Part shown: piece by piece, positions 1 through 64,000 of the stretch | How the letters are laid out: every line of letters starts with the position of its first letter | How positions within the stretch are numbered: position 1 is the stretch's first letter | IMG/VR virus record: IMGVR_UViG_2974597248_000001 | Location: 49,479-113,478 of that record | Source of the DNA: a virus | Lineage: Duplodnaviria > Heunggongvirae > Uroviricota > Caudoviricetes > Demerecviridae | DNA length: 64,000 nucleotides | Reading direction: 5' to 3' (one strand) | Position numbers and translations under genes: made by a program | The notes under the pieces: generated by a model | What the model was told of the DNA's origin: nothing | What the model saw: the letters and a program-made list of their open reading frames with translations, nothing else | Databases searched by the model: none

Positions 1-55
1 AACTCCCCAGTTTCTGGGGAGTAATCAAATAACTCTTTTAGCCTTTCCTGTGTTA

Positions 56-1531
56 TCATATATCGCTGGCCTGTTCACCTGTTGAATTTTCAGTTTTGTC
101 TTTCTTAGCACGTTTAGGTTGAGCCGGCTTATCCTTCTCAATAGGGATAACGAACTCGGCTTCCATTTGAGATATATCTTCCATTGCTAGGTTGGTAGTG
201 TTATCCATTCGCAGAGTTTCCCAGTTCATTTTAGGCATAAACTTCACGCTATCAGAAGAACGAGTCTTAACGAAGTCAAACATAATAGCACCTTGACCAT
301 TATCAGCTTTTGCAGCATTAAGATTAGCAGCCATGTCTGCGGAATCAAGAATCCCCTTTGACATACGTGTTCTACCATCCTGATCGATCTGGTAAGGAGC
401 TACACCAGCCACGTTATGTTTCTGGCAGATAGATTTGAAAGACGAACTAACAACCATCTGTTCTTTCCAGTCATACATATCAATGGTTTTAGAGTCTGGA
501 AGTCGGGTTTGGTTAATATAGTCCAGTAAAGCTACTGTAACTTTATCTCCATATCTAGCAACTAGTTTATTTAATTCTACGTCAACTGTTGTAATAGACA
601 GCTCAGGGTCATAAACAATAATCATAGGAGTATGTAGCTCATACCCTTCTATTAGTTTACTCTCCATATCGTAGAAATCACTCATCTTAGCCATTGTGTA
701 CTGTTTAACGAAGCTATCGAAGAGCTCTTCACCTCCATTAAACATTCTAGCTCTAGTTCTGGCTAATCTCAATAGAGCTGCACCTTCTAGAGTATTATTA
801 CGCATTGCTAATGCTGATACACCAGCTAACATGGCTAGATTACGTCTAAATACTTCATGTTCTTTCATCTCAATTGAGAAGTATGGAGCAATATCCCCAT
901 TCAAATATTGCTGAACCTGTATGTTTGAACAGATAATGGATTTACCAGTACCACGCCAACCACCAAGCAGTAACGTTTCTGTGCGAGCTAAACCAATTTG
1001 AGCGTCGAACTCATTACAAATACCAAGAGCGATTAAGTTCAGTTTGGTATCTTCTTCTCTCTGGAAAATACGCATGTTATCTGCGTTGAATACTTTTCCA
1101 GTATTCGTTACTTTCTCTTCTAATTTTAAGTGAAGGGAGGCAACTCGGTTGAGAATTTCTCCCTGATCCAGCATTGTTAAATCTTGAAGCACGTCTGTTT
1201 CTAGAAGCTTCAGGAATAGATCCTGCGTATATTCGGCTTCTAGGACTTCAAGTGCCTGTTCCATGCTCACTTCTGGAATTTGAGTGTTAGCTAAGACGAC
1301 TAGAGCTTGAGAAAGGCGGGCGTTCCTATTAGCTTCAAGCATAAGTGCGTCAATGGACGGCATTGTGTTATATTTTTTATAATAATTCTGGACGGCTTGG
1401 TAAATTGAGGAGAAAGCGTCATTAAAATGATCTTTATGCAGTTTTGAGAATGTTTCCAATGCTATTTGCTTCTGTTCGGAAGCTAGAAGCATCTTCAACA
1501 CTACAGCTTGCACGTTAAACAAGGTCATTCT
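56..1531 (-). CDS. P-loop ATPase, replicative helicase-like (DnaB/RecA fold)
   Basis: Walker A motif GGWRGTGKS. A strong RBS (AAGGAG) precedes the ATG at 1531. The ORF-track frame extends to 1579. Confidence 0.6.
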   Translation of the reverse strand, partial: RMTLFNVQAVVLKMLLASEQKQIALETFSKLHKDHFNDAFSSIYQAVQNYYKKYNTMPSIDALMLEANRNARLSQALVVLANTQIPEVSMEQALEVLEAEYTQDLFLKLLETDVLQDLTMLDQGEILNRVASLHLKLEEKVTNTGKVFNADNMRIFQREEDTKLNLIALGICNEFDAQIGLARTETLLLGGWRGTGKSIICSNIQVQQYLNGDIAPYFSIEMKEHEVFRRNLAMLAGVSALAMRNNTLEGAALLRLARTRARMFNGGEELFDSFVKQYTMAKMSDFYDMESKLIEGYELHTPMIIVYDPELSITTVDVELNKLVARYGDKVTVALLDYINQTRLPDSKTIDMYDWKEQMVVSSSFKSICQKHNVAGVAPYQIDQDGRTRMSKGILDSADMAANLNAAKADNGQGAIMFDFVKTRSSDSVKFMPKMNWETLRMDNTTNLAMEDISQMEAEFVIPIEKDKPAQPKRAKKDKTENSTGEQASDI

Positions 1532-1559
1532 CCTTTGCACGCTTTCGTGCCTTCTAAAT

Positions 1560-1592
1560 GCAAAAAGGGGAAGGAGCATAGCCCCCTCCCCT
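1560..1592 (-). terminator. hairpin plus U-tract between the HTH-protein gene and the helicase-like gene (possible attenuator)
   Basis: On the minus strand: GGGGAGGGGGCTATGCTCCTTCCCC followed by TTTTTG. Confidence 0.45.
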
Positions 1593-1610
1593 TAGGTTTA
1601 ATTTACCAGA

Positions 1611-2378
1611 TTATTCAGCAGCCGCAGCTTTTGCATCCAGTTTAGCACGCTTAGCAGCACCATCATAGTCCTTAGCAACCAGACCACGACGAGACAGCAT
1701 AGATTTAACACCGCGCTCAGACTTACCAGTTTTCTCAGCGATCTCAGCAACAGTCATATTGACCAGATCCAGACCTTCTAACAGATCTTCACGAGTTTTA
1801 GCACTTGAGGTTTCCTGTACCGGCATAGCAGCGATACGACCTTCACGAAGCAGGCTCAGAGCTTTACCACGGATCTGCTTGATATTACGACCGAAGTGAG
1901 CAGCGATAGCTTCAATAGTAGCACCAGCAACAACCTGATTAACAAAATCAGTTTCTTCGTCCGGAGTGAAGGAACGAACAGCAGCAGCTTTTTCGGTTGG
2001 TTTAACAGAAGCGGTCATTTCCAGACTCAGAATCTTACCCTGTACCTGCTTAGCACCGAACTGACCACCAGCTACAGCAGCAGCGATTTCAGCATAGGTA
2101 TACTGACCAGCATGAGCGTTCAGGAAATCAACCAGTTCAGCTTCCTGCTCAGGAGTCCACGGGGATTTCTGTACTTCATTAGCTTTCTGTACTTCAAAAC
2201 CTTCTTTACGCAGTTTAGAGCCAACAGAGCGAGCAGTAACATCTTTGCCAGTTTCAGCGGCCAGTTCAGCAGCGATAGCAGCTACTTGTTCTTGAGAGAT
2301 TACAGAAACACCCAGAGCAGTGGCTTTTGCTTTCAGAGACTCGGTTACACCTTCTACGTTCCAGTTCAGTTTAGACAT
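1611..2378 (-). CDS. DNA-binding protein with three tandem HTH-like repeats (sigma region-4-like; T5 D5-like?)
   Basis: Three repeats of the form TxAEIAxxxGxxxxxIxGKxLSL are visible in the translation. Confidence 0.5.
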   Translation of the reverse strand: MSKLNWNVEGVTESLKAKATALGVSVISQEQVAAIAAELAAETGKDVTARSVGSKLRKEGFEVQKANEVQKSPWTPEQEAELVDFLNAHAGQYTYAEIAAAVAGGQFGAKQVQGKILSLEMTASVKPTEKAAAVRSFTPDEETDFVNQVVAGATIEAIAAHFGRNIKQIRGKALSLLREGRIAAMPVQETSSAKTREDLLEGLDLVNMTVAEIAEKTGKSERGVKSMLSRRGLVAKDYDGAAKRAKLDAKAAAAE

Positions 2379-3153
2379 TATTATTTTTCTCCAATAGTTC
2401 TTTAATCGACAGGATTTCTATCCCATTCGTTTCGGCTTTCTTATAAGATGAGGAAGAACGTTTTGATTCATCCTCACAGATCAGGTATTTGACGTCTTTG
2501 GTAACGGATTTCTTAACCGTATATCCTAGACCTTCTAAATAGTTTGTTGCATCCGTTCTATTTGCAAAATCTTGCAAAGATCCGGTAATACATACCGCGA
2601 TTCCATTTGGCTGGGCAACTAACTCATCTGTAATGATGATGTCAGCTTTCGCACCCTTAATACCAGCTGAGAATTTCCACGGTAGTTCGATAACATCCTT
2701 GCCTTGTGGGGAATTTAGCCAGGCTCTATAGTTTTCTCCAGCCTTGCCGTCAGCCTTCACATCGTGGAAGCTAGTGCAATTTTGGGATAATTTCTTTGCT
2801 GCAACCTCTCCAATTAGAGGGATTCCTAAAGAACCGAGAACTGAACCAAAGTCAATGTCTCCGCGAACTTTAGTATTTAATTCGCTAATTAACTTAGCGG
2901 CAACCTTGCTACCCACGGCTCTAACCAAATCTTCTTCGGTTAGGTAAAATAGTTCTGAAATCTTCGTCAGCTCCAGCTTCTCAATAGTTTTTGGACCAAA
3001 GCCCTTTAACTTCATTTTTGTACAGAAGTTCTCAATTAACTTACTTGATTGCGCTGGACAGTTGGACTTATTCCTACAGAATAATTGTCCGTTGACAAGA
3101 TCTAGCTTAGAACCACAAGAGGGACATTGTGTTGGAATTTCGATTTTCATCAA
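2371..3153 (-). CDS. NAD-dependent DNA ligase, C-terminal subunit (Cys4 Zn finger, HhH, BRCT)
   Basis: The translation has CPSCGS...CRNKSNCP (Zn finger), FGPKTIEKL (HhH) and a BRCT-like C-terminus. It is separated from the adenylation subunit by a 200-bp spacer containing a promoter. Confidence 0.75.
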   Translation of the reverse strand: MMKIEIPTQCPSCGSKLDLVNGQLFCRNKSNCPAQSSKLIENFCTKMKLKGFGPKTIEKLELTKISELFYLTEEDLVRAVGSKVAAKLISELNTKVRGDIDFGSVLGSLGIPLIGEVAAKKLSQNCTSFHDVKADGKAGENYRAWLNSPQGKDVIELPWKFSAGIKGAKADIIITDELVAQPNGIAVCITGSLQDFANRTDATNYLEGLGYTVKKSVTKDVKYLICEDESKRSSSSYKKAETNGIEILSIKELLEKNNNV

Positions 3154-3180
3154 ATTTCTTCCTTATCAATTTATATAAAT

Positions 3181-3209
3181 ATTATAGCAAGTATTTAAGC
3201 ATTTAGCAA
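3181..3209 (-). promoter_or_regulatory. T5-early-type sigma70 promoter between the two ligase halves
   Basis: The reverse complement reads TTGCTA-17-TATAAT, followed by ATTTATATAAATTGATAAGGAAG. Confidence 0.6.
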
Positions 3210-3352
3210 CTACAATTTTAACTAACTTTGCTTACCCTCGCCATAACTTTCTATCCCTCAACTGAATGATAATAGTATATACCTAAGCGGCGAAAATGTC
3301 AATAACCACTTTATAATTCCGATATGGTAGATGGGTAGCAAAGGGTTATGTA

Positions 3353-4324
3353 TTAATCATATACTCGCTCTACTATGCACGGGATTACACCACCCGCACG
3401 AATTACTCGAATCTGGCAACCGATCTCTAGATCGAGAGAGTTAATATAATCAACGTTATTAAGAGTTGCTTTAACAATTGTAGCATCATCAATAATTACC
3501 GGTTCGAAATAACCAACTGGGGTTACTTTACCAGAAGCCCCTACCTGCCATTCAACTTTAGTAAGAGTTGTAATCTCGCCTTCTTCATCTTCTTTAATAG
3601 CGAATGCGCCACGAGGAAATTTATTAGTCCAGCCTTCTCGGAAGAATTTGTTGTTGTCATTAATACGAACAACTTTACCATCCGTCGGAATCCATTTAAA
3701 GAAGGAGCGCACATTAACAACTGTTAAGAAATCTTCATTCTCTAGCCAAAGCATATCTTTTAAATACGATTCTGTAATACCTACAGATTCAGCAGAACAC
3801 TGGATACCATATGCAACGAAGATTAAACCGCCTTCTCCGATACGTTGTACGAAATCATCACTATCTTTGAGGTTAATAGCACCAGAGGCAAAGTTACGTT
3901 TATTTTCTACTTCTTTTGTAATTAGAACTTCACCAGTGATTTGGGTAGGTACTTTTTGGGAAATCTTTTTAGGGATGTTCAGCAATCTTACGTTGCTTGT
4001 GACATCATTCCCTAGAATACCATTACCACGAGTTAGTGCTTGAACAAATTCTCCATTAATATATAACAGAGAAATTGCACAACCATCTAACTTATCAGTT
4101 TCTACCTGTCCTAGTGGGTTAAACGGAGGTTTATCTCCACGATTATAATAAACTTTCTGTAAAGAATACATACGATACATATGTGGAATATCGCCTTTAG
4201 GCCCGATCTCTTCTTCTAACGGAAATCTTTTAATCAGACGATCATATTCTTCGTCAGAGATTAAAGACATGCCTTGATAATATGCTTCTTGACAGCGTTT
4301 AATAAATTCTTTTACATTAGTCAT
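3353..4324 (-). CDS. NAD-dependent DNA ligase, N-terminal subunit (adenylation domain with KLDG, plus OB fold)
   Basis: ETDKLDGCAISLLY is the LigA motif I with the active lysine. An OB-domain-like C-terminus follows, and the ORF stops before the Zn finger. Confidence 0.8.
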   Translation of the reverse strand: MTNVKEFIKRCQEAYYQGMSLISDEEYDRLIKRFPLEEEIGPKGDIPHMYRMYSLQKVYYNRGDKPPFNPLGQVETDKLDGCAISLLYINGEFVQALTRGNGILGNDVTSNVRLLNIPKKISQKVPTQITGEVLITKEVENKRNFASGAINLKDSDDFVQRIGEGGLIFVAYGIQCSAESVGITESYLKDMLWLENEDFLTVVNVRSFFKWIPTDGKVVRINDNNKFFREGWTNKFPRGAFAIKEDEEGEITTLTKVEWQVGASGKVTPVGYFEPVIIDDATIVKATLNNVDYINSLDLEIGCQIRVIRAGGVIPCIVERVYD

Positions 4325-4597
4325 TTATTCTACCTCATAGTACGTGGGCTGTCTAGTGAATCCGTGCCATGTAAAATTTTTGCAGAGATGCAAATACGTG
4401 GTTTTTACTAGCCTATCTGACAATGGAGAGTATATTTCAGCTGTTAATACTTCTTTTTCGTAATGAAGTGAAATCAGCTTATACCCACTTCTAATTTTAG
4501 TATACTTTTCTCCATTAATCTTCTCCTCCCACATAAGTATAAGAGGCTGTCCGATATATGGGAAAGGTTTAAGTGTACTTATATTTATCTTTTTCAC
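4325..4597 (-). CDS. hypothetical protein
   Basis: ORF directly abutting the ligase gene; a promoter lies upstream at 4628-4656. Confidence 0.5.
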   Translation of the reverse strand: MKKINISTLKPFPYIGQPLILMWEEKINGEKYTKIRSGYKLISLHYEKEVLTAEIYSPLSDRLVKTTYLHLCKNFTWHGFTRQPTYYEVE

Positions 4598-4627
4598 TTT
4601 GCAACCCTCTCATTAATTTATATAAAT

Positions 4628-4656
4628 ATTATATAACAAAACTGAGTTGAAAGCAA
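4628..4656 (-). promoter_or_regulatory. T5-early-type sigma70 promoter
   Basis: The reverse complement reads TTGCTT-17-TATAAT. Confidence 0.55.
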
Positions 4657-4662
4657 ATACAT

Positions 4663-4974
4663 TTATTCTTTTTCCGCCAGGCGTTTAGCTTCTTTTTCTA
4701 CTTCTAATAAAACCTCACTATTAGATAATATTTTAGTAAATGCCTTAAATAAATGAGATGTTGTTTCTAGAGTGTATGGCATACTGAATCCACTTTTTGT
4801 TGGAAACCATTCACCTTCTATATCTTGGAGCCAGTACCTAATTCCTAAGTATAGATTCCCCCTAAACTCAGATACAGTTAGCCTAACCTGTTGGCCATCT
4901 TCTCTCTCCCAGATAACTATGGACTGATCATCTACATGTCCAACATAATCCTGATTTACATTATCTCCTGACAT
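4663..4974 (-). CDS. hypothetical protein
   Basis: ORF of 103 aa. Confidence 0.5.
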   Translation of the reverse strand: MSGDNVNQDYVGHVDDQSIVIWEREDGQQVRLTVSEFRGNLYLGIRYWLQDIEGEWFPTKSGFSMPYTLETTSHLFKAFTKILSNSEVLLEVEKEAKRLAEKE

Positions 4975-5621
4975 TTTATTGCTCCCTGACTTAGGAGATA
5001 TTCCTCTGCCTCCTCTGGTTGAATACTGAAAAACTCAGTAGAACCGTCAAATATTGACTCTGTAAATATCTGCATACTAGAAAAGAATTGATGGGCTTTA
5101 TTTTCTAGGGTATATGCAGAGCCTTCATAAGAGTATACCCCATGTATACTCAGATCCACCAAATTAGAATCTTTTTTGATCTCTTGAAGTCTTCTATCTG
5201 GGTTTTTAGATGTTCCTATTTTTGTTCCTAGCTGCGGGCTATAAAATAGATACAAATAGCTTGTAGCCGCACAGATAGGGCAAGATCTTCTAGCATTTTT
5301 AATCTTATCCACGCTGCTAGCCCATCTATGTCCTTCTACACACTCGAACTCTGCTTGACTACGGGAATTAATATAGGGAGATACAAGTTTTATGCCCATA
5401 CTAGCTAGCTGTTGGTTTATTTGCTCTACAGTAAGCTTAGCTTTATTACTACAATGTGGGCAACCACTACCCTTTCTTATATTATTTAGGTAAGCTTTCC
5501 ATTGGTGGCCCTTTAAGCATTTAAACATGGCTGGTGTTCTTATGTTAACCCATTCACTTACTATACTAAAGCCTCGTGACTCTAACTCTTTATTTATTTG
5601 TTTTGCTGTTAACTTTTTCAC
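4956..5621 (-). CDS. T5orf172-domain (GIY-YIG-like) protein with two Zn-ribbon repeats
   Basis: Two CxxGHxW...GCPxC repeats, followed by YLYLFYS...IGTSKNPDRRLQEI, which matches the T5orf172/GIY-YIG-like pattern. Confidence 0.7.
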   Translation of the reverse strand: MKKLTAKQINKELESRGFSIVSEWVNIRTPAMFKCLKGHQWKAYLNNIRKGSGCPHCSNKAKLTVEQINQQLASMGIKLVSPYINSRSQAEFECVEGHRWASSVDKIKNARRSCPICAATSYLYLFYSPQLGTKIGTSKNPDRRLQEIKKDSNLVDLSIHGVYSYEGSAYTLENKAHQFFSSMQIFTESIFDGSTEFFSIQPEEAEEYLLSQGAIKCQEIM

Positions 5622-5640
5622 TATACTTTATATACAACAA

Positions 5641-5664
5641 AGGAGAGCCGAAGCTCTCCTTTTC
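5641..5664. terminator. palindromic hairpin, possibly a bidirectional terminator
   Basis: AGGAGAGC-CGAA-GCTCTCCT flanked by T-runs. Confidence 0.4.
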
Positions 5665-5668
5665 TTTA

Positions 5669-5959
5669 TTATTTTTTACCTACTGGCGTAGCTCTATCAA
5701 GTTCACTAGACAATGAAGTGATACGTTTTACCTTATTTACCGGGATGAATCGGAAGCTATCATTAGTACGGCTAAATACTAGAATCTCGTCGTCTTTTGG
5801 TTGGCGAATACGCTCCTGGGCGAATCGTTTACTGAGATACTTATCAGAAAAGTCCATAGTACCTTGAAGATACGTAGTACCTTTTTGACGTAATTTCTCA
5901 TAATGAAGGTAGAACTCGTTATGAGCTTCACATGCGGAGATGATTTCTTGTTTATTCAT
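5669..5959 (-). CDS. hypothetical protein
   Basis: ORF of 96 aa. Confidence 0.5.
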   Translation of the reverse strand: MNKQEIISACEAHNEFYLHYEKLRQKGTTYLQGTMDFSDKYLSKRFAQERIRQPKDDEILVFSRTNDSFRFIPVNKVKRITSLSSELDRATPVGKK

Positions 5960-5974
5960 GCAAAAATCCCCTTA

Positions 5975-6385
5975 TTACTTAGTGATAGCTCGGATTGCTT
6001 CTGCCAGATGAGCGGCTGCTTTACCGGTCAGTTTGTCGATAATTGCATCATCCAGAAAATCTGGTGCTAAGCCAGCATCAGAGAATGCTGAACGAAGGTC
6101 GGCATGAGCTTGGGCTTTGGAGGTACGAGAACCACCGGAAGCTTTTTCTCCAGTAGATGCGCTAGATTTAGAAGCGGAGCCAGCAGCTTTCTTGATATAC
6201 AAACCTGCTTTAGTTAGCTTCATACGAAAACCGTTCGGAGTTACACCATTTTCCTGGGCAATTTCGCTAACAATTTCCATGCTAACACCAGGACGTTCAT
6301 CCTCTGGGAATTGCTCCATACGAGCAACGTATTCGGAAGACATTTTTTCGAACAGTTCATCAGTCCACTGAGTTGGAGTAGTCAT
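5975..6385 (-). CDS. hypothetical protein
   Basis: ORF of 136 aa; promoter upstream at 6443-6471. Confidence 0.55.
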   Translation of the reverse strand: MTTPTQWTDELFEKMSSEYVARMEQFPEDERPGVSMEIVSEIAQENGVTPNGFRMKLTKAGLYIKKAAGSASKSSASTGEKASGGSRTSKAQAHADLRSAFSDAGLAPDFLDDAIIDKLTGKAAAHLAEAIRAITK

Positions 6386-6442
6386 ATTTTATATTTCCTT
6401 AATTAAGAATTAAACAGAATAGTTCTTTCAAACTATGAGAAT

Positions 6443-6471
6443 ATTATATCAAGAATTATAGGATTAAGCAA
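6443..6471 (-). promoter_or_regulatory. T5-early-type sigma70 promoter
   Basis: The reverse complement reads TTGCTT-17-TATAAT. Confidence 0.55.
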
Positions 6472-6491
6472 CTGAAATTTTTCAGTAATTG

Positions 6492-6746
6492 CTACACATC
6501 TAGCTCAACGATCTCCCAATCATCCGCCAGAGCTTCTTCTAGGGTAAGGTTTACTTGACGGATAAGTGGGGATTCCATACCGTTCTCCCACACATGTTCG
6601 GTCACTGTACCCTGCTCTACGTTAAATTCTAAAACTACTGTAAAGTATTTATTATTTTCCCAACTATCCCGCTGGAGATATTTTACATCTCCATCTTTAA
6701 GCAAATCTGTTAGCTTACTCACGGCGTTTTCCTTTTTCTTTATCAA
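6492..6746 (-). CDS. hypothetical protein
   Basis: ORF of 84 aa. Confidence 0.45.
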   Translation of the reverse strand: MIKKKENAVSKLTDLLKDGDVKYLQRDSWENNKYFTVVLEFNVEQGTVTEHVWENGMESPLIRQVNLTLEEALADDWEIVELDV

Positions 6747-7419
6747 GTTTCAGGGCAGCCTTAACAGCTTCGTTAATCAACGTAATAATTTCTTCACGAG
6801 TCCATTTATACCCCAGAGATTTTACGTCAACCCCTAACTTTTCCAGATGTTTAACAGAAGCCAGCTCGTAATTCATATAATGGACGTTCTGTTGTTTGCC
6901 TTCTGATAGAAGCCATACACGGTAGCAACCAACAGGATTATCCATTGCTTTTTTGATTTCACCGATACACTGGTATCCAGGAACCCAAACAAGCTCACCA
7001 ACTGCAAATTCTTCTGCTACAGCATCATCAGGAATAATCGGAGGGTTCAATGGGTCTACAATATCATTCAAACGAAGCAGCGCACCATAGCGGTCCAAAA
7101 CAGATTTAACCATTGCTACAGAACGATAATTACGATCGGCAATTTCTTCAAAAGAATCACCAGATAAATACTGCTCAATAACGTTAGCTAACTCAATACC
7201 TTCAATGAGTGTGCCACGTTTCTTTTTCTTCATTTCGGCAACTTGAATCTGGCGGTCTTGCCATTCTTCAATCATCCTTTCCATAGTTGGATTGGATGAT
7301 ACTCCGAGCATTTCACATGCTGCTTTCTTAGTCCCACCGTTCTCCAGATGCTCTATAACCTTTTTAAAGACTTCATCCGGGATTTCATGGATATGTTTCT
7401 TTCTACGAGAACCAGCCAT
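6715..7419 (-). CDS. putative HTH DNA-binding regulator
   Basis: The N-terminus has an HTH-like segment (GGTKKAACEMLGVSSNPTMERMIEEW). A promoter lies upstream at 7451-7479. Confidence 0.5.
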   Translation of the reverse strand: MAGSRRKKHIHEIPDEVFKKVIEHLENGGTKKAACEMLGVSSNPTMERMIEEWQDRQIQVAEMKKKKRGTLIEGIELANVIEQYLSGDSFEEIADRNYRSVAMVKSVLDRYGALLRLNDIVDPLNPPIIPDDAVAEEFAVGELVWVPGYQCIGEIKKAMDNPVGCYRVWLLSEGKQQNVHYMNYELASVKHLEKLGVDVKSLGYKWTREEIITLINEAVKAALKLDKEKGKRRE

Positions 7420-7450
7420 ATTTAAACTCCTCTCTCAAATTTATGAATCT

Positions 7451-7479
7451 ATTATACAGAAATTTTTTGCACTATGCAA
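7451..7479 (-). promoter_or_regulatory. T5-early-type sigma70 promoter
   Basis: The reverse complement reads TTGCAT-17-TATAAT, followed by AGATTCATAAATTTGAGAG. Confidence 0.55.
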
Positions 7480-7487
7480 ATAAATTT

Positions 7488-7730
7488 TTATGATTCCTTG
7501 AGCAAAGAAGCAAGTTCAGCATAGACTTTATTTAACTCAAAGCCGATGCGAAGAGACACGTTGGTTTTCCGTTGTTTAAGTAACCACTCGGATATGTTAG
7601 GGATGCCAGCTAATCTATGCGGTACCACCCTACATAGCTTTTCCGAAGTGTCGTAAACAGGAACTTTACGTTCTTTTACCGGAAACTTCCTTGTTTCCCA
7701 TTTTTTATTCTTAACTGTCATTTCTAGCAC
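7488..7730 (-). CDS. hypothetical protein
   Basis: ORF of 80 aa. Confidence 0.4.
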   Translation of the reverse strand: MLEMTVKNKKWETRKFPVKERKVPVYDTSEKLCRVVPHRLAGIPNISEWLLKQRKTNVSLRIGFELNKVYAELASLLKES

Positions 7731-10494
7731 CTAGCTCTGCCATTGCTTCATCATGCATATGTTTCTCCTCGTCAGTCATAAACTTATACGGGATTGGCAT
7801 ACACTCGATTTTACAGTAGGTTCTGTACCAGTCTACAATATTCTCCGTGTTCATATCCTTGCCAATACCCATCATACCAAGATACATTCTAGCATATTTT
7901 GGGTTAGCACTCTGACCTGTTTTAAGAAAGAAATCTTTCTTCTTACCTTTCAGAGCTTCTATGAATGGTTTGATAGTGACATTTGAACACTTCTTAATAT
8001 CTTCCCAGAACATTTCGTGCATCTTATGGAAGAATGCAGCCCGATCATTAGGTTTATCCTTGATATATTGTTCAACATGCTCAACTGTTACATCTTTAAT
8101 AGACTCAAGATGGTAATAGCGAACAAGAAGTAGTTTAGCTTCATACGCATCTGCATGGCGTGGAGCACAGTAATCAGGAGTTGAATACAAAATGGCTTTG
8201 ATTCGCTCTTCCGTGTACTCTTTTCCTGCACCTTCGATAGTTCCCCAGCTTTCACTGAAAATATCAATAGTTGCACCCTGATCAAGCAAGTAATAACGTA
8301 AAGTACTAGTATAGTTCCTAGATTCCAGCTCCCTACGACGCGCGTATAATTGCTGTGCTAACTCCAGCCAACCTTCATCAATGTTATATTGTTCAGAGCC
8401 TGCGGAGAATCCACTCGTAGATTTATCAATAAAATAATAAATGTTCTGAGCACCACGGTCGCGCCTGATTGCTTGGAAACGCATGTTCGGCGCTTGGTTA
8501 CTAGTTCTAGTAATAACAAATACGTTATCAAAGTAGTTGAAGTCAACGCCACTTGTTACGGATGGACTACATAATAAGCAATCAATTTGTTGGTCAATTA
8601 GCTCATTAGTTGTGTAATCCAGAATACGTCGAATATCTACATCAGACGTAGAGTTTGAGTGGATTTCCTTAACTAGCGCACCCGTATTACGACGCAACGC
8701 CATGCCCTTCTCATTCAGTTCATCCGGCCCACAGTCAGATACTAGGATAGATTTTTCACCCATCTCTAGAGAAGTCTGAAGTGCAACCCAAATACTGGAT
8801 TCATCAGGAAACTCATAAGCATGAGCTTTTGACAGCATCTTACGGTGGTGGTTATAAAATGCCACTGGTTTATCAAAATCAATTAGAGAACCGTAAGCTT
8901 CAATCGTCTCAGCACTAATATCACCATCTGATAGAATTACAGTTTTAGCTGTCATGAGGATGTCACGTAGAACTTGAATACATTCGCGACGTTGTTTAAC
9001 AACTGGGGCGAATAATAGATCATTCATTACAGCGTCACATTCATCAATAAAGATGGTGTCTATTTGACCAATAAAACTTTTGAACTTATGCAAAGAGTGA
9101 ATAGTTGTGGACATACGATCAATAGCTCCACGTTTAAAGTTGAGCATATCTACGGACTTATCATATTGTCCTGCGCTAAATTTCTTAGCGTTTGAAGATA
9201 CCAGTGCTCTAGTATTTGTAACCGCTAAAAAGTTGCCAGGAAGAACACCTGCGTCCAGCCATTTAGTTACTGCCGTAGTTTTACCCGTACCAAGACTTGC
9301 CTTAACAAATGTTATGTGGCCTTTTGGGGGTACAATGTTAATCTTCAGGTATGGAACTTCTGGTGGAGAATCCACTTCTAATTTCTTGAGTGGAACACCT
9401 TTCAGATTTAATGGAATCTCACGTTTAGAATTATTAACAAACGCTTTGAGAGCCTGCTTACGACCGTTATTAAAGTAATCTTGAATATTACGACTGTTAT
9501 CTTTAGTTGCAATATATTCAGATAAAGCGGGTTTAATCTCACGTTCTAGCCATGCGAAATCAACACCATCCTCTAATGCTCTATGGTATAGTTTGGGGAT
9601 AATACGCAAGTACACTCCATCCTCAGCTTCTTCCAATTCGCTGATGGTTTCTTCTACTTTATCAGAAGCAATCTTTTTGCCTTTAATTTGGTCAAGTAAA
9701 GAATAAAACTCTTCCTTAAACTCCCCTCTAGTTGTTTCATAGTCAACCAGATTATTAGGCAAATTTACCTTCGAACCTTTAACATACACCAGACGTGGCT
9801 TACTCTCCGCTTTAAACGGATCTACAATACCATCGCTAAATAAAGGGTCGGCAAAATAGTGAAGCTGGACAGATGAATAATAAGCTAAGTCGGCAATATC
9901 AAAACCGAATTTTTGCTTACTACTATCATTGATAGACGTAAATAAGAACTTTAACTGACCTTGAGTTACCTTGACGTTAGATTCTAGCATTAAGTGCATT
10001 CGGATACCTGGTTTTAGGCCAGCCGAAGACGATGCATGAGCAATAAACCCTGCATCAAGAGGAAACATGTCCTCACTAATACTATTCAACATCTTAATAA
10101 TGTGGCGGGCCATGCCTACAAGATTAAACTTGTCGTACCCACCGGTATCTAGGATACCATCCACGTCCATAGCAATAATATTACTAGGGTTAGACACATT
10201 AAAGTTACCTTTCTTACGTCGCACATTATTTTTAGGTGCAAGACATCGACCTCGTACCGCAACGATATGAGGGTCAGACGTTAAACGTCTCATAAGTGGT
10301 AACATTTCGGCAAGGCTTTGCGGGTCATGCTCTTCTATTACATCAAATTTGAAGGGCATAGAAGCTGGTTTACCTTCTGGATGCTCTTTCGAGAATCGCT
10401 TGGCAAAGGTATAATCTTCCACTTTGATTTCTCGCCAAATACCTGTTGCTAAATCACGAGAAAATCCAGCGTGACCTCGAAGAATAGAAAACAC
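7711..10494 (-). CDS. large P-loop NTPase, possibly a primase-helicase or origin-binding protein
   Basis: 927 aa. A Walker A motif (VKASLGTGKTT) lies mid-protein and the N-terminus has an acidic DVDG motif. No secure family assignment. Confidence 0.5.
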   Translation of the reverse strand: MFSILRGHAGFSRDLATGIWREIKVEDYTFAKRFSKEHPEGKPASMPFKFDVIEEHDPQSLAEMLPLMRRLTSDPHIVAVRGRCLAPKNNVRRKKGNFNVSNPSNIIAMDVDGILDTGGYDKFNLVGMARHIIKMLNSISEDMFPLDAGFIAHASSSAGLKPGIRMHLMLESNVKVTQGQLKFLFTSINDSSKQKFGFDIADLAYYSSVQLHYFADPLFSDGIVDPFKAESKPRLVYVKGSKVNLPNNLVDYETTRGEFKEEFYSLLDQIKGKKIASDKVEETISELEEAEDGVYLRIIPKLYHRALEDGVDFAWLEREIKPALSEYIATKDNSRNIQDYFNNGRKQALKAFVNNSKREIPLNLKGVPLKKLEVDSPPEVPYLKINIVPPKGHITFVKASLGTGKTTAVTKWLDAGVLPGNFLAVTNTRALVSSNAKKFSAGQYDKSVDMLNFKRGAIDRMSTTIHSLHKFKSFIGQIDTIFIDECDAVMNDLLFAPVVKQRRECIQVLRDILMTAKTVILSDGDISAETIEAYGSLIDFDKPVAFYNHHRKMLSKAHAYEFPDESSIWVALQTSLEMGEKSILVSDCGPDELNEKGMALRRNTGALVKEIHSNSTSDVDIRRILDYTTNELIDQQIDCLLCSPSVTSGVDFNYFDNVFVITRTSNQAPNMRFQAIRRDRGAQNIYYFIDKSTSGFSAGSEQYNIDEGWLELAQQLYARRRELESRNYTSTLRYYLLDQGATIDIFSESWGTIEGAGKEYTEERIKAILYSTPDYCAPRHADAYEAKLLLVRYYHLESIKDVTVEHVEQYIKDKPNDRAAFFHKMHEMFWEDIKKCSNVTIKPFIEALKGKKKDFFLKTGQSANPKYARMYLGMMGIGKDMNTENIVDWYRTYCKIECMPIPYKFMTDEEKHMHDEAMAELGARNDS

Positions 10495-10991
10495 AACAAT
10501 ACTCCTGTGTTGGTTAATCGAAATCTTTTCTTTAGGACTATTCAGAAAGAATAGAACAACTATTACTACTATTTACGTAAACATCAATTATCATCAAGCA
10601 ATATGAATAAGTTATCATATCTCAGTGCTGTGCTCTCTTCGCTCATATACAGAATAGAACCTAGGTCATTGGCCGCTAAGCCGATTCTATTTGTCCTCAC
10701 TATCCTATTGGTAGGTGACTACTGTACGTGCCGCCATTCGCTGCTCTTTTCGTTCGCACCCCCATATAAAGCTCTGCCTATATAACGAGCTAAATATGCA
10801 CGGTTTGGATTTACCTTTCCGAATTCAGGGTACACAGATCACTTAATTGAAGATTAACTAATGCAATATAAACACTAGTAATAGTTAAAACAACCCTTAA
10901 TGGGGCAGCCTAACTGTTCCGTATCGCGGATTGTAAACAAGAAAAATTAGCAAAATCAATTTTTACTAATGTCTCTCAATTCAATATAAAT

Positions 10992-11020
10992 ATTATATCA
11001 AGATTTTGGGCATCATGCAA
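10992..11020 (-). promoter_or_regulatory. T5-early-type sigma70 promoter with about a 480-nt ORF-less leader before the 927-aa gene
   Basis: The reverse complement reads TTGCAT-17-TATAAT. Confidence 0.5.
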
Positions 11021-11051
11021 GTAAATTTTTCCAAAAGGTGCTATCAGTGTC

Positions 11052-11085
11052 TTTGAGCATAGAGAAAACCGAGCCAAAATGACTC
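11052..11085 (-). terminator. rho-independent terminator at the end of the Sir2/HAD operon
   Basis: On the minus strand: CCGAG-TCATTTTGG-CTCGG followed by TTTTCTC. Confidence 0.5.
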
Positions 11086-11114
11086 GGTAATCAGAGTTCA
11101 GCTAATAAAAATCA

Positions 11115-11504
11115 TTAGTCATTTAATCCCGGAACATAGATCCCAATACGGTTTAATTGTTCTTTAGCTTCTTTGAGAATATCTGGAGTGTACTCCCAAA
11201 TATCATCTTCCACCTGTAAAAGATGGGGCGAACAACCGTCATCAGGTACACGACATATGGCCAAACCACGTGGATGGAACAAAGAGAAATTTAGAGCAAC
11301 AATTAAACCCATAGCAGACAACTCGTTCCAATCCAATTCCCATTCCCCCGCGTAGCCGGATAGGAAAACACCAACACAGGGATCATCTATTTGCTGCTCC
11401 GGAAAAGTGAAGGAGGCTTGTCTTACCCCCAACCAACGTTGTAGCAGCTTCTCCGCACGTTTCACCAAACTAGGATCAATCTGACGCCAATATACTTGTT
11501 CCAT
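11115..11504 (-). CDS. hypothetical protein (paralog of 11514..11942)
   Basis: The C-terminal halves of the two adjacent ORFs align (MGL[IV].ALN..LF.P...R.G..[IV]PGL). Confidence 0.5.
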   Translation of the reverse strand: MEQVYWRQIDPSLVKRAEKLLQRWLGVRQASFTFPEQQIDDPCVGVFLSGYAGEWELDWNELSAMGLIVALNFSLFHPRGLAICRVPDDGCSPHLLQVEDDIWEYTPDILKEAKEQLNRIGIYVPGLND

Positions 11505-11513
11505 TCTGCCTCC

Positions 11514-11942
11514 TTAAGTAGTTAAACCTGGGATCATATACCCGAAACGGCGAAGTTTTTGGATACCATCATTCACTTCTTCTGGTGAGTAAGACCAACC
11601 GTAACGTTCATTAACCTGAAAACCAGGAGATTCACTAGTTTTATAGTTAACAACTAGGCGATGCTTAGCAGGCATAAACAGCTTATAGTTTAACGCAAAA
11701 ACTAAGCCCATTTCATCTAACTCTTTCCAGCCGACAATCTCTTCAAGACCCTCTTCTACCTGAACAATTAAACCAATACAGGGGGCCTCATCAATATCAT
11801 CTTTAAAGGCAAAGGAGATTTCGTTATTCTCACACCATATTTTCAAAGAGTTAATAGCCTCATTATACAGGCTAGCTGAGAGAGTACGCCAAAAGTTAAC
11901 CAAAATTGGGTTAGCTTCTTTAGAGAATACATTATTGAACAT
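11514..11942 (-). CDS. hypothetical protein (paralog of 11115..11504)
   Basis: See the paralog at 11115..11504. Confidence 0.5.
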   Translation of the reverse strand: MFNNVFSKEANPILVNFWRTLSASLYNEAINSLKIWCENNEISFAFKDDIDEAPCIGLIVQVEEGLEEIVGWKELDEMGLVFALNYKLFMPAKHRLVVNYKTSESPGFQVNERYGWSYSPEEVNDGIQKLRRFGYMIPGLTT

Positions 11943-11944
11943 AT

Positions 11945-12451
11945 TTACACCTTAAATTGTTGTAGGGCTTTACACATTTCAAGATCTGGACTAAATTCTA
12001 GCATATAGCTAACAGCTTTTAAATCTTGAAGATTTATCCCAGTCCTGCCGTTGACTATAACCGTTGGATACTGATACATCATAGCACCCGCATCATCAAG
12101 CACACACCAATGTTTGAGCTTATGCTTTTCAACGAAGCGAAGAACAGAATTACCTCTAGATAATCCACCACCAGTAAAATCCGTTGTACCAAGAAAACGA
12201 TCTATAAGACCTAATCCGGTCATAATCTGAACGTTCTCCATCTCATTTCTGACAGAGAACCAAGATGATACTCCAACAATCATTATTGGAGAAGGACGAA
12301 TAAAGTCCTGAAAAGCCTTGAGAAGCGGTTTGAAAACCCAATCACTTCCAAAGAAAATCTTTTCATCATCAGGCGCATGATAGTGGGAGATGCTCGAATT
12401 GAGCACCCCATCAATGTCTAGAAAAATAATTGGAGTATTACTTATTTCCAT
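11945..12451 (-). CDS. HAD-superfamily phosphatase
   Basis: HAD motif I (FLDIDGVLNS) at the N-terminus. Confidence 0.6.
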   Translation of the reverse strand: MEISNTPIIFLDIDGVLNSSISHYHAPDDEKIFFGSDWVFKPLLKAFQDFIRPSPIMIVGVSSWFSVRNEMENVQIMTGLGLIDRFLGTTDFTGGGLSRGNSVLRFVEKHKLKHWCVLDDAGAMMYQYPTVIVNGRTGINLQDLKAVSYMLEFSPDLEMCKALQQFKV

Positions 12452-12620
12452 TTTTGTTCCTTTCTAAGAACGTATCATACTCAACCGTATCAACATATAT
12501 AACACCATAGTCATCGGATTTATAGTCCATTTCCCACAGCTCACAGCGATAGCACCAACTACCATCCGCCCATACAAATATATCGTCGGGATGTGTATAA
12601 ACAGATTTAACTATGGACAT
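12438..12620 (-). CDS. small hypothetical protein (WxDGxWCYR family)
   Basis: 60 aa; shares a W.DG.WCYR core with the neighbouring ORF. Confidence 0.4.
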   Translation of the reverse strand: MSIVKSVYTHPDDIFVWADGSWCYRCELWEMDYKSDDYGVIYVDTVEYDTFLERNKNGNK

Positions 12621-12796
12621 ATTTGTTTCCCCTCATCTCCAGAGGATAACCATATATTATCCGTAGTATAGATAATTTTATATGCATATCCCAACCGTTT
12701 TCTTACACTAGGAAACCTGTAGGCAAACCTATAACACCAAGTGCCAGACTCAGTTATAAAAATATCCCATTCATTATTTCTTGCTTCTCGACACAT
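12611..12796 (-). CDS. small hypothetical protein (paralog, ESGTWCYRF)
   Basis: 61 aa paralog of 12438..12620. Confidence 0.4.
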   Translation of the reverse strand: MCREARNNEWDIFITESGTWCYRFAYRFPSVRKRLGYAYKIIYTTDNIWLSSGDEGKQICP

Positions 12797-13592
12797 AAGG
12801 TCTACCCTCTAAATGAGCTTCTACACGAGCAATAAAATCAGGATCACTGAAAGCATCTACTGCACCTTTACTCCAGTAAGGGATACCACGTTCTTCCAGC
12901 TGGTACATCTCACTACGAGTCATACCTTGATAGCCCGGTTCCGCCGCTAGGGCACTATCATAGTAGTTAACAACCATAAGTTTCGCAGCAGTCAAATTAA
13001 GAACAGGAAATAATTCCCAGTAGAAGTTAATTACTTGGTTAGAGCAACCAACCACAATGATCATATCTTGACTGGTAATACCATCAAAAACATTATACAT
13101 TTCTGCGTATGCAGGAGCATGCTCTCCAAAGAAGATTACATTAGGTTTAACCCATTTATAATCATCTGGATCAATAGAATTGTATCCTACATCAATAATC
13201 CGCTTATTACTACTATTGTAGTTATCAGCTACAACAACCTCTTTTAAATACCCGTGAATGTGCAGAATGTCACTATGTGGAACGCCAGCACGCTCAATAA
13301 GGTCATCAACGTTGGTAGTCAAGTTTACTACTTGACCTGGGTATTGTTTATACCATTCACCAATACGCAAATGTGCAAGATTGGGTTCAACAGTTTTTAG
13401 CTCTTCACGACGCTTGTTGTAAAACATATGGGTTTTATGATAAAAATTACCACGAAAGGCATGAATATTACACACTTCTTCTAGATCATAATCATCCCAT
13501 AATGCTTTACCACTAGCAGTATCAGTACGGAAGGCTCGTACACCACTTTCAACACTCAAACCTGCACCGCTAATAATAATTAATCTACGCAC
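12774..13592 (-). CDS. Sir2-family NAD-dependent protein (deacetylase / ADP-ribosyltransferase-like)
   Basis: N-terminal sirtuin signature ISGAGLSVESGVRAFR (GAGISxxSGIPxFR). Confidence 0.75.
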   Translation of the reverse strand: MRRLIIISGAGLSVESGVRAFRTDTASGKALWDDYDLEEVCNIHAFRGNFYHKTHMFYNKRREELKTVEPNLAHLRIGEWYKQYPGQVVNLTTNVDDLIERAGVPHSDILHIHGYLKEVVVADNYNSSNKRIIDVGYNSIDPDDYKWVKPNVIFFGEHAPAYAEMYNVFDGITSQDMIIVVGCSNQVINFYWELFPVLNLTAAKLMVVNYYDSALAAEPGYQGMTRSEMYQLEERGIPYWSKGAVDAFSDPDFIARVEAHLEGRPYVSRSKK

Positions 13593-13786
13593 TATACGAT
13601 TCCTCGCTTAAATCCTTCGATAATATTTCGGAGTAAAATTGCTTCCTCCGGGCGTACCTTTTCTTGCTTAATAAGCATATCCAATCCAGCAATACAACTA
13701 GTTACACCAGCATTATAACCAGAGTTCCATTGCTCAATGAGCATGTTTTCTAGATTACTTTTTAGATTCTGATTCAAGAAGTCCAT
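13592..13786 (-). CDS. hypothetical protein
   Basis: ORF of 64 aa. Confidence 0.4.
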   Translation of the reverse strand: MDFLNQNLKSNLENMLIEQWNSGYNAGVTSCIAGLDMLIKQEKVRPEEAILLRNIIEGFKRGIV

Positions 13787-13958
13787 AAAGTTTCTCCTCT
13801 AGTTCCATAACACGATTTTCATAAGAGGCACGCAACTTTTCAATTGCCAGCGCACGCACTGTAACCTCATTAGAATTAATAGCTAACTGGGCCAGATCTT
13901 CTGTTTCCATACGTCCGTTGTAAATTAAGCGATATTTAAGATGTTTTACGTTTTTCAT
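13755..13958 (-). CDS. hypothetical protein
   Basis: ORF of 67 aa. Confidence 0.4.
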   Translation of the reverse strand: MKNVKHLKYRLIYNGRMETEDLAQLAINSNEVTVRALAIEKLRASYENRVMELEEKLYGLLESESKK

Positions 13959-13967
13959 TCTTGTTCC

Positions 13968-14249
13968 TTAGTTCTGTACTGTAAATTCATTCTTATCACA
14001 GTGAGCATAATAATACCCATACATACGATAAATTTTCACAGCCTTAGTAGACCCCTTCGATTCTTCATAATCAATCCAGAGCCACTTGTCTTTACCTACA
14101 TAATGTACCCGAAACTTCTTAACTTTCTTATCATTCCATGTTGCAACAACACGACGATAATCAAATCCGCCCAACCAATCTAGAGCCTTACGTTCTTCAC
14201 TAGGCTCTCCAAGATGGGAGACATCTACTTTAGGAAGCAATTCGCTCAT
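13968..14249 (-). CDS. hypothetical protein
   Basis: ORF of 93 aa; first gene downstream of the promoter at 14278-14306. Confidence 0.5.
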   Translation of the reverse strand: MSELLPKVDVSHLGEPSEERKALDWLGGFDYRRVVATWNDKKVKKFRVHYVGKDKWLWIDYEESKGSTKAVKIYRMYGYYYAHCDKNEFTVQN

Positions 14250-14277
14250 AGCTTTCTCCTCTCAAATTTATAAATCT

Positions 14278-14306
14278 ATTATATATAAATTTTTGGCTGA
14301 AAGCAA
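14278..14306 (-). promoter_or_regulatory. T5-early-type sigma70 promoter of the Sir2/HAD operon
   Basis: The reverse complement reads TTGCTT-17-TATAAT, followed by AGATTTATAAATTTGAG. Confidence 0.55.
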
Positions 14307-14311
14307 ATAAA

Positions 14312-14340
14312 ATAAAAGCCAGGTCGACTAGCAACCCGGC
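14312..14340 (-). terminator. putative terminator after nrdD
   Basis: An imperfect hairpin (GCCGGGTTGCTAGTCGACCTGGC) followed by TTTTATTTTATTT on the minus strand. Confidence 0.4.
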
Positions 14341-14348
14341 TGATTAGC

Positions 14349-16175
14349 TTATTTAAGATTTAAGTGTTTTACTCTACCAAGTACTTCTTTTTGTTTCCCA
14401 GAATTGAAAGGTCTACTACCAGGAGACCCAAGGTACCCGCAAACCCTACGTGTAACCTCTATTTCTTCAGACCCACAACTTGGGCATACAAACCCACGCT
14501 CAGAGGCAATAGATTCGCCCATATATCCGCAGTTGAAGCACTCATCAATTGGTATATTAACACCAATATAATGGCTACATTCTAGTCCCTTATCTACTAC
14601 GTATTCAAGAGCTTTATGGAACTTCTTCATTTGTGGTAGTTCCACAAACGATATATTACCACCATTAGCTATTTTGGTGAAATGAGCTTCATACTCAAAT
14701 TTAGTATCCGGAGCTACCTTCTCCCTTACATCCAAATGATGACTATTAGTGAGATAGCCTTTATCTGTTAGCCAAGAATACTCAGGGAATCTACGTTCCA
14801 GTAGTTTATTAAAACGATTACATAGAGACTCACTAGGAGTAGCATACAAACTAAACCCAAGATTAGTCTCACTAGCCTTAATTTCACAACGGTTTTTTAA
14901 GTGAGTGAGAACTTCTTCCGTAAATTCAATACAATCCCTATGAGTTTGTGGTAATCCAAACATTATTTGGCACATCTCATAGACCCCAATATATCCGAGA
15001 GATACAGAAGATCTACCCTCAAAAATAGGCCAGACGTATTCTTCCGCATCCAAACGTACACCAAAACCGCCATGCATGTATAGAATAGGGGCTTGTTTAG
15101 CTTTTACTTTCTTCAGCCTATCCAAGAAAAAATCATGTGCTTCAAAAGCCTCATCTACATACTTATCCAGAATATCCCAGAAATCTTCAAAAACTCCATC
15201 CGCTTCTGCAGCAACCATAGGTAGATTAATAGATACTACGCCAAGATTATTACGTCCTGCAACCTCGCCAGAAGGGATAGCAGATAAAAAACTACGACAA
15301 CCCATAGGGGCTTTAAAATCTCCAGTAACAGCTACAACCTTCTCATAGCTTAAATAGTCTGGGTACATACGGGTAGCAGAACATTCTAGTGCTAGCTGTT
15401 TTATATCATAATTAGGATCACCAGGATTTTTGTTCAACCCCTCCTTAACTGAAAATACCAATTTAGGAAAGATAGGTGTCGACTCTGCTGCCCCTAGTCC
15501 TTTAAGACGATTTTGAAGAATAGCTTTCTGAATCATCCTTTCTTCCCATTCTTGTCCTAAACCAAAGCCCAGAGTAACAAAAGGAGTCTGCCCATTAGAG
15601 TTAAATAACGAATTAGTCTCATACTCTAGGGCCTGGAATGCATCATAACATTCTTTTTCAGTAAGTTCAGTAGCATATACAGCAGCTTTTCTCTCATCCT
15701 TGAGCCAACGTAGGCCACGCCCCAGATGTTTATTGTAGGACTTCCTAACATACGGAGCTAGAACCTCATCAATACGATCAATAGAAGTACCCCCATACTG
15801 AGCGCCCGATACTTGAGCAATAATCTGAGCAGTAATCGCACATGCAGTAGTTATAGATTTAGGAGTTTCAATATTCGCATTACCAATTTTAGTACCATTT
15901 TTCAACATACCACCTAGGTCTACTAAACAACAGTTAGTGTACCCCTGTGCTCTATAGTCCATATCATGGATGTGTATTTTACCTAGATTATGGGCGTCTA
16001 ATAAATGTTTAGGTAATTCTTGTGCTACTAAATACTTGTTGATTTCTCCAGCTAGTAAGTCCCTCTGCGTATGAAACATCTCGCTAGGTTTATTAGCATT
16101 ATTATGCTGCAAGTCTTTGTCAGCAGTTAGAGTAAGTAAACCTTTGCAATTTTCAATTAGTTCATTTTCTGTCAT
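14349..16175 (-). CDS. nrdD: anaerobic ribonucleoside-triphosphate reductase (class III RNR)
   Basis: 608 aa with the C-terminal glycyl-radical motif RVCGYLGS and a Cys-rich Zn site (CFNCGY...CPSCG). Confidence 0.85.
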   Translation of the reverse strand: MTENELIENCKGLLTLTADKDLQHNNANKPSEMFHTQRDLLAGEINKYLVAQELPKHLLDAHNLGKIHIHDMDYRAQGYTNCCLVDLGGMLKNGTKIGNANIETPKSITTACAITAQIIAQVSGAQYGGTSIDRIDEVLAPYVRKSYNKHLGRGLRWLKDERKAAVYATELTEKECYDAFQALEYETNSLFNSNGQTPFVTLGFGLGQEWEERMIQKAILQNRLKGLGAAESTPIFPKLVFSVKEGLNKNPGDPNYDIKQLALECSATRMYPDYLSYEKVVAVTGDFKAPMGCRSFLSAIPSGEVAGRNNLGVVSINLPMVAAEADGVFEDFWDILDKYVDEAFEAHDFFLDRLKKVKAKQAPILYMHGGFGVRLDAEEYVWPIFEGRSSVSLGYIGVYEMCQIMFGLPQTHRDCIEFTEEVLTHLKNRCEIKASETNLGFSLYATPSESLCNRFNKLLERRFPEYSWLTDKGYLTNSHHLDVREKVAPDTKFEYEAHFTKIANGGNISFVELPQMKKFHKALEYVVDKGLECSHYIGVNIPIDECFNCGYMGESIASERGFVCPSCGSEEIEVTRRVCGYLGSPGSRPFNSGKQKEVLGRVKHLNLK

Positions 16176-17067
16176 TGATTATTTCCTCGATAAATTTTAT
16201 AGCTACTTCTGGCTCAATATTGAAGAATTCCGTAGCACCATCAAAATCTTTGTATTGGCAATTCTGTTCTTTAAAGTAGTTATGGGCTAATTTTTCGATT
16301 TGAACTGCATCACTATATTCTCCAATTTCAAATACTTTAATTACTTCCAGATCAGTAAGGTGACTACTAGATTTAATATGTAAAAGTCTGCGCTCTGGAT
16401 TGTTAGACCTACCTATTTTAACACCATGTGAAGGGCTGTGCATAATATATACCTTAGTATTTTCTAAATCCCTATACTTACAGTAAGGACAACCATTTCC
16501 TCCTAACACGGATCCTGGAGTAGCTTCCCACTGATGCCCTGCACCACAGAGAAAGGTGGTCTTAATATTCGCATTACTATATTCACCTAATATTCTAATA
16601 TTCCTAGCAGTAAGACGATCGTTTATAGTATTAATACTAAGTTTTTGTTTATTAACAGCACAAGAGGGGCAGCCACTACCTCTATTAATTATACTATTAA
16701 GTGTAGTAGTCCACTCATGACCACAAATACACCTAAATTTAGTATTTATATCGGCACTATTTTTATAGCCTTCCAACAATGTAATACCCCTACTCTGTAA
16801 TACAGTATTAATTTTATCAATATCTAGTTTACGGCTATTAATAGAACAAGTAGGACAATTGGTCTTTCCATTCCTAATAGCATCAAATTTAGATGTCCAT
16901 TGATGACCATATTCGCACTGATACGTATGCCTATACCTAGAATTCTGATATGGCTTATCCACCATAGTAAAACCACGTTCGGCTAGGCATTTATCTACTT
17001 CTTCTTGGGTTAATTTTTTCGGCATTTCCCTTCTCCACAGAATTTTTACACCTATTATACTAAACAT
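16162..17067 (-). CDS. T5orf172-domain protein with three Zn-ribbon repeats
   Basis: Three CxxGHxW...GCPxC modules followed by a T5orf172-like C-terminus (VYIMHSP..GVKIGRSNNPERRL). Driven by the TTGACA-17-TATAAT promoter at 17054-17082. Confidence 0.7.
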   Translation of the reverse strand: MFSIIGVKILWRREMPKKLTQEEVDKCLAERGFTMVDKPYQNSRYRHTYQCEYGHQWTSKFDAIRNGKTNCPTCSINSRKLDIDKINTVLQSRGITLLEGYKNSADINTKFRCICGHEWTTTLNSIINRGSGCPSCAVNKQKLSINTINDRLTARNIRILGEYSNANIKTTFLCGAGHQWEATPGSVLGGNGCPYCKYRDLENTKVYIMHSPSHGVKIGRSNNPERRLLHIKSSSHLTDLEVIKVFEIGEYSDAVQIEKLAHNYFKEQNCQYKDFDGATEFFNIEPEVAIKFIEEIINDRK

Positions 17068-17082
17068 TATCCATTATGTCAA
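17054..17082 (-). promoter_or_regulatory. consensus sigma70 promoter (TTGACA-17-TATAAT) for the T5orf172 gene and nrdD
   Basis: The reverse complement reads TTGACATAATGGATAATGTTTAGTATAAT. Confidence 0.6.
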
Positions 17083-17219
17083 TTAAAATTTTCTTTCGTC
17101 ATCTAATACTGTAATATTTTGCGTATAAATAAATGATTATCTAGTATCATATTTCTACCTTTATAAGCAAGCAAATTTTTTATTTAAAAGCAATATCATA
17201 GGCTTATTTAAAATTGTAG

Positions 17220-17248
17220 TTGCTTTTTACTGTATATATTGGTATAAT
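17220..17248 (+). promoter_or_regulatory. T5-early-type sigma70 promoter (-35 TTGCTT / -10 TATAAT)
   Basis: 17-bp spacer; upstream of phoH. Confidence 0.6.
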
Positions 17249-17312
17249 ATATTTGTAAGTTGATAAACAAGATCTTTTTGTTGATCCTCTGTTAGCGAAG
17301 TACACTATAGGA

Positions 17313-18074
17313 GTGTTATTTATGGGAAAAGCACGTCAAAAAAGAGAGAACCGCAATGGTTCAAGAAAGCGTGGCAACAAGTATGAGAATAACGTAATTC
17401 AGGCTGATTTTTCTAATGATTACGCTAACCCAGTTGCTAAATCCCTAGTAGGTAAAAACCGCGAGCAAAAATCATACATCAATATGATCAAGAACAACAC
17501 AGTGACTGTGGGTATCGGTGAGCCAGGTACTGGTAAAACCTTTATTCCGTCCGTTCTTGCAGCTCAGGAACTCGTAGACATTCACTCAGATATTGAGCAA
17601 GTGATTCTCGTACGTCCTAATGAACCTCTAGGTAAGTCTCTTGGTATGCTTCCTGGTGATCTAGCGGAAAAGCTAGAGCCTTGGTTGGAGCCAATAGCTG
17701 ATGGTATGAAATGGGCTATCGGCGATCATGCATATAAAGGATATGTCGAACGTCAGAAAATTAAATTTTTGGCTATCGAACATGCTCGTGGCAGAACTTT
17801 CAACAACTCCTATGTAATTGTCGATGAAGCTCAGAATATTTCCGTTGAGGCAATGATTTGTCTCCTAACTCGTGTAGGACAAGACTGCCGTTTAATTATC
17901 TGCGGAGATATAGCTCAGAAAGACATTAAAGGTGACTCAGGTCTAGCACTCCTTATGGAAGTCTATGAGAAATACGAAAATGCCCCATTCTCAATGATCG
18001 AATTGATTGATAACGTTCGTTCTGTTGAGTCTAAAGCATTCTATGATATTTTTAAAGACATGGGGAAGGTGTAA
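17313..18074 (+). CDS. phoH: PhoH-like ATPase
   Basis: GIGEPGTGKTF Walker A motif and overall PhoH architecture. Confidence 0.85.
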   Translation: MLFMGKARQKRENRNGSRKRGNKYENNVIQADFSNDYANPVAKSLVGKNREQKSYINMIKNNTVTVGIGEPGTGKTFIPSVLAAQELVDIHSDIEQVILVRPNEPLGKSLGMLPGDLAEKLEPWLEPIADGMKWAIGDHAYKGYVERQKIKFLAIEHARGRTFNNSYVIVDEAQNISVEAMICLLTRVGQDCRLIICGDIAQKDIKGDSGLALLMEVYEKYENAPFSMIELIDNVRSVESKAFYDIFKDMGKV

Positions 18075-18075
18075 T

Positions 18076-18297
18076 ATGGGAAACGTCGTTCATCTGAGCC
18101 GTAAAACTAAAATACATCGTACTTCACTGAGTGCTGCTAATATGATTACACGTAAGGAAGGGGAAGAAAGTCCTAAGACAACCCTAGCGTGGAAAATTGT
18201 AACCTCAAATCCAAATAAACCATTCAATTATAACGAGCTGAGCACCTCCATAGATATTCTATTAAAAGAAGTAGCTAGAGCTAAAGTAATTGAATAA
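18076..18297 (+). CDS. hypothetical protein
   Basis: ATG immediately after the phoH stop; 73 aa. Confidence 0.45.
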   Translation: MGNVVHLSRKTKIHRTSLSAANMITRKEGEESPKTTLAWKIVTSNPNKPFNYNELSTSIDILLKEVARAKVIE

Positions 18298-18439
18298 GCT
18301 AAAAAGCTAGACTGGTAATATACAGGGCCTGGGTATGAAAATACTCGGGCCTTTTCTATCAGAAAATTTTATTTGCCTAATGACCGATAATAAAGTAGAA
18401 TATTCCTTAAATCCTGATAACTATAAAAAGGAAAGCCAA

Positions 18440-20773
18440 ATGAGCCATCGCATTGAAAAAGTAATTAAACGTGACGGTACCGTAGAAGACTTTGCTCCTG
18501 AAAAACTCAATGGTTGGGCAGAGTATGGTTGCAAAACAGTTGATGTAAGTTGGTCAGCCATTACTATGGCTGCTCAAAAAACTCTGCCTAAAGGGGTTGT
18601 AGATTCCGACACTCTGATGGATGCATTAATTAAAGCTGCTGAAAGTCTTATTAAAGATAACCCAGCATATGATGTGCCAGCAAAGGAATTACGTCTTGCG
18701 CAAATGCGTAAACGCCTTTATGATTCCTTCGAACCGCCTTCTCTGCGCTTCTTCCATGACCATATGGTTAGCGTAGGTGCATGGGAAGACATGAGTGCAT
18801 GGATTACCGATGAGCAATTCGAAGCTCTGAATCAGGTTATAGACCATGATCGTGATCGTCTTTTTACTAGTGGTGGACTGAAGCAGTTCTTTGATAAGTA
18901 TTCCCGTCGTAACATAGCCACTGGTGAAATTTATGAAACTCCGCAGTTTGCCTACATGGGTATGGCAATGGCGATGTTATCTCAACCTAACTGGACAATT
19001 CTAGATGCAATCGACCTCTACAACGCAATGTCACTCCACAAAATCAACGTTCCTACGCCGCCACTGGTTGGTCTGCGCTCTAGTGACCGTGGATTTGCTA
19101 GTTGCTGCCTCGTGGATTCCACTGACACGTTGGATTCAATCGACACCGCCGAGCACATCGTCTTCAAAATGGTCGCAGCCAGAGCGGGAATCGGGTATCA
19201 TCTTGAAAGCCGATCAATTGCTGATCCGGTGCGAAATGGGGCATTCCCGCATTCCGGAAAACTGCCATATTATCGACACATTGACCGCTCAGTAAAGGCC
19301 AATACTCAGCAAACTCGTGGTGGTTCTGCCACGGTGTCCTATCCATACTTCGACCCTGAAATCATTCAATTGATGCAGGTTAAGCAACAACGTGCTACAG
19401 ATGAGAATAAAATCGATAAGATGGATTATTCTCTGAGCTTTAACAATCTTTTGTTAAAACGTTATCTTAAAAACGAAGATATTACGCTAATGTCATACTT
19501 CTATGCTCCAGAAGTTCATGAAGCGTTTTATAGTGATGACGAGGCTAAATTTGAGGAAATCTACGTGGCAGCGGAGAAACGTGTGGCATCTCTTACAAAG
19601 ATCGACCACGAAGGAAAAACAGTTCCAGCAGCTCCTAAAGTCTCTGCAAAAGAAATCCTAGATACTTGGCTACGTATCCGAATGGAAACAGGACGTATGT
19701 ATGCTCATCATATCGGGGAATCTAATCGTCATGGTAATTTCCTTGATCCGATCCGTATGACAAACCTTTGTGTTGAGATTACTCAGCCTACACGCCCGTT
19801 CCATCATATCACGGAACTGTATAAAACAAAAGAACAACTTGATCAAATGAAGCCGGAGGATATTGGTGAAGTATCTCTGTGTAACTTAGGTGGTGTTGTA
19901 CTTGGACGCATGGAATCTCTGGCTGAGTGGGAAAAAACTTGCTACATCCTCCTGAAATTCGTTGATACAATTATTGAGATTCAGGATTATCCGTTCCCAA
20001 CTATGGAATATACGGCTAAGAAACGTCGTAATGTTGGTATTGGCCTGATGAACGCAGCAGGTGCAATGGCAGCAGAAGGTCTGGCTTATGAAGGTATTGA
20101 AGCCCGTAACTGGATTCACCGTGAGGCTGAAAAACTGTCTTACTTCCTGCATAAAGCCTCTGTACGCCTAGCTAAAGAACAGGGTGCATGTGAATGGTTT
20201 GATCGTACTAAACCATCTAAAGGAATTCTGGTAATCGACACGTACAAGAAAACTGTTGATGAACTGGTATCCGTAGGTCTAGAAATGGATTGGGAGTCTC
20301 TACGTGCAGATATTCTGAAATATGGTATGCGTAACTCTGTTCTGACTGCTCAGATGCCAGGAGAAAGTTCTTCTGTTCTGCTAGGAGTTACTAACTCTAT
20401 CGAACCGCCTCGTAAGATTGTATCTATCAAGGGTAGTGCAGTGAATAAAGTAATTGCAATTGCTCCGGGTGCAACCGATTGGGAAACGTTAATGAGCTAT
20501 AAACTGGCTTATGATGTAGATCGTATCGAGTGGATCAAGTGGGTAGCAACTATGCAGAAATTCTTCAGCCAGTCTATCAGTACGAATATGTACTATGACT
20601 ACACCAAGTTTGAGAATGAAATCATTCCTGGCCCAGTAGTAGTTCGTGATTTCATGACTGCTGTTAAGTATGGGTGGAAAACTTTCTACTATGCAAACTT
20701 CAATACCGCAAATGGTGGAGGTGCAGGTGAAGAAGCTGCTGCTGGATGTGCATCCGGTGGTTGTCAATTATAA
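18440..20773 (+). CDS. nrdA: ribonucleoside-diphosphate reductase alpha subunit (class Ia)
   Basis: ATP-cone start MSHRIEKVIKRDG and catalytic-region motifs (CNLG, SCCLVDS). An RBS (AAAGGAAAG) lies upstream. Confidence 0.9.
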   Translation: MSHRIEKVIKRDGTVEDFAPEKLNGWAEYGCKTVDVSWSAITMAAQKTLPKGVVDSDTLMDALIKAAESLIKDNPAYDVPAKELRLAQMRKRLYDSFEPPSLRFFHDHMVSVGAWEDMSAWITDEQFEALNQVIDHDRDRLFTSGGLKQFFDKYSRRNIATGEIYETPQFAYMGMAMAMLSQPNWTILDAIDLYNAMSLHKINVPTPPLVGLRSSDRGFASCCLVDSTDTLDSIDTAEHIVFKMVAARAGIGYHLESRSIADPVRNGAFPHSGKLPYYRHIDRSVKANTQQTRGGSATVSYPYFDPEIIQLMQVKQQRATDENKIDKMDYSLSFNNLLLKRYLKNEDITLMSYFYAPEVHEAFYSDDEAKFEEIYVAAEKRVASLTKIDHEGKTVPAAPKVSAKEILDTWLRIRMETGRMYAHHIGESNRHGNFLDPIRMTNLCVEITQPTRPFHHITELYKTKEQLDQMKPEDIGEVSLCNLGGVVLGRMESLAEWEKTCYILLKFVDTIIEIQDYPFPTMEYTAKKRRNVGIGLMNAAGAMAAEGLAYEGIEARNWIHREAEKLSYFLHKASVRLAKEQGACEWFDRTKPSKGILVIDTYKKTVDELVSVGLEMDWESLRADILKYGMRNSVLTAQMPGESSSVLLGVTNSIEPPRKIVSIKGSAVNKVIAIAPGATDWETLMSYKLAYDVDRIEWIKWVATMQKFFSQSISTNMYYDYTKFENEIIPGPVVVRDFMTAVKYGWKTFYYANFNTANGGGAGEEAAAGCASGGCQL

Positions 20774-20780
20774 TAAATAA

Positions 20781-20800
20781 GGGGCGAAAGCCCCTTTATT
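20781..20800 (+). terminator. rho-independent terminator after nrdA
   Basis: GGGGC-GAAA-GCCCC followed by TTTATT. Confidence 0.7.
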
Positions 20801-20828
20801 AGGCCTATCATAGCTGTAATTTTAGATT

Positions 20829-21311
20829 ATGGAAGAAAAATATAAAGAAATAGCTGGGTTATTTGACTATAATCCAGAAACTGGAATCTTTACCCACAAA
20901 CCTAGAGAAGATAAATCCTTTAATACTAAGTTTGCTGGCAAAGAAGCAGGTTCTCTAGAAAAATGCTCAGGATATATAGTAATGCAAGTAAGGGGTAAAA
21001 AATACTATGCACATATCCTAGCATTCTATATCACTCATGGATACATTCCAAAAGAAGTAGACCATGACAACAGAATACGTCATGATAATAGGGCAATTAA
21101 TTTATTAGCATCTGATAGATTTAACAATGGAAAGAATGTCGGAGCGCACAAAGACAATAAGTTAGGTATTAAGAATATACACCAAAAAGCAAGCGGATCT
21201 TACCAAGTCCAGATTGCTAGAAAAGGCGTAAAACATACTAAAACATTCAAAGAATTAGAGGATGCTATAGAATGGCGCGATGCTAAACTATTGGAGCTTG
21301 ATAGTTTATAA
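20829..21311 (+). CDS. HNH homing endonuclease (HNH plus AP2-like DNA-binding domain)
   Basis: HNH motif VDHDNRIRHDNRAINL. The gene is inserted between nrdA and nrdB. Confidence 0.75.
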   Translation: MEEKYKEIAGLFDYNPETGIFTHKPREDKSFNTKFAGKEAGSLEKCSGYIVMQVRGKKYYAHILAFYITHGYIPKEVDHDNRIRHDNRAINLLASDRFNNGKNVGAHKDNKLGIKNIHQKASGSYQVQIARKGVKHTKTFKELEDAIEWRDAKLLELDSL

Positions 21312-21317
21312 TTTTAC

Positions 21318-21346
21318 TTGCTAATCGCTACCAGATTTGCTATAAT
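21318..21346 (+). promoter_or_regulatory. T5-early-type sigma70 promoter
   Basis: TTGCTA-17-TATAAT; upstream of nrdB. Confidence 0.6.
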
Positions 21347-21377
21347 ATTCCTGAAATAGTGAGAAAGAGGAAAATCA

Positions 21378-22523
21378 ATGACAACTTTACTTAACTTAAA
21401 CTGGGATCACACCAATAAAGATCTATTTCTCGGTGATTCTCTTGGTATTGCAGATTATGTACGAGTAGCCCATCCAGAGCTAGAAAGACTGGCGTTATTA
21501 GCTCGCTCTCAATTTTGGACTGAAACTGAAATTAGTCTTGAAGCTGATAAAAAGCAGTGGGGTAATCTCCCACGTGAAATTCAGGAAATTACACTCCTGA
21601 ACTTAGCATGGCAGACTCAAACTGATTCCTTTATCAGTCGTGCCCCGGAAGCAGCTATTATGCCGCTTGTAAGTCGTCCAGAATTAGAGGGTATGCTCAA
21701 ACAGTGGAGCTACTTCGAAGATCTGCATAGTCGTGCTTATAGCAATATTATCCGTAATGTGCTAACTGATCCAGCAGAATTTATTGATTCTGTAACCAAA
21801 AACCAAGAAGCATTCGCACGCATCGCTGATTCTGTTGAACTATTCGATGAACTGTACCAGTTAGGTCAGTATTTCATCGCAGTACGCGATCATCGTGGCG
21901 ACAATACATATCCAGAAACTGAGTTCCCTGAAGTTAAACGTGAAACTCAGGCTAAGCTATTAGATGCTTACTTTGCGATCTACGGTCTGGAAGCAATGCA
22001 GTTTTACGCATCCTTTGCATGTACCTTTGCATTAGCAGAGAACGATATTCTGCAAGGTATTGCTAAAAATCTGCAATTAATCGCTAAAGATGAAGCTCTA
22101 CACACTCAGATGTCTAAAGCAATCATCCAGATTATGTTCCAGCAGTTTGACAAAGATCTGGTAGATGAAGCAGTGGCTAAAGCACCAGCACAGCTCCTGA
22201 AAACTCTGAAAACTGAAATTGAATGGGGTCATTTCATTTTCAAAGGTCGTAGTCTGATTGGTTTGAACGCAGAACTTCTAGAAGAGTACCTATATTTTGT
22301 AGGGCGTAATGCGTTCATGCACATTGGTGTAGAATGGCCTAGTCATTTACCAGTAATCACCAAAAACCCTATTCCGTGGATCATGAACTGGTTGGATACC
22401 ACTTCTTTACAGCCTGCTCCACAAGAAATCCAGATTGGTGCAGCCTACCGTGTAGGTCAGGTAACTGAGACCTCTACGGATACTCTGAAAGATCTGGGCA
22501 ATGAATTTGGAGATTTCTTATGA
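21378..22523 (+). CDS. nrdB: ribonucleoside-diphosphate reductase beta subunit
   Basis: 381 aa with a ferritin-like diiron pattern (E..H, EALH); adjacent to nrdA. Confidence 0.85.
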   Translation: MTTLLNLNWDHTNKDLFLGDSLGIADYVRVAHPELERLALLARSQFWTETEISLEADKKQWGNLPREIQEITLLNLAWQTQTDSFISRAPEAAIMPLVSRPELEGMLKQWSYFEDLHSRAYSNIIRNVLTDPAEFIDSVTKNQEAFARIADSVELFDELYQLGQYFIAVRDHRGDNTYPETEFPEVKRETQAKLLDAYFAIYGLEAMQFYASFACTFALAENDILQGIAKNLQLIAKDEALHTQMSKAIIQIMFQQFDKDLVDEAVAKAPAQLLKTLKTEIEWGHFIFKGRSLIGLNAELLEEYLYFVGRNAFMHIGVEWPSHLPVITKNPIPWIMNWLDTTSLQPAPQEIQIGAAYRVGQVTETSTDTLKDLGNEFGDFL

Positions 22524-23053
22524 TAACGGCATTATATGCAGTTGGGCCGAATGGGGAGTTCGGCCTCCGAGGTAAACTCCCCTGGGGTTCCTTCAAAGAA
22601 GAACTAGATGCTTTCTACTCTCAACTGGACGTGCTGAACCCAGATAACATCATTATTGGTGCAGGTACTTATTTAGCACTTCCAGAAGTTGTTCGGCAAC
22701 GTATGATTGGAGAATCTGACCTCTTTATTCGTGCGGACCGTCCCCTGCCTGATGATATTAAACATGGTATCTATACCCCAATTTCAAAGATTGGGGATAC
22801 ATTACCTACGTTCTTAAAAGATCAGCAGACAGTGGTTTTAGGCGGTGCAACATTACTGTACGAAATGTATATTCATGGACATATTGAAAGTGCTTTTGTA
22901 TCCACAATCTTTAGTAATCAAAAACTAGAGGCAGATGTACATCTGGATAATACGATTCTAGATTACAACTATGAATCCACTCGTTTAGTTTATGCAACTG
23001 GCGCAAACAGTGATAACAGCCTGCGATTTGTACAGGAATTGGTTACTTATTAA
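22520..23053 (+). CDS. frd: dihydrofolate reductase
   Basis: GLRGKLPWG motif near the N-terminus; 177 aa; overlaps the nrdB stop. Confidence 0.75.
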   Translation: MITALYAVGPNGEFGLRGKLPWGSFKEELDAFYSQLDVLNPDNIIIGAGTYLALPEVVRQRMIGESDLFIRADRPLPDDIKHGIYTPISKIGDTLPTFLKDQQTVVLGGATLLYEMYIHGHIESAFVSTIFSNQKLEADVHLDNTILDYNYESTRLVYATGANSDNSLRFVQELVTY

Positions 23054-23886
23054 TGAAACAGTATATTGATTTAATTAATAAAGTTTTATCTGAGGGAACC
23101 CACGTGTCTGACCGGACAGGTGTAGGTACTATCTCTTCCCTAAATAATATTGTCTCTTTTGACCTTACTAAAGGGTTTCCAGCAGTAACAACAAAAGCAC
23201 TAGCGTGGAAATCCGTAGTAGGGGAGTTGTTGTGGTTCCTCTCAGGATCTACTAACTTGTATGATCTAGAAGAGTATACTCATGGGACTAGAGGAGAGAA
23301 GCGTACTATCTGGCATCCTAATTATGAAAAACAAGGGGTCGAAAAAGGCTACACTGATGGTTATCTGGGATATATTTATGGGAAAAATTGGAGAGACTTC
23401 TTCGGTACAGACCAGATTATGAAATTAATCGAGGATATCAAAGCCGATACTTTTCATAATAGAAAAATGGTAGTATCAGCATGGAATCCTGCCAAACTTG
23501 ACGACGTTGTGCTTTCTCCCTGCCACGTAATGTTCTCCGTAAACCAAAGAGATGGACACCTACACTTAACATGGTACCAGGTTAGTTGTGATGTATTTCT
23601 AGGATTACCATTTAATATAGCTAGCTATGCCTTACTCTGTCATATTTTAGCTGCACTCACAGGAAAGAAACCTGGGTCAGTAACAGGACATCTTGTGGAC
23701 ACTCATATTTACTTAAATCACCTAGACCAAGTAAAGGAGCAAGTAACTAGAGAACCACTGGAGCTACCTAGACTAGTACTACCAAACTTCTCTTCCTTAG
23801 AAGATCTTCTGGCCCTAACACCCAAAGACTTTATCCTGGAAGAATATAAACATCACCCTAAATTAACTGGTAAAATGGCAGCATGA
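23053..23886 (+). CDS. td: thymidylate synthase (ThyA type), uninterrupted
   Basis: PCHVMFSVNQ...YQVSCDVFLGLPFNIASYALL active-site block; 277 aa and contiguous. Confidence 0.9.
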   Translation: MKQYIDLINKVLSEGTHVSDRTGVGTISSLNNIVSFDLTKGFPAVTTKALAWKSVVGELLWFLSGSTNLYDLEEYTHGTRGEKRTIWHPNYEKQGVEKGYTDGYLGYIYGKNWRDFFGTDQIMKLIEDIKADTFHNRKMVVSAWNPAKLDDVVLSPCHVMFSVNQRDGHLHLTWYQVSCDVFLGLPFNIASYALLCHILAALTGKKPGSVTGHLVDTHIYLNHLDQVKEQVTREPLELPRLVLPNFSSLEDLLALTPKDFILEEYKHHPKLTGKMAA

Positions 23887-24656
23887 TTTACATCTATAGT
23901 ATAACTCAGCTATCTACGGGAAGACAGTACGTTGGATCGACTAAGGATATTGAGGCTAGAAAGCGTAAACATTTTTACTCGCTAAGTAAGGGGAACCACC
24001 ATAACGCTTTTCTACAGAGAGCTTATGATAAAACTGGAAAGCAAGACTTTGTATTTGACATCTTAGATACTACTGAAGAAGTAGATCAGCAGTTCCTACT
24101 AGAAGAAGAGTGGGCTAAAGAGCTGGGAGCAGAGTTCAACATAGGTAGTTACGGTGGTGGGGATAATCTCACAAATAATCCTCGAAGAGAGGAGATTATT
24201 AAGAGAATTGGTGAGAGTGTTAGAAAGCATATAGCGTCCTTATCTGAAGAAGAAAGAAAAGCCAGGTGGAGTAGACCAGGTGAGCTAAACTATAACTGGA
24301 AGGGAGGAGTATCTACTCGCTCAAAAACATGTATTGATTGTGGTTCCCTACTAGCCCTTAATAACACTAATGGGGAGTACTGTAATAGTTGCAGGGATCG
24401 AACAGGAGAGAATAACCCCTTTTATGGGAAGAAGCACACTGAAGAGGCTCTGAGCAAGATGTCTCAGGCTTCTAAGCAGTACCAAGAAAGTATTAGAGAG
24501 GGAAAGACACCCATTCCTACCCACTTTAAGGCAGTACGTGTGGATGGCGTGGAATATATTAGTATGAGTGCAGCAGCTAGAGCATTGGGGTGTTCCACAG
24601 CTACTATAGGTAATAGAGTTCGTTCACCTAAGTTCCCGACGTATGAGTTTGTGTAA
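23883..24656 (+). CDS. GIY-YIG homing endonuclease with a C-terminal Zn finger / HTH
   Basis: IYIYSI...GRQYVGST GIY-YIG motif and CIDCGS..CNSC. Overlaps the td stop by 4 nt. Confidence 0.8.
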   Translation: MIYIYSITQLSTGRQYVGSTKDIEARKRKHFYSLSKGNHHNAFLQRAYDKTGKQDFVFDILDTTEEVDQQFLLEEEWAKELGAEFNIGSYGGGDNLTNNPRREEIIKRIGESVRKHIASLSEEERKARWSRPGELNYNWKGGVSTRSKTCIDCGSLLALNNTNGEYCNSCRDRTGENNPFYGKKHTEEALSKMSQASKQYQESIREGKTPIPTHFKAVRVDGVEYISMSAAARALGCSTATIGNRVRSPKFPTYEFV

Positions 24657-24661
24657 TTTAA

Positions 24662-24688
24662 ATAGCCCTTCGGGGCTATTATATTTAA
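24662..24688 (+). terminator. rho-independent terminator
   Basis: AGCCC-TTCG-GGGCT followed by ATTATATTT. Confidence 0.55.
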
Positions 24689-24695
24689 ATTTCAT

Positions 24696-24724
24696 TTGCT
24701 TATTTAGTGAGATTTAAATATAAT
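24696..24724 (+). promoter_or_regulatory. T5-early-type sigma70 promoter
   Basis: TTGCTT-17-TATAAT. Confidence 0.6.
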
Positions 24725-24749
24725 ATATTTTATAAATTGGAGGTATATA

Positions 24750-25031
24750 ATGATCTCAGCCAAAGAAGCTCAAGAACTTGCAGGATTAACAGAAGTACCC
24801 GCACTTCTAAAGTTTATAGAAGAAAAGATTGTAGAAGCTGCTAAGTCTGGAAATACAGAAGTAATTATTCGAGATAACCCTTACGCTAGGTGGCTATATA
24901 ATCCTAGAGAAATGCCAGGAGCAGCTAAATCGGTACTAAAAACCTTATCGGATAAGGGGTATCATCTCTCACAATACTACCGAGAAGCCGCCTTTGTAGA
25001 CATGGGTCTTAAAATTAGTTGGGAGGTATAA
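24750..25031 (+). CDS. hypothetical protein
   Basis: 93 aa; promoter at 24696-24724. Confidence 0.5.
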   Translation: MISAKEAQELAGLTEVPALLKFIEEKIVEAAKSGNTEVIIRDNPYARWLYNPREMPGAAKSVLKTLSDKGYHLSQYYREAAFVDMGLKISWEV

Positions 25032-25507
25032 TGTCGGTTTTCCACATTTACACAGATGGTGCTTGTAAGTCTAACCCAGGTCCAGGTGCTTGGGGTTTTA
25101 TTGTCTATGATGATAACGATGATCGTTTAGGTTCTAAATCTGGTTATAGTCCTAAAACTACAAATAATGAGATGGAACTCACAGCTATTGTAGAAGCTCT
25201 ACGTTGGTCTGTTAAAAAAGATAATAGACCAATTGCTATCTATACTGACTCTGCTTATTGCAAAAATGGCATGGAAAGTTGGATGTTTTCTTGGCAAAGG
25301 AAAGGCTGGAAGAAAGCAGATGGTGAAGTTCCTCTTAATCTAGAACTTTGGCAGGAAGCATTTAAATTAACACAGCAGTATATCAACTTTCATAATACTA
25401 ACCCTACCTTTATTAAGGTTAAAGGACATTCTGGTATTAGTGGTAATGAAGCTGTAGATGCCTTATGTAATACAGTTATTACTGAAGCTGAAATGGCTGA
25501 GATGTGA
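25031..25507 (+). CDS. rnh: ribonuclease H (HI type)
   Basis: MSVFHIYTDGACKSNPGPGAWG...TNNEMEL...YTDS...KGHSG (the DEDD tetrad context). An RBS (GGAGG) precedes the start. Confidence 0.85.
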   Translation: MSVFHIYTDGACKSNPGPGAWGFIVYDDNDDRLGSKSGYSPKTTNNEMELTAIVEALRWSVKKDNRPIAIYTDSAYCKNGMESWMFSWQRKGWKKADGEVPLNLELWQEAFKLTQQYINFHNTNPTFIKVKGHSGISGNEAVDALCNTVITEAEMAEM

Positions 25508-25528
25508 TAAATAAATTAAAAAATTCTC

Positions 25529-25557
25529 TTGCTTAAAGCCCTCTAATTTAGTATAAT
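25529..25557 (+). promoter_or_regulatory. T5-early-type sigma70 promoter
   Basis: TTGCTT-17-TATAAT. Confidence 0.6.
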
Positions 25558-25584
25558 ATTCGTATTGAAAGTGAGGGGGGCTTT

Positions 25585-25869
25585 ATGCGGATTTATAACT
25601 CAAACTCATTAGGATTTAAACCATTGAGAAAACGTGCACAATCACCTCGTCAAATAAGAAAGGCTAATATTGGTGAGCCGGAAACACGTCTTCCACCCCC
25701 TCCAGAACAACGTTTAGTTTATCTGGACGAAGAATTAGCTGAACGCGAAAGAAAAGCTCAAGAAGAGATTGAGCGTAAGAAAATGTGTACTGCTCCAGCC
25801 TACTCCAAAGGGGCTTATCAGTATATCTATACAGCCGAAGAGGCTAAAGATGCGGGGCGTAAAAAATGA
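25585..25869 (+). CDS. hypothetical protein
   Basis: 94 aa; promoter at 25529-25557. Confidence 0.5.
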   Translation: MRIYNSNSLGFKPLRKRAQSPRQIRKANIGEPETRLPPPPEQRLVYLDEELAERERKAQEEIERKKMCTAPAYSKGAYQYIYTAEEAKDAGRKK

Positions 25870-26315
25870 AGATTACTGAATTTAAAGGTGCTTATAGTTT
25901 CTTATCAAACTTTTATTTATCACCAATTACTTTCGAATATCTAAATGAAATATGGCATGCTGATACTGTAGAACATGCTTTTCAGGCTATGAAATCCGAC
26001 CAAAAAGATGATGTAGCTCATGTACTGCGCTCCCTAAATGCAGGTGTTGCCAAACGTAGAGGACGTAAATTAACTCTGCGCTCTGACTGGGATAAGGTAA
26101 AAGATGATGTAATGCTAGAGCTTTTACGGTTAAAGTTTGCAATCCCTGATTTGAGAGACAAACTGTTAGCAACAAAAAATGCAACTTTGATCGAAGGAAA
26201 TACCTGGGGAGATACATATTGGGGTGTTTGCCGAGGCATCGGGGATAATACTTTAGGAGTTCTTTTGATGCAGGTAAGGTCTGAAATTAAAAGAAGCTTA
26301 CAGTTAATAAATTAA
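25866..26315 (+). CDS. NADAR / YbiA (DUF1768) family protein
   Basis: Clear alignment to E. coli YbiA: FLSNF...VEHAFQAMKS and LKFAIPDLRDKLLATKNATLIEGNTWGDTYWG. Confidence 0.8.
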   Translation: MKITEFKGAYSFLSNFYLSPITFEYLNEIWHADTVEHAFQAMKSDQKDDVAHVLRSLNAGVAKRRGRKLTLRSDWDKVKDDVMLELLRLKFAIPDLRDKLLATKNATLIEGNTWGDTYWGVCRGIGDNTLGVLLMQVRSEIKRSLQLIN

Positions 26316-26323
26316 AAATTCAT

Positions 26324-26352
26324 TTGCTAAACGCTTCAAATTCTCGTATAAT
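26324..26352 (+). promoter_or_regulatory. T5-early-type sigma70 promoter
   Basis: AAAAATTCATTTGCTAAA...TATAAT...TCATAAATTGATAAAC. Confidence 0.65.
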
Positions 26353-26390
26353 ATACTTCATAAATTGATAAACAAAAAGGAAAACAAATA

Positions 26391-26906
26391 ATGGCTAAGC
26401 AGAAAAACGCAAAAACTCAAGCAGCTCCGGCAGTTAAAACTTTCCCGCAGACCGAGGCTAATCGCAAAGCTCGTCTGGAGCGTCACCTGCGTAAGCATCC
26501 TACCGATGCTCAGGCTGCGCAAGCACTGAATAATCCGGCTCCGATTCGTCAGAAGCCTAAGGCTAAAAATGCCACCCGTAAATCCTACAAAATGGTTATG
26601 TATGTAGAAAATTACGGCCACAAATCTGTCCCAGTTTCCCTGAGCTTTAACGCTGGGGCTGAATTGTTCTCTCGTAATGGTATGTCTATGAAAGACTATG
26701 AGAAGGCAGTTAACCAGAAGCGTAAACCAACAGCAGATGTATTGCGTGATACTCGTGGACAGTTTGGTTCTGTTAAGCCAAATATCTTTGGCGTAGAGTA
26801 TAGTAAAGATAATGTTCGTGCTCTATGTTACGGTGTAGGCATTAAGTTCACGGGTGATTCTGCTCGTAAATCTGCTAAACCAGCGCGCAAGCGTAAAGCG
26901 AAGTAA
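26391..26906 (+). CDS. basic (Lys/Arg-rich) hypothetical protein
   Basis: 171 aa; promoter at 26324-26352; terminator downstream. Confidence 0.55.
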   Translation: MAKQKNAKTQAAPAVKTFPQTEANRKARLERHLRKHPTDAQAAQALNNPAPIRQKPKAKNATRKSYKMVMYVENYGHKSVPVSLSFNAGAELFSRNGMSMKDYEKAVNQKRKPTADVLRDTRGQFGSVKPNIFGVEYSKDNVRALCYGVGIKFTGDSARKSAKPARKRKAK

Positions 26907-26916
26907 TAGATAAATA

Positions 26917-26940
26917 GGGGCGAAAGCCCCTCTTATTTGG
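26917..26940 (+). terminator. rho-independent terminator
   Basis: GGGGC-GAAA-GCCCC followed by TCTTATTT. Confidence 0.65.
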
Positions 26941-26947
26941 AGAAACT

Positions 26948-27169
26948 ATGCGTAATTTTGTAGTAAAGAATGATTTTAACCGTGCTAGCACTCATAAGTC
27001 TGCTAGAGATTACACACGACTTTCTAGTCATGAGATAATGGATTTAGCAGTGGATGAGTTAGACTTAGATGACCTCTCTATGGAAGAGAACTGGGATGTC
27101 AGTGAGGATATGCTTCCTGGTTTTAAAGACCCCAAGAAGTGGGAGTCTATTAAAGAGACAGCTCTTTAA
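26948..27169 (+). CDS. hypothetical acidic protein
   Basis: 73 aa. Confidence 0.45.
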   Translation: MRNFVVKNDFNRASTHKSARDYTRLSSHEIMDLAVDELDLDDLSMEENWDVSEDMLPGFKDPKKWESIKETAL

Positions 27170-27197
27170 TAGTTTTCTACACAATAAAGGATAAGTT

Positions 27198-27899
27198 ATG
27201 AAAGTAAAACCATTTGGTATGCTAGATATTGAATCTCTAGGAACTCCAGGGGATTGTGGTACTACTCATATCGCAATGCCTTCTTTCGCTTTTGTGGCTA
27301 TGCATGGAATTGATAAAGACCCTGATCTAGTATTTGTTACTTTGGATGTACAAGATCAGCTTAACTCTGGTGCTAAAGTTACAGCATCTACTCTAGCATT
27401 CTGGATGGATCAAGCTAAAGACAGCCCGTCTGCTATCCACATTATGCAAGCTATGAACGAGCGTAATCCAAAGCTGATTGCATTCCAAAACGGTAAACAT
27501 CATTGTACTAATAAACTCGGCTCTAACTATGCTGCCTACTCTATGGCTCAAAATATTATGGAGTTGGCTCTAGGCGATAATGCTTTGTATTATGGCAATG
27601 GCCCAGAGTTTGATATGACTATCTACTCTGCAAACACTTTCCATGCTGGAACCAATGAAGAGGTAGTTCCGTGGAAATTCTGGAATTTGGGCAATGTTCG
27701 ATCTCTTCGTAATCTCTGGATGCAGGCTGGCTATAGTTATAAAGATCTAGAAGCCGAAGGTATTAGCTGGGCAACCGCTAAAATGGAGAAAATGGACACT
27801 ATTCGTTATGGGGTCTATCCGGTTAAGCATGATCCAGCATTCGATGCCTTAGTTGAGAGCTATTGTGTTGCAGCTATGATCGAAAAAATGAAAATTTGA
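27198..27899 (+). CDS. putative DEDD-type 3'-5' exonuclease
   Basis: N-terminal Exo I-like motif (FGMLDIESLGT) and a C-terminal Y...D. Weak assignment. Confidence 0.35.
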   Translation: MKVKPFGMLDIESLGTPGDCGTTHIAMPSFAFVAMHGIDKDPDLVFVTLDVQDQLNSGAKVTASTLAFWMDQAKDSPSAIHIMQAMNERNPKLIAFQNGKHHCTNKLGSNYAAYSMAQNIMELALGDNALYYGNGPEFDMTIYSANTFHAGTNEEVVPWKFWNLGNVRSLRNLWMQAGYSYKDLEAEGISWATAKMEKMDTIRYGVYPVKHDPAFDALVESYCVAAMIEKMKI

Positions 27900-27900
27900 T

Positions 27901-27929
27901 TTGCTTCCGGCTCCAAAATTCTGTATAAT
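27901..27929 (+). promoter_or_regulatory. T5-early-type sigma70 promoter
   Basis: TTGCTT-17-TATAAT, followed by TTCATAAATTTGAGAAAAC. Confidence 0.6.
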
Positions 27930-27969
27930 ATATTCATAAATTTGAGAAAACAATAAAAGGAAAACAAAT

Positions 27970-28152
27970 ATGCCAGTATCTAAAAATGTTCGTAAAAATG
28001 GTAAGAAAGCTACTCGTAACCTGGGTATCCGTCGTATGGCTGAACGTCAATCAGGTGTCCAGAAAATCTTTGATCTGCTAAATCGTGCTAATCCTAAAAT
28101 TGATAACAGTAACGATACTGTTCTGCGCACTCTGCTGGCAATTGGTCTGTAA
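27970..28152 (+). CDS. small basic hypothetical protein
   Basis: 60 aa; promoter at 27901-27929. Confidence 0.45.
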   Translation: MPVSKNVRKNGKKATRNLGIRRMAERQSGVQKIFDLLNRANPKIDNSNDTVLRTLLAIGL

Positions 28153-28205
28153 TAGACCAAATTTAAACAAATTCAAATCTCAAACTTCATATAAGGAAGC
28201 AAATA

Positions 28206-28844
28206 ATGACTACTCGTATCTCTAAAACTCGCGCTCTGGCAACTATCAAATCTCTGGAAGCTAAAATCCGTAAAGCTACTGAACAGCAGCTTCTGATCGC
28301 TGTTGGCGAAGGTAAGGATAAAAACCAGGTTGTAGTTGGCGCTGCAATCGAAGTAGCTGATTTGTCTACTCGTATTAAGGCAGATTTCCAATCTCTCCTG
28401 GATATGATGTCCCAGCGTGATCGTATCAAAGCTGCTCTGATTAAAAGCAATGCGGAAACAGTCGTTGAGATTGGCTCTCGTAAGATGACTGTTGCGGAAG
28501 CAATTGAAGCTAAGCGTTCTATGGAACTTAAAGCTCAACTGCTGGCTAACATGCGTAAGCAGTTCCATGCCGCTACGGTTAAGTTTAATACGCAGAAAGC
28601 ACAGTTTGATGCTAAATATGAGCGTTTGCAGGATAGCATGGCTACCCGCGATAAGAAAACTTCCGAAGATGAAGTTAAAATGCAGCTCAACCTGCTGGAA
28701 CTCAAGAATACTCCATTCTTGATTGATCCGCTGGAACTGGAAAAGCTGATTAAGCAGCATGACGAGGAATATCAGGACTTTGCAACAAATGTTGACTTTG
28801 TTCTGTCCGAGTCTAACGCCTCTACCTTCATTGAAGTAGAGTAA
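28206..28844 (+). CDS. hypothetical coiled-coil protein
   Basis: 212 aa. Confidence 0.55.
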   Translation: MTTRISKTRALATIKSLEAKIRKATEQQLLIAVGEGKDKNQVVVGAAIEVADLSTRIKADFQSLLDMMSQRDRIKAALIKSNAETVVEIGSRKMTVAEAIEAKRSMELKAQLLANMRKQFHAATVKFNTQKAQFDAKYERLQDSMATRDKKTSEDEVKMQLNLLELKNTPFLIDPLELEKLIKQHDEEYQDFATNVDFVLSESNASTFIEVE

Positions 28845-29227
28845 TAATTTAAAAGCTAGTAAATCGGTAGACGAAAGCCCAAGCATCTTACCTCGCAGCA
28901 GCGGTTGAAATACGAGGTTAAATAGGACCGCTGACCATACTATAAAGTATAATCTATTGGAGATTATGTTTATTACACCAGCCTCTTAAGCTGACACGTA
29001 AGAACAAAGCGTCGTTGATATTACCGACACAACTTCAAAGATCAACATTTAAGTATGAAAGCTGAAAAGTTTAAAGAACTCAAACTTCTAAACTTCTAAA
29101 GCTAAAAGATGCAAAGTATTCGTTGATGATTCAAACCCTAGATCAAAGGTACATGGCTCATAAGATATGGCCTGTGGCGCCTCTAGGCTGTTTATCGGTT
29201 TACTAGTTTCACAATTTAAAAATGTAT

Positions 29228-29256
29228 TTGCTAATTTACTAAGTTATCTGTATAAT
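29228..29256 (+). promoter_or_regulatory. T5-early-type sigma70 promoter
   Basis: TTGCTA-17-TATAAT. Confidence 0.6.
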
Positions 29257-29286
29257 ATATTTTTAAATTGATGAAACGAGGCTATT

Positions 29287-29604
29287 ATGACTTTTCATAT
29301 TTTGATTGATGATGTGCGTAATCTTCACGGAATGGACATTATCATTCGAACCCCAGAAGCCGCTGTAGAGTTTCTGAATAAAACTGATACCACAGGCCAT
29401 TTCGTTTATATGGATAATGACTTGGCTGTAGATGGTATGGAAGGTTATCAAATTCTTCGTTTACTCTTAGAATTTGGGCAGAGACCAAAGAAAGTGGTAC
29501 TAGTAACCTCGAACCCAGTAGCTAAGCAAAATATGCGTAATGATTTGCTTGACTTAGGGTATAAAGAAAATCCCAATCGTGTTGAATATGATTGGCAGGA
29601 GTAA
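29287..29604 (+). CDS. stand-alone CheY-like receiver (REC) domain protein
   Basis: DD pair at residues 8-9, YMDNDL (phospho-Asp position), VVLVTS (Thr/Ser position) and a later Lys are spaced as in receiver domains. Weak assignment. Confidence 0.4.
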   Translation: MTFHILIDDVRNLHGMDIIIRTPEAAVEFLNKTDTTGHFVYMDNDLAVDGMEGYQILRLLLEFGQRPKKVVLVTSNPVAKQNMRNDLLDLGYKENPNRVEYDWQE

Positions 29605-29609
29605 AAAGA

Positions 29610-30059
29610 ATGAAGGCAGCTTTGCTTTTAGTAGCTGCCCTTACCTTCAGCTTTAGTAGTCAGGCATCGCACGATGCAAAAGAAATAGATTGCATTGCTA
29701 AAAATATCTATTTCGAAAGTCGTGGTGAGGGCATAAAGGGAATGACGGCGATTGCACATGTTACTAAAAACCGTGTAAACTCCGGTAAATTCCCAGATTC
29801 CTACTGTAAAGTAGTATATCAGTCTAACCAGTTCTCTTGGGTATCTAAGAGACCAAAAGTTGATAAAACTGATGAGGCTTGGCAAACCGCTAAGAATTTA
29901 GCTAGAGTGATATACTACGTTGATTTACCACAAGATCCTACATATGGAGCACTATACTTCCACAGTGGTAAAGATAAACCTTACTGGACAAAGAAGTTTA
30001 AGAAAACAACTAAGATTAAGGGACATACATTCTATAAACCTGTTGTCACTAAAACTTAA
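29610..30059 (+). CDS. secreted cell-wall hydrolase, SleB/CwlJ (Hydrolase_2) family
   Basis: Signal peptide MKAALLLVAALTFSFSSQA followed by IDCIAKNIYFESRGE...VTKNRV...YCKVVYQSNQFSWV. Confidence 0.7.
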   Translation: MKAALLLVAALTFSFSSQASHDAKEIDCIAKNIYFESRGEGIKGMTAIAHVTKNRVNSGKFPDSYCKVVYQSNQFSWVSKRPKVDKTDEAWQTAKNLARVIYYVDLPQDPTYGALYFHSGKDKPYWTKKFKKTTKIKGHTFYKPVVTKT

Positions 30060-30067
30060 AAATTTAC

Positions 30068-30096
30068 TTGCTTAAATACTTAAATTTCCGTATAAT
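30068..30096 (+). promoter_or_regulatory. T5-early-type sigma70 promoter
   Basis: TTGCTT-17-TATAAT. Confidence 0.6.
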
Positions 30097-30127
30097 ACTT
30101 CCATAAACTAATGAGAGGAAGCGAAAT

Positions 30128-30298
30128 ATGAAATCAGTTGTAATTATTGGTGTTAACACTCGCGGTATTCGTACTACGAAAACTGTTAAAACATCTAACG
30201 TGGCTGAAATTACTACTAACCCTAAAAAGTTTGATTTCGCCAAAGTCTCAGCAGTTATGACAGAACAATCTTTTAACCAAGCGTTAGGAATGAAATAA
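30128..30298 (+). CDS. small hypothetical protein
   Basis: 56 aa; promoter at 30068-30096. Confidence 0.4.
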   Translation: MKSVVIIGVNTRGIRTTKTVKTSNVAEITTNPKKFDFAKVSAVMTEQSFNQALGMK

Positions 30299-30741
30299 TG
30301 GAAGAGAATATTTTAGATGTTTTGCGTAGAGCTTTGCAGGATTCTAAGTTTAATGGTTCTGATAAAGAAGTCGCTAAAAGCTATCAGACCATAATCGGGG
30401 ATCTTCAGCGTATTGATAAAGATTTCATCACTTCTGAACAATTTGTGTCTTATCTCAAAGCTCAACTAAAAAGCATTAACCAGATGAAAGCTAAACTTCA
30501 TGGTCAAGATCTTGATAGTTATAGCTTGCAGTCTGCTCAGTATGAATACATTCTAAATAAGTGGTTGCAGGAGTATCTGCCCCCTCAGTTATCTGATACT
30601 GAGATTCGTAAATACTTTGCAGAATTAGTTAAGCTAAACCCTGGAATTACAAAAGGTATGCTGATGAAAGCGATTAAGGAAGAATTTCCTGGTCGTTATG
30701 ATGGTGGTACTGCTGCTCAGATTGCTGGCGAATTTAATTAA
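30298..30741 (+). CDS. GatB/YqeY-domain protein
   Basis: C-terminal YqeY-like region (KGMLMKAIKEEFPGRYDGGTAAQIAGEF). Confidence 0.6.
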   Translation: MEENILDVLRRALQDSKFNGSDKEVAKSYQTIIGDLQRIDKDFITSEQFVSYLKAQLKSINQMKAKLHGQDLDSYSLQSAQYEYILNKWLQEYLPPQLSDTEIRKYFAELVKLNPGITKGMLMKAIKEEFPGRYDGGTAAQIAGEFN

Positions 30742-30749
30742 AAATTTAT

Positions 30750-30778
30750 TTGCTAAATGCCTTTAAATTCTGTATAAT
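30750..30778 (+). promoter_or_regulatory. T5-early-type sigma70 promoter at the head of the tRNA region
   Basis: TTGCTA-17-TATAAT, followed by TTCATAAATTAGAGAG. Confidence 0.6.
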
Positions 30779-31428
30779 ATATTCATAAATTAGAGAGTAA
30801 TTCCTATCTAATTTATAAACAGTGGGGTGTGGAAATCACTTATGTAGTAACACTGCCGTCCTAGTATAATTGGTATTATCAAGCCGTAACTGGTGGAAGA
30901 TGTAGGTTCGAATCCTACGGTCGGTAAGAACTGGATAACTGGTGCTTTTAACGTAAAAGCTTCCGAGGTTAGTTGCGCACTGCCTAAACCACGCGGTAGT
31001 TGGTTCCAGACTAACCAACCAGTCTGCTGAATAGTTTTATTACGATTTAACTATGTCCAGGCTAAAGAAGAACTTTAGAAGGTATTCTAGGATAGTGAAG
31101 TTCTTTCTCCATATCGGAGTAGTTTTTCAAGCTATCCACAAAGTGGGAAATGCTGACATGAGAGATGTCACTAATGGTGCACAATAGCACAGGTAATTCG
31201 CGATAACTCCTGTTGAGTAGCAGCAAAAGGTGGGAAGTCATGACCCCAAGCCTAACCGAGTCCTCAATATACCGCAGGACATAACCACTAAGTCACCCTG
31301 ACTTAAACTGGAAAATAATAGACGTTACCGTATTTTGTCTTGAAATACTTAATGAGTGAGACTTATGACTCTCCCGGTATCGTCTGTATTTTTAAGAGTT
31401 TTTACGAGAGTTCTTAAAAATACTTAAA

Positions 31429-31503
31429 CGGGGTGTAGTCTAAGGGAGAGGCAGGAGTCTTCTAAATTCCTTTATGCAGGTTCGAATCCTGTCACCTCGG
31501 CCA
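31429..31503 (+). tRNA. tRNA-Arg (anticodon TCT)
   Basis: Hand fold: acceptor CGGGGTG/CACCTCG, anticodon stem GGAGT/ATTCC around loop CTTCTAA, T arm GCAGG-TTCGAAT-CCTGT, CCA encoded. Confidence 0.55.
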
Positions 31504-31537
31504 ATTTTATTAACTGTAACTAAAACAAAGGAAATAT

Positions 31538-32485
31538 ATGTTTAATACTAAAAATATGAAAGAACTGACTTCTGAGCAGAAAGTAATTCGTACTATTAAA
31601 CGTTGGGGTATTGGTGCTGTAGTTGGTTTAGCAGGCTTGATTCTAGCCTTTAATTCATATACTATTGTTTCTGATGGTACGGTTAAAACCCAAACATTCC
31701 TGGGTAAAGTAGACCCTAATCCAGTATTGCCTGGTTTCCATCTTGTAAACCCGTTTGCATCTTTCGATACTTTTAGTACAAAAGATATTGCTGTAAAGTT
31801 AGATAAACTTCAGGTTCCTAGCCAGGATAAGTTTAAATCCACTGTTGACCTGACTGTTATGTTGCAGTTTGATGGTTCTAAGGCACCGATTAACCGTATT
31901 AACGCAGGTACTCAGGATCAAGCGTTAGACAAATATGTAACTGAAAAATTACTATCTACTATTCGTGAGTTTGGTAAGTCTGTACCTAAAGCACAAGATT
32001 TGTTTGATGCTAAAATTCAGGCTCAATTGCAAACTGCAATTCAACAGGAAGTTGAAGAGTACGCACGCCCATATGGTTACACAGTTAAGCAGGTATTCCT
32101 TCAGGATATTACTCTGCCACCAGTAATCATGGAACAGGTACAGAATACCAAAGTTCGTGAAGAGCAAGTTAATGCTGCAAAAGCTGAGTTGGCTCGTGTT
32201 GAACAAGAAGCGCAGCAAAAAGTTAAACAGGCAGAAGCAGACCGTGAAGCCCGTAATAACCAAGCTATTGCTAACGAACGTGATGCAGATGCTAAACTGT
32301 ATGCAGCTAAGAAAGAAGCTGAAGCTAACGCCGCACTGCAACGTACCATTACTCCTGAGATGATTCGTTGGAAACAACTGGAAGTCGAAATGATTCGTGC
32401 TCAGAAGTATCAAGGTGGTGTACCTCAGACTGTGGTTGGCACTGGCTATGATGGCCAAATGATTATGGATATGCGTAATAAGTAA
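31538..32485 (+). CDS. SPFH / band-7 (prohibitin-like) membrane protein
   Basis: N-terminal TM segment, then TIVSDGTVKTQTFLGKV...PGFHLVNPF and a long Ala/Glu-rich coiled-coil tail. Confidence 0.7.
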   Translation: MFNTKNMKELTSEQKVIRTIKRWGIGAVVGLAGLILAFNSYTIVSDGTVKTQTFLGKVDPNPVLPGFHLVNPFASFDTFSTKDIAVKLDKLQVPSQDKFKSTVDLTVMLQFDGSKAPINRINAGTQDQALDKYVTEKLLSTIREFGKSVPKAQDLFDAKIQAQLQTAIQQEVEEYARPYGYTVKQVFLQDITLPPVIMEQVQNTKVREEQVNAAKAELARVEQEAQQKVKQAEADREARNNQAIANERDADAKLYAAKKEAEANAALQRTITPEMIRWKQLEVEMIRAQKYQGGVPQTVVGTGYDGQMIMDMRNK

Positions 32486-32510
32486 TAGTTACACGTAATC
32501 TTCGAACCAA

Positions 32511-32543
32511 GCCCGCGTATCCTCCGAGAGCGCGGGCTTTTCT
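32511..32543 (+). terminator. rho-independent terminator after the SPFH gene
   Basis: GCCCGCG...CGCGGGC followed by TTTTCT. Confidence 0.65.
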
Positions 32544-32580
32544 ATATAATGCATTTGTAAAGCTAACTAGGAGATTAAAC

Positions 32581-33099
32581 ATGGGTGTTGATGAGTTAAC
32601 ACAGCATCTTCTATCTAGAGGATTTGATACAGAAAAATACCATTGCTGGTTAAGCCCAGAAGGTTGGTTGACAGTCCCATTGTATGACTTCTCCGGGATG
32701 TTGAGAGGCTATCAGACGTATAATCCTTCTGCTCCAAAAGGTCATGGTAAGTGCCCCTCTGAGGCTAAATATTTTACCTATTCTAATACACAGTGTGTAT
32801 GGGGACTAGAAACTCTCAATGGAGATGAAAAAGTAGTATTGATCGCTGAATCTGTGTTTAAGGCAGTTGCGTTACATAACGCTGGTTATCCAGCTCTAGC
32901 AATGTTGGGTTCTTCTCCGGGAAAAGCGTTATTAAAGCAACTGAAATTATTACCTTTTAAATTGGTAGCTGTCGGGGATAATGATCCTGCGGGTGAAAAA
33001 TTTGCTAGAAAATTAAACGGCTTTGTTTCTCCCGTAGATGTGGATGAGATGTCTACCGAAAACTTGAAAAATTTTCTTGCTATGAAGCTAAATTTCTAA
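32581..33099 (+). CDS. Toprim-domain-like protein
   Basis: VLIAESVFKAV...VAVGDNDPAGEKFARKL (E...DxD...G). Weak assignment. Confidence 0.4.
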   Translation: MGVDELTQHLLSRGFDTEKYHCWLSPEGWLTVPLYDFSGMLRGYQTYNPSAPKGHGKCPSEAKYFTYSNTQCVWGLETLNGDEKVVLIAESVFKAVALHNAGYPALAMLGSSPGKALLKQLKLLPFKLVAVGDNDPAGEKFARKLNGFVSPVDVDEMSTENLKNFLAMKLNF

Positions 33100-33105
33100 T
33101 ATAAT
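33077..33105 (+). promoter_or_regulatory. T5-early-type sigma70 promoter abutting tRNA-Ser
   Basis: TTGCTA-17-TATAAT. The conserved downstream element TTATAAATTCGGAAG runs into tRNA nucleotide 1. Confidence 0.6.
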
Positions 33106-33120
33106 ATATCTTATAAATTC

Positions 33121-33209
33121 GGAAGAATAGCATAATGGTATTGCAGCAGATTGCTAATCTGTCGGTTTGAAATATAGCCTTGTGGGTTCGATTCCCACTT
33201 CTTCCGCCA
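33121..33209 (+). tRNA. tRNA-Ser (GCT), class II
   Basis: Acceptor GGAAGAA/TTCTTCC, anticodon stem GCAGA/TCTGT around loop TTGCTAA, long variable arm, T arm GTGGG-TTCGATT-CCCAC, CCA. Confidence 0.65.
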
Positions 33210-33215
33210 AATTCT

Positions 33216-33293
33216 GGTTCTCAAGCTCATATGGTATGAGCACCCGGCTCATAACCGGAAGGTACGTAGGTTCGAATCCTCGGGGAGCCACCA
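33216..33293 (+). tRNA. tRNA (anticodon CAT; Met/fMet/Ile-lysidine type) with a weak T stem
   Basis: Acceptor GGTTCTC/GGGAGCC (includes G-U pairs), D stem GCTC/GAGC, anticodon stem CCCGG/CCGG around loop CTCATAA. The T stem has only 3 pairs. Confidence 0.45.
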
Positions 33294-33507
33294 ATTAAAT
33301 AGAGGTCACAAATGGATCTATATATAGTTTATGTTATGTTTATCCAAGATAGAGAATACCCGGATGAATATAAAAAAGGATATAGGTTAGCCAGAGCTAC
33401 TTCCGAAGCCCAAGCTATGGATAAAGTGGCGGATTATATGATTACGGTAGAAAACGTACACTATATCGACTACCTTGAAGCCTCAAAAGTAATTGACTAA
33501 ACTACAC

Positions 33508-33584
33508 GGGGGTGTAATCGAATTGGCATAGGTACTGGACTTAAAATTCAGGTTTTGTGGGTTCGAATCCCACCACCCCTACCA
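33508..33584 (+). tRNA. tRNA-like (anticodon TAA by position, short variable loop, poor D stem)
   Basis: Acceptor GGGGGTG/CACCCCT, anticodon stem CTGGA/TTCAG around loop CTTAAAA, T arm GTGGG-TTCGAAT-CCCAC, CCA. Confidence 0.4.
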
Positions 33585-33759
33585 AATTAAGGAAATAAGA
33601 TGTATAGACATCCACCTCCGCCAACACGTCGTTCTAGAGAAGTTATCCTCATGGAATTGACTAAAAACTTCAAGGCAACTCTTGAAGACAGAGATCTAGG
33701 CACGGATGAAGACATTGATTTTATTTGTAGACTACTAAAGATGAAACTGGAGAAACAAC

Positions 33760-33966
33760 ATGGCTAATCCTGAAATCACCGCACAACGTTTCATGCTTAA
33801 AGGCATGATTGCTGAAGCAGGTATGACTCAAGAGGTTGCAGACTTTCATAAGCAATTTCTTGATATTATAACTCTAGCTAAAGAGACTGGAGAAAAAGAG
33901 CACGCAGCAGCAATTATGGCTATATCTCTTATTAGTCTAGACTTGGCTGAAGAATCTGGAGTTTAG
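33760..33966 (+). CDS. hypothetical protein
   Basis: 68 aa. Confidence 0.45.
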   Translation: MANPEITAQRFMLKGMIAEAGMTQEVADFHKQFLDIITLAKETGEKEHAAAIMAISLISLDLAEESGV

Positions 33967-33996
33967 CTCCTCCAAACAGAATTTTTAAAAATGTAC

Positions 33997-34026
33997 TTGC
34001 CTTTTGCTTTAAATTTCTGATATAAT
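33997..34026 (+). promoter_or_regulatory. T5-early-type sigma70 promoter
   Basis: TTGCCT-18-TATAAT. Confidence 0.5.
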
Positions 34027-34056
34027 AGTTATATAAATTGATGAAGGAGTTAACGA

Positions 34057-34332
34057 ATGCAAAATCGTGTTGTAGCAACTGGTATTGAAAGTGCAATCTG
34101 TAAATCCTGGGAAGGCTGGGAAGGCGAGATTGAGTGGCTTTATTTCTATGATGTAGAACTTCTGCCGGAAGTTAAAGCTAAATGTGTTGAAGCTGGCATG
34201 GCTCCAGATGCAAAAGCCGATATTGATATTTCAATGTCTGAACTTAAAGGTCGTGTAATTACTGTTAGTGATGAGGGCGAAGAAGTTTTCGAACTTCCAT
34301 TCTCCTTAACTGTCGCTCCTAAGTTCGACTAA
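34057..34332 (+). CDS. hypothetical protein
   Basis: 91 aa; promoter at 33997-34026. Confidence 0.5.
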   Translation: MQNRVVATGIESAICKSWEGWEGEIEWLYFYDVELLPEVKAKCVEAGMAPDAKADIDISMSELKGRVITVSDEGEEVFELPFSLTVAPKFD

Positions 34333-34368
34333 CTAATACAGCACTGAGCAAGTTCTTTAAAATTTGAC

Positions 34369-34397
34369 TTGCTCAGTGCCATAAAACTTGATATAAT
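34369..34397 (+). promoter_or_regulatory. T5-early-type sigma70 promoter ahead of the Tyr-Glu-Trp-Phe tRNA group
   Basis: TTGCTC-17-TATAAT, followed by TTATCTAATTCGGAAAC. Confidence 0.55.
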
Positions 34398-34465
34398 AGT
34401 TATCTAATTCGGAAACATATTTAAAAGTGTTTAAAGGAGAATTTTTTTTGAATACTTCTAAATAT

Positions 34466-34553
34466 GGGGAAATATTCTGTAAGTGGTAGCAGAGCTGACT
34501 GTAAATTAGTTGTCATTGCGACTCGGGTGGTTCGACTCCATCTTTCCCCACCA
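34466..34553 (+). tRNA. tRNA-Tyr (GTA), class II
   Basis: Acceptor GGGGAAA/TTTCCCC, anticodon stem GCTGA/TTAGT around loop CTGTAAA, long variable arm, CCA. Confidence 0.55.
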
Positions 34554-34560
34554 ATTTAAT

Positions 34561-34635
34561 GCACCTATCGTCTAGCGGTTAGGACACCACTCTTTCACAG
34601 TGGGAACACGAGTTCGATCCTCGTTGGGTGTGCCA
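34561..34635 (+). tRNA. tRNA-Glu (TTC)
   Basis: Acceptor GCACCTA/TGGGTGT, D stem GTCT/GGAC, anticodon stem CCACT/AGTGG around loop CTTTCAC, T arm ACGAG-TTCGATC-CTCGT, CCA. Confidence 0.65.
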
Positions 34636-34644
34636 ATTAATAAT

Positions 34645-34715
34645 TGGGGTACGCATAGGTTGCAAATGGGCCTCCAAAACCCATGAAAAGGTTTCGAATA
34701 CCTTTACCCCTGCCA
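34645..34715 (+). tRNA. tRNA-Trp (CCA), short form
   Basis: Acceptor TGGGGTA/TACCCCT (1-72 U-U mismatch), anticodon loop CTCCAAA, T arm AAGGT-TTCGAAT-ACCTT, CCA. Confidence 0.45.
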
Positions 34716-34721
34716 AAATTT

Positions 34722-34796
34722 GCACCTTTAGCTGAGATGGATTAGCGCTTGCCTGAAGAGCTTGAGAGGTTCGTTCGATACGAACAGGGTGCACCA
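34722..34796 (+). tRNA. tRNA-Phe (GAA) with two U-U mismatches in the anticodon stem
   Basis: Acceptor GCACCTT/AGGGTGC, D stem GCTG/TAGC, anticodon loop CTGAAGA, T arm GTTCG-TTCGATA-CGAAC, CCA. Confidence 0.45.
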
Positions 34797-34813
34797 AATT
34801 GAAGGAGATGCTG

Positions 34814-35086
34814 ATGCATCCTGAAAACTTCTTTATTTACTGCGCGGATAAGTCGCTGAAACGTAGAATTAACAAAGTCTATCGTTATCGTGCTAGTCAA
34901 CAGCCTTATGTATACGCTTTTGAAGGTGATCACATTCCATTAGAACAATTATCTTGTGATTACATGGTATTGAAGAACTTTGACGAGACAAAGATCTCAA
35001 GCGTTCACAATCGACAGAATCCATTAACGTGGAAGTATAAGAAGAAAAAGAAAGGCATCAAATTCTTAAAAAATGTAGTTGCTTAG
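34814..35086 (+). CDS. hypothetical protein
   Basis: An RBS (GAAGGAG) lies at 34801-34807. The ORF-track frame opens with a TTG at 34799. Confidence 0.45.
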   Translation: MHPENFFIYCADKSLKRRINKVYRYRASQQPYVYAFEGDHIPLEQLSCDYMVLKNFDETKISSVHNRQNPLTWKYKKKKKGIKFLKNVVA

Positions 35087-35107
35087 TTTCCAAAAGTTCT
35101 GTATAAT
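35079..35107 (+). promoter_or_regulatory. T5-early-type sigma70 promoter
   Basis: TTGCTT-17-TATAAT. Confidence 0.6.
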
Positions 35108-35135
35108 AATTACATAAATTGAACTGGAGAAGCAA

Positions 35136-35423
35136 ATGAAACGATTAGTTAGATTTAAGTGTTGTGGTTCTGAACATATTTTCACACACCTGCGTGAATT
35201 TAAAATGTGTGATTGTGGCAAATCATGCTATGACTCAGGGGATGGGTTCTATACCCGTACTCTAGGGAACTTCAATGATTTAGAATTTGAAGATCTCGAA
35301 AAACAAGAAAAAGAATTATGTATCTGTTATGAATGTGGTGATCAAGATTACTACGCTAAAACAGGTAAGAAAGTGTGTGGCGATTGTGGTTCCGACCATG
35401 TAGCTACACATTATGAAAGATAA
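35136..35423 (+). CDS. Cys-rich Zn-ribbon protein (four CxxC)
   Basis: CCGSEH..CDCGKSC...CYECGDQ...CGDCGSDH; promoter at 35079-35107. Confidence 0.5.
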   Translation: MKRLVRFKCCGSEHIFTHLREFKMCDCGKSCYDSGDGFYTRTLGNFNDLEFEDLEKQEKELCICYECGDQDYYAKTGKKVCGDCGSDHVATHYER

Positions 35424-35428
35424 TAAAT

Positions 35429-35504
35429 CGACCGTTGGCTGAATGGCTTAGGCGAAGGATTGCAAATCCTTTTTATGTGAGTTCAAATCTCATGCGGTCG
35501 TCCA
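35429..35504 (+). tRNA. tRNA-Cys (GCA)
   Basis: Acceptor CGACCGT/GCGGTCG, anticodon stem AAGGA/TCCTT around loop TTGCAAA, T arm GTGAG-TTCAAAT-CTCAT, CCA. Confidence 0.65.
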
Positions 35505-35656
35505 ATTTGCTGAAAGAATTGTTAAATCAATTCAGGCACGCGTAGGAACACTGTCTCCGTAATTGAAAGATGAGACACGGTTTGGAGAGGTATGCCGCTA
35601 CACGCTACGGTGCTAACTCCGTCTAGGTGAAAACCCTAGTCAGCAATACAAATTCA

Positions 35657-35739
35657 GGGTCGTTAGCCAAGCGGTTTGGCGGTGGACTGTTAATCCATGT
35701 CGAAAGACAACGTAGGTTCGAATCCTACACGGCCCGCCA
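35657..35739 (+). tRNA. tRNA with an Asn-type anticodon loop (CTGTTAA, GTT) but a 13-nt variable hairpin (class II shape)
   Basis: Acceptor GGGTCGT/ACGGCCC, anticodon stem GTGGA/TCCAT, variable arm GTCGAAAGACAAC, T arm GTAGG-TTCGAAT-CCTAC, CCA. Confidence 0.45.
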
Positions 35740-35841
35740 AATTCTGTGTAGAGTTAAGTAAACCGGTAGCCAACCATCTATCATTGCTGACATCGAATTC
35801 AGCCACAGATACCATTTTCATTAATAACTGAGGAAACAAGC

Positions 35842-36027
35842 ATGTCCAAGAATGTAATTGCACAGCTAGAAGTTCATCGTGATAACACAGCCAATAACAT
35901 TAAGTGCCGACAAAAAGATATTGAAGCTCAAAAGGATGATCTTTTAATGAGTATTCGAGAGCTTAATGTACGAAAAGAGTTTCTTAAAGAACTTAATGAA
36001 GCTATTGAAAAACTCAAAGCTGAGTAA
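35842..36027 (+). CDS. hypothetical protein
   Basis: 61 aa. Confidence 0.4.
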   Translation: MSKNVIAQLEVHRDNTANNIKCRQKDIEAQKDDLLMSIRELNVRKEFLKELNEAIEKLKAE

Positions 36028-36036
36028 ATGGATTAT

Positions 36037-36113
36037 GCGACCGGGGCTGGCTTGGTAATGGTACTCCCCTGTCACGGGAGAGAATGTGGGTTCGAATCCC
36101 ATCGGTCGCGCCA
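36037..36113 (+). tRNA. tRNA-Asp (GTC)
   Basis: Acceptor GCGACCG/CGGTCGC, anticodon stem CTCCC/GGGAG around loop CTGTCAC, T arm GTGGG-TTCGAAT-CCCAT, CCA. Confidence 0.65.
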
Positions 36114-36290
36114 AATAAGGTAGGTTAGCTATGGAACGTAGAGAGTTTACTCCAGAAGAGATAGAGCAGATAAAAGAATCCGCTATGAAAAATGCTAGAA
36201 TATCTCTGTCACTGGAAGGCATCATTATTAGTGATGTAAACTTTGAAAAAATCAAAGCCATAGCTGATGAACTGGAAAAAGTAATTTAAT

Positions 36291-36366
36291 ACATCCATAG
36301 CTCAATGGTTAGAGCTACCGCCTCTTAAGCGGAGGGTTCTAGGTTCAAGTCCTAGTGGGTGTACCA
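36291..36366 (+). tRNA. tRNA-Lys (CTT)
   Basis: Acceptor ACATCCA/TGGGTGT, D stem GCTC/GAGC, anticodon loop CTCTTAA, T arm CTAGG-TTCAAGT-CCTAG, CCA. Confidence 0.5.
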
Positions 36367-36485
36367 AATTTCAGTGCAGAACACGGAGCTAGCAATTCGG
36401 AAGTGCTGACTCATGATAAGCTGCCTATGTACTTGCGAAGCGGTCGAGTCCAAGACTCGGACTCTTGCACTGAAAATAATCAAAC

Positions 36486-36606
36486 ATTCTAGCGTGGTTG
36501 ATGGGGAAACCAGCTTGGCTAGGGCAGAAGCTCGTTCGATTCGAGTGAAAGAATGGTTCTCGTAAGTCCGCACAAGTGATAACAGGTTCGAGTCCTGTCT
36601 AGAATG
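36486..36606 (+). ncRNA. 121-nt tRNA-like stable RNA candidate (7-bp acceptor-like end pairing plus T arm, 50-nt internal insertion)
   Basis: ATTCTAG (36486-92) pairs perfectly with CTAGAAT (36599-605). A T arm ACAGG-TTCGAGT-CCTGT and an internal hairpin GCTCG-TTCGATT-CGAGT are present. No ORF. Confidence 0.4.
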
Positions 36607-36756
36607 ACACTATAAAGTTTACTTATTATGTAGGTTCCGATAGATCGGCGGGTCTATTCTGGCAGTTAAGAGAAGTCTCGCAAACTTCTTTGTCAGCCGT
36701 GGGGTTGGTAGCCTCCAGGTGGCCTACACAATAAGTAAATTTATTAAAAAATTCAT

Positions 36757-36785
36757 TTGCTATTTCGCTTAACTATCTGTATAAT
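36757..36785 (+). promoter_or_regulatory. T5-early-type sigma70 promoter
   Basis: TTGCTA-17-TATAAT. Confidence 0.6.
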
Positions 36786-36817
36786 ATATTTTATAAAGTG
36801 AAGAGAAGGAAAGCAAA

Positions 36818-36976
36818 ATGAAACACAAGATAGCTCAAGTTTTTATGGCATTATGGTGTATGCCAATAGCTATAACAGCATTTAATTTAGATACTCTTAC
36901 TATAGAAGAAAAATGTATCGGATTAGTTAGCGGCTTTAGTATGTTGGGCTTATCTTTGTTGTGGTTGAAGAAATAA
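36818..36976 (+). CDS. small membrane protein
   Basis: 52 aa with a hydrophobic core; promoter at 36757-36785. Confidence 0.4.
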   Translation: MKHKIAQVFMALWCMPIAITAFNLDTLTIEEKCIGLVSGFSMLGLSLLWLKK

Positions 36977-36980
36977 TATT

Positions 36981-37058
36981 CTCCGTGTAGCTCAGTTTGG
37001 CCAGAGCGTTTCGTTTGGGGCGATAGGGTCGGGGGTTCAAATCCTCCCACGGAGACCA
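36981..37058 (+). tRNA. tRNA-Pro (TGG)
   Basis: Acceptor CTCCGTG/CACGGAG, D stem GCTC/GAGC, anticodon loop TTTGGGG, T arm GGGGG-TTCAAAT-CCTCC, CCA. Confidence 0.55.
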
Positions 37059-37064
37059 AACAAT

Positions 37065-37142
37065 TGCGGGTTAGATCTCTGGCAGAGATCGCTAGTCTCA
37101 TAAGCTAGAAAGAGGTAGGTTCGATTCCTGCACCCGCTTCCA
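37065..37142 (+). tRNA. tRNA (CAT; Met/fMet/Ile-lysidine type)
   Basis: Acceptor TGCGGGT/ACCCGCT, D stem GATC/GATC, anticodon stem CTAGT/GCTAG around loop CTCATAA, T arm GTAGG-TTCGATT-CCTGC, CCA. Confidence 0.55.
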
Positions 37143-37331
37143 TTTTAATAGAGGATTTCGAAATGAAAGTATTTCGATTAGTAGTAAGTGACAAACGGTT
37201 AGGTAAGAATACATCAAAATCCTTACTCGCTCATTATGGTAAAAATTGGGATGAAGTAATGGTAGAGTTTAGTACTAATCACCCTTACTTGAAAGTTCAC
37301 TCTATTAAAGAAGTATACAATGGTTACTAAT

Positions 37332-37410
37332 AGATCGCTAGCTCAATAGGTTTAGTAGCATCCGACTTTTAATCGGAAGGTTCTGGGTTCGAGTCCCAGG
37401 CGATCTACCA
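37332..37410 (+). tRNA. tRNA-Lys (TTT)
   Basis: Acceptor AGATCGC/GCGATCT, anticodon stem TCCGA/TCGGA around loop CTTTTAA, T arm CTGGG-TTCGAGT-CCCAG, CCA. Confidence 0.65.
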
Positions 37411-37428
37411 ATTTCAAGAAAAACGCGG

Positions 37429-37457
37429 TTGCTTGATGCTTAATTTCTTGTTATAAT
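37429..37457 (+). promoter_or_regulatory. T5-early-type sigma70 promoter followed by a 330-nt ORF-less leader
   Basis: TTGCTT-17-TATAAT. The next gene is tRNA-Ala at 37790. Confidence 0.55.
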
Positions 37458-37789
37458 ATTTATATAAATTGATGCGAAAATAGCTGCCTAGATACCAGGT
37501 GTATGACGTCTACACTAGCAGAGCTACCGAAAAAGAGATCCTAAGGATAAACGTCGTAGCAAAATTAGTCTGGTATCCATCAATTTAGTTCACTAAGGTA
37601 TTAGCTCGACCTAGGACTGGCTGCCAAAAAGCACGATCCCTACGATTCGGGAGAAGTTCTAGATTAGTCCACTAGATTCATAGGCAACTGAATAGTGTAT
37701 CGGGTTTGCGAGATGACGCGGCTCCTTCCGCTCAAAGCGAAGGTGCTGTAGTTACGCCGAGCTAATAGCCTTAGTAAACTAAAGAATTT

Positions 37790-37864
37790 GGGCGAATAGT
37801 GTCAGCGGGAGCACACCAGACTTGCAATCTGGTAGGGAGGGTTCGAGTCCCTCTTTGTCCACCA
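37790..37864 (+). tRNA. tRNA-Ala (TGC)
   Basis: Acceptor GGGCGAA/TTTGTCC (with G-U pairs), D stem GTGT/GCAC, anticodon stem CCAGA/TCTGG around loop CTTGCAA, T arm GAGGG-TTCGAGT-CCCTC, CCA. Confidence 0.6.
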
Positions 37865-37869
37865 AATAT

Positions 37870-37946
37870 GCGTGATTGATGGAATGGGCATACATACCGT
37901 CCTTAGAAGTCGGGTTTTGAGGGTTCGAATCCCTTGTCACGCACCA
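37870..37946 (+). tRNA. tRNA-like (anticodon TAG by position; atypical D / anticodon-stem junction)
   Basis: Acceptor GCGTGAT/GTCACGC, T arm GAGGG-TTCGAAT-CCCTT, CCA. The anticodon stem CCGTC/GTCGG has one mismatch around loop CTTAGAA. Confidence 0.35.
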
Positions 37947-38058
37947 AATTTGATGGTCAGAGTAAATTAAACCTACTATCTCGGTTGAGCTGTTTTAATG
38001 GGTTCGAATCCCAGCGAGGCGTAACTGCCTGGTGTGATAGAGGCATCATCTTATTATT

Positions 38059-38149
38059 GGAAGAGCAAATCGAATTGGCGACGAAAACCGCTTGGAAAGT
38101 GGCTGACTGGTAAAACGGCTTGAGAGTTCAAATCTCTCCTCTTCCGCCA
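38059..38149 (+). tRNA. class II-length tRNA-like gene, anticodon arm unresolved
   Basis: Perfect acceptor GGAAGAG/CTCTTCC, T arm GAGAG-TTCAAAT-CTCTC, CCA. I could not fold the internal 50 nt into a canonical anticodon arm. Confidence 0.3.
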
Positions 38150-38155
38150 AACAAT

Positions 38156-38245
38156 AGAAGATAGGACGTAGTGGTACGTAACTGGTCTTGAAAACCAGCC
38201 CGCTGTAGCGATACGGTGATGGTTCGACTCCATTATCTTCTGCCA
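38156..38245 (+). tRNA. tRNA-Ser (TGA), class II
   Basis: Acceptor AGAAGAT/ATCTTCT, anticodon stem CTGGT/ACCAG around loop CTTGAAA, long variable arm, T arm GATGG-TTCGACT-CCATT, CCA. Confidence 0.65.
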
Positions 38246-38265
38246 ATTAACTATAAGGAAATCTT

Positions 38266-38439
38266 ATGAGCAAAACAGTTACTGTAACAATGAAGGATGG
38301 TAAAAAATTTAAAGCATGTCTTCATGAAACAGATAGGGGATGGATGGCTTATTTGCCACACCTAGATTCCACCGGGTATGGAATGACCCAACGTGAAGCT
38401 ATTGTTGATGCATTAAATGAGGCTTCTGCTGGTTTATAA
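38266..38439 (+). CDS. small hypothetical protein
   Basis: 57 aa; RBS AAGGAAAT. Confidence 0.4.
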   Translation: MSKTVTVTMKDGKKFKACLHETDRGWMAYLPHLDSTGYGMTQREAIVDALNEASAGL

Positions 38440-38448
38440 AAAAATTCT

Positions 38449-38580
38449 TGAAGTATGCCGGAATCGGTAGACGGGGCTGCCTAAAAGGTTTATAGGGAAC
38501 ATCCACTCCCTGCAACATACCTCATAAAGCGGCTGAGATAAATGGTCTATCTCGTGAAGGTTCAAGTCCTTCTACTTCTT
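38449..38580 (+). ncRNA. 130-nt tRNA-like RNA candidate (D-loop-like AATCGGTAGAC, T arm GAAGG-TTCAAGT-CCTTC, 6/7 end pairing)
   Basis: The end pairing TGAAGTA/TACTTCT has 6 of 7 pairs. CTTCTACT (38568-79) is complementary to AGTAGAAG (38671-82) further downstream. Confidence 0.3.
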
Positions 38581-38809
38581 GATACATCTATGGCTCAAAG
38601 TGTAACGGTGCTATTTGATGCTCTTGGTAAGACTTCCCCGACATGCGTTCGGGAGTAAGCTACTACGGCTAGAGTAGAAGAGTTTCGGAGAGCCGCCACA
38701 ATTGAAAATTCGTACTCGTCTTGAGCTGCGCGCAATAGGAGATAACTTGATTAGTATTCTAGAACATGCTAATTGAGGATGGTTTCGCTAACCCTGCGAG
38801 TTTTCAATT

Positions 38810-38886
38810 GTGGCTATATCATAATTGGTTAATGATCCTGATTGTGAATCAGGCCTATGTGGATTCGAATTCCACTAGCCACCCCA
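38810..38886 (+). tRNA. tRNA-His (GTG)
   Basis: Acceptor GTGGCTA/TAGCCAC, D stem TCAT/ATGA, anticodon stem CCTGA/TCAGG around loop TTGTGAA, T arm GTGGA-TTCGAAT-TCCAC, CCA. Confidence 0.65.
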
Positions 38887-38911
38887 AATTAACTTAAATA
38901 GGAAATAAAAT

Positions 38912-39109
38912 ATGGCTGATTTCTGCAAACAATGCTCCATTGATATGTGGGGCAGAGATACTGGCGATCTTTCTGGTTTGATTACAGAAGCTGAGGTCAA
39001 AGAAGGTTATGGTGCAGTTGTGATTTGTGAAGGATGCGGAGTTATTCGAGTAGATCATGAAGGCAAACGTTTAGAAGAACCAGAAAACTTAGGAGAAACA
39101 AATGAGTAA
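38912..39109 (+). CDS. Cys-containing small protein
   Basis: 65 aa with CKQC...CEGCG. Confidence 0.45.
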   Translation: MADFCKQCSIDMWGRDTGDLSGLITEAEVKEGYGAVVICEGCGVIRVDHEGKRLEEPENLGETNE

Positions 39110-39338
39110 TGCTTTAATTAGTGAAATTATGTTAACACGTCTTACAGAACTGCAAAATCTTAAAGAGGAAGCCCAGAGCAATCTAGCTTACTATAAACAG
39201 ATGGTAGATACTCTTACCACCCGTATTGATAATTATGAGCGTGATATTGCAGCATTACAAGCTCTTTTCTCTGTGCCAACACCAGATACGTTAGAGCAGC
39301 CCGGTGTATCTCAGCCACTAGAAACAGCATCTAGTTAA
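39102..39338 (+). CDS. hypothetical coiled-coil protein
   Basis: 78 aa. Confidence 0.45.
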   Translation: MSNALISEIMLTRLTELQNLKEEAQSNLAYYKQMVDTLTTRIDNYERDIAALQALFSVPTPDTLEQPGVSQPLETASS

Positions 39339-39347
39339 TAGCATTTT

Positions 39348-39420
39348 TGGAGTGTAGATCAATTGGCAGATCGTCGGCCTCTGACTCCGAAGGTTCCTGG
39401 TTCGACCCCAGGCACTCCAG
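39348..39420 (+). tRNA. tRNA-Gln (CTG), U1-A72 type
   Basis: Acceptor TGGAGTG/CACTCCA, D stem GATC/GATC, anticodon loop CTCTGAC, T arm CCTGG-TTCGACC-CCAGG. No CCA is encoded. Confidence 0.55.
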
Positions 39421-39429
39421 CTAAATAAT

Positions 39430-39505
39430 TGGAGAGTAGTGTAACGGTTAGCACAACGGCCTTTGACTCCGTTAATGGTAGGTTCGATTCCTCCTTCTCC
39501 AGCCA
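39430..39505 (+). tRNA. tRNA-Gln (TTG), U1 type
   Basis: Acceptor TGGAGAG/TTCTCCA, D stem GTGT/GCAC, anticodon loop CTTTGAC, T arm GTAGG-TTCGATT-CCTCC, CCA. Confidence 0.55.
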
Positions 39506-39513
39506 AACAATAA

Positions 39514-39589
39514 GCGGTTAAGCACACGGGTTGTGTCGCAGGCCTTCCAAGCCTCGCTGAGTAGGGTTCGATTCCCTCTAGCCGCTCCA
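39514..39589 (+). tRNA. tRNA-Gly (TCC)
   Basis: Acceptor GCGGTTA/TAGCCGC, anticodon loop CTTCCAA, T arm TAGGG-TTCGATT-CCCTC, CCA. Confidence 0.5.
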
Positions 39590-39605
39590 ACTTTAAGGGA
39601 ACATT

Positions 39606-39827
39606 ATGCACGTTTTTGAGTTTCGTAATAAAAGTACTGATAAACGAGTTATTATTATTGGAGAAACATACCGAGCATACGAACAAACTGACGGCTCTGT
39701 TATCCTGAATGATGAGAAAGGGGGTTTTAGCTTTTATCCAGAAGAACCTTATGAAGAGTTTCGTACAAAGTTTCTTTTACCAGACTGGCTAGAAGTAGCA
39801 CAGCAACGAGAACGAGAAGATGGCTGA
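39606..39827 (+). CDS. hypothetical protein
   Basis: 73 aa. Confidence 0.45.
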   Translation: MHVFEFRNKSTDKRVIIIGETYRAYEQTDGSVILNDEKGGFSFYPEEPYEEFRTKFLLPDWLEVAQQREREDG

Positions 39828-39965
39828 TAACCTAAAAGTCAAGATCGATAAACAAAAGAAACGTGTAGCCTTCACTTTTGAATTTATACAATAAATGGCA
39901 ATGACAGTTATGGCTGATAAGTCTCCTGTTATTGAAAAAGAAATCCCGTTGAAATAACGGGTTCT

Positions 39966-40052
39966 GCTGGGTTGGCAGAATGGCTGAATGCACCTGATTT
40001 GTAATCAGGAGGAGTAATCCCGTTGCAGGTTCGAATCCTGCGCCCAGCACCA
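39966..40052 (+). tRNA. class II-shaped tRNA with anticodon loop TTTGTAA (TGT by position), identity uncertain
   Basis: Acceptor GCTGGGT/GCCCAGC, D stem GCA/TGC, anticodon stem CCTGA/TCAGG, 15-nt variable region, T arm GCAGG-TTCGAAT-CCTGC, CCA. Confidence 0.45.
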
Positions 40053-40066
40053 ATTTAAGGACTATT

Positions 40067-40234
40067 ATGTTTAAACTGTTAGTAGTTATCTGGTATAGTC
40101 AATCAAATAGAGCGAATACCTCCCATATTATAGACTTTAATACTAAAAATGAAGCTGAAAAAGCATATGCTAATTTAATAGAACGTAATAAAGAATCTCG
40201 TAGTATAGTTTATGAAGTGACTAAACTTTATTAA
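40067..40234 (+). CDS. small hypothetical protein
   Basis: 55 aa. Confidence 0.35.
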   Translation: MFKLLVVIWYSQSNRANTSHIIDFNTKNEAEKAYANLIERNKESRSIVYEVTKLY

Positions 40235-40242
40235 AAATTCAT

Positions 40243-40271
40243 TTGCCTTCTCTCTTATTTCTTGTTATAAT
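40243..40271 (+). promoter_or_regulatory. T5-early-type sigma70 promoter
   Basis: TTGCCT-17-TATAAT. Confidence 0.55.
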
Positions 40272-40301
40272 ATTTATATAAATTAATGAGAGGGAAACCA
40301 A

Positions 40302-40592
40302 ATGAAACGTTATCTTTCTGTTGTATTCCAAACCGGTGGTCAACGCTATACCTATGAATTTCCTAGCTCTTGGAAGATCAAAGAAGGTGATCAAGTAGTA
40401 GTGTTAACACCGCGTGAGGGTTTCAAGGTAGTAACGGTTAAGCAAGTATTTCCAAAAGATCGTGAACCAGCTAAAGGCATTCGCTATAAGATGATTCATG
40501 GTGTAGTTCGTCAAGTACCACGAACTGAGGTAGAGGTAGATAAGACTGGAGAAGCTAAATTCCATTATACTTCTTACTTAGACAGTGTATGA
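40302..40592 (+). CDS. hypothetical protein
   Basis: 96 aa; promoter at 40243-40271. Confidence 0.5.
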   Translation: MKRYLSVVFQTGGQRYTYEFPSSWKIKEGDQVVVLTPREGFKVVTVKQVFPKDREPAKGIRYKMIHGVVRQVPRTEVEVDKTGEAKFHYTSYLDSV

Positions 40593-40607
40593 TGTAAATA
40601 TTCTAAT

Positions 40608-40684
40608 ACTTCGGTAGCTTAGCGATCTAAAGCACTCGGCTGATAACTGAGAGATCGGGGGTTTAAATCCCTCCCGGAGTACCA
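40608..40684 (+). tRNA. tRNA-Ile (GAT)
   Basis: Acceptor ACTTCGG/CCGGAGT, D stem GCTT/AAGC, anticodon stem CTCGG/CTGAG around loop CTGATAA, T arm GGGGG-TTTAAAT-CCCTC, CCA. Confidence 0.6.
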
Positions 40685-40780
40685 AATTTAGGAATTAAGA
40701 CTATGCGTCCAGGAAAGTTTAAAAAAGCTAATTGGTCTAAAGAGTATAAAGAATACTTACTTAGTCTAGTAAAACATAAC

Positions 40781-40856
40781 AGTTAGTTGGCAGAGTGGTT
40801 ATGCACCTCCTTCATACGGAGCGACTACAGTGGTTCAAATCCACTACTAACTACCA
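40781..40856 (+). tRNA. tRNA (CAT; third Met/fMet/Ile-lysidine-type gene)
   Basis: Acceptor AGTTAGT/ACTAACT, anticodon stem CTCC/GGAG around loop TTCATAC, T arm AGTGG-TTCAAAT-CCACT, CCA. Confidence 0.55.
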
Positions 40857-40879
40857 AATTCTAACATCGGGGAGATCTA

Positions 40880-41248
40880 ATGAAAGCATATCAAAACCTT
40901 AAATCTGGCGTAATCAACCTCGTTCATGAAAATCAGATCATTCAGCTATACTCCGATAACGGTGAACTTAAACAGAAAGTTCTAGTTGAAGATCTAGAAG
41001 GTATCACACCACAATTCGATCCTGAATCCTTCCGTGAAGTTAAGGTGGAAGTCGCTCCTCAAATCGAAGGTGGTCAGCACCTAAATGTCAATGTATTAAG
41101 CCGTGATCAGCTTTTGGATGCACAGAAACATCCTGAAAAATACCCTCAATTAACTATCCGTGTTTCAGGGTACGCTGTACGTTTTAACGCATTGACGCGT
41201 GAACAACAGAACGACGTTATTAGTCGTACATTTACTCAGGCGATGTAA
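40880..41248 (+). CDS. grcA: autonomous glycyl-radical cofactor (GrcA/YfiD-like spare-part protein)
   Basis: Near-identity to the E. coli GrcA C-terminus: [11 protein letters not shown]...[23 protein letters not shown]. Confidence 0.85.
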
Positions 41249-41329
41249 TGGGGTTTGGATACGATTTCTCCCAGCTACGCAAGGTAGTCGAGCAAACTCC
41301 GTTTATCTCCCAAGTTTTAGGAGAAATGT

Positions 41330-41617
41330 GTGGATCGAGCATTAAGACGCCATCACCGGCAACGTGTGAAGAACAACCGCAAGAAGTATTGGACAGTCTT
41401 TCCACATGAAGAAAGCCCTAAGCGGTTAGGTATTATCACTACTACTCCTTGCATCTGTTCTTGTTGGATGTGCGGGAACCCTCGCAAACACTATAAGAAC
41501 AGTAAAGCAGGCATGAAAACCTCGGAGATCAGGAAAATGGAAGCGATGATTGCAGACATTCCAAATGATGAATTTGATGGCTTTGTAGGGTTCGAAGATG
41601 AACGCCCCGATCTGTAA
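41330..41617 (+). CDS. hypothetical basic / Cys-cluster protein
   Basis: 95 aa. Confidence 0.45.
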   Translation: MDRALRRHHRQRVKNNRKKYWTVFPHEESPKRLGIITTTPCICSCWMCGNPRKHYKNSKAGMKTSEIRKMEAMIADIPNDEFDGFVGFEDERPDL

Positions 41618-41626
41618 TTAATAACA

Positions 41627-41665
41627 AACCCCAGCTATTGAATAAGTAGTCTGGGGTTTTTCTGT
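41627..41665 (+). terminator. rho-independent terminator
   Basis: AACCCCAG...CTGGGGTT followed by TTTCT. Confidence 0.6.
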
Positions 41666-41738
41666 ATAAAGGTACATAATATATGTATAATAAAATTCAT
41701 CCACATTAGGTTAATTTAAAAGACTTAATGGAGGTAAT

Positions 41739-42086
41739 ATGAGCCGTACTTATCGTAAACAATCTGGTGATCAGTGGTGGAAGTCTAAAGAACAATTCTC
41801 TCAAGAATATTCTTTCATCAAAGAAAATGGCTACTGGATTCGCGTTATTTATGCCAAATCCTGGGATGACATCAAAAAAGAAATGAAGGAAGCAACCATT
41901 CGTAATGAGAAAAAGGATGGTTATAACTGGAATTCTATTAGTAAGAATGTTAAGTGGCATTCTAATAAAATGGTTCGTCAAGGGAATCGTCAAGAACTCC
42001 ACCGCGTGATGAAAGATCCAGAAAATTATGATTATAATCGCGATCATGACATGCGTAAACGCGGGTTATGGTGGTGCTATGACTAA
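41739..42086 (+). CDS. hypothetical protein
   Basis: 115 aa. Confidence 0.5.
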   Translation: MSRTYRKQSGDQWWKSKEQFSQEYSFIKENGYWIRVIYAKSWDDIKKEMKEATIRNEKKDGYNWNSISKNVKWHSNKMVRQGNRQELHRVMKDPENYDYNRDHDMRKRGLWWCYD

Positions 42087-42103
42087 ATTCTGAAATAATT
42101 CAT

Positions 42104-42132
42104 TTGCTAAACCTCTCTTTTCTTGCTATAAT
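42104..42132 (+). promoter_or_regulatory. T5-early-type sigma70 promoter
   Basis: TTGCTA-17-TATAAT. Confidence 0.6.
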
Positions 42133-42162
42133 ATGTTTATAAATTGATGAGAGAGGTTTGAA

Positions 42163-42444
42163 ATGAAAACTCGTCTAGACTGTGCTGTTCATGTTCTTGA
42201 ACATGATGTTGCGGGAACCTGTATGTCTTACCACGAAGCAGGTCGTTTAATTAAAGAACGTGTGGCAGATGTGTGCGGATTGAAGATTACTGCTGAGGAA
42301 GCTGATGATCTTTTAGGTCAAGCACTGGAGAAAACCGAAATGTTTCTCTGCGATTCTTGTTCTTGGTGGTGTAAAGCTCACGAACGTTCTTTCAACGATT
42401 ATGATGTATGTCGTGATTGTAGTGGAGAGGATGAAGATGAATAA
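42163..42444 (+). CDS. Cys-rich hypothetical protein
   Basis: 93 aa; promoter at 42104-42132. Confidence 0.5.
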   Translation: MKTRLDCAVHVLEHDVAGTCMSYHEAGRLIKERVADVCGLKITAEEADDLLGQALEKTEMFLCDSCSWWCKAHERSFNDYDVCRDCSGEDEDE

Positions 42445-42736
42445 GTTTATTATTGCACTGGTGATCTCCGCAGTTAGTTTCGGTTCTCTGGCATCTACCA
42501 AAGTTTCTATGAAAAATGGTAATGTTAAAGTCCAACAGAACGGCATTATTACCGAGTATGGTAAAGTTCGTGATGTTAAGGAACGTAATGGTAAAGTAGA
42601 AATATATACTAATAAAAACTTCTCTACTCCAGCCGTTACTATTAGCAAACGCGGTGAAATAACCACTCAACGTACTAATAGCTCCAGTTCTTTTACTTGT
42701 CGTTATGATTGCGACTTTGAAGGTGAAGATGAATAA
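42437..42736 (+). CDS. small secreted protein
   Basis: Signal peptide MNKFIIALVISAVSFGSLAS. Confidence 0.45.
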   Translation: MNKFIIALVISAVSFGSLASTKVSMKNGNVKVQQNGIITEYGKVRDVKERNGKVEIYTNKNFSTPAVTISKRGEITTQRTNSSSSFTCRYDCDFEGEDE

Positions 42737-43148
42737 TTTAGACCCTAGAATTAAATTTGCTATTACAGAAATCCAAGATCAAATTGATGAGGACTTCACT
42801 GTTTGGTCAAGGTCTGGTAATGGAGAATATTGCCAGCTTTATAGCATGAAAATGGGTATCTCAATTGAGCTTAATATCAACTCTGAAGGTAGAGTAGAAG
42901 CCCAACCCATGTTCAGTGTTCCAGGCTTCTCTGGATTTGTTGCAGGTATAAAATTATGTCTACCAAATAACCATCTTCATCGAGTTATTTGTCAGCTAGT
43001 GACTATTAAGCATTTCTTGCCAGAAGGTAACATTAATGACTACTACCATGAGGTTGTAGCAGCTCATATGATGAAAGAACGCAAACGTCGGAGAGAAGAA
43101 CGTGAAAAGACTAAACATCAACAGCACAGTGCAGATTCCAGCAACTAA
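42729..43148 (+). CDS. hypothetical protein
   Basis: ORF of about 139 aa. Confidence 0.45.
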   Translation: MNNLDPRIKFAITEIQDQIDEDFTVWSRSGNGEYCQLYSMKMGISIELNINSEGRVEAQPMFSVPGFSGFVAGIKLCLPNNHLHRVICQLVTIKHFLPEGNINDYYHEVVAAHMMKERKRRREEREKTKHQQHSADSSN

Positions 43149-43398
43149 GGATGTTTTAACATTCCTACGTAGTGAGAATACCCAGTTTTGGCATGACTAT
43201 ATTCAGGAAAATAAAAATAATCCAGACATAGTTGCTTTTGCCAAGAAACGTATTGGTGAATATAAAGATCCAGAGATTAAAGATGGGATGATTACCATGC
43301 AGTTATGGATAGCTATGAAAACCTTTGGACCCACTATGAGTCTAGGGTTTACTCCACTATTTACTAATATTCTAATTAATGAAAAGGATCTGAAATGA
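43102..43398 (+). CDS. hypothetical protein
   Basis: 98 aa. Confidence 0.4.
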   Translation: MKRLNINSTVQIPATKDVLTFLRSENTQFWHDYIQENKNNPDIVAFAKKRIGEYKDPEIKDGMITMQLWIAMKTFGPTMSLGFTPLFTNILINEKDLK

Positions 43399-43679
43399 TT
43401 ATCTCTCCATTTGCTCTTTGGTTCGTCATTGGATCTGTAGTTGCTATTTACAGCTTGGTTGATGATCTGTATATTTCTAAGAATAAAGATGTAATATTAT
43501 ACGTTATACATAAAACTCGACCGTTAGATCTGCCACCTCTTGATGATAAAACATTACTCAGATGTGCTAGATCTGTGATATTTATTGTGGATATTCTTCT
43601 AGGCCCAACATCTGTGTTTTTCTTTTATAGAAAAACTCGTAATATGAAAAAATTTAAAGCTGAAATGCAGAATACTTAA
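43395..43679 (+). CDS. membrane protein
   Basis: 94 aa with TM helices. Confidence 0.45.
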   Translation: MIISPFALWFVIGSVVAIYSLVDDLYISKNKDVILYVIHKTRPLDLPPLDDKTLLRCARSVIFIVDILLGPTSVFFFYRKTRNMKKFKAEMQNT

Positions 43680-43789
43680 AGAACTCGCGTAGGACCGAGT
43701 TGCGTCACCTGCAACTGTTACGGATAAGGGAGTCGTGCCCCTTAGTGCGGTAAGTGGTGAGTTGGTCGCTGACCTTAACTGGAGATTAT

Positions 43790-44134
43790 ATGACTATAGT
43801 ACTAATTCTTGTTACCACCTGGTTTTTAATCGGCGCTGTGTATGCAGTAGCTATACTCAGACACTTAGATGAATATTCTGCTGAATGGTTCATTAAACAC
43901 CTTCGTATAGACAACAAGGAGCACGAGTTTGAAAACGAAAAACAAAGAAAAGCAGTTGAAGAAATGACAGGCGAAGAATGTTTATTCTACATGCGTGCAA
44001 TAGGATTCTTAGGATTATTTGGTGCTGGCCCACTAGGTTTTACCATAGCCCCTTATAAAGAAACAGTAGACGATATTAAGTTATGGAGAAATGCAGGGGT
44101 ACTACGCAAAGCTAGAGAAACCAATATTACATAA
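43790..44134 (+). CDS. membrane protein
   Basis: An RBS (GGAG) lies at 43781; TM helices. Confidence 0.45.
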   Translation: MTIVLILVTTWFLIGAVYAVAILRHLDEYSAEWFIKHLRIDNKEHEFENEKQRKAVEEMTGEECLFYMRAIGFLGLFGAGPLGFTIAPYKETVDDIKLWRNAGVLRKARETNIT

Positions 44135-44178
44135 GATTGATACTAAATCAACTTACTAGCAAAAGCAAATAATGACAA

Positions 44179-44216
44179 AGCCCAGCCTGCACTTTTGCGA
44201 CTGGGCTATTTTTATA
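44179..44216 (+). terminator. rho-independent terminator
   Basis: AGCCCAG...CTGGGCT followed by ATTTTTAT. Confidence 0.6.
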
Positions 44217-44228
44217 ATAAAATTTTAG

Positions 44229-44257
44229 TTGCTTAGATGCCTAAACTTTTGTATAAT
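44229..44257 (+). promoter_or_regulatory. T5-early-type sigma70 promoter
   Basis: TTGCTT-17-TATAAT. Confidence 0.6.
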
Positions 44258-44288
44258 ATACTCATAGATTGAGGCAAGAGGATTAAAT

Positions 44289-44969
44289 ATGAGAATCATC
44301 TCTAAATTCGTAGATGTGTATGATTTGCAGAACAGTTTATTTGACGCAGATCGTGTTTGGGAACGTAAAACTGAAGAGCTAACAATAAAAGCCCCAGATG
44401 ATGGCAACTATATGATCATGCAAGAACGTAGGATTGCTCGTATTGAGGGGAAGATTGGCTACTTTAAAATTTTGCCTTTCTTCCTAGCTGGGGAGATTTA
44501 CTGGTTATACCACATTGATGTACTGGATACCCAAGTAAAAACCTTCAGTCTGGACAAGGCGTTAGAAATTTTAGATGAGAATGGATGGTCAGCAGGATTT
44601 TCTTTACTAGACATAAATAGGGGAAAGCCAAAAGAGTCTATCTTATCATGGCAAGAAGAAGTTACCCCGAAAGCTAAAGAAGCCTTATCTGAGTTAAGAG
44701 TACCGCTAGCAGTTCTAGATTCATTAGTTCCAAATGATAAAGATAACAATAAATACTTCAAGGTTATAACTAATCCGCGTCTACACCTATCAGGTATTCC
44801 GTGGCAGGAAATTGAAGGTAACTTATACCGTTTACACCAGATGATCGAGCAATATATCTGGGGCGTGTTGGGGACGGGCGAGCCTGATATGATTACTGTA
44901 TCAGATAAAGACCGTTTAGCAGCACATGGATTTGATACGGTTACGTCATTCAGGAATATGAAAAGATGA
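44289..44969 (+). CDS. hypothetical protein
   Basis: 226 aa; promoter at 44229-44257. Confidence 0.55.
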   Translation: MRIISKFVDVYDLQNSLFDADRVWERKTEELTIKAPDDGNYMIMQERRIARIEGKIGYFKILPFFLAGEIYWLYHIDVLDTQVKTFSLDKALEILDENGWSAGFSLLDINRGKPKESILSWQEEVTPKAKEALSELRVPLAVLDSLVPNDKDNNKYFKVITNPRLHLSGIPWQEIEGNLYRLHQMIEQYIWGVLGTGEPDMITVSDKDRLAAHGFDTVTSFRNMKR

Positions 44970-45409
44970 TAAAAAACTTTATCGGTTCTCTATGGAAAGG
45001 TAAGTGGTATATCCTGGGAGCAGGTCTAGCGATAGGCATCGGATTCGGTGCTTATCACTTAGTAGATAAAGTGGAGACTTTATCGGGAGATCTTGCAGTA
45101 GCTACTAAAAAGATCTCTTCTCTAGAGACTTCCCTTAATAAGGTGAAAGCTGAAAGCGAACTTCGTGAGACTAGAATGAATCAGTATTTCACAATGAATA
45201 ATATTTCGCAAGCAGATCTAGACAAAAAGATCAAGCAGTTAGATAAAGCACTTAGTCGTCAAGATGTTATCGCTGCAAAGCCTGGATTGGTAACATTAAT
45301 TGCTAAAAAGCAGAATAAAGAGTTCGAGGAAAGATTAGCGTGTTTAACTGGAAACTTGGAATACTGCTCGCAGCCGCAATCACAATCACAGGCTGTGCAG
45401 AAGAAATAA
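44966..45409 (+). CDS. putative i-spanin (N-terminal TM plus periplasmic coiled coil)
   Basis: N-terminal TM segment (WYILGAGLAIGIGFGAY) followed by a coiled coil. It overlaps the next gene, which encodes a lipoprotein. Confidence 0.5.
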   Translation: MIKNFIGSLWKGKWYILGAGLAIGIGFGAYHLVDKVETLSGDLAVATKKISSLETSLNKVKAESELRETRMNQYFTMNNISQADLDKKIKQLDKALSRQDVIAAKPGLVTLIAKKQNKEFEERLACLTGNLEYCSQPQSQSQAVQKK

Positions 45410-45693
45410 AACCAGAGCCATCTCATGAGTTAAAGCAAGCTCATGTAGACTGGCCTAAAGGACTTCAACCTTGTAGCTTTGACTTTAAGTTTGAAAAGAA
45501 ATTAGCTACAAATGGAGAAGATGGCGTAGTAGTTGTTGTACCATATAAAGATTGGAATGCAAAAGCAAAATGTGAGGAAGCAGTTTACTCTTACATTTCA
45601 CGACTGACTGGTATGGTTTGCTTCTATCGCCAAGATTTACAAGAAAAACGTTGCTTAGTTTACTATCCACCAATTAACAATAGGAAAGATTAA
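45340..45693 (+). CDS. putative o-spanin (outer-membrane lipoprotein, overlapped architecture)
   Basis: Lipobox LAAAITITGC; the start is embedded in the i-spanin frame (70-nt overlap). Confidence 0.5.
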   Translation: MFNWKLGILLAAAITITGCAEEIKPEPSHELKQAHVDWPKGLQPCSFDFKFEKKLATNGEDGVVVVVPYKDWNAKAKCEEAVYSYISRLTGMVCFYRQDLQEKRCLVYYPPINNRKD

Positions 45694-46445
45694 TGTCAGT
45701 ATTAGTCGGTTTACATGGTGAAGCTGGTTCGGGAAAAGATACCGTTGCAAAATTAATTATCGATTGGTGTAATGACACATATCCAACGTGTTTACCACGT
45801 CGTTATAGTTTTGCTAAGCCCGTTTATGAACTTGCATCCGTAATCCTCGGTGTAACTCCAGAGTTTCTAGGAGAGCGCAGGGGGAAAGAGATTGACCAAT
45901 GGTTTACGGTCACACAATCTCAATTGGAGCGAGCCAGAGATGTGTGGTTTAAGTACGGTATCGATAAGTTTGAAGACTTCTCGTACGTTTGGCCTATTTT
46001 TGAGGAAAAATATCTTAATCCTCAACAACTTATCTCAGAGAATAAAGAAGACGGACTTTATAGTTTATTTATTTCTCCGAGAAAAATGTTACAGCTCGTA
46101 GGGACAGAGCTAGGAAGACAGCTGGTGCATGAACGCATTTGGCTCATAATTCTGGAGCAATCCATCACTAAAGACGACCCAGACGTCGCCGTAATAACAG
46201 ATGTTAGATTCCCCAATGAAGGAGAGCTACTCAGAGAAACAAACCATTTAGATATGGATTCTTTGATAGTAAATGTAGTACCCGCTGAGCAGAAGTTTAC
46301 TATTAAATCAGATCATCCATCTGAAAGTGGTATTCCTGCAAAATATATTACTCACGAATTAGTTAATAAATTCGATGGTATCAATAACCTTAAACTAGAA
46401 GTTTATAACTTCTGTGACTTAGAGCTAGAACCACTAGTTGGATAA
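45693..46445 (+). CDS. dnk: deoxynucleoside monophosphate kinase
   Basis: P-loop GEAGSGKDT at the N-terminus. The 250-aa length matches what I recall for T5 dNMP kinase. Confidence 0.65.
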   Translation: MSVLVGLHGEAGSGKDTVAKLIIDWCNDTYPTCLPRRYSFAKPVYELASVILGVTPEFLGERRGKEIDQWFTVTQSQLERARDVWFKYGIDKFEDFSYVWPIFEEKYLNPQQLISENKEDGLYSLFISPRKMLQLVGTELGRQLVHERIWLIILEQSITKDDPDVAVITDVRFPNEGELLRETNHLDMDSLIVNVVPAEQKFTIKSDHPSESGIPAKYITHELVNKFDGINNLKLEVYNFCDLELEPLVG

Positions 46446-46457
46446 TCAAGGATCGCT

Positions 46458-47042
46458 ATGACTAATAAAAAAGAAGAAAAGACTAACCTGTTTCACTCCA
46501 TTCGCCAATCTAATGAGTATACCTTTTTCTTTGATGAAGAATTAGGCCCGCCGGATGAATACCGTGATTTATCAATGGTACTTATGCAGGCACATGAGGA
46601 CGACGAAATTAATCTGATGATTAATGGCCCGGGTGGTTATGTTGATACTGCTGCACAGTTATCTAACTTAATTGCTAATTGCCGTGGAACAGTTATAGGA
46701 CATCTGGTTGGTCCTAGTGCTTCTGCTTACTGCACAATTTTCTTATCCTGCCATGGGTGGGTAGTACATCCACATGCTACGCTAATGGGACACACGTTCT
46801 CTGGCGGATTCTGTGAGAAGGGTCAAGAAATCAAGAAAGCCTATGAATCTTACAACAAGTTCGTAGAAGATATGATGCTAGATGTCTACTATCCGTTCTT
46901 CTCAATAGACGAAATCGACGAGATGGTAAAAGACAACAAAAATATCTATCTAGATAGCAAAGAAATCCATAAGCGTATTGAAATCTTGGCAAAATATCGA
47001 TCTGAGCAATATAATAAAGCCCAGTTACCTCAGTCAGAGTAG
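46458..47042 (+). CDS. ClpP-like serine protease
   Basis: INGPGGYV...GPSASAY (Ser) ...MGHTFSGG (His), aligning with the E. coli ClpP core. Confidence 0.55.
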   Translation: MTNKKEEKTNLFHSIRQSNEYTFFFDEELGPPDEYRDLSMVLMQAHEDDEINLMINGPGGYVDTAAQLSNLIANCRGTVIGHLVGPSASAYCTIFLSCHGWVVHPHATLMGHTFSGGFCEKGQEIKKAYESYNKFVEDMMLDVYYPFFSIDEIDEMVKDNKNIYLDSKEIHKRIEILAKYRSEQYNKAQLPQSE

Positions 47043-47066
47043 CATAACGAAGAGTAAGTAGTTTTA

Positions 47067-47100
47067 AGCCAGGGTTTAACGACCCTGGCTTTTCTTTTAT
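47067..47100 (+). terminator. rho-independent terminator after the ClpP-like gene
   Basis: GCCAGGG...CCCTGGC followed by TTTTCTTTT. Confidence 0.65.
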
Positions 47101-47160
47101 GTAAAATTCTTCTTGACAACGACAAAATTTTATGCTCCAGAAGTGATCTTTAAAAACACA

Positions 47161-47189
47161 TTGTAATTTTCCTCCAAAATTAGTATAAT
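47161..47189 (+). promoter_or_regulatory. sigma70 promoter upstream of holin
   Basis: TTGTAA-17-TATAAT. Confidence 0.45.
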
Positions 47190-47213
47190 GGTACTGGTTA
47201 GAGGAGGTTACAA

Positions 47214-47870
47214 TTGGAAAAGTTCTTACAATTATTAACGGTACTGCTCCAAGAAGCGAAAGATCCAGCATCGCTTCTTAAACGTCTGCTAACTATCTTA
47301 GTTGCTGTCATTATTTTCTTATTTGTTAGTAATACTAGTGAGGTGATGTCGTTCTTAAAGACTTTCTCCACGTCTGCGGTTCTACAGGATGTTCAAACTC
47401 AAAGGATAAGTAATTTTCCTAACGTAGCTAGAGAAAAGAGCATGGTGCTTTTTTCCCAAACGGGTGCGGATGCTGTTTTTGTAGTCAAGTATAAACCCGA
47501 TGCCATTAATGATTATTCTAACATTATTGCATGGGAAAGCAATGCGCAATTAGATAGGGCTGACTTGGCCGATAAAGCGGTAAACAAGACGTCTGAGCTA
47601 TATAGACGTCACTTAGACGGCTTTAACTACGCATCGGATTTAAGTGTAAAAGTAAATAAATACATGGGGTTAAATATACCTGCGTTTAAGAACGTTACTT
47701 TTAATTACATATACACTTGTCCGTATTTCAATCTAAACAATATCTATGCTGGATATATTGGTATTGCTTGGAAAGATAATCCTGTAGATGCAGCCGATTC
47801 TGAGAAATTTAACGAGTATTTAACAAAGCTCTGTTCCCCACAACAGAGATCTTTAGGTAGATCAATATGA
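47214..47870 (+). CDS. holin
   Basis: 218 aa, N-terminal TM segment, immediately upstream of the endolysin and overlapping it by 4 nt. Confidence 0.65.
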   Translation: MEKFLQLLTVLLQEAKDPASLLKRLLTILVAVIIFLFVSNTSEVMSFLKTFSTSAVLQDVQTQRISNFPNVAREKSMVLFSQTGADAVFVVKYKPDAINDYSNIIAWESNAQLDRADLADKAVNKTSELYRRHLDGFNYASDLSVKVNKYMGLNIPAFKNVTFNYIYTCPYFNLNNIYAGYIGIAWKDNPVDAADSEKFNEYLTKLCSPQQRSLGRSI

Positions 47871-48280
47871 GTTTTAAATTTGGTAAAAATAGCGAAAAAC
47901 AATTAGCTACCGTTAAGCCAGAGCTACAAAAAGTAGCTCGTAGAGCTTTAGAATTATCTCCATATGATTTCACAATCGTACAGGGTATTCGTACAGTAGC
48001 ACAAAGTGCCCAGAATATTGCTAATGGTACTTCATTTTTAAAAGATCCTAGTAAAAGCAAGCATATTACTGGGGATGCCATTGATTTTGCTCCATACATT
48101 AATGGCAAAATTGATTGGAATGATTTAGAAGCATTTTGGGCAGTTAAAAAGGCTTTTGAACAAGCTGGTAAAGAACTAGGCATTAAACTTCGTTTTGGTG
48201 CTGATTGGAATGCTTCGGGAGATTATCACGATGAAATAAAACGTGGTACCTATGATGGCGGTCATGTCGAACTAGTTTAA
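47867..48280 (+). CDS. lys: endolysin, L-alanyl-D-glutamate peptidase (M15-type)
   Basis: 137 aa; the sequence matches what I recall of T5 endolysin (H..D...H zinc site); terminator downstream. Confidence 0.85.
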   Translation: MSFKFGKNSEKQLATVKPELQKVARRALELSPYDFTIVQGIRTVAQSAQNIANGTSFLKDPSKSKHITGDAIDFAPYINGKIDWNDLEAFWAVKKAFEQAGKELGIKLRFGADWNASGDYHDEIKRGTYDGGHVELV

Positions 48281-48290
48281 TTAATAACTT

Positions 48291-48315
48291 AGGCGGGAAT
48301 ATTCCCGCCTTTTTA
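48291..48315 (+). terminator. rho-independent terminator after the endolysin gene
   Basis: Perfect palindrome GGCGGGAAT/ATTCCCGCC followed by TTTTT. Confidence 0.7.
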
Positions 48316-48359
48316 GGCAAAAGGGGGCTTTAATAATTTTCTAAAGATAGGAGAAAGCC

Positions 48360-48776
48360 ATGTTTGCAGAACTATTCACTATGATGCTGCTAGGTATCTG
48401 GAAAATAAGTCTAGTAGTATTCGTTTTAATGATAGTCTTTACTATCCTTGCATTAACTACCCGAAATAGCTTATTAATAAAGGTTATTCACGGACTAGAG
48501 TATATAATTATGGGTTCATTCGGCGTTTGTAAATGCAATTGCCATAGAGATACGAAATATTGTTGGTTATGGATGGAACTAGAGAATCCTATATCCATAG
48601 CTTTGGCTGTTTCATTCGGCATGATTCTTATGGCCCTTACTCTAGCATTAATACCTTTGATGTTAGCTGGGGGAGTTACAGCGTATTTCACCCTTTTCTC
48701 CCCGATACTTATGTACTCAATTTACCCAATAACTATGTATCTAGTTAGGAAAAGATTTATACATGCAGTAGATTAA
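48360..48776 (+). CDS. membrane protein
   Basis: 138 aa, multi-TM. Confidence 0.5.
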   Translation: MFAELFTMMLLGIWKISLVVFVLMIVFTILALTTRNSLLIKVIHGLEYIIMGSFGVCKCNCHRDTKYCWLWMELENPISIALAVSFGMILMALTLALIPLMLAGGVTAYFTLFSPILMYSIYPITMYLVRKRFIHAVD

Positions 48777-48789
48777 GATAAAAAAGTAT

Positions 48790-48818
48790 TTGACTTTTAG
48801 CCCTAGTTATTATATAAT
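48790..48818 (+). promoter_or_regulatory. sigma70 promoter
   Basis: TTGACT-17-TATAAT. Confidence 0.6.
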
Positions 48819-48851
48819 ATATACATAAATTAGTTAAGAGAGGTATATATT

Positions 48852-49280
48852 ATGTCTGATCGTTTCTACACTCAAATGGCGGAACATTTTCGTATACCAC
48901 ATTACGAGCTAAACATTGCACTCCGTGATCATGACTCTCCTGAGTACAAAAAGCTCGAAAAGAAAGCGGAAAAATCTATTGATACAAAGGTAGGTGCATC
49001 TATGTCTAAGGGCAAAAAGTTAACTCGTCTTGATCTTAATAAAATTTTAACTGAACTTTTGGGTACTGATATTGAAGGTGCTAAATTACCGCTTCTTGTA
49101 CTAGAGACTATGATTAAAAAGGTCAAAAATAAAGAGTATAAAAAGGTAGAAGTCCCAGAAGGCAGATTGAAGGCTCCTTATCAGGAAGCATTAACCGAGT
49201 GTTTGGGTGTAAATCTTGATCTAAGCACCGCAACTGTTAAGTGCATGAAAAACTTCTTAGAGGCTATTAATAAACTATGA
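48852..49280 (+). CDS. hypothetical protein
   Basis: 142 aa; promoter at 48790-48818. Confidence 0.55.
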   Translation: MSDRFYTQMAEHFRIPHYELNIALRDHDSPEYKKLEKKAEKSIDTKVGASMSKGKKLTRLDLNKILTELLGTDIEGAKLPLLVLETMIKKVKNKEYKKVEVPEGRLKAPYQEALTECLGVNLDLSTATVKCMKNFLEAINKL

Positions 49281-49804
49281 TTACACAGGATACTCTTAAA
49301 CAGATGTTCAATTACGACCCTGAAACGGGAATCTTTACATGGAAAGTAAGTAGAGGACCGAAAAAGAAGGGCGATATAGCAGGAACACTCACTAAAGATG
49401 GATACATTAGAATAACCATTAATAAACGCCCTTATTATGCGCAGTAATTAGCATGTCTATACATGACTGGAGAATGGCCAGAGCATGAGATGGACCATGA
49501 AAATCGCATAACCTATGATAATAGGTGGTGTAATATTCGTAATGCTACTAAACAGGAAAATCTAAGAAATAGGAAGGCATGGGGTAAATCCGGCTATTTA
49601 GGAGTTTCATGGAATCGAGGTAAGTGGCAAGTCTACGTCGTGAACTCAAATGGAGAAAGTATATCCGGCGGGCGTTTTGAACATAAAGATTTAGAATTGG
49701 CAGTTAAATCAGCCAATACTTTAAGAGCAAAATTGCACGGGGAACGTGCTATTTTTGAAGAATTTACAGGATATATACCTAATATTGGAGAGTTAAATAA
49801 ATGA
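49277..49804 (+). pseudogene. HNH homing endonuclease disrupted by an in-frame TAA at 49445-49447
   Basis: N-terminal 56 codons (MITQDTLKQMFNYDPETGIF...) and the C-terminal HNH plus AP2 part (EMDHENRITYDNRWCN...) lie in the same frame. They align end to end with the intact paralog at 53337..53873; the stop falls where the paralog has Arg. Confidence 0.7.
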
Positions 49805-50091
49805 GTAAATTAGTATATCTATTGAAAGGTTCCACTTGCAATCCTTGCAAACTTTTCGAGCCAGTATTTGATAAAGTAGTCAGTGACTATAATTTGGAAA
49901 TCCATAAAGAGACTGATAATACAGAATTAATGCAGAAATTTGGTGTGCGCCAAGTTCCTGTAGTAGTTCTGGCGGATCGTTTACCTAATGGTCGAGTAGA
50001 AGCTAATCATATTCTGATTGGACGTCAGCTTCGTAAAGAAACTATGCACGAAGCTATTAAAAATTTCCTGGATGATAATCCAGAGGACTAA
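49801..50091 (+). CDS. thioredoxin/glutaredoxin-like protein (CNPC)
   Basis: CxxC motif (GSTCNPCKLF) and length about 96 aa. Confidence 0.6.
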   Translation: MSKLVYLLKGSTCNPCKLFEPVFDKVVSDYNLEIHKETDNTELMQKFGVRQVPVVVLADRLPNGRVEANHILIGRQLRKETMHEAIKNFLDDNPED

Positions 50092-50098
50092 TAAACAA

Positions 50099-50130
50099 AG
50101 CCTGATCTTAGCTGATCAGGCTTTTATTTT
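50099..50130 (+). terminator. rho-independent terminator
   Basis: AGCCTGATC...GATCAGGCT followed by TTTATTTT. Confidence 0.65.
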
Positions 50131-50132
50131 AC

Positions 50133-50161
50133 TTGCTTTTTGCTAAAAATTTTGATATAAT
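50133..50161 (+). promoter_or_regulatory. T5-early-type sigma70 promoter
   Basis: TTGCTT-17-TATAAT. Confidence 0.6.
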
Positions 50162-50188
50162 ACTTATATAAATTGATTGGAGGATTAA

Positions 50189-50434
50189 ATGTTAGCGGAA
50201 CAAGCAAAACGTTTAGCCAGGATAAATAGAGCCACCCTTCTTAAGAGCAGAAAGAAACCATATAAGTATGTTAAAAAGAGAATAGTTTCTTCTGTGGAGA
50301 TTGGAGGCTCTTTTGTACAGTTTAATCGTGATGAAATTAGTTATGAAGCTATAAAAGCCCTCTATAAAGAGGGTTATACTCTCCAACTATCCAATGATTA
50401 TGGCACAACTATTTTAACTGTTATTTGGGAATAA
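50189..50434 (+). CDS. hypothetical protein
   Basis: 81 aa; promoter at 50133-50161. Confidence 0.5.
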   Translation: MLAEQAKRLARINRATLLKSRKKPYKYVKKRIVSSVEIGGSFVQFNRDEISYEAIKALYKEGYTLQLSNDYGTTILTVIWE

Positions 50435-50436
50435 TT

Positions 50437-51288
50437 ATGAAAAAAGAATTTAATGTACATAAAACTCTAGTAGTGCCGGATGACGCCAACTTGTTTTTCG
50501 TCGGTGATATTCATGGGTGCAATGATTTGCTAGAAGATGCGTTGAAATTAGCTGGGTATAATAGCAAAAAAGATTGCGTAGTATGTGTTGGTGACTTAAT
50601 TGATCGAGGCACACAAAACTTACAAGTTTTAGCCAAATTCCTATATAATCCACGCTTTATCAGTGTCCGTGGTAATCATGACCAATTTATGATTGCAGGA
50701 GATTGGGCTAATTGGATGTATAATGGTGGTATGTGGGCCATGAATGAACTAGATGCAGACACCATTAAAAATATTGCCGAAGATATGGCTGAAAAAATGC
50801 CTTTACTTATGACTGTGCTACATAGGGGGAAAAAATACGGTGTAGTACATGCCGCAGTACCAATTGAATACAAAGAATGCGGTAATGAAGTAAAAACCCC
50901 TAACTGGGACAATCTAGTAATGCAACTAGAACACTCTACTGGTCATGATTTATGGGATCTTATGGATGGATGTTTATGGGATCGTGACATTATTCAGGAT
51001 GTATTCTCCCATATGTCTAATAATACAGATCATCCATATTTTCAAAGATATGCGGGAATGCCGGAAGAATTAATAAACCTAGTGCCAGAAGTTATGGGGG
51101 TGGATTTTGTATTCCATGGTCATACCGGAGTCCCTTACCCTTTTGCGTATAAAAATCGTGTTTATCTTGATACTGGCGGTGTTTTCAACGGGCAGTTGAC
51201 GGTTGCGCAAGTTAACGATGAAACTGGCAAAATTACCACATTTACCACAGATAAAAATAATAGCTGCGGTGTACAGAGGGTTCTTTAA
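50437..51288 (+). CDS. Ser/Thr protein phosphatase (metallophosphatase, lambda-PPase-like)
   Basis: GDIHGC...GDLIDRG...GNHD motifs. Confidence 0.75.
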   Translation: MKKEFNVHKTLVVPDDANLFFVGDIHGCNDLLEDALKLAGYNSKKDCVVCVGDLIDRGTQNLQVLAKFLYNPRFISVRGNHDQFMIAGDWANWMYNGGMWAMNELDADTIKNIAEDMAEKMPLLMTVLHRGKKYGVVHAAVPIEYKECGNEVKTPNWDNLVMQLEHSTGHDLWDLMDGCLWDRDIIQDVFSHMSNNTDHPYFQRYAGMPEELINLVPEVMGVDFVFHGHTGVPYPFAYKNRVYLDTGGVFNGQLTVAQVNDETGKITTFTTDKNNSCGVQRVL

Positions 51289-51518
51289 TGAAAAAGTTAA
51301 TTCTATTATCTGTGCTATTATTGGCTGGTTGCAATCCTTTTGACAAGGGTATTAGAATCCAGTATGAGGATATAAAGTATCTCTGTGAACAATCTGGTGG
51401 AGTTATTAACACAGAAACTTATCAAATAGGGGTGTCCAAAGGTATAGTACTAGACACTGTAGTTATCACACAAACATGTGATAGAACTCCTAAAAACAAG
51501 GAGGGGCATAATGAATGA
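51288..51518 (+). CDS. lipoprotein
   Basis: Signal peptide plus lipobox MKKLILLSVLLLAGC. Confidence 0.55.
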   Translation: MKKLILLSVLLLAGCNPFDKGIRIQYEDIKYLCEQSGGVINTETYQIGVSKGIVLDTVVITQTCDRTPKNKEGHNE

Positions 51519-51798
51519 TCGCGTAAAAAGTACAAGAAGAATTACGAGCGATGCGTATTGATGCCCTTCGTTGGAGGACATTAGTTAATGCTTTTGTAAA
51601 AGGGGGATACCGGAATAATATATTCTGGAATAGCAGTCAATTTTTGTTTTAATTCTCCTGCTGAAATAGAGATAGAAACAAGGCTTACTACCTACCTTAA
51701 TGAGGTAGACCTTAAGGAAGGAGAGACTCCCGAAGAGTTTAAAACCAAAGTGTTAACCTCTTGGGTTGATAGTTTAATACAGAATAAGGGAAAGAGTA

Positions 51799-52389
51799 AT
51801 GAAAGTTAAATTCTGGTCAGACTTGCATCTAGATCACCCTGGGGTGTTACGTTTCCGTCCGTGGTTTAAGAACATGAAAGAGCACGATGAGTATATTCTA
51901 GACACTTTGTCCAAGCATATTGGTAAACGAACAAAACTTATTTTGCTAGGGGATATTGCAGTAGGTAGTGAAGGTCTGGCCAAATTAAAGTCGGTTATCC
52001 ACAATGTTCCTAATCAACCCATTATGGGTAATCATGATGCGGAACGTCAAGGACTGAGCATTAGGGACTTAGCAGAAGTCTATGATGATATTCAGGCTTT
52101 AGGTAAACAGACTGGGGGTGGCAAAAAGTTTTGGTTATCTCACTGCCCTTTGCACCCTAATGAACTTCGTGGCAAACTAAATATTCATGGACATGTACAT
52201 ACTACTTCTTTACGTGATCCACGTTATATCAATGTCTCATTTGAAATGAGTAAAATTCCAATTCCACTAGAGGATATTGTATCTGGTAAGTTTACTAGCT
52301 ACGATAGAGTAGTTAATTGTACTACCGGCGAAGTATTACAAATAGGGGAAGATGTAGCTGCTGTATTACGTGGTGATATAAATGTCTAA
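51799..52389 (+). CDS. calcineurin-like metallophosphoesterase
   Basis: DLHLDHP...GDIAVG...GNHD...GHVH motifs. Confidence 0.6.
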   Translation: MKVKFWSDLHLDHPGVLRFRPWFKNMKEHDEYILDTLSKHIGKRTKLILLGDIAVGSEGLAKLKSVIHNVPNQPIMGNHDAERQGLSIRDLAEVYDDIQALGKQTGGGKKFWLSHCPLHPNELRGKLNIHGHVHTTSLRDPRYINVSFEMSKIPIPLEDIVSGKFTSYDRVVNCTTGEVLQIGEDVAAVLRGDINV

Positions 52390-52497
52390 GTATATAGCTG
52401 AGGCTATTATTAAACGAGTCATACAAGCGATAGCAATACTTATAATCATTTGTATTGCTATTGGCACAGGATTAGGCATTTTAATTAAAAGTTTTAT

Positions 52498-52526
52498 TTG
52501 CTAAAATGCTTAAGTTTCTGTATAAT
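52498..52526 (+). promoter_or_regulatory. T5-early-type sigma70 promoter
   Basis: TTGCTA-17-TATAAT. Confidence 0.6.
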
Positions 52527-52556
52527 TACTTTATAAATTGATGAGAAGGAATCAAA

Positions 52557-52988
52557 ATGAACAAAGTTGATAAAGCTCTAGTTTTCGCAGCAGCAGATAA
52601 GTTTGAACAAGTTAAGGCAACTTTCCGAACCTTGTTCCAGTCTTACGTTCAGGATAAGTCTAATCCTATCTCTGAACGTTTGATGGTCTGGGAATGTCAT
52701 GCTTGCAATGCCCTATTAATTGCGGATTATCGTAGCGATATAGATAAAGATCTATGCGAAATTCTTATCCCTGAGGAGGCAGAACGTTATCAGTTAATCT
52801 CTTTCCAAGATTTGGCGGAGCATATCATTCCTGATGATCTCTGGGATAAATACTATGGTGATCCTGAAGATGAAGGAATGACTCCAGAAGCCTGTATTGA
52901 GCTGATCTGCAAAGATCATCCTGAAATTGCAGAGAAATTTGAAAAAGTTTTTGCTTCTGAGTTCTCCGGCGTTGTTAACGATTGGTAA
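52557..52988 (+). CDS. hypothetical acidic protein
   Basis: 143 aa; promoter at 52498-52526. Confidence 0.55.
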   Translation: MNKVDKALVFAAADKFEQVKATFRTLFQSYVQDKSNPISERLMVWECHACNALLIADYRSDIDKDLCEILIPEEAERYQLISFQDLAEHIIPDDLWDKYYGDPEDEGMTPEACIELICKDHPEIAEKFEKVFASEFSGVVNDW

Positions 52989-53005
52989 GTAATTAAAAAA
53001 TTCAG

Positions 53006-53034
53006 TTGCTTTAAGCCTTAAAATTCTGTATAAT
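53006..53034 (+). promoter_or_regulatory. T5-early-type sigma70 promoter
   Basis: TTGCTT-17-TATAAT. Confidence 0.6.
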
Positions 53035-53064
53035 AAGTTTATAAATTAATGAGAGGAAATTCTA

Positions 53065-53343
53065 ATGGAAAACATGACTAAAGACTTCGACGCCTCTAAC
53101 CTTACCAAGACTGAAATGGCCAATGTATTAGCAATTCTCCTCGACATGCAAGGATTTGAGGGGCAACTGATGAAAATGTCTATTCCGGCGATGAAGAAGA
53201 TGTATGATTCTCTTAACAAGAACGCTATGGCCTTTAACTTAGCAAAACAAGAGGCACGCTTTGCTAAGGAGCATCAAGCAGTGGCAGAACGCCGAGCAGC
53301 TAGCTTTGAGCGTGAAGTCAAGCAATTAAAGAAAAAATGCTAA
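53065..53343 (+). CDS. hypothetical protein
   Basis: 92 aa; promoter at 53006-53034. Confidence 0.5.
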   Translation: MENMTKDFDASNLTKTEMANVLAILLDMQGFEGQLMKMSIPAMKKMYDSLNKNAMAFNLAKQEARFAKEHQAVAERRAASFEREVKQLKKKC

Positions 53344-53873
53344 CACAAGAAAGATTAAAAGAGTTATTTGAATACCGCCCGGAAACGGGCGAGTTTATAA
53401 GGAAAGTCAGTAGAGGACGAGGTAAAGCAGGTAGTATTGCTGGTAGTCCTGATAAGGATGGTTATATATTTATTGGGATAAATAGAAAAAGATATGCAGC
53501 CCATAGGTTAGCCTTTTTGTACATGGAGGGGTATATTCCAAATCTAGTACACCACTTAAATAATATAAGAAAAGATAATAGATGGTGTAATTTAAAAGAT
53601 TGTACGTCCCAAGAAAATAATCGTAGCAAAATCGCTCAATCTAATTCGGGGTACTTAGGAGTTACCTGGAAAAAAGATCGACAACAATGGAGAGTCCAGG
53701 CCAGAAGCGCCGAAAGCATTACAGTACACGGAGGCTACTTTAGGTATCTAGATTTAGAGTTGGCAGTTCAAAGAGCTAACGAGCTACGGTTAGAATTACA
53801 TGGGCCTACTGCTGTTATAGAAACTTTTGATCATACAAAACCATTACCTACTTTAGAGGAATTAAATAAATGA
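53337..53873 (+). CDS. HNH homing endonuclease (HNH plus AP2-like)
   Basis: VHHLNNIRKDNRWCNL...QENN HNH motif and an SGYLGVTW AP2-like block. Confidence 0.75.
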   Translation: MLTQERLKELFEYRPETGEFIRKVSRGRGKAGSIAGSPDKDGYIFIGINRKRYAAHRLAFLYMEGYIPNLVHHLNNIRKDNRWCNLKDCTSQENNRSKIAQSNSGYLGVTWKKDRQQWRVQARSAESITVHGGYFRYLDLELAVQRANELRLELHGPTAVIETFDHTKPLPTLEELNK

Positions 53874-54151
53874 TTACAGAAATTCTCATTGGATTGTTAG
53901 TGCTTATGACACTAGCAGCGATTGGTGGGATTATTGGTATTGTAAGCATGCGAAAAAACATGGAGAGTATGCTTACTACTAATAGTGGACTTCACTGCCG
54001 CTTAATAGAACAAGAACAAGATATTGAACTAGCACAAAGACGCTCAGATATTCTAAAAGAAAAACTAAACAATATTGAAGCAATAGCTGGGAATACAAAA
54101 TTACCTAATAAAGTAATGCGTGCACAGATAATTACGGAGATTAAAAAATGA
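53870..54151 (+). CDS. membrane / coiled-coil protein
   Basis: 93 aa. Confidence 0.45.
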   Translation: MITEILIGLLVLMTLAAIGGIIGIVSMRKNMESMLTTNSGLHCRLIEQEQDIELAQRRSDILKEKLNNIEAIAGNTKLPNKVMRAQIITEIKK

Positions 54152-54393
54152 TGATGTTTATTCTAGCGTTTTATCTAATTGTGGTTGGTGTACTGGTTAC
54201 TAAGTACCACACATGGACGCCAAAGAATGTTGTTAAGGTAGCTTTATTTGTTATTCCAGTTCCACTTATTATACTTTCTATGTTACTGGTGATGTTAGTT
54301 GGTAAAGTAACAAAAACCGATATTAAACGTATTGCGGATGAATTGCAACAGTCTTGTGATATGGTAGAGGATATTCTTAAAGATGAAGCTTAA
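54148..54393 (+). CDS. membrane protein
   Basis: 81 aa, two TM segments. Confidence 0.45.
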   Translation: MMMFILAFYLIVVGVLVTKYHTWTPKNVVKVALFVIPVPLIILSMLLVMLVGKVTKTDIKRIADELQQSCDMVEDILKDEA

Positions 54394-54709
54394 TTTTAAT
54401 GAATTAAATACCTTACATGAGATATTACAGTTTGTGAATAACAATATTAGTATTCCGGACGATACATTAGAAGTTCTCATGTTAATCGAGAAAAAGGTAG
54501 GAATTGAGATTGAGGACTCTTGGAAACCACTTTCTGTATTAACACCACTTAATATGAAAGTGATAGTTAAAAATATCAATACTGGTGAAGAGTGTGAAAT
54601 GATTCGTAAAGAACTAGCTGATAGCTATTCACCAAAGTCTGTAGTAATGTACCATGATGATACTGCTAAGACTCTACAGACAGCTAATTACGTATGGCGT
54701 CTCCCATGA
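54383..54709 (+). CDS. hypothetical protein
   Basis: 108 aa. Confidence 0.45.
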   Translation: MKLNFNELNTLHEILQFVNNNISIPDDTLEVLMLIEKKVGIEIEDSWKPLSVLTPLNMKVIVKNINTGEECEMIRKELADSYSPKSVVMYHDDTAKTLQTANYVWRLP

Positions 54710-54808
54710 TTGATTTAGTACCAATTACTGCGGGGCTAATAGCACTATTAGTGCTTGCAGTTTTTATTATTGTGGAGCAGGCCAAAGTAATAAGGAGACT
54801 TAAAAACA

Positions 54809-55009
54809 ATGATAAAACGTCTTGTTTATCAGGCACCAAAGATTGTAACTGAGTATTTTGTATTACTGCCTCAGATTGTATTTCTAACAGCGTTATTTAA
54901 TATACTTTTTCGACATCTAGGAATAACAGAAAATATCTTCTACACTTCTGAACTACTTCCTTTTATGTACGAAGGCATCATCGTGGCAATTAACGGAGTT
55001 CGTAAATGA
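54809..55009 (+). CDS. hypothetical protein
   Basis: 66 aa. Confidence 0.35.
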   Translation: MIKRLVYQAPKIVTEYFVLLPQIVFLTALFNILFRHLGITENIFYTSELLPFMYEGIIVAINGVRK

Positions 55010-55467
55010 CAGCACTACAACAACTACAGAATTACTGGTTTGATAACCAATTTAACGATCTCTTTATCCAGTTATTTGTCGAAACGAACGGACGCTTCAA
55101 CTACCGATTCTTTAATAAGTTTCACGAGACAAAATTCTCGCATACAGAAATTAATGCAGCGATCCAAGACCTAACTGGTTCTAAAGTAGTTCAGTATCGT
55201 GAAGTAGATTTTACACCAGATTGTTTTGGGTTTGAATTGTTTAAGAAAGCATATAAATTTGGTAAGTTTGAAGATGCTCGTCAATGGGTTTATGATTTCT
55301 GGTATAATACCGATATTGTTCCTAGTCGTGTACTGATTCTTAACTGGATTGCTAAACAACATCCACCTAAAGCTCAATCGTCCTTCTTACCAACTGACAC
55401 AGGAAACCTTTACCATGACAGAAAAGAAAAATCCATTGCTGGAGCAGATGAAGGAATGGGAGAGTAA
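55006..55467 (+). CDS. hypothetical protein
   Basis: 153 aa. Confidence 0.5.
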   Translation: MTALQQLQNYWFDNQFNDLFIQLFVETNGRFNYRFFNKFHETKFSHTEINAAIQDLTGSKVVQYREVDFTPDCFGFELFKKAYKFGKFEDARQWVYDFWYNTDIVPSRVLILNWIAKQHPPKAQSSFLPTDTGNLYHDRKEKSIAGADEGMGE

Positions 55468-55786
55468 TATTGAATCTGGTCTAGTAGACGGAAAAGATAT
55501 TGTTAACTCCATGCTAGAAGTAACAATAGATAATGTTAACCCTATTTTGGCTGGGGAAGCTTCTGATCTTATAGGACTTTCTAGTACTTTCGATTCTTTG
55601 GCTAAATTAGCTTTAGATGATGAAGAGATAACCAAAGAAGATCTCACCTCAGCTATGAATATGGCTATTAACGCTTACATTGACAAACGTACCAATGAAC
55701 TCGACAAACAAATCAAAAAGCGTGATACAACGTTAAGCCTTATGAAAACGGCCACTATTTTAAGAAGTGGTAAACAACTTCATTAA
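55415..55786 (+). CDS. hypothetical protein
   Basis: An RBS (AGGAAAC) precedes the start. Overlaps the previous ORF. A terminator follows at 55793-55825. Confidence 0.45.
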   Translation: MTEKKNPLLEQMKEWESNIESGLVDGKDIVNSMLEVTIDNVNPILAGEASDLIGLSSTFDSLAKLALDDEEITKEDLTSAMNMAINAYIDKRTNELDKQIKKRDTTLSLMKTATILRSGKQLH

Positions 55787-55792
55787 TTCTAG

Positions 55793-55825
55793 GGGCCAGG
55801 ACTTAATTGTTCTGGCCTTTTGTGT
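55793..55825 (+). terminator. rho-independent terminator
   Basis: GGCCAG...CTGGCC followed by TTTTGTG. Confidence 0.55.
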
Positions 55826-55840
55826 TTCAAGGAACTTCAA

Positions 55841-56044
55841 ATGCAAGTATATGTCCTTACTAGAGATATAAATGAGTATAATCAGGATGGGGAATATTTT
55901 GTAAAGGTATTCGCTGAAAAGCCAAGTAAACAACAACTATTAGATGCCGGAGTACCAGAAGACCAGGCTAAGTGTATACTACAAGATAAAGAATTTACTG
56001 GTGATGCTTACGAATGTTTCTACCTTAGCTGTGAGAATATCTAA
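55841..56044 (+). CDS. hypothetical protein
   Basis: 67 aa. Confidence 0.4.
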   Translation: MQVYVLTRDINEYNQDGEYFVKVFAEKPSKQQLLDAGVPEDQAKCILQDKEFTGDAYECFYLSCENI

Positions 56045-56045
56045 T

Positions 56046-56486
56046 ATGAGAGAAAAAGTAAATGAATTATTAATCGAGGAAGCTAACAACTTCCCAATAA
56101 ATAGGTTTATCAAATCTGATGAGTCTATTAATAGAACTAAAATTAAGCAGCTACATCCCGACTTTCAGCAAGAAGCACTAAACCTTATATTTATCAAGAA
56201 AGCTGTTGCAGTTCATGAAGCTTTCTTCGGGTATGAGCGTGTAAATTATAAAACAATGCAACAGCAAGTAGAGATCTACTGCCCGGATCATGAAGGGTAT
56301 TATTGGCAAACTGCTAGATCTCATTTAGAAGGGCATGGTTGTCGACTGTGTGCACACAAGGTTGTGCAGCGTGTCACAGATTATGGAACTTATACCGTAC
56401 CAGCATGTTATCATAAATTTGTAATTGACGATAATCATATAGTTTGGTATAATAAGTTTTCAAAGTTAAGAATGGAGATAAAATAA
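56046..56486 (+). CDS. truncated T5orf172-family paralog (Zn-ribbon N-terminal module only)
   Basis: The N-terminal 100 aa are about 60% identical to 58009..58737 (QLHPDFQQEALNLIFI identical; CxxHxGYxxQTARSHLxGHGCxxCA). It lacks the T5orf172 domain. Confidence 0.55.
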   Translation: MREKVNELLIEEANNFPINRFIKSDESINRTKIKQLHPDFQQEALNLIFIKKAVAVHEAFFGYERVNYKTMQQQVEIYCPDHEGYYWQTARSHLEGHGCRLCAHKVVQRVTDYGTYTVPACYHKFVIDDNHIVWYNKFSKLRMEIK

Positions 56487-56671
56487 TGGAAACATTACTT
56501 CTTGTATTACTAGGAGGCTCACTCCTAATAATCCTGGGGCTGATACTGATTTGCAGTCGCCTCAATACTAAGAATCTAGAGTTAACCTGTGAGAATGAAA
56601 TTCTCAATAATGAACTCTTTCAATATAACATCGCAGCTCATAAACTGTTAGACAAACTGGAGAATAAATAA
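56486..56671 (+). CDS. small membrane protein
   Basis: 61 aa. Confidence 0.4.
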   Translation: METLLLVLLGGSLLIILGLILICSRLNTKNLELTCENEILNNELFQYNIAAHKLLDKLENK

Positions 56672-57291
56672 TGACTTTTAATGCACAACAACCTATTCAA
56701 GTAGTACCAGACCATGAACTGAACACATGGGATTATAGCTTTAAAGATTTAACTGCTACTGTACAATTCAAATCTATGAAGCTAACATTTGCACACAATG
56801 ACCTTAGAGCATGTAAAGATCTTGAGGATAAGCTCGAAGATGCTCGTAAGATTTTTGGCAAGGCTCGCATCCCGGCTGATAATCTAATTAACGCATTAAT
56901 CGATGCAGGGTACAAACTTGTGAAGACTGAGGTGAACCGCCCTAGTACTCCAGTGACTATTAGAGATCCGTGGCAATCAGGAACAATCTCAATGCTGAAT
57001 AACTCCGATAAAAGATTAATGTCGGATATGCACAATGTTCCTTGTGGGGGTGTGGTAAGTAGTACGCAGTCATATAAGTTTGCGGAAGATTACGGCCCTT
57101 CTGTACAGTTGAAACATACTCAAGAAGCTTTTGAATCCGATATGCGAAGCGTAGCACCTGCGGATGCTGGAGTTTCTGGGAGTTCTGTTTGTACTATTCA
57201 TTTTAATAATCCTAGTAAACATGGAAGTCTAGAAGATGCTATTATGGAGGCGTTGGGGGCTGCTCTTAATGAAGATAAGAGAGGTAATTAA
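56671..57291 (+). CDS. hypothetical protein
   Basis: 206 aa. Confidence 0.55.
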   Translation: MTFNAQQPIQVVPDHELNTWDYSFKDLTATVQFKSMKLTFAHNDLRACKDLEDKLEDARKIFGKARIPADNLINALIDAGYKLVKTEVNRPSTPVTIRDPWQSGTISMLNNSDKRLMSDMHNVPCGGVVSSTQSYKFAEDYGPSVQLKHTQEAFESDMRSVAPADAGVSGSSVCTIHFNNPSKHGSLEDAIMEALGAALNEDKRGN

Positions 57292-58016
57292 TGAGTATTA
57301 AAAAGAATTTAGCAGAGATTATTAAGTTAGCTAGAGCTTGTAATGGGAAATGTGTTTCTCAGCTTAATGAGTTAGAGGCACATGCAGTAGCATTTTGTGC
57401 AGAGTTTTATCCTGCATATATTAATGCTAGTGGACAACCTAAATATAATAAAGATGCAGAAGAAGTTACATTAGCACCTTCATATATTAGCTTGCGTCGT
57501 TTAATTCAAACCGTTGATCCTACTATTAAAGGATTCTCAGCAGATTCATTCCATGTATTTGCAGATAAAGAACTCCCGTATTTTAAAGAAGGAAATGCAA
57601 AGTCATGTCTAGAATGTTATCCTAATATTCTGATGATTCCTCAAAAGCAATGTAAATATGATCATCTTCCTAGACTTACAAAGAAAGTAGAACCACCTTA
57701 TTCTTCTCTATCTGAGTTAAAGCTAGGAATCGTATCTACACTTGCGCAGGTTCATCTAAGTATAGTTGACGACTCAACAACATCTAACCCTATTCTAGAT
57801 GCTGCTCACTTTGAAATTTTACGTGATCCTGAACAAGCTAGAAAAGTTGCTAAGTCTGTTAAGTTTGATATATCAACAATTCTTGACACTAAACAAGAAA
57901 CTAGACCTAGAGGAAGTGTAGATTATTCTGCGCTAAATTCCGAGTCATCTTACTTAGCAACATTCCTTTTCATGGCGTCAAAAGGAGTTATTCTAAAGGT
58001 TAATAAAGATGGATGA
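57291..58016 (+). CDS. hypothetical protein
   Basis: 241 aa. Confidence 0.55.
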   Translation: MSIKKNLAEIIKLARACNGKCVSQLNELEAHAVAFCAEFYPAYINASGQPKYNKDAEEVTLAPSYISLRRLIQTVDPTIKGFSADSFHVFADKELPYFKEGNAKSCLECYPNILMIPQKQCKYDHLPRLTKKVEPPYSSLSELKLGIVSTLAQVHLSIVDDSTTSNPILDAAHFEILRDPEQARKVAKSVKFDISTILDTKQETRPRGSVDYSALNSESSYLATFLFMASKGVILKVNKDG

Positions 58017-58737
58017 TTTACGTGCTGAAATTAATAAAAAGCTACGCGAGGAAGCCAGGAGGTTTCCTCTTAAAAACTTTTTGAAGTCAAATGGCTCTAC
58101 TAATATAACGAAGATTAGGCAACTTCACCCTGACTTCCAACAAGAGGCCTTAAACCTTATCTTTATTAGGAAAGCTTTAAAAGTCCAGAAAGAAGAATAT
58201 GGGTATGAAAAAGTTAATTATAAGACAGCCAATCAGTTAGTAGAGATATGGTGCTATAAGCATAAAGGATACTTTATGCAAACTGCTAGATCCCACCTAG
58301 ATGGGCACGGCTGTTTACAGTGTGCTAGAGAAAGCAATCTTAATACACCTATCGAGAAACCGGAAGTAGAAGAAGATGTTCAGTTTCCCACATATCTCTA
58401 CATCTTCTCTAATAAAGATCAGTCTAGGAAGAAATTAAAGACAAAGATTGGGGTTTCTAGAGAGCCACATCAAAGGTTTAAGAATCTAGAGTATGATAAA
58501 TTGCGTGTGCCGGGTTTTGAAGATATGGAAGTATTTGGTATCTACCAGTACAAGAAAGGATCGAAAGAACTTGCTTATAAAATAGAACACCAAGCACATA
58601 AATTTTTCGAGAATAAATTTGCTAACCATTATAAATTCGATGGAGCAAAAGAGATATTCAACATTAAAGCTATAGAGGCAGAAGAATATCTATTAAGTCA
58701 AGGTTGCGTAAAAATTTACCCAACTCCAAACTCATGA
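58009..58737 (+). CDS. T5orf172-domain protein with one Zn ribbon (full-length paralog of 56046..56486)
   Basis: TYLYIFS...KIGVSREPHQRFKNL T5orf172-like block plus a GHGCLQCA Zn ribbon. Confidence 0.65.
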   Translation: MDDLRAEINKKLREEARRFPLKNFLKSNGSTNITKIRQLHPDFQQEALNLIFIRKALKVQKEEYGYEKVNYKTANQLVEIWCYKHKGYFMQTARSHLDGHGCLQCARESNLNTPIEKPEVEEDVQFPTYLYIFSNKDQSRKKLKTKIGVSREPHQRFKNLEYDKLRVPGFEDMEVFGIYQYKKGSKELAYKIEHQAHKFFENKFANHYKFDGAKEIFNIKAIEAEEYLLSQGCVKIYPTPNS

Positions 58738-58764
58738 CGAAAATTTAAAAATAACGAAATCTGC

Positions 58765-58794
58765 TTGACATTCGTGAGAATAATGTGTTATAAT
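58765..58794 (+). promoter_or_regulatory. consensus sigma70 promoter with no downstream ORF
   Basis: TTGACA-18-TATAAT; the best -35/-10 match in the window. Confidence 0.55.
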
Positions 58795-59000
58795 AATCTC
58801 ATAGATTAAAAACATCAACTTGTTTTTACCTCTAGGCCGTAGATTTACATCATTCCTCGTAGGAAAACACTTGATGACGGTTCTGCTCGCAGGTTCTCGT
58901 CAATTGTTCTTCCACACCGAGACTTAGGAGGATGTATCAAATCGCACGCGCCTAGAGGGGCTAACTCTCATGAAATGGGGGTATATTTATTTTTAAATAA
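58795..59000 (+). ncRNA. candidate non-coding transcript from an ORF-less consensus promoter
   Basis: TTGACA-18-TATAAT at 58765-58794. The longest downstream ORF is 17 codons. Confidence 0.3.
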
Positions 59001-59147
59001 CTAAAAAATATTTAAAGGCAATATCTGTGTTCAAGATGATACACCTGTTGCCGCTCATCTGCTAGGATGGCACAACACTTTCTTCTAGACTCCTAAGTTT
59101 CTAGGAATAGTTGAGCACAAACTCTAGCGTTTATACTAAACTTTAAA

Positions 59148-59882
59148 TCGGATTTGCACATGTTCTAGGGCAGTTTCTCTTAACGCTACATATCCTAGGC
59201 CGGTTTTCCTATACAGGGCGGTTATAGGGAGGGCGGTTATTTCTAGACAACATTTTTTGAAAACACATTTTCAGAAATTACTGTCGGATTTGCACATTGT
59301 GTTTCTAGAAATTTATGGTCGGATTTGCACAATTGCCTAAGTTTTTAGGAACATATAATCTCCTGAAAATGGCAGCATTATTTCGGGCCGAAGGCCCATG
59401 ATTGCCTGAGTTTTTAGAGCCACAGAAATTTTCACTTGTCAAGCTATTTTGCCCCATTTTGCTAATAAAATTTTACTTTATCTCCACTAATCTCAAATTA
59501 ACCCAAATCTTCTCAACTCTTCCCCAAAATCCCCGCAAATCAGGTGGCCCGCACCAAACATGCGCCCCTCTAGCTTCTCCCCTAATTTTCTCTCGCTCTC
59601 TCATCTTCTCCACAAACCCGCACAATCACACACCCTCCAATCGAAGTCACAAAAATCTTGTCGGATTCGCACAAATAAACTCATGTCGGATTTGCACATA
59701 TTCTAGCTAATTCCACAGGATTGATGCGCAGCATCGGATTGCTGGAGTTTCTAGAAAAATTCATTGTCGGATTTGCACACTATAAAAATTTTTCGGGTCG
59801 GATTTGCACACTACCAAAAATTGTCGGATTCGCACATACACGCCCGCACGTAACACCCGTGGAGCAATGTCGGATTTGCACA
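59148..59882 (+). repeat. array of nine dispersed direct copies of a 14-mer iteron, GTCGGATT(T/C)GCACA
   Basis: Copies start at 59148, 59274, 59308, 59660, 59685, 59766, 59797, 59823 and 59869, all in the same orientation. Confidence 0.85.
59480..59660 (+). repeat. strand-asymmetric, nearly G-free C/A/T-rich low-complexity tract
   Basis: About 180 nt of the form CCCCAAAATCCCCGCAAATC...CACAAACCCGCACAATCACACACCCTCCAATCG on the plus strand. Confidence 0.6.
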
Positions 59883-59884
59883 AA

Positions 59885-59906
59885 AGCGCAGGGCAATTGC
59901 CCTGCG
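59885..59906. repeat. 22-bp perfect palindrome GCGCAGGGCAATTGCCCTGCGC
   Basis: Read directly from the sequence. Confidence 0.9.
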
Positions 59907-59910
59907 CTAA

Positions 59911-60120
59911 ATACGAATGATAATAAGAATCATTCTCATTTAAAAAGCGGAATGAGAATGATAATAATTCTCATTTAAAAAGCGGAATGATAATCATTAT
60001 CATTTAAAAAGCGGGATGAGAATCATTTAAAAAGTGGAACGATTCTCATTTAAAAAGCGGAATAATTCTCATTTAAAAAGCGGAATGCGAATGATAATGA
60101 TTCGCATTTAAGAATGGAAG
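59911..60120. repeat. degenerate tandem array (7 units of 23-35 bp) of a palindromic A+T-rich unit TCATTTAAAAAGCGGAATGAgAATgATaAT
   Basis: Unit starts at 59936, 59971, 60000, 60023, 60046, 60069 and 60104. Confidence 0.85.
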
Positions 60121-60141
60121 TGAGAAACACTGTTATTTAAG

Positions 60142-60161
60142 TTATCCCCAGACTTATCAAC
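60142..60161 (+). promoter_or_regulatory. two DnaA-box-like 9-mers (TTATCCCCA, TTATCAACA; each 8/9) outside the left inverted repeat
   Basis: The CAGACTTATC context recurs at 60149 and 60210. Confidence 0.4.
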
Positions 60162-60209
60162 AGCACGATTTGACTTGACAAAATTCTAGCCATTTTGAGG
60201 CGTTATTAA

Positions 60210-60249
60210 CAGACTTATCCACAGCTTATCCTACTGTATAAATATACAG
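60210..60249. repeat. left 40-bp perfect inverted repeat (contains the DnaA box TTATCCACA at 60215-60223)
   Basis: CAGACTTATCCACAGCTTATCCTACTGTATAAATATACAG is the exact reverse complement of 62425-62464. Confidence 0.9.
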
Positions 60250-60507
60250 TATTCCTACGCAGTGAATAATTCTAATATACCGCTAAAACGCCCTCAAACG
60301 CATTCTAACGCGTTTAATTTTGTTGGGGATACTAAAACAAGGGCAAAATTGGAGGAGGCTTGAAAATTAGTTAGCGAGCTAACGATCACATAAGGCGACA
60401 CGTAACACCCTAACCATTAGCAGGCTAACCATCGCGGGCGCGGTCAAATGAGAATCACTCTCATTTGAGAATTGGGGGCACTCCCGGATAGTTGCGCCCC
60501 GTGATTA

Positions 60508-60702
60508 TTAGTCAGGTAGTTGATGCGTGATCTTTTCCTCCTCCCCGTAGGAATCCACCAAATACTGATAATAACCATCGTGATCATAGATCACTTTATC
60601 ATATTCCCCACGCTCAACCGCTTGTCGGTTTTCTGGCGTATCAGGCACGTAAAAAACATCAACCATTGTACTGATTTTGGTTACAACAATTTTATTGCTC
60701 AT
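60508..60702 (-). CDS. hypothetical protein (inside the IR-bounded segment)
   Basis: 64 aa. Confidence 0.35.
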   Translation of the reverse strand: MSNKIVVTKISTMVDVFYVPDTPENRQAVERGEYDKVIYDHDGYYQYLVDSYGEEEKITHQLPD

Positions 60703-60975
60703 AATAACGCCCTAGTAAATATATTTTTGCCAATAGTGGCGAACGTTATCGCCACCAGCGGAATCATTAGCGGCCTTACTATTACCGACGAAAGTATATA
60801 ATCTCATTAGTATTATTTTCCTTGCATTAATTTATATATAACGAACATTCCGCAAAACTGCCCTAATATAGTGCAGACAACAAGGGATAACACAATATTG
60901 CCGATCATGTTATAAGTAACCATACCAATAATAAGGGATAGCGCATACCCTAGCAAAGCAATATAAACAGCCATA

Positions 60976-61326
60976 TTATTTACCTATTTTTCGAAACGCT
61001 GTTTCAATACTATCAGCCGTGGATTGAATATATGCGCCTTTCATTATCAGGCGCTCGGTGCATACTTTGCGGAAAATATTAATAAAATCATCTTCACTTT
61101 CTGCAATTAATGCCTCACCCATTACCTGAACGTCGCAAGATGCAAAGGTTAAAAATTGAAACGCTAGTTCACGGGCAACGACCGCATTGATTTTATAATG
61201 CGCCTTGCCCTCATAAATATTAATAACGCCCTTATAAGCTGGCGAAAGCTGGTTTAAATAGTTTGCTAACAATGCCGGGCGGCAGTTAGCAACAAAACGA
61301 TTGCCCTCGTAAATGATCATTTGCAT
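60976..61326 (-). CDS. hypothetical protein (inside the IR-bounded segment)
   Basis: 116 aa. Confidence 0.45.
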   Translation of the reverse strand: MQMIIYEGNRFVANCRPALLANYLNQLSPAYKGVINIYEGKAHYKINAVVARELAFQFLTFASCDVQVMGEALIAESEDDFINIFRKVCTERLIMKGAYIQSTADSIETAFRKIGK

Positions 61327-61444
61327 AACCTCCCGATCAGATAGCCTGATAAAAGCATAAAGATCCCCAACGAAATGGGATCATTTTTAAATAAGGTGGC
61401 AATAAAACCGCCAGCTATTGCAAGGAGAATAACAATAACGCTTT

Positions 61445-61657
61445 TCATAGTACCCCACGAAACGCAGCGTAAAAGGTGGCAAAGTGCCTAACCGTTTCAG
61501 TGATCACGTTGCCGCGCTTATCGAATTTCTTTTCAGTAACACGAAAGGCATTTTTATTACGTGCTACATATTCGATTTTACAATCTGGACGCTCGAACGT
61601 GTTAGCATCCACCAGCTTAAAGCCTTTCGAACGTGCAAGAGAAACGTTGCGGATCAT
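61445..61657 (-). CDS. hypothetical protein (inside the IR-bounded segment)
   Basis: 70 aa. Confidence 0.4.
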   Translation of the reverse strand: MIRNVSLARSKGFKLVDANTFERPDCKIEYVARNKNAFRVTEKKFDKRGNVITETVRHFATFYAAFRGVL

Positions 61658-61660
61658 TTT

Positions 61661-61843
61661 TTATTCTCCTTTACCAGTCATGCAGCCCAGCAGATAAGAA
61701 AATACAGCAATGCCAGCGCCAATAGTAACCATTGGTTTAGTATTTACTAAACCGCAATAGGAATCCTGAATACCATAAGCGGTGGCGAAAAGAGTCAAAA
61801 TAGCGCCCAAGATACCCGCTAAAAAAGCTCGAAAAATAATCAT
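61661..61843 (-). CDS. small membrane protein (inside the IR-bounded segment)
   Basis: 60 aa, hydrophobic. Confidence 0.35.
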   Translation of the reverse strand: MIIFRAFLAGILGAILTLFATAYGIQDSYCGLVNTKPMVTIGAGIAVFSYLLGCMTGKGE

Positions 61844-61892
61844 TTGTGATACTCCCCTAGTTAGTGGGGCGATACTTTCGCCCCGTTATTGA

Positions 61893-62201
61893 TTACATTA
61901 AAATAATTTTGGCCGCTTGTTTTTTGGTACAGTGTTCCGTCTTCAGGGTATCCAGCAAAAAGCCCGCCGTTTGCTGATCGATTTGATCATTATCATAAAG
62001 CGCTTGGATGGTGGTGTAAGTTTTAGCAATGCCGTATTCTTGGACCATTTCCTGAATAATCCAGCGATTTGATACCCAGCCTTTTCCAGTGAAAAGAGCG
62101 TCAGAAGAAGAAAAAGCAACCATTTTAAGCCTCCAAAATTTTGGGAAAATTTTCAATCCACCGTTCTGGTGTAAAAGCATTATAACAAAAAAGGCCACCA
62201 T
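61893..62201 (-). CDS. hypothetical protein (inside the IR-bounded segment)
   Basis: 102 aa. Confidence 0.4.
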   Translation of the reverse strand: MVAFFVIMLLHQNGGLKIFPKFWRLKMVAFSSSDALFTGKGWVSNRWIIQEMVQEYGIAKTYTTIQALYDNDQIDQQTAGFLLDTLKTEHCTKKQAAKIILM

Positions 62202-62424
62202 AAAAGGCGACCTTTACAAAACTTTACAATAGGCTAGTTATTACTCGTTTTCGGTGTTAACGGTAAAAGTAGAAATATCGATACCTTTTACCATTTCCAG
62301 CATTGCCGCCGCCTGGCCGCCGTGTCACGGCTTTACTTTAATATTACCCCGCAGCGTTTAGCTCGTTAGAAAGCGTTTTAGGCCGCATAAAATTGATTGC
62401 AGTCGTTAACACTACCTTTTTACC

Positions 62425-62464
62425 CTGTATATTTATACAGTAGGATAAGCTGTGGATAAGTCTG
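62425..62464. repeat. right 40-bp perfect inverted repeat (DnaA box TGTGGATAA at 62451-62459)
   Basis: Exact reverse complement of 60210-60249. Confidence 0.9.
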
Positions 62465-62523
62465 TGCAAAAGTCCCCATATCGCCGCCTATCGTGTCAAA
62501 TTATTTTACAAAATGTATAAGTC

Positions 62524-62532
62524 TGTGGATAA
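62524..62532 (-). promoter_or_regulatory. additional consensus DnaA box (TGTGGATAA) outside the right inverted repeat
   Basis: 9/9 match to TTATCCACA on the minus strand, in a second ATAAGTCTGTG context. Confidence 0.5.
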
Positions 62533-62723
62533 CTTAAATGATAGTGATTCTCACTAATTAATTTATGTAGTTATTATATCGTAAAATATAGTTAGTTGCC
62601 TAATAGGTTTTTAGAGTGATTATGAGTCAGCTAATTAAACCTGAAAAACTCATTAGCTAGTCTGCTAATCATTTTGATATAATATAATAGAGATTAAAGT
62701 AATAACATAAGGAAACTATAACA

Positions 62724-63245
62724 ATGGGTAAATATAAAGAAATTAATTATAATGATATAAAAGATCACGTATATTATGATGAATCGTCGCCATCATTTCT
62801 ACGATGGAAAGTAACGCGGGATAATATTTCAGCAGGTGATATTGCCGGTTGTATTAATTCCAGTGGTTATTATATCGTAACTATTAATAACGTTAGTTAC
62901 CGAGTACATCGTATCATATGGGTATTATTTCATAAAGAAATAGATAGCAATCTAACAATCGATCATATTGATCGTAACCGCGCTAATAATAACATTAAAA
63001 ACTTACGCCTTGTTACTCATTCGCAGAATTGTAGTAACAAGGGTGATAGTTTGCGTGCTAATGGTTTACCTAGAAATATTTCATATCATTCTAATAATCG
63101 TGTTGATAGTAACGGGCGTAAATATATGACGGCTATGTTTCGAGTGCCTAATAGTAACAAGCGTGTTAGTAAGTCTGGTTATGATTTACAAGAGTTATTA
63201 TTATGGCTTGAAACTAAAAAAGCTGAATTTGGAATTGTCAATTAA
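62724..63245 (+). CDS. HNH homing endonuclease
   Basis: IDHIDRNRANNNIKNLRLVTHSQN HNH motif plus an AP2-like region; an A+T-rich promoter-like sequence lies upstream. Confidence 0.65.
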   Translation: MGKYKEINYNDIKDHVYYDESSPSFLRWKVTRDNISAGDIAGCINSSGYYIVTINNVSYRVHRIIWVLFHKEIDSNLTIDHIDRNRANNNIKNLRLVTHSQNCSNKGDSLRANGLPRNISYHSNNRVDSNGRKYMTAMFRVPNSNKRVSKSGYDLQELLLWLETKKAEFGIVN

Positions 63246-63758
63246 TTAATTTAATAAATTAAGTCATTTGATCTTGATTTTTAAAAGTCAAGACCTTTTC
63301 TAACTTTATTTCAATTTTGCTTTTGTTAAATATTTGTTAAGTCCAATTTAAGGCATCTAGAACGCATTCTAAGCGCCTTAAAAACTAACCTAAGCAAGTG
63401 CATCGCTTATACGCCTTTATCGCCATCAGGAGGATTCTAGATTTTGTCAATACCCCCAAAGCAAATAAAAATGAAAAATTTACTTGCCTATCTGCTATGT
63501 TTTGTGGTATTCGCGCGCCCGTTTCTTTTAATTTTAATGCGCCGCGCCCAGGTCGCCGCATGGTGTCCGGTGGCGTTTGTCTTTACATTTCTTTACAAAA
63601 ATAAGGTTGCGCCTTTTTCGTTGTTTGTTATTATTTATCTCGTAGGGCGGCAATGACGAACTACACGGCGGGAAGTTTACCGCCGCGCTCTTTAAAAATT
63701 GGGTATATCTTAAAGCCTATCGGCGGTAAACTTATCTATTATATAAGGAATCGACGAT

Positions 63759-63962
63759 ATGAAACAAACTTTATTGATCACTGGTAAACCTAGCAAGGCA
63801 CTGGATAGCAAAACAAAAAATTTATTGACAGTAGCGCAAAGATCGGTAAAATATCGATTTGAGCAGTACAAGAAAGGCCGCCAGCAAGGACTAGAAATGA
63901 TCTGGCGAAATATTATGATTGACCTGAAGGAAAATCATAAAAAACTGCAAAAAATAGTTTGA
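63759..63962 (+). CDS. hypothetical protein
   Basis: 67 aa. Confidence 0.35.
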   Translation: MKQTLLITGKPSKALDSKTKNLLTVAQRSVKYRFEQYKKGRQQGLEMIWRNIMIDLKENHKKLQKIV

Positions 63963-64000
63963 CAACCTAGCCGATAGGCTTTAAGATGTACCCAGTTCGA

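Follow-up and report, generated by a model that had tools for sequence, protein, structure and literature searches.

The reference T5 record (AY543070) and the record of the phage 5 tRNA region (AJ604531) both contain two genes, rna2 and rna1, labelled "tRNA-like (stable) RNA with unknown functions", in which the term stable RNA is the depositors' annotation. The annotated species have the lengths of unspliced RNAs, 125 nt for RNA2 and about 144-145 nt for RNA1. Our literature search found no functional study of either. The tRNA region of T5 is dispensable in the laboratory (PMC11464382), and T5 tRNAs have been described as counter-defence agents (PMC11464382, PMC10644984). RNA2 and RNA1 sit in a phage tRNA cluster that has been reinterpreted in recent studies as a locus of anti-defence.

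The window, the whole stretch of 64,000 nucleotides analysed here, comes from a T5-like phage, with 100 % identity to Salmonella phage SP01. A reading of the sequence alone had proposed that it holds two genes for stable RNAs which have tRNA-type ends, are not tRNAs and are processed with the tRNAs, and this proposal agrees with the descriptions in the curated T5-group records (AY543070, AJ604531). The loci themselves were correctly placed, and only their ends need adjustment, the T5-annotated extents being slightly wider than proposed. RNA2 spans 36485-36609 (125 nt, with the acceptor stem starting at 36486) and RNA1 spans 38447-38591, where it adjoins RNA I (38592-38698). Both lie on the plus strand, which is the tRNA strand, within phage tRNA transcription units. 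RNA2 of the window shows 96 % identity over 125 nt to rna2 of AY543070 and 97 % to that of AJ604531 (96-98 % over the two records), and RNA1 shows 84 % and 98 % identity to the respective rna1 genes. The RNA2 and RNA1 genes of T5, BF23 and phage 5 are thus the same genes as the window pair (84-98 % identity, equal annotated lengths), differing by point substitutions only, several of which are compensatory. The order among the tRNA genes and rna3, rnaIV, rna2H, rnaI and rnaIII matches as well. As in T5, RNA2 (36485) is preceded by tRNA-Asp (36037) and followed by rnaIV (36628), a promoter-like site (36757) and tRNA-Pro (36981), and RNA1 is followed by rnaI (38592), rnaIII (38703) and tRNA-His (38810). 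The P13a-like promoter at 36757-36785 lies downstream of RNA2, and RNA2 closes its transcription unit. All neighbouring tRNA genes of the window encode CCA. Unlike phage 5 and T5, the window has an additional tRNA-Lys(CUU), and upstream of RNA2 it has a conserved structured element where the other two have an ORF. The invariance of this element (36367-36480) is too high for a covariation test. Judged by identity and gene order, RNA2 and RNA1 are already known T5 RNA genes and not new discoveries.

RNA2 and RNA1 share with canonical tRNAs (RF00005) the acceptor-type stem, the D arm with GG, the T arm with its UUCRANY loop and the location in tRNA arrays. They differ from canonical tRNAs in their length of 124-145 nt, in lacking a 7-nt anticodon loop and in scoring below the Rfam gathering score. 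ARAGORN called 22 tRNAs in the window and neither RNA2 nor RNA1 was among them, and both were unmatched in Rfam at gathering thresholds. The Rfam tRNA model covers RNA1 from 38449 to 38580 if 45 nt are inserted in the anticodon loop, and it then reaches 27.4 bits where the gathering score is 29. On RNA2 the same model covers the acceptor and the T arm at 18 bits. Neither RNA has the U33/R37 context of an anticodon loop. Because a conserved extra module occupies the place of that loop, RNA2 and RNA1 cannot decode. Two ordinary adjacent tRNAs that had been missed, an outcome named along with the original proposal, were also sought; no such fold was returned by ARAGORN or Rfam, and 121-132 nt is too short for two tRNAs. 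Membership of a curated Rfam family was rejected, as even at E<=10 the search gave only weak tRNA, tRNA-Sec and snoRNA noise. A protein-coding origin was rejected too. No ORF spans RNA2 or RNA1, the overlapping ORFs are partial (38-73 aa), and the substitutions are compensatory, not synonymous.

RNA2 has a 7-bp acceptor, a D arm with GG and a T arm of the form G53-UUCRANY-C61, and all three are covarying. The 5' strand of the acceptor, AUUCUAG (36486-36492), pairs with CUAGAAU (36599-36605), which is the closure ATTCTAG/CTAGAAT of the sequence-only reading; an additional C36485-G36606 pair could form. All seven pairs vary on both sides in the family; Sugarland, for instance, has UACGGGG/UCCCGUA and L084 has GGGGCGG/UCGCUCC. 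The D-region-like start noted earlier is a D arm at 36495-36512, TGGT-TGATGGGGAA-ACCA in the DNA, with stem UGGU/ACCA and loop UGAUGGGGAA containing GG; its 4/4 pairs vary on both sides. An anticodon-stem-like helix follows, in which GCUUG (36513-36517) pairs with CAAGU (36573-36577), all five pairs vary on both sides and 98.8 % of cells are paired. The genuine T arm, ACAGG-UUCGAGU-CCUGU (36582-36598; ACAGG-TTCGAGT-CCTGT as first read), matches the Rfam tRNA model and has four of five pairs varying on both sides. The 3' strand of the acceptor is followed by the discriminator G36606 and the tail ACA (36607-36609). Thus the window has G-ACA, and relatives end in GCCA (UTK0010), UCCA (Sugarland), ACCA (L021) or AACA (L112); T5-type tails are ACA, ACU, ACC or AUA. 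T5-type RNA2 lacks U8 and A14 and has C8 and U14 instead.

The 55 nt between the strands of the anticodon-stem-like helix of RNA2 (36518-36572) hold an inner module of about 50 nt that replaces the anticodon loop. Its helix P_in (G36522-C36571, G36523-C36569, G36524-C36568) shows covariation between G-C and A-U. Helix P2 (G36527-C36561, A36528-U36560) is 100 % paired, and both its pairs vary on both sides in some members (GC/AU/UA and AU/UA/CG/GC/GU). The module contains a second T-arm-like hairpin, CUCG-UUCGAUU-CGAG (36531-36545), which the sequence-only reading had recognised as GCTCG-TTCGATT-CGAGT (36530-36546). The stem of this hairpin covaries (CUCG/CGAG, ACGG/CCGU, AUGG/CCAU, CCCG/CGGG), and the loop variants UUCAAUU and UUCGACU preserve the T-loop consensus UUCRANY. 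Two strands are conserved, AAUGG (36552-36556) and UAAG-UCC (36563-36569). AAUGG and the UAA.UCC residues of the latter (UAA-N-UCC) are invariant in alignment A5, but the patterns used to search for RNA2 members included AAUGG, UAA.UCC and the GUUC.A..C hairpin, so the invariance of these elements in divergent members is partly circular. Independent evidence of invariance comes only from the T5-like, Sugarland and Acinetobacter members that were found by BLAST.

RNA1 is built on a type-II frame resembling that of tRNA-Leu, and its anticodon arm is about three times as long as normal. The second candidate had been described at 38449-38580 with 6/7 end pairing, and this is what we find: U-GAAGUA (38449-38455) pairs with 38573-38579, and the unpaired position is the U38449.U38579 mismatch at 1:72. 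The closing stem can be lengthened outward, past a second U.U, as far as C38447-G38581. It thus runs past 1:72, and it reaches 14 bp in Sugarland. Compensatory changes occur in the acceptor-like stem (GAAGUA/UACUUC, GGAAUA/UAUUCC, GGAGUA/UACUCC). RNA1 has no NCCA end; it has U at position 73 and a closed end. The D arm, CCG-GAAUCGGUAGA-CGG (38458-38474), contains GG and was placed by the Rfam tRNA alignment; its loop, AATCGGTAGAC in the DNA, had been noted before. This arm cannot be tested by covariation because it is nearly invariant. RNA1 resembles tRNA-Leu in keeping U8, A14, G18G19, A21, a Leu-like D loop and a long variable arm. The variable arm, GAGAUA-AAUGGUC-UAUCUC (38535-38553), has 6 bp that are 100 % paired, one of which shows A-U/U-A/C-G changes, and its loop AAUGGUC is invariant. 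The T arm, GAAGG-UUCAAGU-CCUUC (38556-38572; GAAGG-TTCAAGT-CCTTC in the DNA, as proposed), follows the Rfam tRNA alignment, is 100 % paired and is almost invariant. The extended anticodon arm (38475-38534) consists of a stem (38475-38480 with 38529-38534), helix E1 (38486-38489 with 38519-38522) and helix E2 (38493-38498 with 38507-38512); RNA1 has a helical extension of 48 nt here. Eight pairs vary on both sides across these three helices, and RNAalifold recovers the helices independently. The 8-nt apical loop ACAUCCAC (38499-38506) is near-invariant, and reads ACAUCCGC in reference T5. Comparison by eye of this loop with the variable-arm loop of RNA1, the D loop of RNA2 and the 16S 3' end gave pairings of 3-5 bp only. 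The internal insertion of the sequence-only reading is therefore present but is not arbitrary: in RNA2 it is a conserved module that takes over the position of the anticodon loop, and in RNA1 it prolongs the anticodon arm as a helix.

Each of the two loci is conserved in about 480-490 phage records. In the RNA2 fold 26 of 30 pairs vary on both sides, and 93.8 % of cells are canonical compared with 65.4 % in shuffles, a percentage that is inflated because the pair counts come from the A8 alignment, which was fitted to the model structure. The covariation score of RNA2 is 0.757, compared with 0.08-0.15 when the partners are slid. For RNA1, 97.7 % of cells are canonical compared with 89.6 %, 14 pairs vary on both sides and the covariation score is 0.295 compared with 0.03-0.08. 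Conservation and compensatory changes in RNA2 and RNA1 far exceed chance. Thermodynamic stability alone is no evidence for either RNA. The MFE z-score is -2.24 for RNA1 and -0.47 for RNA2, and the MFE fold of RNA2 is uninformative because of this value and because its inner fold conflicts with the covariation. Across the RNA2 members the acceptor stems are wholly different and the inner module is nearly constant. It is the RNA2 module and the anticodon-end parts of RNA1, rather than the tRNA frames, that are constrained.

These results bear on the possibility that RNA2 and RNA1 are decaying, functionless tRNA pseudogenes disrupted by insertions, RNA1 having come from a tRNA-Leu. RNA1 comes close to the tRNA gathering score (27.4 vs 29), the CCA of RNA2 has mutated to ACA in T5-type phages, and the T5 tRNA region can be lost (PMC11464382), all of which would suit such a decay. 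It does not explain why compensatory base-pair changes and invariant loops lie within the inserted parts, or why both loci have been retained in about 480 genomes and across distant phage lineages, and the T5 records label both as stable RNAs. We consider decay very improbable. Intron-containing tRNA genes that are spliced to ordinary decoding tRNAs are a further alternative, since the tRNA frame is good and the insert falls precisely at its anticodon loop, and group I introns can occupy the anticodon loop of bacterial and phage tRNA genes. The insert of 45-55 nt is, however, far below the size of group I or II introns, and no intron or ribozyme family was matched in Rfam even at E<=10. The residues outside the closing helix of the insert (GCUA...GCA, ACUU...GCA, GCGA...AUA) have C33 instead of U and no purine at 37, so that no anticodon loop can be made from the flanks and a spliced tRNA was rejected. 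The arm of RNA1 is a continuous helix with no loop to reconstitute, and the annotated stable species, of 125 and about 144 nt, are unspliced in length. Splicing is thus exceedingly improbable. Our data indicate that RNA2 and RNA1 likely encode stable RNAs that are built on a tRNA scaffold and do not decode.

RNA2 belongs to a wider RNA family that is not in Rfam 15. In the window the RNA2 covariance model R1 hits 36486-36609 at 149 bits, and it gives 22 RNA2-family matches at 50-149 bits; ordinary tRNAs score 15-35 bits through the common frame. The family occurs in tRNA arrays of Demerecviridae, of T4-like Acinetobacter phages (for example phage 133) and of uncultivated contigs, among them a 164-kb contig and viral contigs of 12-52 kb. 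Very long metagenomic contigs also carry members in their tRNA arrays. Every member examined lies within a same-strand tRNA array. A bacterial housekeeping RNA was rejected: in genomes of 185,579 species there were four pattern matches, and the one real match falls within a tRNA cluster on a contig whose size, 167 kb, is T4-like. The acceptor stem is weak or missing in members from T4-like Acinetobacter phages. For RNA1, a motif-based scan found matches on contigs of 95-121 kb and one 14.5-kb fragment only, all of them T5-like RNA1. Our literature search found no paper on the RNA2 family. The recurrence of the RNA2 design in tRNA arrays of unrelated phages, together with its absence from Rfam, would justify a new curated RNA family.

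Some members come still closer to tRNAs. N-CCA is encoded in several of them (UTK0010, Sugarland, L021), and L084, L113 and L124 exceed the Rfam tRNA gathering score with the anticodon loop replaced by 52-53 nt. The acceptors of these last three have G1-C72, G2-C71, G3.U70, G4-C69 and A73, which is the alanine identity set. AlaRS reads alanine identity in the acceptor stem alone, and LeuRS ignores the anticodon. RNA2 and RNA1 might therefore be aminoacylated tRNA-like adaptors that are charged by anticodon-ignoring synthetases and enter stalled ribosomes in the manner of tmRNA or serve as donors for transferases; the encoded N-CCA ends, the alanine-type acceptors with their scores, and the tRNA-Leu-like D loop and long variable arm of RNA1 all point in this direction. 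The family, however, has no identity in common, and its acceptor stems and discriminators (G, U or A at 73) differ completely. The tails of T5-type RNA2 listed above depart from CCA, RNA1 has U73 and a closed end without CCA, and there is neither a tmRNA call by ARAGORN nor a tag reading frame. We regard charging as improbable. The same-strand arrays, the encoded N-CCA and the three members above the Rfam score make tRNA-type maturation of the RNA2 family plausible. For RNA1, maturation of the RNase P/CCA type is less certain because it lacks an NCCA end and its closing stem runs past 1:72.

RNA2 and RNA1 are highly likely to be processed, non-decoding, functional tRNA-like RNAs. The tRNA-like frame would lead the host tRNA machinery, with RNase P acting at the 5' end and trimming and CCA repair at the 3' end, to excise them from a polycistronic transcript, and it may also confer metabolic stability, as it does in engineered tRNA scaffolds. 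The working part would be the conserved module at the anticodon end, acting in trans. A purely cis-acting role was considered as well, in which the RNAs serve as tRNA-shaped punctuation or stability elements for RNase P and 3' processing and protect the flanking mRNA. The position of both RNAs among small ORFs, other stable RNAs and tRNAs within their units, with RNA2 at the end of one, is compatible with this, as is an RNA1 that adjoins RNA I and lacks an NCCA end. A processing signal, however, requires no more than an acceptor and T-arm minihelix, and conservation is highest in the inner module of RNA2 and in the apical and variable-arm loops of RNA1. The module of RNA2 is moreover retained in unrelated phages despite different flanks. 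A function in cis only is therefore unlikely.

Because codon reading is impossible, tRNA mimicry is the most plausible job. RNA2 and RNA1 may bind or titrate a factor able to recognise tRNA bodies, T arms or elbows, and candidate targets are a host defence nuclease directed at tRNAs and a tRNA-processing or modifying enzyme. We put forward a specific role as decoy or tRNA mimic only tentatively. The dispensability of the T5 tRNA region fits an accessory or anti-defence role. It is conceivable, if rather doubtful, that RNA2 is the T5 member of a widespread uncurated phage family in which a tRNA scaffold carries a "second elbow" module, and that it acts in trans as a tRNA mimic that titrates or neutralises a conserved factor recognising the tRNA body or T arm, such as a defence nuclease. 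If so, a mimic of the RNA2 family would complement the decoding phage tRNAs that counter PARIS, retron and PrrC-type systems. The covariation-backed structures, the constrained anticodon-end modules and the recurrence of RNA2 make the old question of function testable.

The closest counterparts outside the T5 group are species 1 and species 2 of T4 (rnaC and rnaD), two stable RNAs of about 120-140 nt that the phage can do without and whose genes lie beside its tRNA genes. The layout of T4 rnaC comprises a closing stem, one long arm, one long hairpin and, near the 3' end, the T arm CCGGG-UUCGAAU-CCCGG; after a further 7 nt comes U-ACA, where RNA2 has G-ACA. T4 rnaC lacks the RNA2 module, that is, the second T-loop hairpin, AAUGG and UAA.UCC, and rnaD lacks a T arm. 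Over the T4 tRNA region, R1 matched T4 tRNAs only, and not positions 1409-1547 or 1554-1672 of L078. For RNA2 this model led us to reject homology to rnaC and rnaD, rnaC resembling it in general layout only; comparison of RNA2 and RNA1 with rnaC and rnaD by eye found no common core motifs, the R1 model covering RNA2 only. The analogy to the T4 stable RNAs drawn in the sequence-only reading thus holds for design and fails as homology, since R1 misses both genes. By this model, rnaC and rnaD appear to be analogues by design and not homologues of RNA2.

The tRNA-like domain of tmRNA resembles RNA2 and RNA1 in joining the top half of a tRNA, without an anticodon, to an internal non-tRNA domain, and its G3.U70/A73 acceptor, also that of tRNA-Ala, is common to one subgroup of the RNA2 family. 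RNA2 and RNA1 have no tag ORF and no series of pseudoknots, and they are 3-4 times shorter. In the window, in which ARAGORN found no tmRNA, RNA2 has U3-A70 and a genuine D stem, and RNA1 has A3-U70. The engineered tRNA scaffold, in which a functional RNA replaces the anticodon loop and the product is processed and stable in E. coli, has the same architecture, in which acceptor, D arm and T arm are left intact and the anticodon stem bears a foreign structured module. RNA2 and RNA1 differ from it in being natural, conserved phage genes.

RNA2 and RNA1, as objects, are already known from phage T5. The sequence-only reading had singled out window positions 36486-36606 and 38449-38580 as over-long RNAs with tRNA-type ends; all of its sequence elements are found there, and its interpretation as stable RNAs is supported by annotation. 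The hand-curated record AJ604531 ('Bacteriophage 5 tRNA gene region') lists rna2 and rna1 under misc_RNA as 'tRNA-like RNA with unknown functions', and the reference T5 genome (AY543070) annotates them as 'tRNA-like stable RNA with unknown functions'. Pairwise alignment and BLAST place rna2 at 36485-36609 (96-97% identity) and rna1 at 38447-38591 (84-98% identity), both on the plus strand. Automatic annotation of most T5-like genomes leaves these loci empty or crossed by a 'hypothetical protein'. Neither candidate was called by ARAGORN or by Rfam at gathering thresholds, which rules out a pair of overlooked tRNAs in each. Homologues of five T5 'stable RNA with unknown functions' genes, rna3 (35742-35814), rnaIV (36628-36730), rna2H (37599-37770), rnaI (38592-38698) and rnaIII (38703-38808), are 92-99% identical to T5; counting RNA1 and RNA2, the window tRNAs are interspersed with seven stable RNA genes that are not tRNAs.

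The tRNA genes are densely packed at 30.8-40.9 kb, all on one strand, and number 22 by ARAGORN and 24 by Rfam. In megablast, positions 36300-38900 are 100% identical to Salmonella phage SP01, and over 100 T5-like phages (Demerecviridae) match them at 92-97% identity. Rfam saw tRNAs at 30855-30926 and 33216-33290 (35.5 and 40.3 bits) without an ARAGORN call. Homologues of T5 tRNA-Trp (34645-34715, 99%) and tRNA-Gly(UCC) (39514-39589, 100%) are called neither by ARAGORN nor by Rfam at its gathering thresholds, and the position of phage 5 tRNA-Ser2(GGA), about 38059-38150, is also missed, with a tRNA-Sec match of 19.7 bits only. These three tRNAs are atypical enough in these phages to evade standard detectors. 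A tRNA-Lys(CUU) gene at 36291-36366 lies between RNA2 and the ORF following tRNA-Asp, whereas at this site T5 and phage 5 lack such a tRNA and carry an ORF instead (T5.067 and trn 2.10); the window therefore has two tRNA-Lys genes (CUU and UUU). This may matter, as PARIS and PrrC-type defences target tRNA-Lys. Immediately 5' of RNA2 is a 114-nt element (36367-36480) with an 11-bp closing stem (UUCAGUGCAGA.../...UCUUGCACUGAA), conserved at 95% or more in many Tequintaviruses and without annotation in AY543070 and AJ604531. Its variation is too low for covariation testing, and one predicted hairpin is broken in most relatives, which have GUGUCC in place of the window's GAGUCC.

Folding-energy z-scores (-0.47 for RNA2, -2.24 for RNA1) are unremarkable taken alone, and at permissive thresholds the Rfam tRNA model matched only the acceptor and T arm of RNA2 (18 bits). 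RNA2 homologues occur in about 480 phage records, the lowest identity being 76-78% (Klebsiella Sugarlandviruses and an Acinetobacter phage fragment), and very divergent members were collected by a motif-pattern scan and filtering of IMG/VR, a one-genome-per-prokaryotic-species set and metagenomes. Nine T5-like and Sugarland-type sequences that align cleanly, with a structure specified by us, were used to build covariance model R1. This model gave 22 matches at 50-149 bits, and ordinary tRNAs scored at most 35 bits, through the common frame only. When 17 members were aligned to the model, 93.8% of cells were canonical pairs, compared with 65.4% after shuffling, and 26 of 30 pairs changed on both sides. 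The covariation score was 0.757 compared with 0.213 in shuffled alignments (0/500 as high) and 0.08-0.15 with the 3' partners slid. The same helices emerged independently from an all-against-all column scan of a plain MAFFT alignment.

With position 1 at window 36486, RNA2 has an acceptor (1-7/114-120), a D arm (10-13/24-27, loop with GG), an anticodon-stem-like helix (28-32/88-92), a variable region of 4 nt, a genuine T arm (97-113), and the discriminator G121 followed by an ACA tail. The part standing at the anticodon-loop position, the module, comprises helix P_in (G37-C86, G38-C84 and G39-C83; the first pair alternates between G-C and A-U in concert across members), the 2-bp helix P2 (G42-C76 and A43-U75, 100% paired, both with two-sided changes in some members), a T-arm-like hairpin (46-60, loop UUCGAUU, stem covarying) and the single strands AAUGG (67-71) and UAAG-UCC (78-84). 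Sugarland shares none of the seven acceptor pairs with T5, and the pairs are different again in four other members (L084, L095, L021 and L112). The tRNA frame is free to evolve and the inner module is nearly constant, although the scan patterns contained AAUGG, UAA.UCC and the hairpin loop, so that the invariance of these counts as independent in BLAST-found members only. With a relaxed pattern, the inner loop also appeared as UUCAAUU or UUCGACU, both of which match the T-loop consensus UUCRANY.

RNA1 is present in about 490 phage records, and every sequence returned by an IMG/VR motif scan for it was a T5-like genome, except one 14.5-kb fragment that is also T5-like. At permissive thresholds the Rfam tRNA model covers all of 38449-38580 at 27.4 bits, short of the gathering score of 29, with a 45-nt insertion at the anticodon loop and a long variable arm. 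Among 15 distinct sequences, 97.7% of cells in the proposed structure were canonical (89.6% shuffled), 14 pairs had two-sided changes, and the covariation score was 0.295, compared with 0.139 shuffled (0/500 as high) and 0.03-0.08 slid. RNAalifold independently recovered all helices save the invariant D arm. RNA1 is a type-II tRNA frame, with an acceptor-like stem of 6 bp and a U.U pair, U8, a tRNA-Leu-like D arm (CCG-GAAUCGGUAGA-CGG), a 6-bp variable arm with the invariant loop AAUGGUC, and the T arm GAAGG-UUCAAGU-CCUUC. Two extra helices and internal loops lengthen the anticodon arm, which ends in a near-invariant 8-nt apical loop, ACAUCCAC (ACAUCCGC in reference T5). RNA1 lacks NCCA and its closing stem can be extended outward (14 bp in Sugarland), which makes tRNA-type end maturation less certain here than in RNA2.

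Our data show that RNA1 and RNA2 are conserved, structured non-coding genes with a tRNA frame and no anticodon loop, inside tRNA transcription units. An ORF was rejected for both, and ARAGORN rejected tmRNA. Intron-bearing tRNAs were rejected as well: the inserts span 45-55 nt, no model of an intron or ribozyme matched, the flanks outside the insert give C33 and no purine at 37, and the unspliced lengths are those of the annotated stable species. Neutral pseudogenes were also rejected, because the inserts themselves covary.

There is evidence that RNA2 belongs to a wider family of phage tRNA-array RNAs that is absent from Rfam, where no family but tRNA matches any member. The family is represented in T5-like phages and Sugarlandviruses, on contigs of 159,801 bp (Acinetobacter phage 133 by BLAST), 169,947 bp, 164 kb and 167 kb, on 12-52 kb viral contigs, and in the tRNA arrays of two very long metagenomic contigs. 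All members examined lie within a tRNA array on the tRNA strand. The only true match in 185,579 species' genomes was on a phage-sized contig, and RNA2 is therefore not a bacterial housekeeping RNA. One metagenome contig (Ga0308158_10000004, 1.46 Mb) has 47 tRNA genes in 8.3 kb (L085, 1-8283) and a member at 6023-6141; no phage comes near this size, and the family may thus be present in non-phage tRNA arrays too. On two contigs of T4-like size, the tRNA cluster with the RNA2-like element also contains a CUA-anticodon tRNA, labelled tRNA-Pyl by ARAGORN (L012 5451-5523 and L082 7053-7127), which may be an amber suppressor. Members from T4-like Acinetobacter phages have a weak acceptor stem or none. 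A subgroup (L084 808-929, L113 860-981 on the minus strand and L124 5939-6059) scores above the Rfam tRNA gathering score (34-42 bits) with 52-53 nt in place of a 7-nt anticodon loop; no relative was found in the cultured-phage collection. Its acceptor, GGGGCG(G/A)/UCGCUCC, has G3.U70 and A73, the alanine identity set, together with U8, A14 and G18G19.

The tRNA frame would recruit RNase P and 3' maturation enzymes and give stability, and the conserved anticodon-end module would be a trans-acting functional surface. In RNA2, the second G-UUCRANY-C hairpin beside the AAUGG strand could, speculatively, mimic the T-loop/D-loop 'elbow' of tRNA. A possible role as tRNA mimic or decoy is attractive because T5 can do without its tRNA region in the laboratory (PMC11464382) and T5 tRNAs are a documented counter to tRNA-cleaving defences (PMC11464382; PMC10644984; context in PMC13056530). 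We found no paper on such a role for RNA1 or RNA2. Less probable rival explanations are a purely cis role in processing or stability and roles that depend on aminoacylation. To the known objects our study adds structures backed by covariation for both RNAs, recognition of the anticodon-end modules as the constrained parts, and the evidence placing RNA2 in a broader family.

The likeness to the stable RNAs of T4 that had been proposed holds for layout only. The layout of T4 rnaC runs from a closing stem through a long arm and a 10-bp hairpin to a 3'-proximal T arm with a U-ACA tail, but R1 matches neither rnaC nor rnaD, and homology was rejected. Some RNA2 members encode N-CCA (GCCA in phage UTK0010, UCCA in Sugarland and ACCA in L021). 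The window RNA2 ends in G-ACA (36607-36609), whereas every neighbouring tRNA gene encodes CCA, and ACA likewise follows the discriminator in T4 rnaC (L078 1409-1411) and in L112 (A-ACA, 3829-3831). The ACA tails of these three unrelated tRNA-like RNAs may be a coincidence or may reflect a common route of 3'-end maturation.

Follow-up and report, generated by a model that had tools for sequence, protein, structure and literature searches.

A promoter near the terminal repeat of a T5-like phage, described in an earlier note on this DNA as driving no ORF, probably opens a transcription unit of its own, whose product would be a structured non-coding RNA of ~165-210 nt (we put the chance at roughly 60%). 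In the DNA analyzed here, a stretch of 64,000 nucleotides referred to as the window, this RNA would extend from 58801 to ~58996. Judging from sequence and predicted structure, a transcribed RNA whose structure is under selection is very likely. That the RNA is a discrete product acting in trans is a more tentative reading, which falls a little short of an even bet. Our best guess is that it is a discrete early small RNA. It looks like a member of a new and widely conserved phage RNA family, for which we found no prior annotation.

A consensus promoter outside the terminal repeat

The window was 100% identical to Salmonella phage SP01 (KY114934), a T5-like phage of the genus Tequintavirus. Window positions were obtained by subtracting 49478 from positions in the SP01 record, whose orientation is the reverse of the T5 convention. 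Position 1 of that record maps to 59417, the first base of the terminal repeat and the physical genome end, and the sequence from 59417 to the end of the window is identical to the record from position 1 onward. The repeat boundary, GAGTTTTTA/GAGCCACAG at 59416/59417, is homologous to the repeat end of T5 at 10139 in AY587007. The length of the left terminal repeat differs among deposited T5 genomes (9749 bp in AY692264, 10139 bp in AY587007, and 10219 bp in AY543070 and NC_005859), and the shortest of these values stops exactly at the major nick.

The -35 hexamer TTGACA (58765-58770, + strand) and the extended -10 element TGt-TATAAT (58786-58794, + strand; TG at 58786-58787, TATAAT at 58789-58794) together form TTGACA-18-TGnTATAAT at 58765-58794. 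This is a 12/12 match to the sigma-70 consensus and the sole one within 50000-64000; by an estimate from base composition, ~0.1 such matches are expected per 64 kb on both strands. The consensus promoter reported at 58765 in the earlier note is thus present, with its 18-bp spacer and with TGn in addition. Its rank as the best in the window is shared with a promoter at 17082 on the minus strand, which likewise scores 12/12 and has the optimal spacer length of 17 bp. That promoter, a perfect TTGACA-17-TATAAT at 17082-17048 (- strand), is followed 28 nt on by GGAGAAGG-ATG and a 287-aa ORF, which is contained in the listed 301-aa ORF at 16162-17067 (- strand). The near-consensus promoters at 48790, 56425, and 17082 (- strand) each have an ORF preceded by a Shine-Dalgarno (SD) sequence ~30 nt downstream. 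By contrast, no SD-preceded ORF of at least 30 aa was found in the 400 nt downstream of the promoter at 58765, in agreement with the observation that it drives no ORF.

The predicted transcription start is the A of CATAG at 58801 (+ strand), placed from its position 7 nt past the -10 hexamer. The discriminator is AATCTC here and AACTCT in the T5 copy, as against the ATATT that the Klimuk paper describes in the discriminator of all T5 early promoters identified to date. At the sequence level, the candidate small-RNA gene has a promoter of its own, as an independent gene should.

The promoter lies ~650 bp outside the terminal repeat and is directed into the untranslated, repeat-rich region known to T5 workers as the "injection stop signal" or "Repeat Region 3" (Davison preprint). 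Its upstream neighbor is the last ORF of the early region (58009-58737), which encodes a T5orf172/GIY-YIG-like protein. This gene is missing at the corresponding position in SPC35 and T5. Its end abuts the -35 hexamer, and the SP01-type spacer (58771-58788) is 18 bp, compared with 17 bp in the relatives whose spacing was checked. The gene looks like a homing-endonuclease-type insertion that left the promoter core preserved. A separate hairpin lies between the upstream stop codon and the promoter in T5 and in the more distant phages Shiner and Noelle, which speaks for an independent unit.

The earlier note had suggested that transcription from this promoter might activate DNA transfer, which its orientation excludes. 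In the T5 orientation, the promoter is to the right of the left repeat and reads leftward, toward DNA that is already in the cell, so a polymerase starting there cannot pull in the remaining DNA. Internalization driven by transcription, of the T7 type, was rejected, as the promoter is outside the DNA of the first-step transfer and reads back into it.

Homologous regions share no conserved small ORF

Homologous regions were gathered from IMG/VR, metagenomes, and GenBank phages. These relatives sort into eight sequence classes: A (SP01 and SPC35), B (T5 itself), and C through H. One of the eight distal rods of the predicted RNA (see below) was found in 392 phage records; in a sample of 60 records, 22 belonged to class B, 16 to A, 5 each to C, D, and E, 4 to G, and 3 to F. 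The classes straddle the boundary between Tequintavirus and Epseptimavirus, and chimeras occur (class H, L039), which argues that the module is horizontally exchanged. Among the phage hits, H120, H153, and H161 bear the names of Listeria phages (LM 4-14-1 and LM 4-11-1) and of Campylobacter phage C13; their sequences are T5-like at 94-100% identity, probably as a result of database contamination or mislabelling.

The promoter spacer diverges freely in sequence among the eight classes and four distant genera, with the hexamers and TGn kept. Most relatives have TTGACA as the -35 hexamer; class E has TTGCAT, class F and part of class G have TTGACG, and Noelle has TTGATA. TATAAT, TATCAT, TAGAAT, TAAAAT, and TACAAT were seen as -10 hexamers, and TGn was found in 8/8 classes and 4/4 distant relatives.

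The longest downstream ORF was confirmed to have 17 codons: it starts with ATG and is nested in a 35-codon ORF starting with TTG at 58820-58927. In SPC35, a 1-nt deletion shifts the frame of this ORF and alters its C-terminus and length, and the ORF is missing from the other classes. Classes D through G contain an unrelated ORF of 11-43 codons beginning MIIT..., and an 8-codon ORF, MKWGYIYF, reads ATG-TAA in class F. A conserved small ORF with a ribosome-binding site, which the earlier note had named as a finding that would speak against a non-coding product, was searched for, and none was found; presence, frame, and length vary by class.

A small protein encoded downstream of the promoter could be sought in the short ORFs that are present, namely MTVLLAGSRQLFFHTET, the MIIT... 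ORF of classes D through G, which has GGGGCG ahead of it, and MKWGYIYF. However, neither the sequence nor the length (8 to 44 aa) nor the presence of these ORFs is conserved across classes, and their SD spacing is poor (0-2 nt). The class A frame is altered by the SPC35 deletion, and the F-type sequences read ATG-TAA. We consider a small protein scarcely credible, and this hypothesis was rejected because no ORF is conserved across classes.

In KookSpook (an Escherichia phage, L045), Baret, vB_Sen_H9, and FGS029, overlapping "hypothetical proteins" of 30-40 aa are annotated on both strands over the RNA gene and the injection-stop region. These are very likely false gene calls, and spurious small "hypothetical proteins" from annotation pipelines would be explained by an RNA gene occupying the region. 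In the T5 records AY587007, AY543070, AY692264, and NC_005859, no promoter or gene is annotated between the repeat end and ORF018. Davison's comparative study of the region nowhere mentions a promoter or transcript. A literature search, whose scope left most pre-2000 work (maps of Bujard's group) and Wang et al. 2005 outside, yielded no T5 small RNA or promoter at this place. Total RNA-seq of T5 at 10 min after infection has been reported (PMC12483538), and methods for engineering T5 are available.

Known RNA families were also compared with the locus. With Rfam 15, the only matches in the window above the gathering score were tRNAs. The covariance-model search proposed in the earlier note gave no Rfam match to 58795-59000 at E ≤ 10, and the other sequence classes gave nothing credible at E ≤ 1. 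No similarity to 5,426 E. coli genomes was found, which, at the sequence level at least, speaks against obvious mimicry of a host RNA.

The predicted RNA and its fold

The candidate non-coding RNA of ~196 nt (58801-58996, + strand) is supported by its fold and by a covariance model, R1. With a minimum free energy (MFE) of -64.2 kcal/mol (z = -5.56), the + strand of 58801-58996 was more stable than any of 200 dinucleotide shuffles; the opposite strand gave -51.5 kcal/mol (z = -3.3). R1 matched 58801-58998 (+ strand) with 58.2 bits and E = 1e-11.

Three stems and a tail make up the predicted RNA, all on the + strand. A 5' hairpin, H1 (AAAAACAU/UUGUUUUU, 58807-58828), is followed by P2, an imperfect rod of ~50 bp closed by CCUCUAGGC/GCCUAGAGG (58829-58957). 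Next is the hairpin H3, ACUCUCAU-GAA-AUGGGGGU (58964-58982), whose pyrimidine strand pairs with a G5 run (CUCUCAU/AUGGGGG). Directly after H3 comes a U/A-rich tail, AUAUUUAUUUUUAA (58983-58996), the presumed 3' end; the sequence after H3 reads AUAUUUAUUUUU.

H3 was independently scored as terminator-like, and its motif is unique within the window. A generic phage terminator was therefore rejected as an explanation of H3, a near-match at ~22780 lying inside a coding region. A hairpin with a U-rich tail occurs in all classes and is strong in class E only, where a stem of -17 kcal/mol precedes the U-rich tail UUUCUUUAUA; in classes C, D, and G the terminator is weak. Given the weak H3 terminator in several classes, the RNA may be just the 5' part of a longer transcript.

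Classes A and C through H have in common the 5' leader, H1, the basal ~20 bp of P2, an internal loop on the 3' side (CUUCC, CUCAC, or CUUAC; consensus YUYMC), and H3. Over its distal 60-100 nt, the P2 rod differs wholly among the eight classes, with no sequence relationship from one to another, and folds as a helix in every one. The + strand fold is more stable than that of the - strand in 8/8 classes, by 2.5-15 kcal/mol, and the T5 copy, predicted at complement(~10562..10764) of AY587007, has z = -6.70. According to R1, each genome of classes A and C through H has one full-length copy.

Substitutions that preserve pairing on the + strand

Substitutions within classes were tallied from sequence alignments and a reference MFE structure. 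The 343 unpaired positions carried 40 changes, and the 750 paired ones carried 28. Among the 28 paired-position changes, 13 keep the pair by wobble (A-U to G-U, or C-G to U-G), 6 constitute three compensated pairs, and 9 break the pair. The three fully compensated pairs, 61/127, 63/125, and 72/108, distinguish T5 from Shivani-type sequences. The wobble-keeping substitutions are compatible with pairing of the + strand only.

Across classes, compensatory (double) changes were found in 3/7 pairs of H1, with pairing variants such as AAAACAA/UUGUUUU, CAACUA/UAGUUG, and CAAUAA/UUAUUG. The basal helix of P2 is conserved, with both-sided changes in 5/19 pairs. R1 was built on H1, basal P2, and H3. When 22 distinct sequences were aligned to it, 90.7% of the cells were paired, versus 44-48% when the partners were slid, percentages that are inflated because the alignment was fitted to a structure derived from the same sequences. 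Nine pairs were altered on both sides, versus 0-3 with slid partners, and none of 500 shuffles reached the observed covariation score. Between-class variation consists mostly of wholesale replacement of the distal rod rather than stepwise covariation. R1 misses class B of T5 and the distant genera at significance, even with filters off. RNAalifold, applied to 11 sequences aligned simply with MAFFT, gave -3 kcal/mol and was set aside, the distal rods being unalignable by sequence; a hand-specified basal structure, the covariance model, and per-class analysis were used in its place.

The rod might alternatively be a palindrome or cruciform of the DNA, or a protein-binding site of the injection-stop region, with the promoter match incidental. 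The neighboring palindromes and repeats, which have presumed DNA-level roles, would fit such a reading. However, the + strand folds better in every class, the 13 wobble-keeping substitutions preserve pairs as G-U only and give A-C mismatches on the other strand, and H3 cannot form on the minus strand. Also, the hexamers and TGn are conserved family-wide despite the divergence of the spacer. The strand asymmetry and the G-U pattern make a pure DNA palindrome unlikely, and we regard this whole alternative as highly improbable.

Covariation, strand-specific pairing, and stability relative to shuffles, the marks of a structured RNA, were all found, with an alignment that is model-fitted and a distal rod that is replaced between classes. 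The covariation and the wobble-preserving substitutions support selection of the structure at the RNA level. The suggestion of a non-coding RNA in the earlier note is thus favored by an exceptional strand-specific fold, by covariation, and by the lack of a conserved ORF.

An equivalent module in other Demerecviridae lineages

The A1 gene was located by tblastn in four other lineages, and the interval from the last early gene to the terminal repeat was inspected. Right after the last early gene, all four have a TTGACA/TTGATA-17-TGnTAnAAT promoter, a structured region, a pyrimidine/G5 hairpin, and an A/U-rich tail. These were found in Klebsiella phage Shiner (Sugarlandvirus; L049 3664-3868, fold z of -3.7), Pectobacterium phage My1 (Mccorquodalevirinae; L050 884-1027, z of -5.07), Proteus phage 2 (Novosibvirus; L051 3461-3689, z of -4.55), and Vibrio phage Noelle (Ermolyevavirinae; L053 2766-2974, z of -2.4). 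An equivalent module thus occupies the equivalent position in Sugarlandvirus, Myunavirus, Novosibvirus, and Vibrio Thalassavirus phages, a homology that is based on synteny and architecture judged by eye, beyond the reach of the covariance model.

The promoter of Proteus phage 2 is likewise a 12/12 match with TGn. The G5 hairpin and the A/U-rich tail are retained out to My1, Proteus phage 2, and Noelle, and the + strand folds better than the - strand in 3/4 of the distant relatives. The module is followed by a GGGCGGTT doublet in My1 and Shiner and by TCGGATTTGCAC-type iterons in My1 and Noelle. In My1, the annotated repeat boundary lies ~600 bp past the module.

Repeats between the RNA and the genome end

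The sequence downstream of the promoter had been described as full of CTAG-containing short repeats, one of them occurring four times. The CTAG enrichment was confirmed (14.7/kb in 58738-59417 versus 4.7/kb in the whole window, or about three times), whereas the repeat count was not: GTTTCTAG occurs three times downstream (59097, 59301, and 59747) and once upstream, at 58453 inside the preceding gene. The iterons were found as reported, as nine direct copies of TCGGATTYGCACA at 59148-59882, all on the + strand, three outside and six inside the terminal repeat. They correspond to the published DRD repeats, annotated as direct repeat D in the T5 record AY587007.

Further repeats and motifs were observed around the boundary. 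A nearly invariant block of Markadamsvirinae (TTCAAGATGATACACCTGTTGCCGCTCATCTGCTAGG..., 59031-59110, + strand) is covered by most of 438 matching phage records, many without a match to the RNA part. In Markadamsvirinae, this block is more conserved than any flank, coding genes included, and it is not recognizable in My1, Shiner, or Noelle. The 13-mer CCTRAGTTTYTAG has only three copies in the window, at 59092, 59336, and 59405, all on the + strand, and the boundary 59416/59417 precedes the last base of the third copy; it is a candidate terminase recognition or cut motif. A GGGCGGTT doublet (CAGGGCGGTT...GGGAGGGCGGTTAT) at 59216-59238 sits between the RNA gene and the repeat boundary in SP01 and T5 and out to My1 (L050 ~1445-1470) and Shiner (L049 ~3996-4035), and is probably a protein-binding site. 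Inside the repeat, A/T-rich palindromic units at 59937-60083 contain six direct copies of CATTTAAAAAGYGG; they adjoin a GC-rich palindrome, GCGCAGGGCAATTGCCCTGCGC at 59886-59907, the counterpart of the major 7.9% nick site of T5. A/T-rich repeats extend over ~59915-60110, and DnaA or DnaA-like boxes are located at 60142, 60154, and 60215 (60142-60223).

With these elements downstream, transcription itself or a nascent structured transcript bearing the G5 run might act in cis on the iterons, the GGGCGGTT motifs, and the repeat boundary 620 bp downstream. It could activate an origin, as the earlier note had suggested, or prime one (compare ColE1 RNA II and T7 phi1.1A/B) or open the region of terminase cutting and repeat duplication (compare T7 phiOR). 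The promoter is directed at the iterons and the boundary, and iterons, DnaA boxes, and an A/T-rich region follow it in the layout of an iteron origin. The order of promoter, RNA, GGGCGGTT, iterons, and boundary is shared with My1 and, for the most part, with Shiner and Noelle. Classes C, D, and G have weak terminators, and an A/T-rich stretch comes after the G5 run. The boundary coincides with the end of the third of just three 13-mer copies in the window. Because T5 ejects its left end first, the repeat boundary is the probable starting point of packaging.

Other observations weigh against action in cis. A terminator-like hairpin stands between the promoter and the iterons and DnaA boxes, and in class E it is a strong canonical terminator ahead of the iterons. 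Merely driving transcription requires selection neither for a long rod nor for a sequence-conserved 3' hairpin. Just inside the terminal repeat, between the two iteron groups, the + transcript would be C-rich (81 C versus 17 G in 59431-59650; GC skew ~-0.5), which disfavors an R-loop. Moreover, T5 origins lie near the genome centre according to electron microscopy (EM) studies cited in Davison's preprint. On balance, we judge a cis role unlikely, though it is the leading alternative to a discrete small RNA.

Read-through past H3 would yield RNA antisense to the pre-early genes (minus-strand ORFs, 60508-62201) and might aid their shut-off after second-step transfer. In this reading, the structured 5' part would stabilize the transcript or confer resistance to termination, as HK022 put RNA does. 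The pre-early ORFs by the injection-stop region do lie on the opposite strand, the terminator is weak in some classes, and the structured RNA is immediately behind the promoter. However, these genes are separated from the RNA by ~1.5 kb of DNA rich in hairpins, among them the GC-rich palindrome at 59886-59907, the published account ascribes pre-early shut-off to protein A1, and no resemblance to put RNA was seen. An antisense read-through role is, in our estimation, very unlikely.

Possible roles of the RNA

As a discrete small RNA, the product would be transcribed by the host sigma-70 RNA polymerase without phage factors. In the T5 orientation, no other complete transcription unit would lie closer to the left terminal repeat on its right side, which would place the gene among the earliest to be transcribed once second-step DNA transfer starts. 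The G5 hairpin would end most transcripts. The product may then act as RNA, with the basal helix, the YUYMC internal loop, and the sequence-conserved H3 as a protein-binding platform. The distal rod would need helicity only, which would explain why it drifts or is swapped between phages.

Phage targets were also considered. The longest complementarity to other SP01 transcripts was 12-14 nt (E 0.07-1) in either orientation across the full genome, amounting to chance-level 10-14-mers, and no conserved single-stranded seed was found. An antisense regulator of a phage target was rejected, as only chance-level matches occur in the SP01 genome. Rad, the anti-retron factor of T5-like phages, was dismissed because it is a protein and irrelevant to an RNA locus.

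A more speculative proposal, which we consider quite doubtful, is that the RNA is a family-wide component of terminal-repeat function in Demerecviridae. Produced beside the genome end at which packaging probably starts, the RNA or its transcription would license terminase cutting, repeat duplication, or local initiation of replication, with the swappable rod conferring lineage specificity, as the loops of pRNA or the primer RNAs of plasmids do.

After 70 years of T5 as a model phage, there is still no explanation for the ~1.6 kb of untranslated DNA where its repeat ends on the inner side, a region that holds the injection stop signal, the major nick, and the genome end. To its inventory we add a candidate structured RNA gene with its own promoter, at the same position in phages from those of E. 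coli and Salmonella to those of Vibrio. If expressed, it would, as far as we know, give Demerecviridae the first non-coding RNA family other than tRNAs to be defined throughout the group.

Comparison with known systems

The lambda pR' "6S" transcript is 194 nt long and ends at tR'; it lies ahead of the late operon and owes its existence to Q antitermination. Like this transcript and oop RNA, the T5-like locus combines a strong promoter for the host polymerase, which no gene follows, with a predicted terminated RNA of ~200 nt, and read-through could likewise serve a second purpose. Unlike lambda 6S, the T5-like RNA has no following operon, contains a long conserved rod, and has no known antiterminator.

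The predicted RNA resembles phi29 pRNA in size and position, the latter being a phage RNA of ~170 nt made from a strong early promoter by the genome end. In both cases, secondary structure is conserved among relatives despite little sequence identity. The three-way junction, intermolecular loop pairing, and portal binding of pRNA were not seen here, nor was an Rfam match, and, unlike phi29, T5 is not known to need RNA for packaging.

The rod-shaped protein-binding RNAs 6S RNA and Y RNA/YrlA share with the predicted RNA a length of ~180 nt, an extended imperfect helix with a conserved base and a variable distal part, and a U-rich 3' end. However, the 6S, Y RNA, and YrlA models gave no match to 58795-59000 at E ≤ 10, and the RNA has extra 5' and 3' hairpins outside the rod. 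The predicted folds contain small internal loops and bulges only, with no large central bubble of the 6S kind.

ColE1 RNA II, the T7 primary-origin promoters, and T7 phiOR at the concatemer junction are similar in that a promoter is aimed at a cis region of replication or packaging. A G-run followed by an A/T-rich stretch and a terminal-repeat boundary downstream are further likenesses to this set. In contrast to these systems, a terminator-like hairpin lies ahead of the iterons here, and T7 has its own polymerase.

Within T5 itself, the closest described counterpart is "Repeat Region 3" (Heusterspreute 1987; Wang 2005; Davison preprint), which comprises the same non-coding stretch between pre-early and early genes, with the DRD iterons and DnaA boxes. 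The published region ends at 10409, and the promoter and the predicted RNA lie further right, at ~10560-10800.

Follow-up and report, generated by a model that had tools for sequence, protein, structure and literature searches.

The genome of a T5-like phage carries, in a non-coding stretch of about 735 bp, nine copies of one 14-bp sequence in the same orientation, which raises the question of what these repeats are and which protein they may serve. The window analysed here is a stretch of 64,000 nucleotides (positions 49,479 to 113,478 of IMG/VR virus record IMGVR_UViG_2974597248_000001), and its source genome is Salmonella phage SP01, a T5-like Tequintavirus; positions marked w are window coordinates. 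The initial annotation, made from the letters alone, had taken the repeats for binding sites of a replication initiator, a partition protein or a DNA-transfer regulator.

Copy number, orientation and spacing of the repeats

The 14-mer GTCGGATTYGCACA had eight exact matches in the window, all on the + strand (w59283-59296, 59318-59331, 59660-59673, 59685-59698, 59766-59779, 59797-59810, 59823-59836 and 59869-59882), and the ninth copy, ATCGGATTTGCACA (w59147-59160, + strand), differed by one mismatch. The chance expectation for the 14-mer was 0 (0 in 100 dinucleotide-preserving shuffles), so the nine same-orientation copies described initially are real. The extent first given, 59148-59882, was right at its end, but the true start is w59147, the TCGG core beginning one base later, at 59148. 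The site has the form R-TCGG-ATTY-GCACA, and the information content of the motif had sharp limits at 13-14 bp. The copies form two clusters, cluster A with three and cluster B with six, and the start-to-start steps along the array were 136, 35, 342, 25, 81, 31, 26 and 46 bp; the spacing was thus irregular as first described, but its reported range of 34 to 350 bp was slightly off, the minimum being 25 bp. The cumulative offsets in cluster B, calculated from these spacings, were not multiples of ~10.5 bp, and the sole exception to the lack of helical phasing was one copy (w59685) that some lineages have shifted onward by exactly 10 bp, giving spacings of 35/71 vs 25/81.

The complete SP01 genome of 117,842 bp was rebuilt from the window and the record pieces, and the genome-wide count suggested at the outset was done on it. 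Exact 14-mers occurred only in the array (8) and in its six-copy duplicate in the other terminal repeat, with none on the opposite strand across the genome. A similar density throughout the genome, which would have marked the 14-mer as a compositional artefact, was not seen. One outlying tenth copy, GTCGGATATGCACA (w57021-57034, + strand), lies within an early CDS (w56671-57291, phrog_5271), and an exact 14-mer was also found ~1.7-2.0 kb upstream of the array in several other T5-like genomes. The array copies were spread over all three reading frames, and the mechanical ORFs there were at most 102 aa long, so no single ORF reads the array as a peptide repeat, in line with the first impression that ORFs do not explain it.

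The array is the direct repeat D array of T5

Comparison with T5 identified the nine 14-mers as the orthologue, in SP01, of the T5 array called "direct repeat D" (DRD). The array was therefore already known: DRD copies 1-9 are annotated in the T5 reference genome as Repeat Region 3 (GenBank AY587007, 9672-10409), and Davison (2020; bioRxiv 10.1101/866236) noted, without ascribing a function to it, that DRD is conserved among T5-like phages and credited earlier descriptions. In the curated T5 record AY587007 the array region is non-coding, and 2026 papers describe it simply as "rich in repeats and palindromes". The nine T5 copies taken from AY587007, TGTGC(A/G)AATCCGAC(A), are the reverse complement of the SP01 14-mer, and the window copies from left to right are the equivalents of T5 copies 9 to 1. 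Measured from the terminal-repeat boundary, the SP01 copies start at -270, -134, -99, +243, +268, +349, +380, +406 and +452, and those of T5 at -271, -134, -99, +245, +270, +351, +382, +408 and +454. The nine copies thus follow one another in the same order in both phages, and their spacings agree within 1-2 bp; six lie within the terminal repeat and three outside, and the neighbours are the same (palindrome J with the 7.9% nick, a palindromic array and DnaA boxes). They differ in which copies bear the T/C variant (in SP01 the equivalents of copies 6 and 2 are C variants), in small spacer substitutions, and in the length of the terminal repeat, which is 8,948 bp in SP01 vs 10,139 bp in T5. The two arrays are the same element in sister species. 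The least conserved copy was the outermost one (equivalent of copy 9).

The array brackets a conserved genome end

Clusters A and B are separated by a gap of ~340 bp, and the terminal-repeat boundary falls in it, with the cut between w59416 and w59417 (TTTTTA|GAGCC); position 1 of the SP01 record maps to w59417. This boundary, GAGTTTTTA|GAG (w59408-59419, + strand), corresponds to the right genome terminus in T5 orientation, and a second co-oriented motif, RAGTTTYTAGRR, has one of its copies here. The site was identical in SP01, T5, Spc35 and MM-2, and also in Sw2 and Sepoy, whose repeats are annotated as PhageTerm-determined and whose DRD offsets (-134, -99 | +244...+453) were constant within 1-2 bp. 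The boundary also fell within the gap in Klebsiella phage IME260 and Vibrio phage Ceto. It lay between the clusters in 10 records from 4 genera plus MM-2 (genus unassigned), two of these boundaries being PhageTerm-defined. Some annotated boundaries were off the T5 site and still within the gap, namely those of poul124 and saus176N (206 bp further in) and of IME260 (20 bp further out). The spacer from the cut to the inner cluster (w59440-59659, + strand) is C-rich and G-poor (C 80, G 16; GC skew -0.67). Even in Klebsiella phages its first ~70 bp are kept, and the ~70 bp just inside the cut were the only part of an 800-bp query that blastn could detect in most Klebsiella phage matches. When both repeat ends were compared, the left end had no DRD and no motif in common with the right end. 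According to the older T5 literature, replicating T5 concatemers carry one repeat copy between genome units, and if this is so, the boundary would be where the right-end cut of the virion DNA must fall.

The initial annotation had noticed neither the identity with the T5 array, nor the straddling of the terminal-repeat boundary, which corresponds to a physical genome end, nor the terminator of the promoter at w58765 (described below).

Conservation across T5-like relatives

Across dozens of T5-like genomes the positions of the copies varied by no more than 1-2 bp. The spacers have diverged in Klebsiella, Erwinia and Vibrio relatives, but the motif is still recognizable there as a footprint, and the two-cluster layout recurs with ATTTGCAC as the core in common; Erwinia phage KEY, for example, has a 2+5 array. 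The order of elements (promoter/sRNA, cluster A, cut, C-rich tract, cluster B, GC hairpin, palindromic array, DnaA boxes) was kept in Sugarlandvirus and Ermolyevavirinae. In Vibrio phage Ceto the flanks of the core were altered together in almost all copies (TCGG..A to CTAGA..CTAT), while the DnaA boxes beside the array were still perfect TTATCCACA, and this joint change next to unchanged DnaA boxes suggests that the DRD-binding protein is probably phage-encoded. All multi-copy matches in IMG/VR were on T5-like contigs, of ~96-122 kb, and wherever a locus had at least three array copies, none was on the opposite strand. A degenerate IMG/VR scan for pairs of TCGG-N4-GCACA returned T5-like contigs together with many short, low-copy matches in unrelated contigs, and was of no help in finding distant arrays. 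In Proteus phage PL1 (Novosibvirus) the palindromes and DnaA boxes were present and the DRD motif was not found. With its sharply limited 13-14 bp sites, single orientation, conserved positions and footprint in relatives, the array fits a cluster of sites for a DNA-binding protein, as proposed from the start.

Elements next to the array

Cluster B ends 3 bp from the homologue of palindrome J, GCGCAGGGCAATTGCCCTGCGC (w59886-59907), which, being followed by TTTT on the - strand, resembles a terminator for the pre-early transcripts. The left half of the palindrome (w59886-59893) is the homologue of the element annotated in T5 as "major single-stranded nick 1, 7.9%". Early transcription runs on the + strand and ends at w58737, and pre-early transcription runs on the - strand and appears to terminate at palindrome J; the array lies in the zone where the two converge. 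A perfect sigma-70 promoter at w58765 is directed towards the array, and a hairpin with a T-run (w58964-58992) lies between them, so this promoter, having its own terminator, most likely makes a separate small RNA and does not transcribe the array. The flanking genes encode phrog_5271, phrog_8993 and a T5orf172/endonuclease-like protein, and no initiator or ParA/ParB-type gene adjoins the array. Consensus DnaA boxes were found 300-400 bp from the array in every lineage examined. An Rfam scan of w58600-60600 gave nine matches at E<=1, all of which scored far below the gathering cut-offs; most of them fell on the palindromic array and not on the DRDs.

Packaging or DNA transfer as the role of the repeats

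The best explanation that we can offer, and a tentative one, is that the packaging machinery may recognize the repeats in making the right-end cut. A phage-encoded DNA-binding protein would assemble on the array as its platform; the likeliest candidate is the small terminase subunit TerS (phrog_3802, 160 aa), whose gene lies just upstream of terL, and the bound protein would position the large terminase for the cut at TTTTTA|GAGCC. T5 DNA enters the cell with its left end first, and in tailed phages the DNA packaged last is the first out; the right end would then be packaged first, which would make the array a packaging-initiation site. Translocation would run into the repeat, towards the late genes, in a direction given by the common orientation of the sites, and the left end of the repeat, which is without such sites, would be cut by a different, termination-type mechanism. 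The presence of DRDs at just one of the two repeat ends, the right one, fits such a pair of initiation and termination sites. The candidate TerS gene is present, and the N-terminal ~100 aa of its product are the part that is conserved across these genera.

Several observations weigh against packaging. The position of the array by itself does not tell packaging from injection, and in all lineages examined the putative injection-stop elements (palindromes, DnaA boxes, 7.9% nick) directly adjoin cluster B. A cosB-type site would be expected closer to the cut than the 243-452 bp measured for the inner cluster, and an array of this length exceeds typical pac or cos sites. PL1 is without the motif, the annotated boundaries of poul124, saus176N and IME260 are away from the T5 site, and the packaging direction is taken from a general principle, not from T5. 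Nor does covariation single out TerS, because TerS and the pre-early protein A2 were alike in phyletic distribution and divergence: in tblastn both had the same host-genus distribution, with identities (TerS / A2) of 68% / 65% in Klebsiella phages and ~41-51% / 40-44% in Vibrio phages. Sequence searches against the PDB gave no significant relative of either protein. No paper in the literature searched linked DRDs to terminase, and a 2026 T5 deletion study makes no mention of a role for the non-coding region.

A role in DNA transfer, already named in the initial annotation, is a live rival, although we regard it as possible rather than probable. The DRDs would be sites for A2, or for the A1-A2 complex, that restart second-step transfer: binding to successive co-oriented sites past the stall point would release the DNA or ratchet it in, or, in Davison's variant, would direct A1/A2 cleavage "rightwards of iss". 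One end of the array is 3 bp from the counterpart of T5's 7.9% nick and palindrome J, at the classical first-step boundary, although the first-step stop itself is placed only at ~8% of the genome. A2 is an essential DNA-binding protein that is required for second-step transfer and has no known target, and Davison's model requires a specific site right of iss in both repeats, which cluster B fits. The array always accompanies the palindrome and DnaA-box module, and its spacing widens away from the stop (46, 26, 31, 81, 25, 342, 35, 136 and then ~2.1 kb), so that the widening steps, with the tenth copy as the last, would suit a restart ramp. However, at the pause the DRDs would lie beyond the sheared 7.9% point and so may be outside the cytoplasm, out of reach of newly made A2, and an A2 site gives no reason for the repeat boundary to fall precisely and conservedly between the clusters. 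Sequence specificity of A2 was not found reported in the literature searched, and PL1 retains an A2 homologue ("DNA binding protein") without the motif.

Other explanations

The repeats could also be sites for another phage boundary protein, either a polar roadblock to forks or transcription or a guide for duplication or recombination of the terminal repeat, which we consider doubtful. The strict single orientation is typical of polar barriers, and the array is located exactly at the junction of repeat and unique DNA, where early (+) and pre-early (-) transcription converge; but this residual category has no known candidate protein and makes no specific prediction, and with terminators already present on either side of the array, a roadblock would seem superfluous. 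DnaA itself is an unlikely binder. The repeats would be low-affinity boxes that extend the neighbouring cluster of DnaA boxes, which in Davison's model tethers the first-step DNA to membrane-bound DnaA, and indeed their 3' nine bases, ATTTGCACA, match TTWTNCACA at 8/9, natural variants, GGTTTTGCACA, match at 9/9, and consensus boxes accompany the array in every lineage at the distance given above. The conservation, however, was not concentrated on the box positions: TCGG, which is outside the box, and the G at its "N" position were nearly invariant, while box position 4 varied, with the common C variant and the Klebsiella A and AA variants cutting the match to 7/9. Ceto has C at box position 9 in nearly all copies beside its perfect boxes.

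Origin iterons or a partition centromere, two of the functions proposed initially, are very improbable, even though direct repeats near DnaA boxes and A/T-rich palindromes would suit them. A replication role is contradicted by the missing initiator gene and by the irregular 25-342 bp spacing, which is unlike regular helical phasing, and Davison (2020) placed the T5 origins near the genome centre and described the replication genes as unexpressed while only this region is inside the cell. A partition role finds no ParA/ParB-type gene next to the array, and the phage is virulent. Least credible of all is that the repeats act as RNA, in a transcript from the w58765 promoter, or as a peptide repeat. 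The perfect promoter does point at the array, and in several GenBank records the region is covered by small hypothetical ORFs, but the hairpin and T-run come in between, no Rfam family reached its gathering threshold, the copies fall in all three frames, and the ORFs are short, differ between records and are absent from the curated T5 record, where the region is non-coding. Among host factors, none of CRP, LexA, IHF, Fis, Tus, matS, SBS and KOPS, judged by their consensus sites, fits the 14-mer.

Comparison with other systems and significance

A packaging role would have precedents in other phages. P1 pac (4+3 hexamers), lambda cosB (R1-R3) and SPP1 (pacL/pacR) all have repeated short sites that flank or adjoin the cut, and T7 has the SRL/SRR arrays beside its terminal repeat. 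P1 pac, which starts headful packaging, is ~160 bp long and consists of 6-bp Dam-methylated elements. It resembles the DRD array in having short repeats on both sides of the cut, with the cut inside a spacer between them, 4+3 in P1 and 3+6 here, where the terminase role is putative; the DRD array differs in its ~735 bp, its 14-bp sites, and the fixed ends and ~9-kb direct terminal repeat of its genome. R1-R3 of lambda cosB are gpNu1 sites, and like SPP1 pacL/pacR they are small-terminase sites next to the cut, on the side that enters the capsid first. These are multiple short sites beside a cut, as are the DRDs, whose binding by terminase is putative, but they are fewer and ~50-150 bp from the cut, whereas the nearest inner DRD is at 243 bp; moreover, the lambda R sites are not all co-oriented, unlike the DRDs. 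In T7, SRL/SRR are short direct repeats at the concatemer junction, with a terminal repeat of 160 bp and arrays at both edges. The two cases are alike in that the phage packages from concatemers and its direct terminal repeat is edged by short direct repeats; they differ in that the repeat of T5-like phages is 9-10 kb long and has the array around one edge only. Iterons and DnaA-box clusters (oriC, datA) share with the DRDs multiple direct repeats of the size of a protein site, besides the 8/9 resemblance to the DnaA box, but the DRDs lack an adjacent initiator gene and have irregular spacing and a conservation pattern unlike that of DnaA boxes, and the T5 origins are elsewhere.

What is new here is that a precisely conserved genome-end site is flanked on both sides by the array, and that the bipartite layout of the array, with motif flanks that change together, reaches as far as Vibrio phages. 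A descriptive list of repeats is thereby turned into two sharply distinct hypotheses, TerS binding with packaging and A2 binding with restart of transfer. T5-like phages are widely used for biocontrol and as model phages, and the array bears on two of their mechanisms, the cutting of ends with 9-10-kb terminal repeats and the stop and restart of DNA entry. More speculatively, and with considerable doubt, the DRD array might be the long-sought cis element of two-step delivery, to which A2, with or without A1, would bind as the sites reach the cytoplasm, releasing or ratcheting in the stalled genome, and the same module might also be the packaging-initiation site. If true, this double role of the DRDs would link the making of the genome end to the later pause during entry.

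A co-oriented repeat array confined to one locus

The 14-mer GTCGGATTYGCACA had eight exact matches in the window, starting at positions 59283, 59318, 59660, 59685, 59766, 59797, 59823 and 59869 and all lying on the + strand, and a ninth copy, ATCGGATTTGCACA, was found at 59147 (+) once mismatches were allowed. The exact 14-mer was absent from 100 dinucleotide-preserving shuffles of the window. The initial annotation had thus been right to see nine non-random repeats in one orientation at this locus, except that the first copy begins at 59147, not 59148; the irregular spacing was also borne out, with start-to-start distances of 136, 35, 342, 25, 81, 31, 26 and 46 bp, but the minimum is 25 bp and not 34 bp.

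We then scanned the full 117,842-bp genome of Salmonella phage SP01, reassembled from the window and three fetched pieces (record position = window position + 49478). Exact copies occurred only in this array (8) and in a six-copy set at record positions 244-466, where the terminal repeat is present a second time, and the opposite strand of the whole genome had none; because of this confinement, the idea that the 14-mer is a compositional artefact of similar density genome-wide fails. One-mismatch copies in the whole genome were those at 59147 and 57021, plus two at record 40188/40203, 15 bp from each other. The copy at 57021-57034 (+), GTCGGATATGCACA, is a tenth, DRD-like one, where DRD is the "direct repeat D" of phage T5; it lies in the same orientation as the array, 2.1 kb upstream of it, inside CDS 56671-57291, an early gene (phrog_5271) of unknown function. 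An exact 14-mer was also seen some 1.7-2.0 kb upstream of the array in several other T5-like genomes, at what may be the homologous position. The two at 40188/40203, GTCGGATTTGCACC and GTAGGATTTGCACA, lie outside the window on the array's strand (record 40188-40216; 28188-28216 of the compared record L005), in an SbcC-like recombination exonuclease gene; read on the other strand they encode the coiled-coil repeat VQILQVQIR, and they may be a coincidence arising from this peptide repeat.

Identity with direct repeat D of phage T5

Megablast showed that the array region was 100% identical to SP01 (KY114934 / NC_047859, genus Tequintavirus, T5-like). Because the SP01 record runs in the reverse of the usual T5 orientation, its pre-early genes A2, A1 and dmp are found to the right of the array. 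In the T5 record AY587007, features named "direct repeat D copy 1" to "copy 9" span 9672-10409, and the left terminal repeat ends at 10139, with six copies inside and three beyond; copy 1 comes after "palindrome J" and "major single-stranded nick 1, 7.9%". The T5 copies extracted from this record read TGTGC(A/G)AATCCGAC(A), which gives the window motif exactly when reverse-complemented, and their offsets from the repeat boundary equal those of SP01 within 1-2 bp. The window array is therefore the already described T5 DRD array, and the element is not new. Davison (bioRxiv 10.1101/866236) places Repeat Region 3 at T5 9194-10409 and gives the DRDs no function, naming as injection-stop candidates IRD'-spacer-IRC' with DnaA boxes, and the DRE repeats; two 2026 papers characterise the region merely as rich in repeats and palindromes. 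The SP01 "A2 protein" is annotated as 51 aa versus 135 aa in Spc35 (SP01 record 114277-114429; 14100-14252 of compared locus L001), which suggests a frameshift, sequencing error or mis-call in an essential gene.

The terminal-repeat boundary and its surroundings

Position 1 of the SP01 record mapped to window position 59417, with identity running on to the window end, and the last bases of the record mapped to record 8948, giving a terminal repeat of 8,948 bp. By this record-end mapping the boundary lies at 59416/59417 (...GCCTGAGTTTTTA/GAGCCACAGAAATTTTCAC), with three DRDs outside the repeat and six inside. T5, Spc35 and MM-2 have their annotated repeat end at the same site, as do two Epseptimaviruses, Sw2 and Sepoy, for which the annotation gives PhageTerm as the method; in all of these phages the DRD offsets are about -134 and -99 in unique sequence and run from +244 to +453 within the repeat. 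The record boundaries of poul124 (locus L006) and saus176N (L007) are 206 bp further into the repeat and that of Klebsiella phage IME260 (L222) is 20 bp further out, all inside the gap of about 340 bp between the two clusters; these deviations may be annotation imprecision or real differences, and the paper on poul124 and saus176N reports repeat lengths only. At the other repeat end (record 8948/8949) there was no DRD, nor any motif shared with the 59416/59417 junction.

A second co-oriented motif, RAGTTTYTAGRR, matched at 59095, 59339, 59408, 59745 and 45861 (all +), with four of the five inside the array region and none on the - strand of the window; 0.39 matches were expected, a statistic that is indicative only, since the pattern was set post hoc. 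The repeat cut falls within the copy at 59408, which reads GAGTTTTTA/GAG. Between the cut and the inner cluster is a C-rich, G-poor tract of 220 bp (59440-59659; C 80, G 16; GC skew -0.67). The complementary strand is rich in G and includes runs such as GGGGATTTTGGGG; the tract lies no more than about 240 bp from a physical DNA end, and one of similar composition was found in Klebsiella and Vibrio relatives. About 70 bp just inside the boundary (59411-59483) showed approximately 80% identity in most Klebsiella Sugarlandvirus blastn matches and was the sole blastn-detectable part of the 800-bp query in them, which suggests a conserved terminus-proximal element separate from the DRDs.

Conservation across T5-like phages

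The exact 14-mer was found in 118 IMG/VR loci; the multi-copy loci were all on T5-like contigs of about 96-122 kb, and the remaining ones were single chance matches. No locus with at least three array copies had a copy on the opposite strand. The spacing 137 / 35 / ~343 / 25 (or 35) / 81 (or 71) / 31 / 26 / 46 was near-constant across the T5-like contigs, and the 25/81 and 35/71 forms differ by one inner copy displaced exactly 10 bp between fixed flanking copies (L010, L046, L050 and other loci), which would be about one helical turn. Mean column identity in Tequintavirus and Epseptimavirus was 0.84 for spacers and 0.91 for DRD columns, and close relatives give no sharp footprint because the whole non-coding region is conserved. 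Information content was limited to 13-14 positions (R-TCGG-ATTY-GCACA) and was accompanied by an A-rich patch 7-9 bp upstream; the gathering of sites at ≤3 mismatches to the consensus makes conservation look stronger than it is.

The layout was retained with diverged spacers in the Klebsiella Sugarlandviruses Roth50 and IME260 (4-5 outer copies spaced 27 bp apart and six inner ones, TCGG-W3Y-GCACA(TA)), and Erwinia phage KEY had 2 + 5 copies. In Vibrio phage Ceto (Ermolyevavirinae; A1 of related Vibrio phages is just ~31-34% identical) the order of parts was as in SP01: consensus promoter and structured region, outer repeat cluster, repeat boundary (taken from record ends), C-rich tract, inner cluster of about nine copies, GC hairpin, palindromic array and three perfect TTATCCACA boxes. 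The Ceto repeat unit is (CTAG)AATTTGCACCTAY; the core ATTTGCAC is common to both phages and the flanks are altered in concert. In Proteus Novosibvirus PL1 the DRD motif was absent, though palindromes and DnaA boxes were present, and other repeats, TACTAGAATGGCTG, fill the DRD region.

A putative small RNA gene beside the array

The promoter that the initial annotation had called ORF-less is present at 58765-58794 (+; perfect TTGACA-18-TATAAT with a TG extended -10), but it has its own terminator-like hairpin and T-run at 58964-58992 (+), ending a region of about 190 nt. Positions 58765-58992 (+) are thus probably an unannotated gene for a structured small RNA of ~190 nt, located after the last early gene and before the outer DRD cluster. 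This architecture is conserved across the family, with the region in the same place in T5, Spc35, saus176N, poul124, MM-2, Sw2, Sepoy, Klebsiella Roth50, Erwinia KEY, Vibrio Ceto and Proteus PL1. Both ends were conserved (5', CTCATAGATTAA; 3', TGGGGG and T-rich), and the highly variable interior was mostly one long near-perfect predicted hairpin; MFE z-scores were -2.8 to -7.8 in 10 lineages, and in 9 of these the sense strand was the more stable of the two. The putative RNA matched no Rfam family and is absent from the T5 annotation. The product of the last early gene (58009-58737, +) has a T5orf172 / MUG113 domain and endonuclease-like PHROG matches; several relatives label it "endonuclease", and the gene was next to the array in every Tequintavirus and Epseptimavirus record checked.

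Possible function of the array

The DRD array is a locus-specific, co-oriented and deeply conserved set of protein-binding-sized sites across the repeat/unique junction, and its earlier description as a binding-site cluster is reasonable. Since the Ceto flanks changed in concert while genuine DnaA boxes stayed canonical, the comparison argues for a phage-encoded binder that would co-evolve with its sites. We tentatively prefer to read the DRDs as recognition sites for the packaging machinery, because they flank the cut on both sides and are absent at the other repeat end. The left end of T5 DNA enters the cell first, and in tailed phages the DNA packaged last is ejected first, so the right end would be packaged first. 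The 59416/59417 junction, the counterpart of that end, would then be where the concatemer is cut to initiate packaging, and the most plausible recogniser would be the small terminase (phrog_3802), whose conserved part is the N-terminal ~100 aa. Such an arrangement would be analogous to P1 pac, lambda cosB, SPP1 pacL/pacR and the T7 SRL/SRR arrays.

The main rival, possible but rather doubtful, is that A2 or A1-A2 binds the DRDs to restart second-step transfer: the array is 3 bp from the homologue of the 7.9% nick, and A2 is essential with an unexplained DNA-binding role. Since the terminus co-occurs with the putative stop elements in every lineage examined, position cannot separate this reading from packaging. 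The small terminase and A2 also share their distribution and have diverged to a similar degree. Some other phage protein or a boundary element is unlikely but keeps an appreciable share. That the DRDs are themselves DnaA boxes is improbable, for although the 3' nine bases of the 14-mer match at 8/9, the conservation pattern is wrong. The replication or partition role proposed earlier, as iterons or a centromere, is unsupported and very improbable, as an initiator gene is lacking, the repeats are irregularly spaced and T5 origins are reported elsewhere. Least probable is an RNA-level or coding explanation: the Rfam scan of the array region gave no family up to its threshold, and, just as the initial annotation had held that no ORF explains the repeats, the copies are distributed over all three reading frames and the longest mechanical ORF is ≤102 aa.
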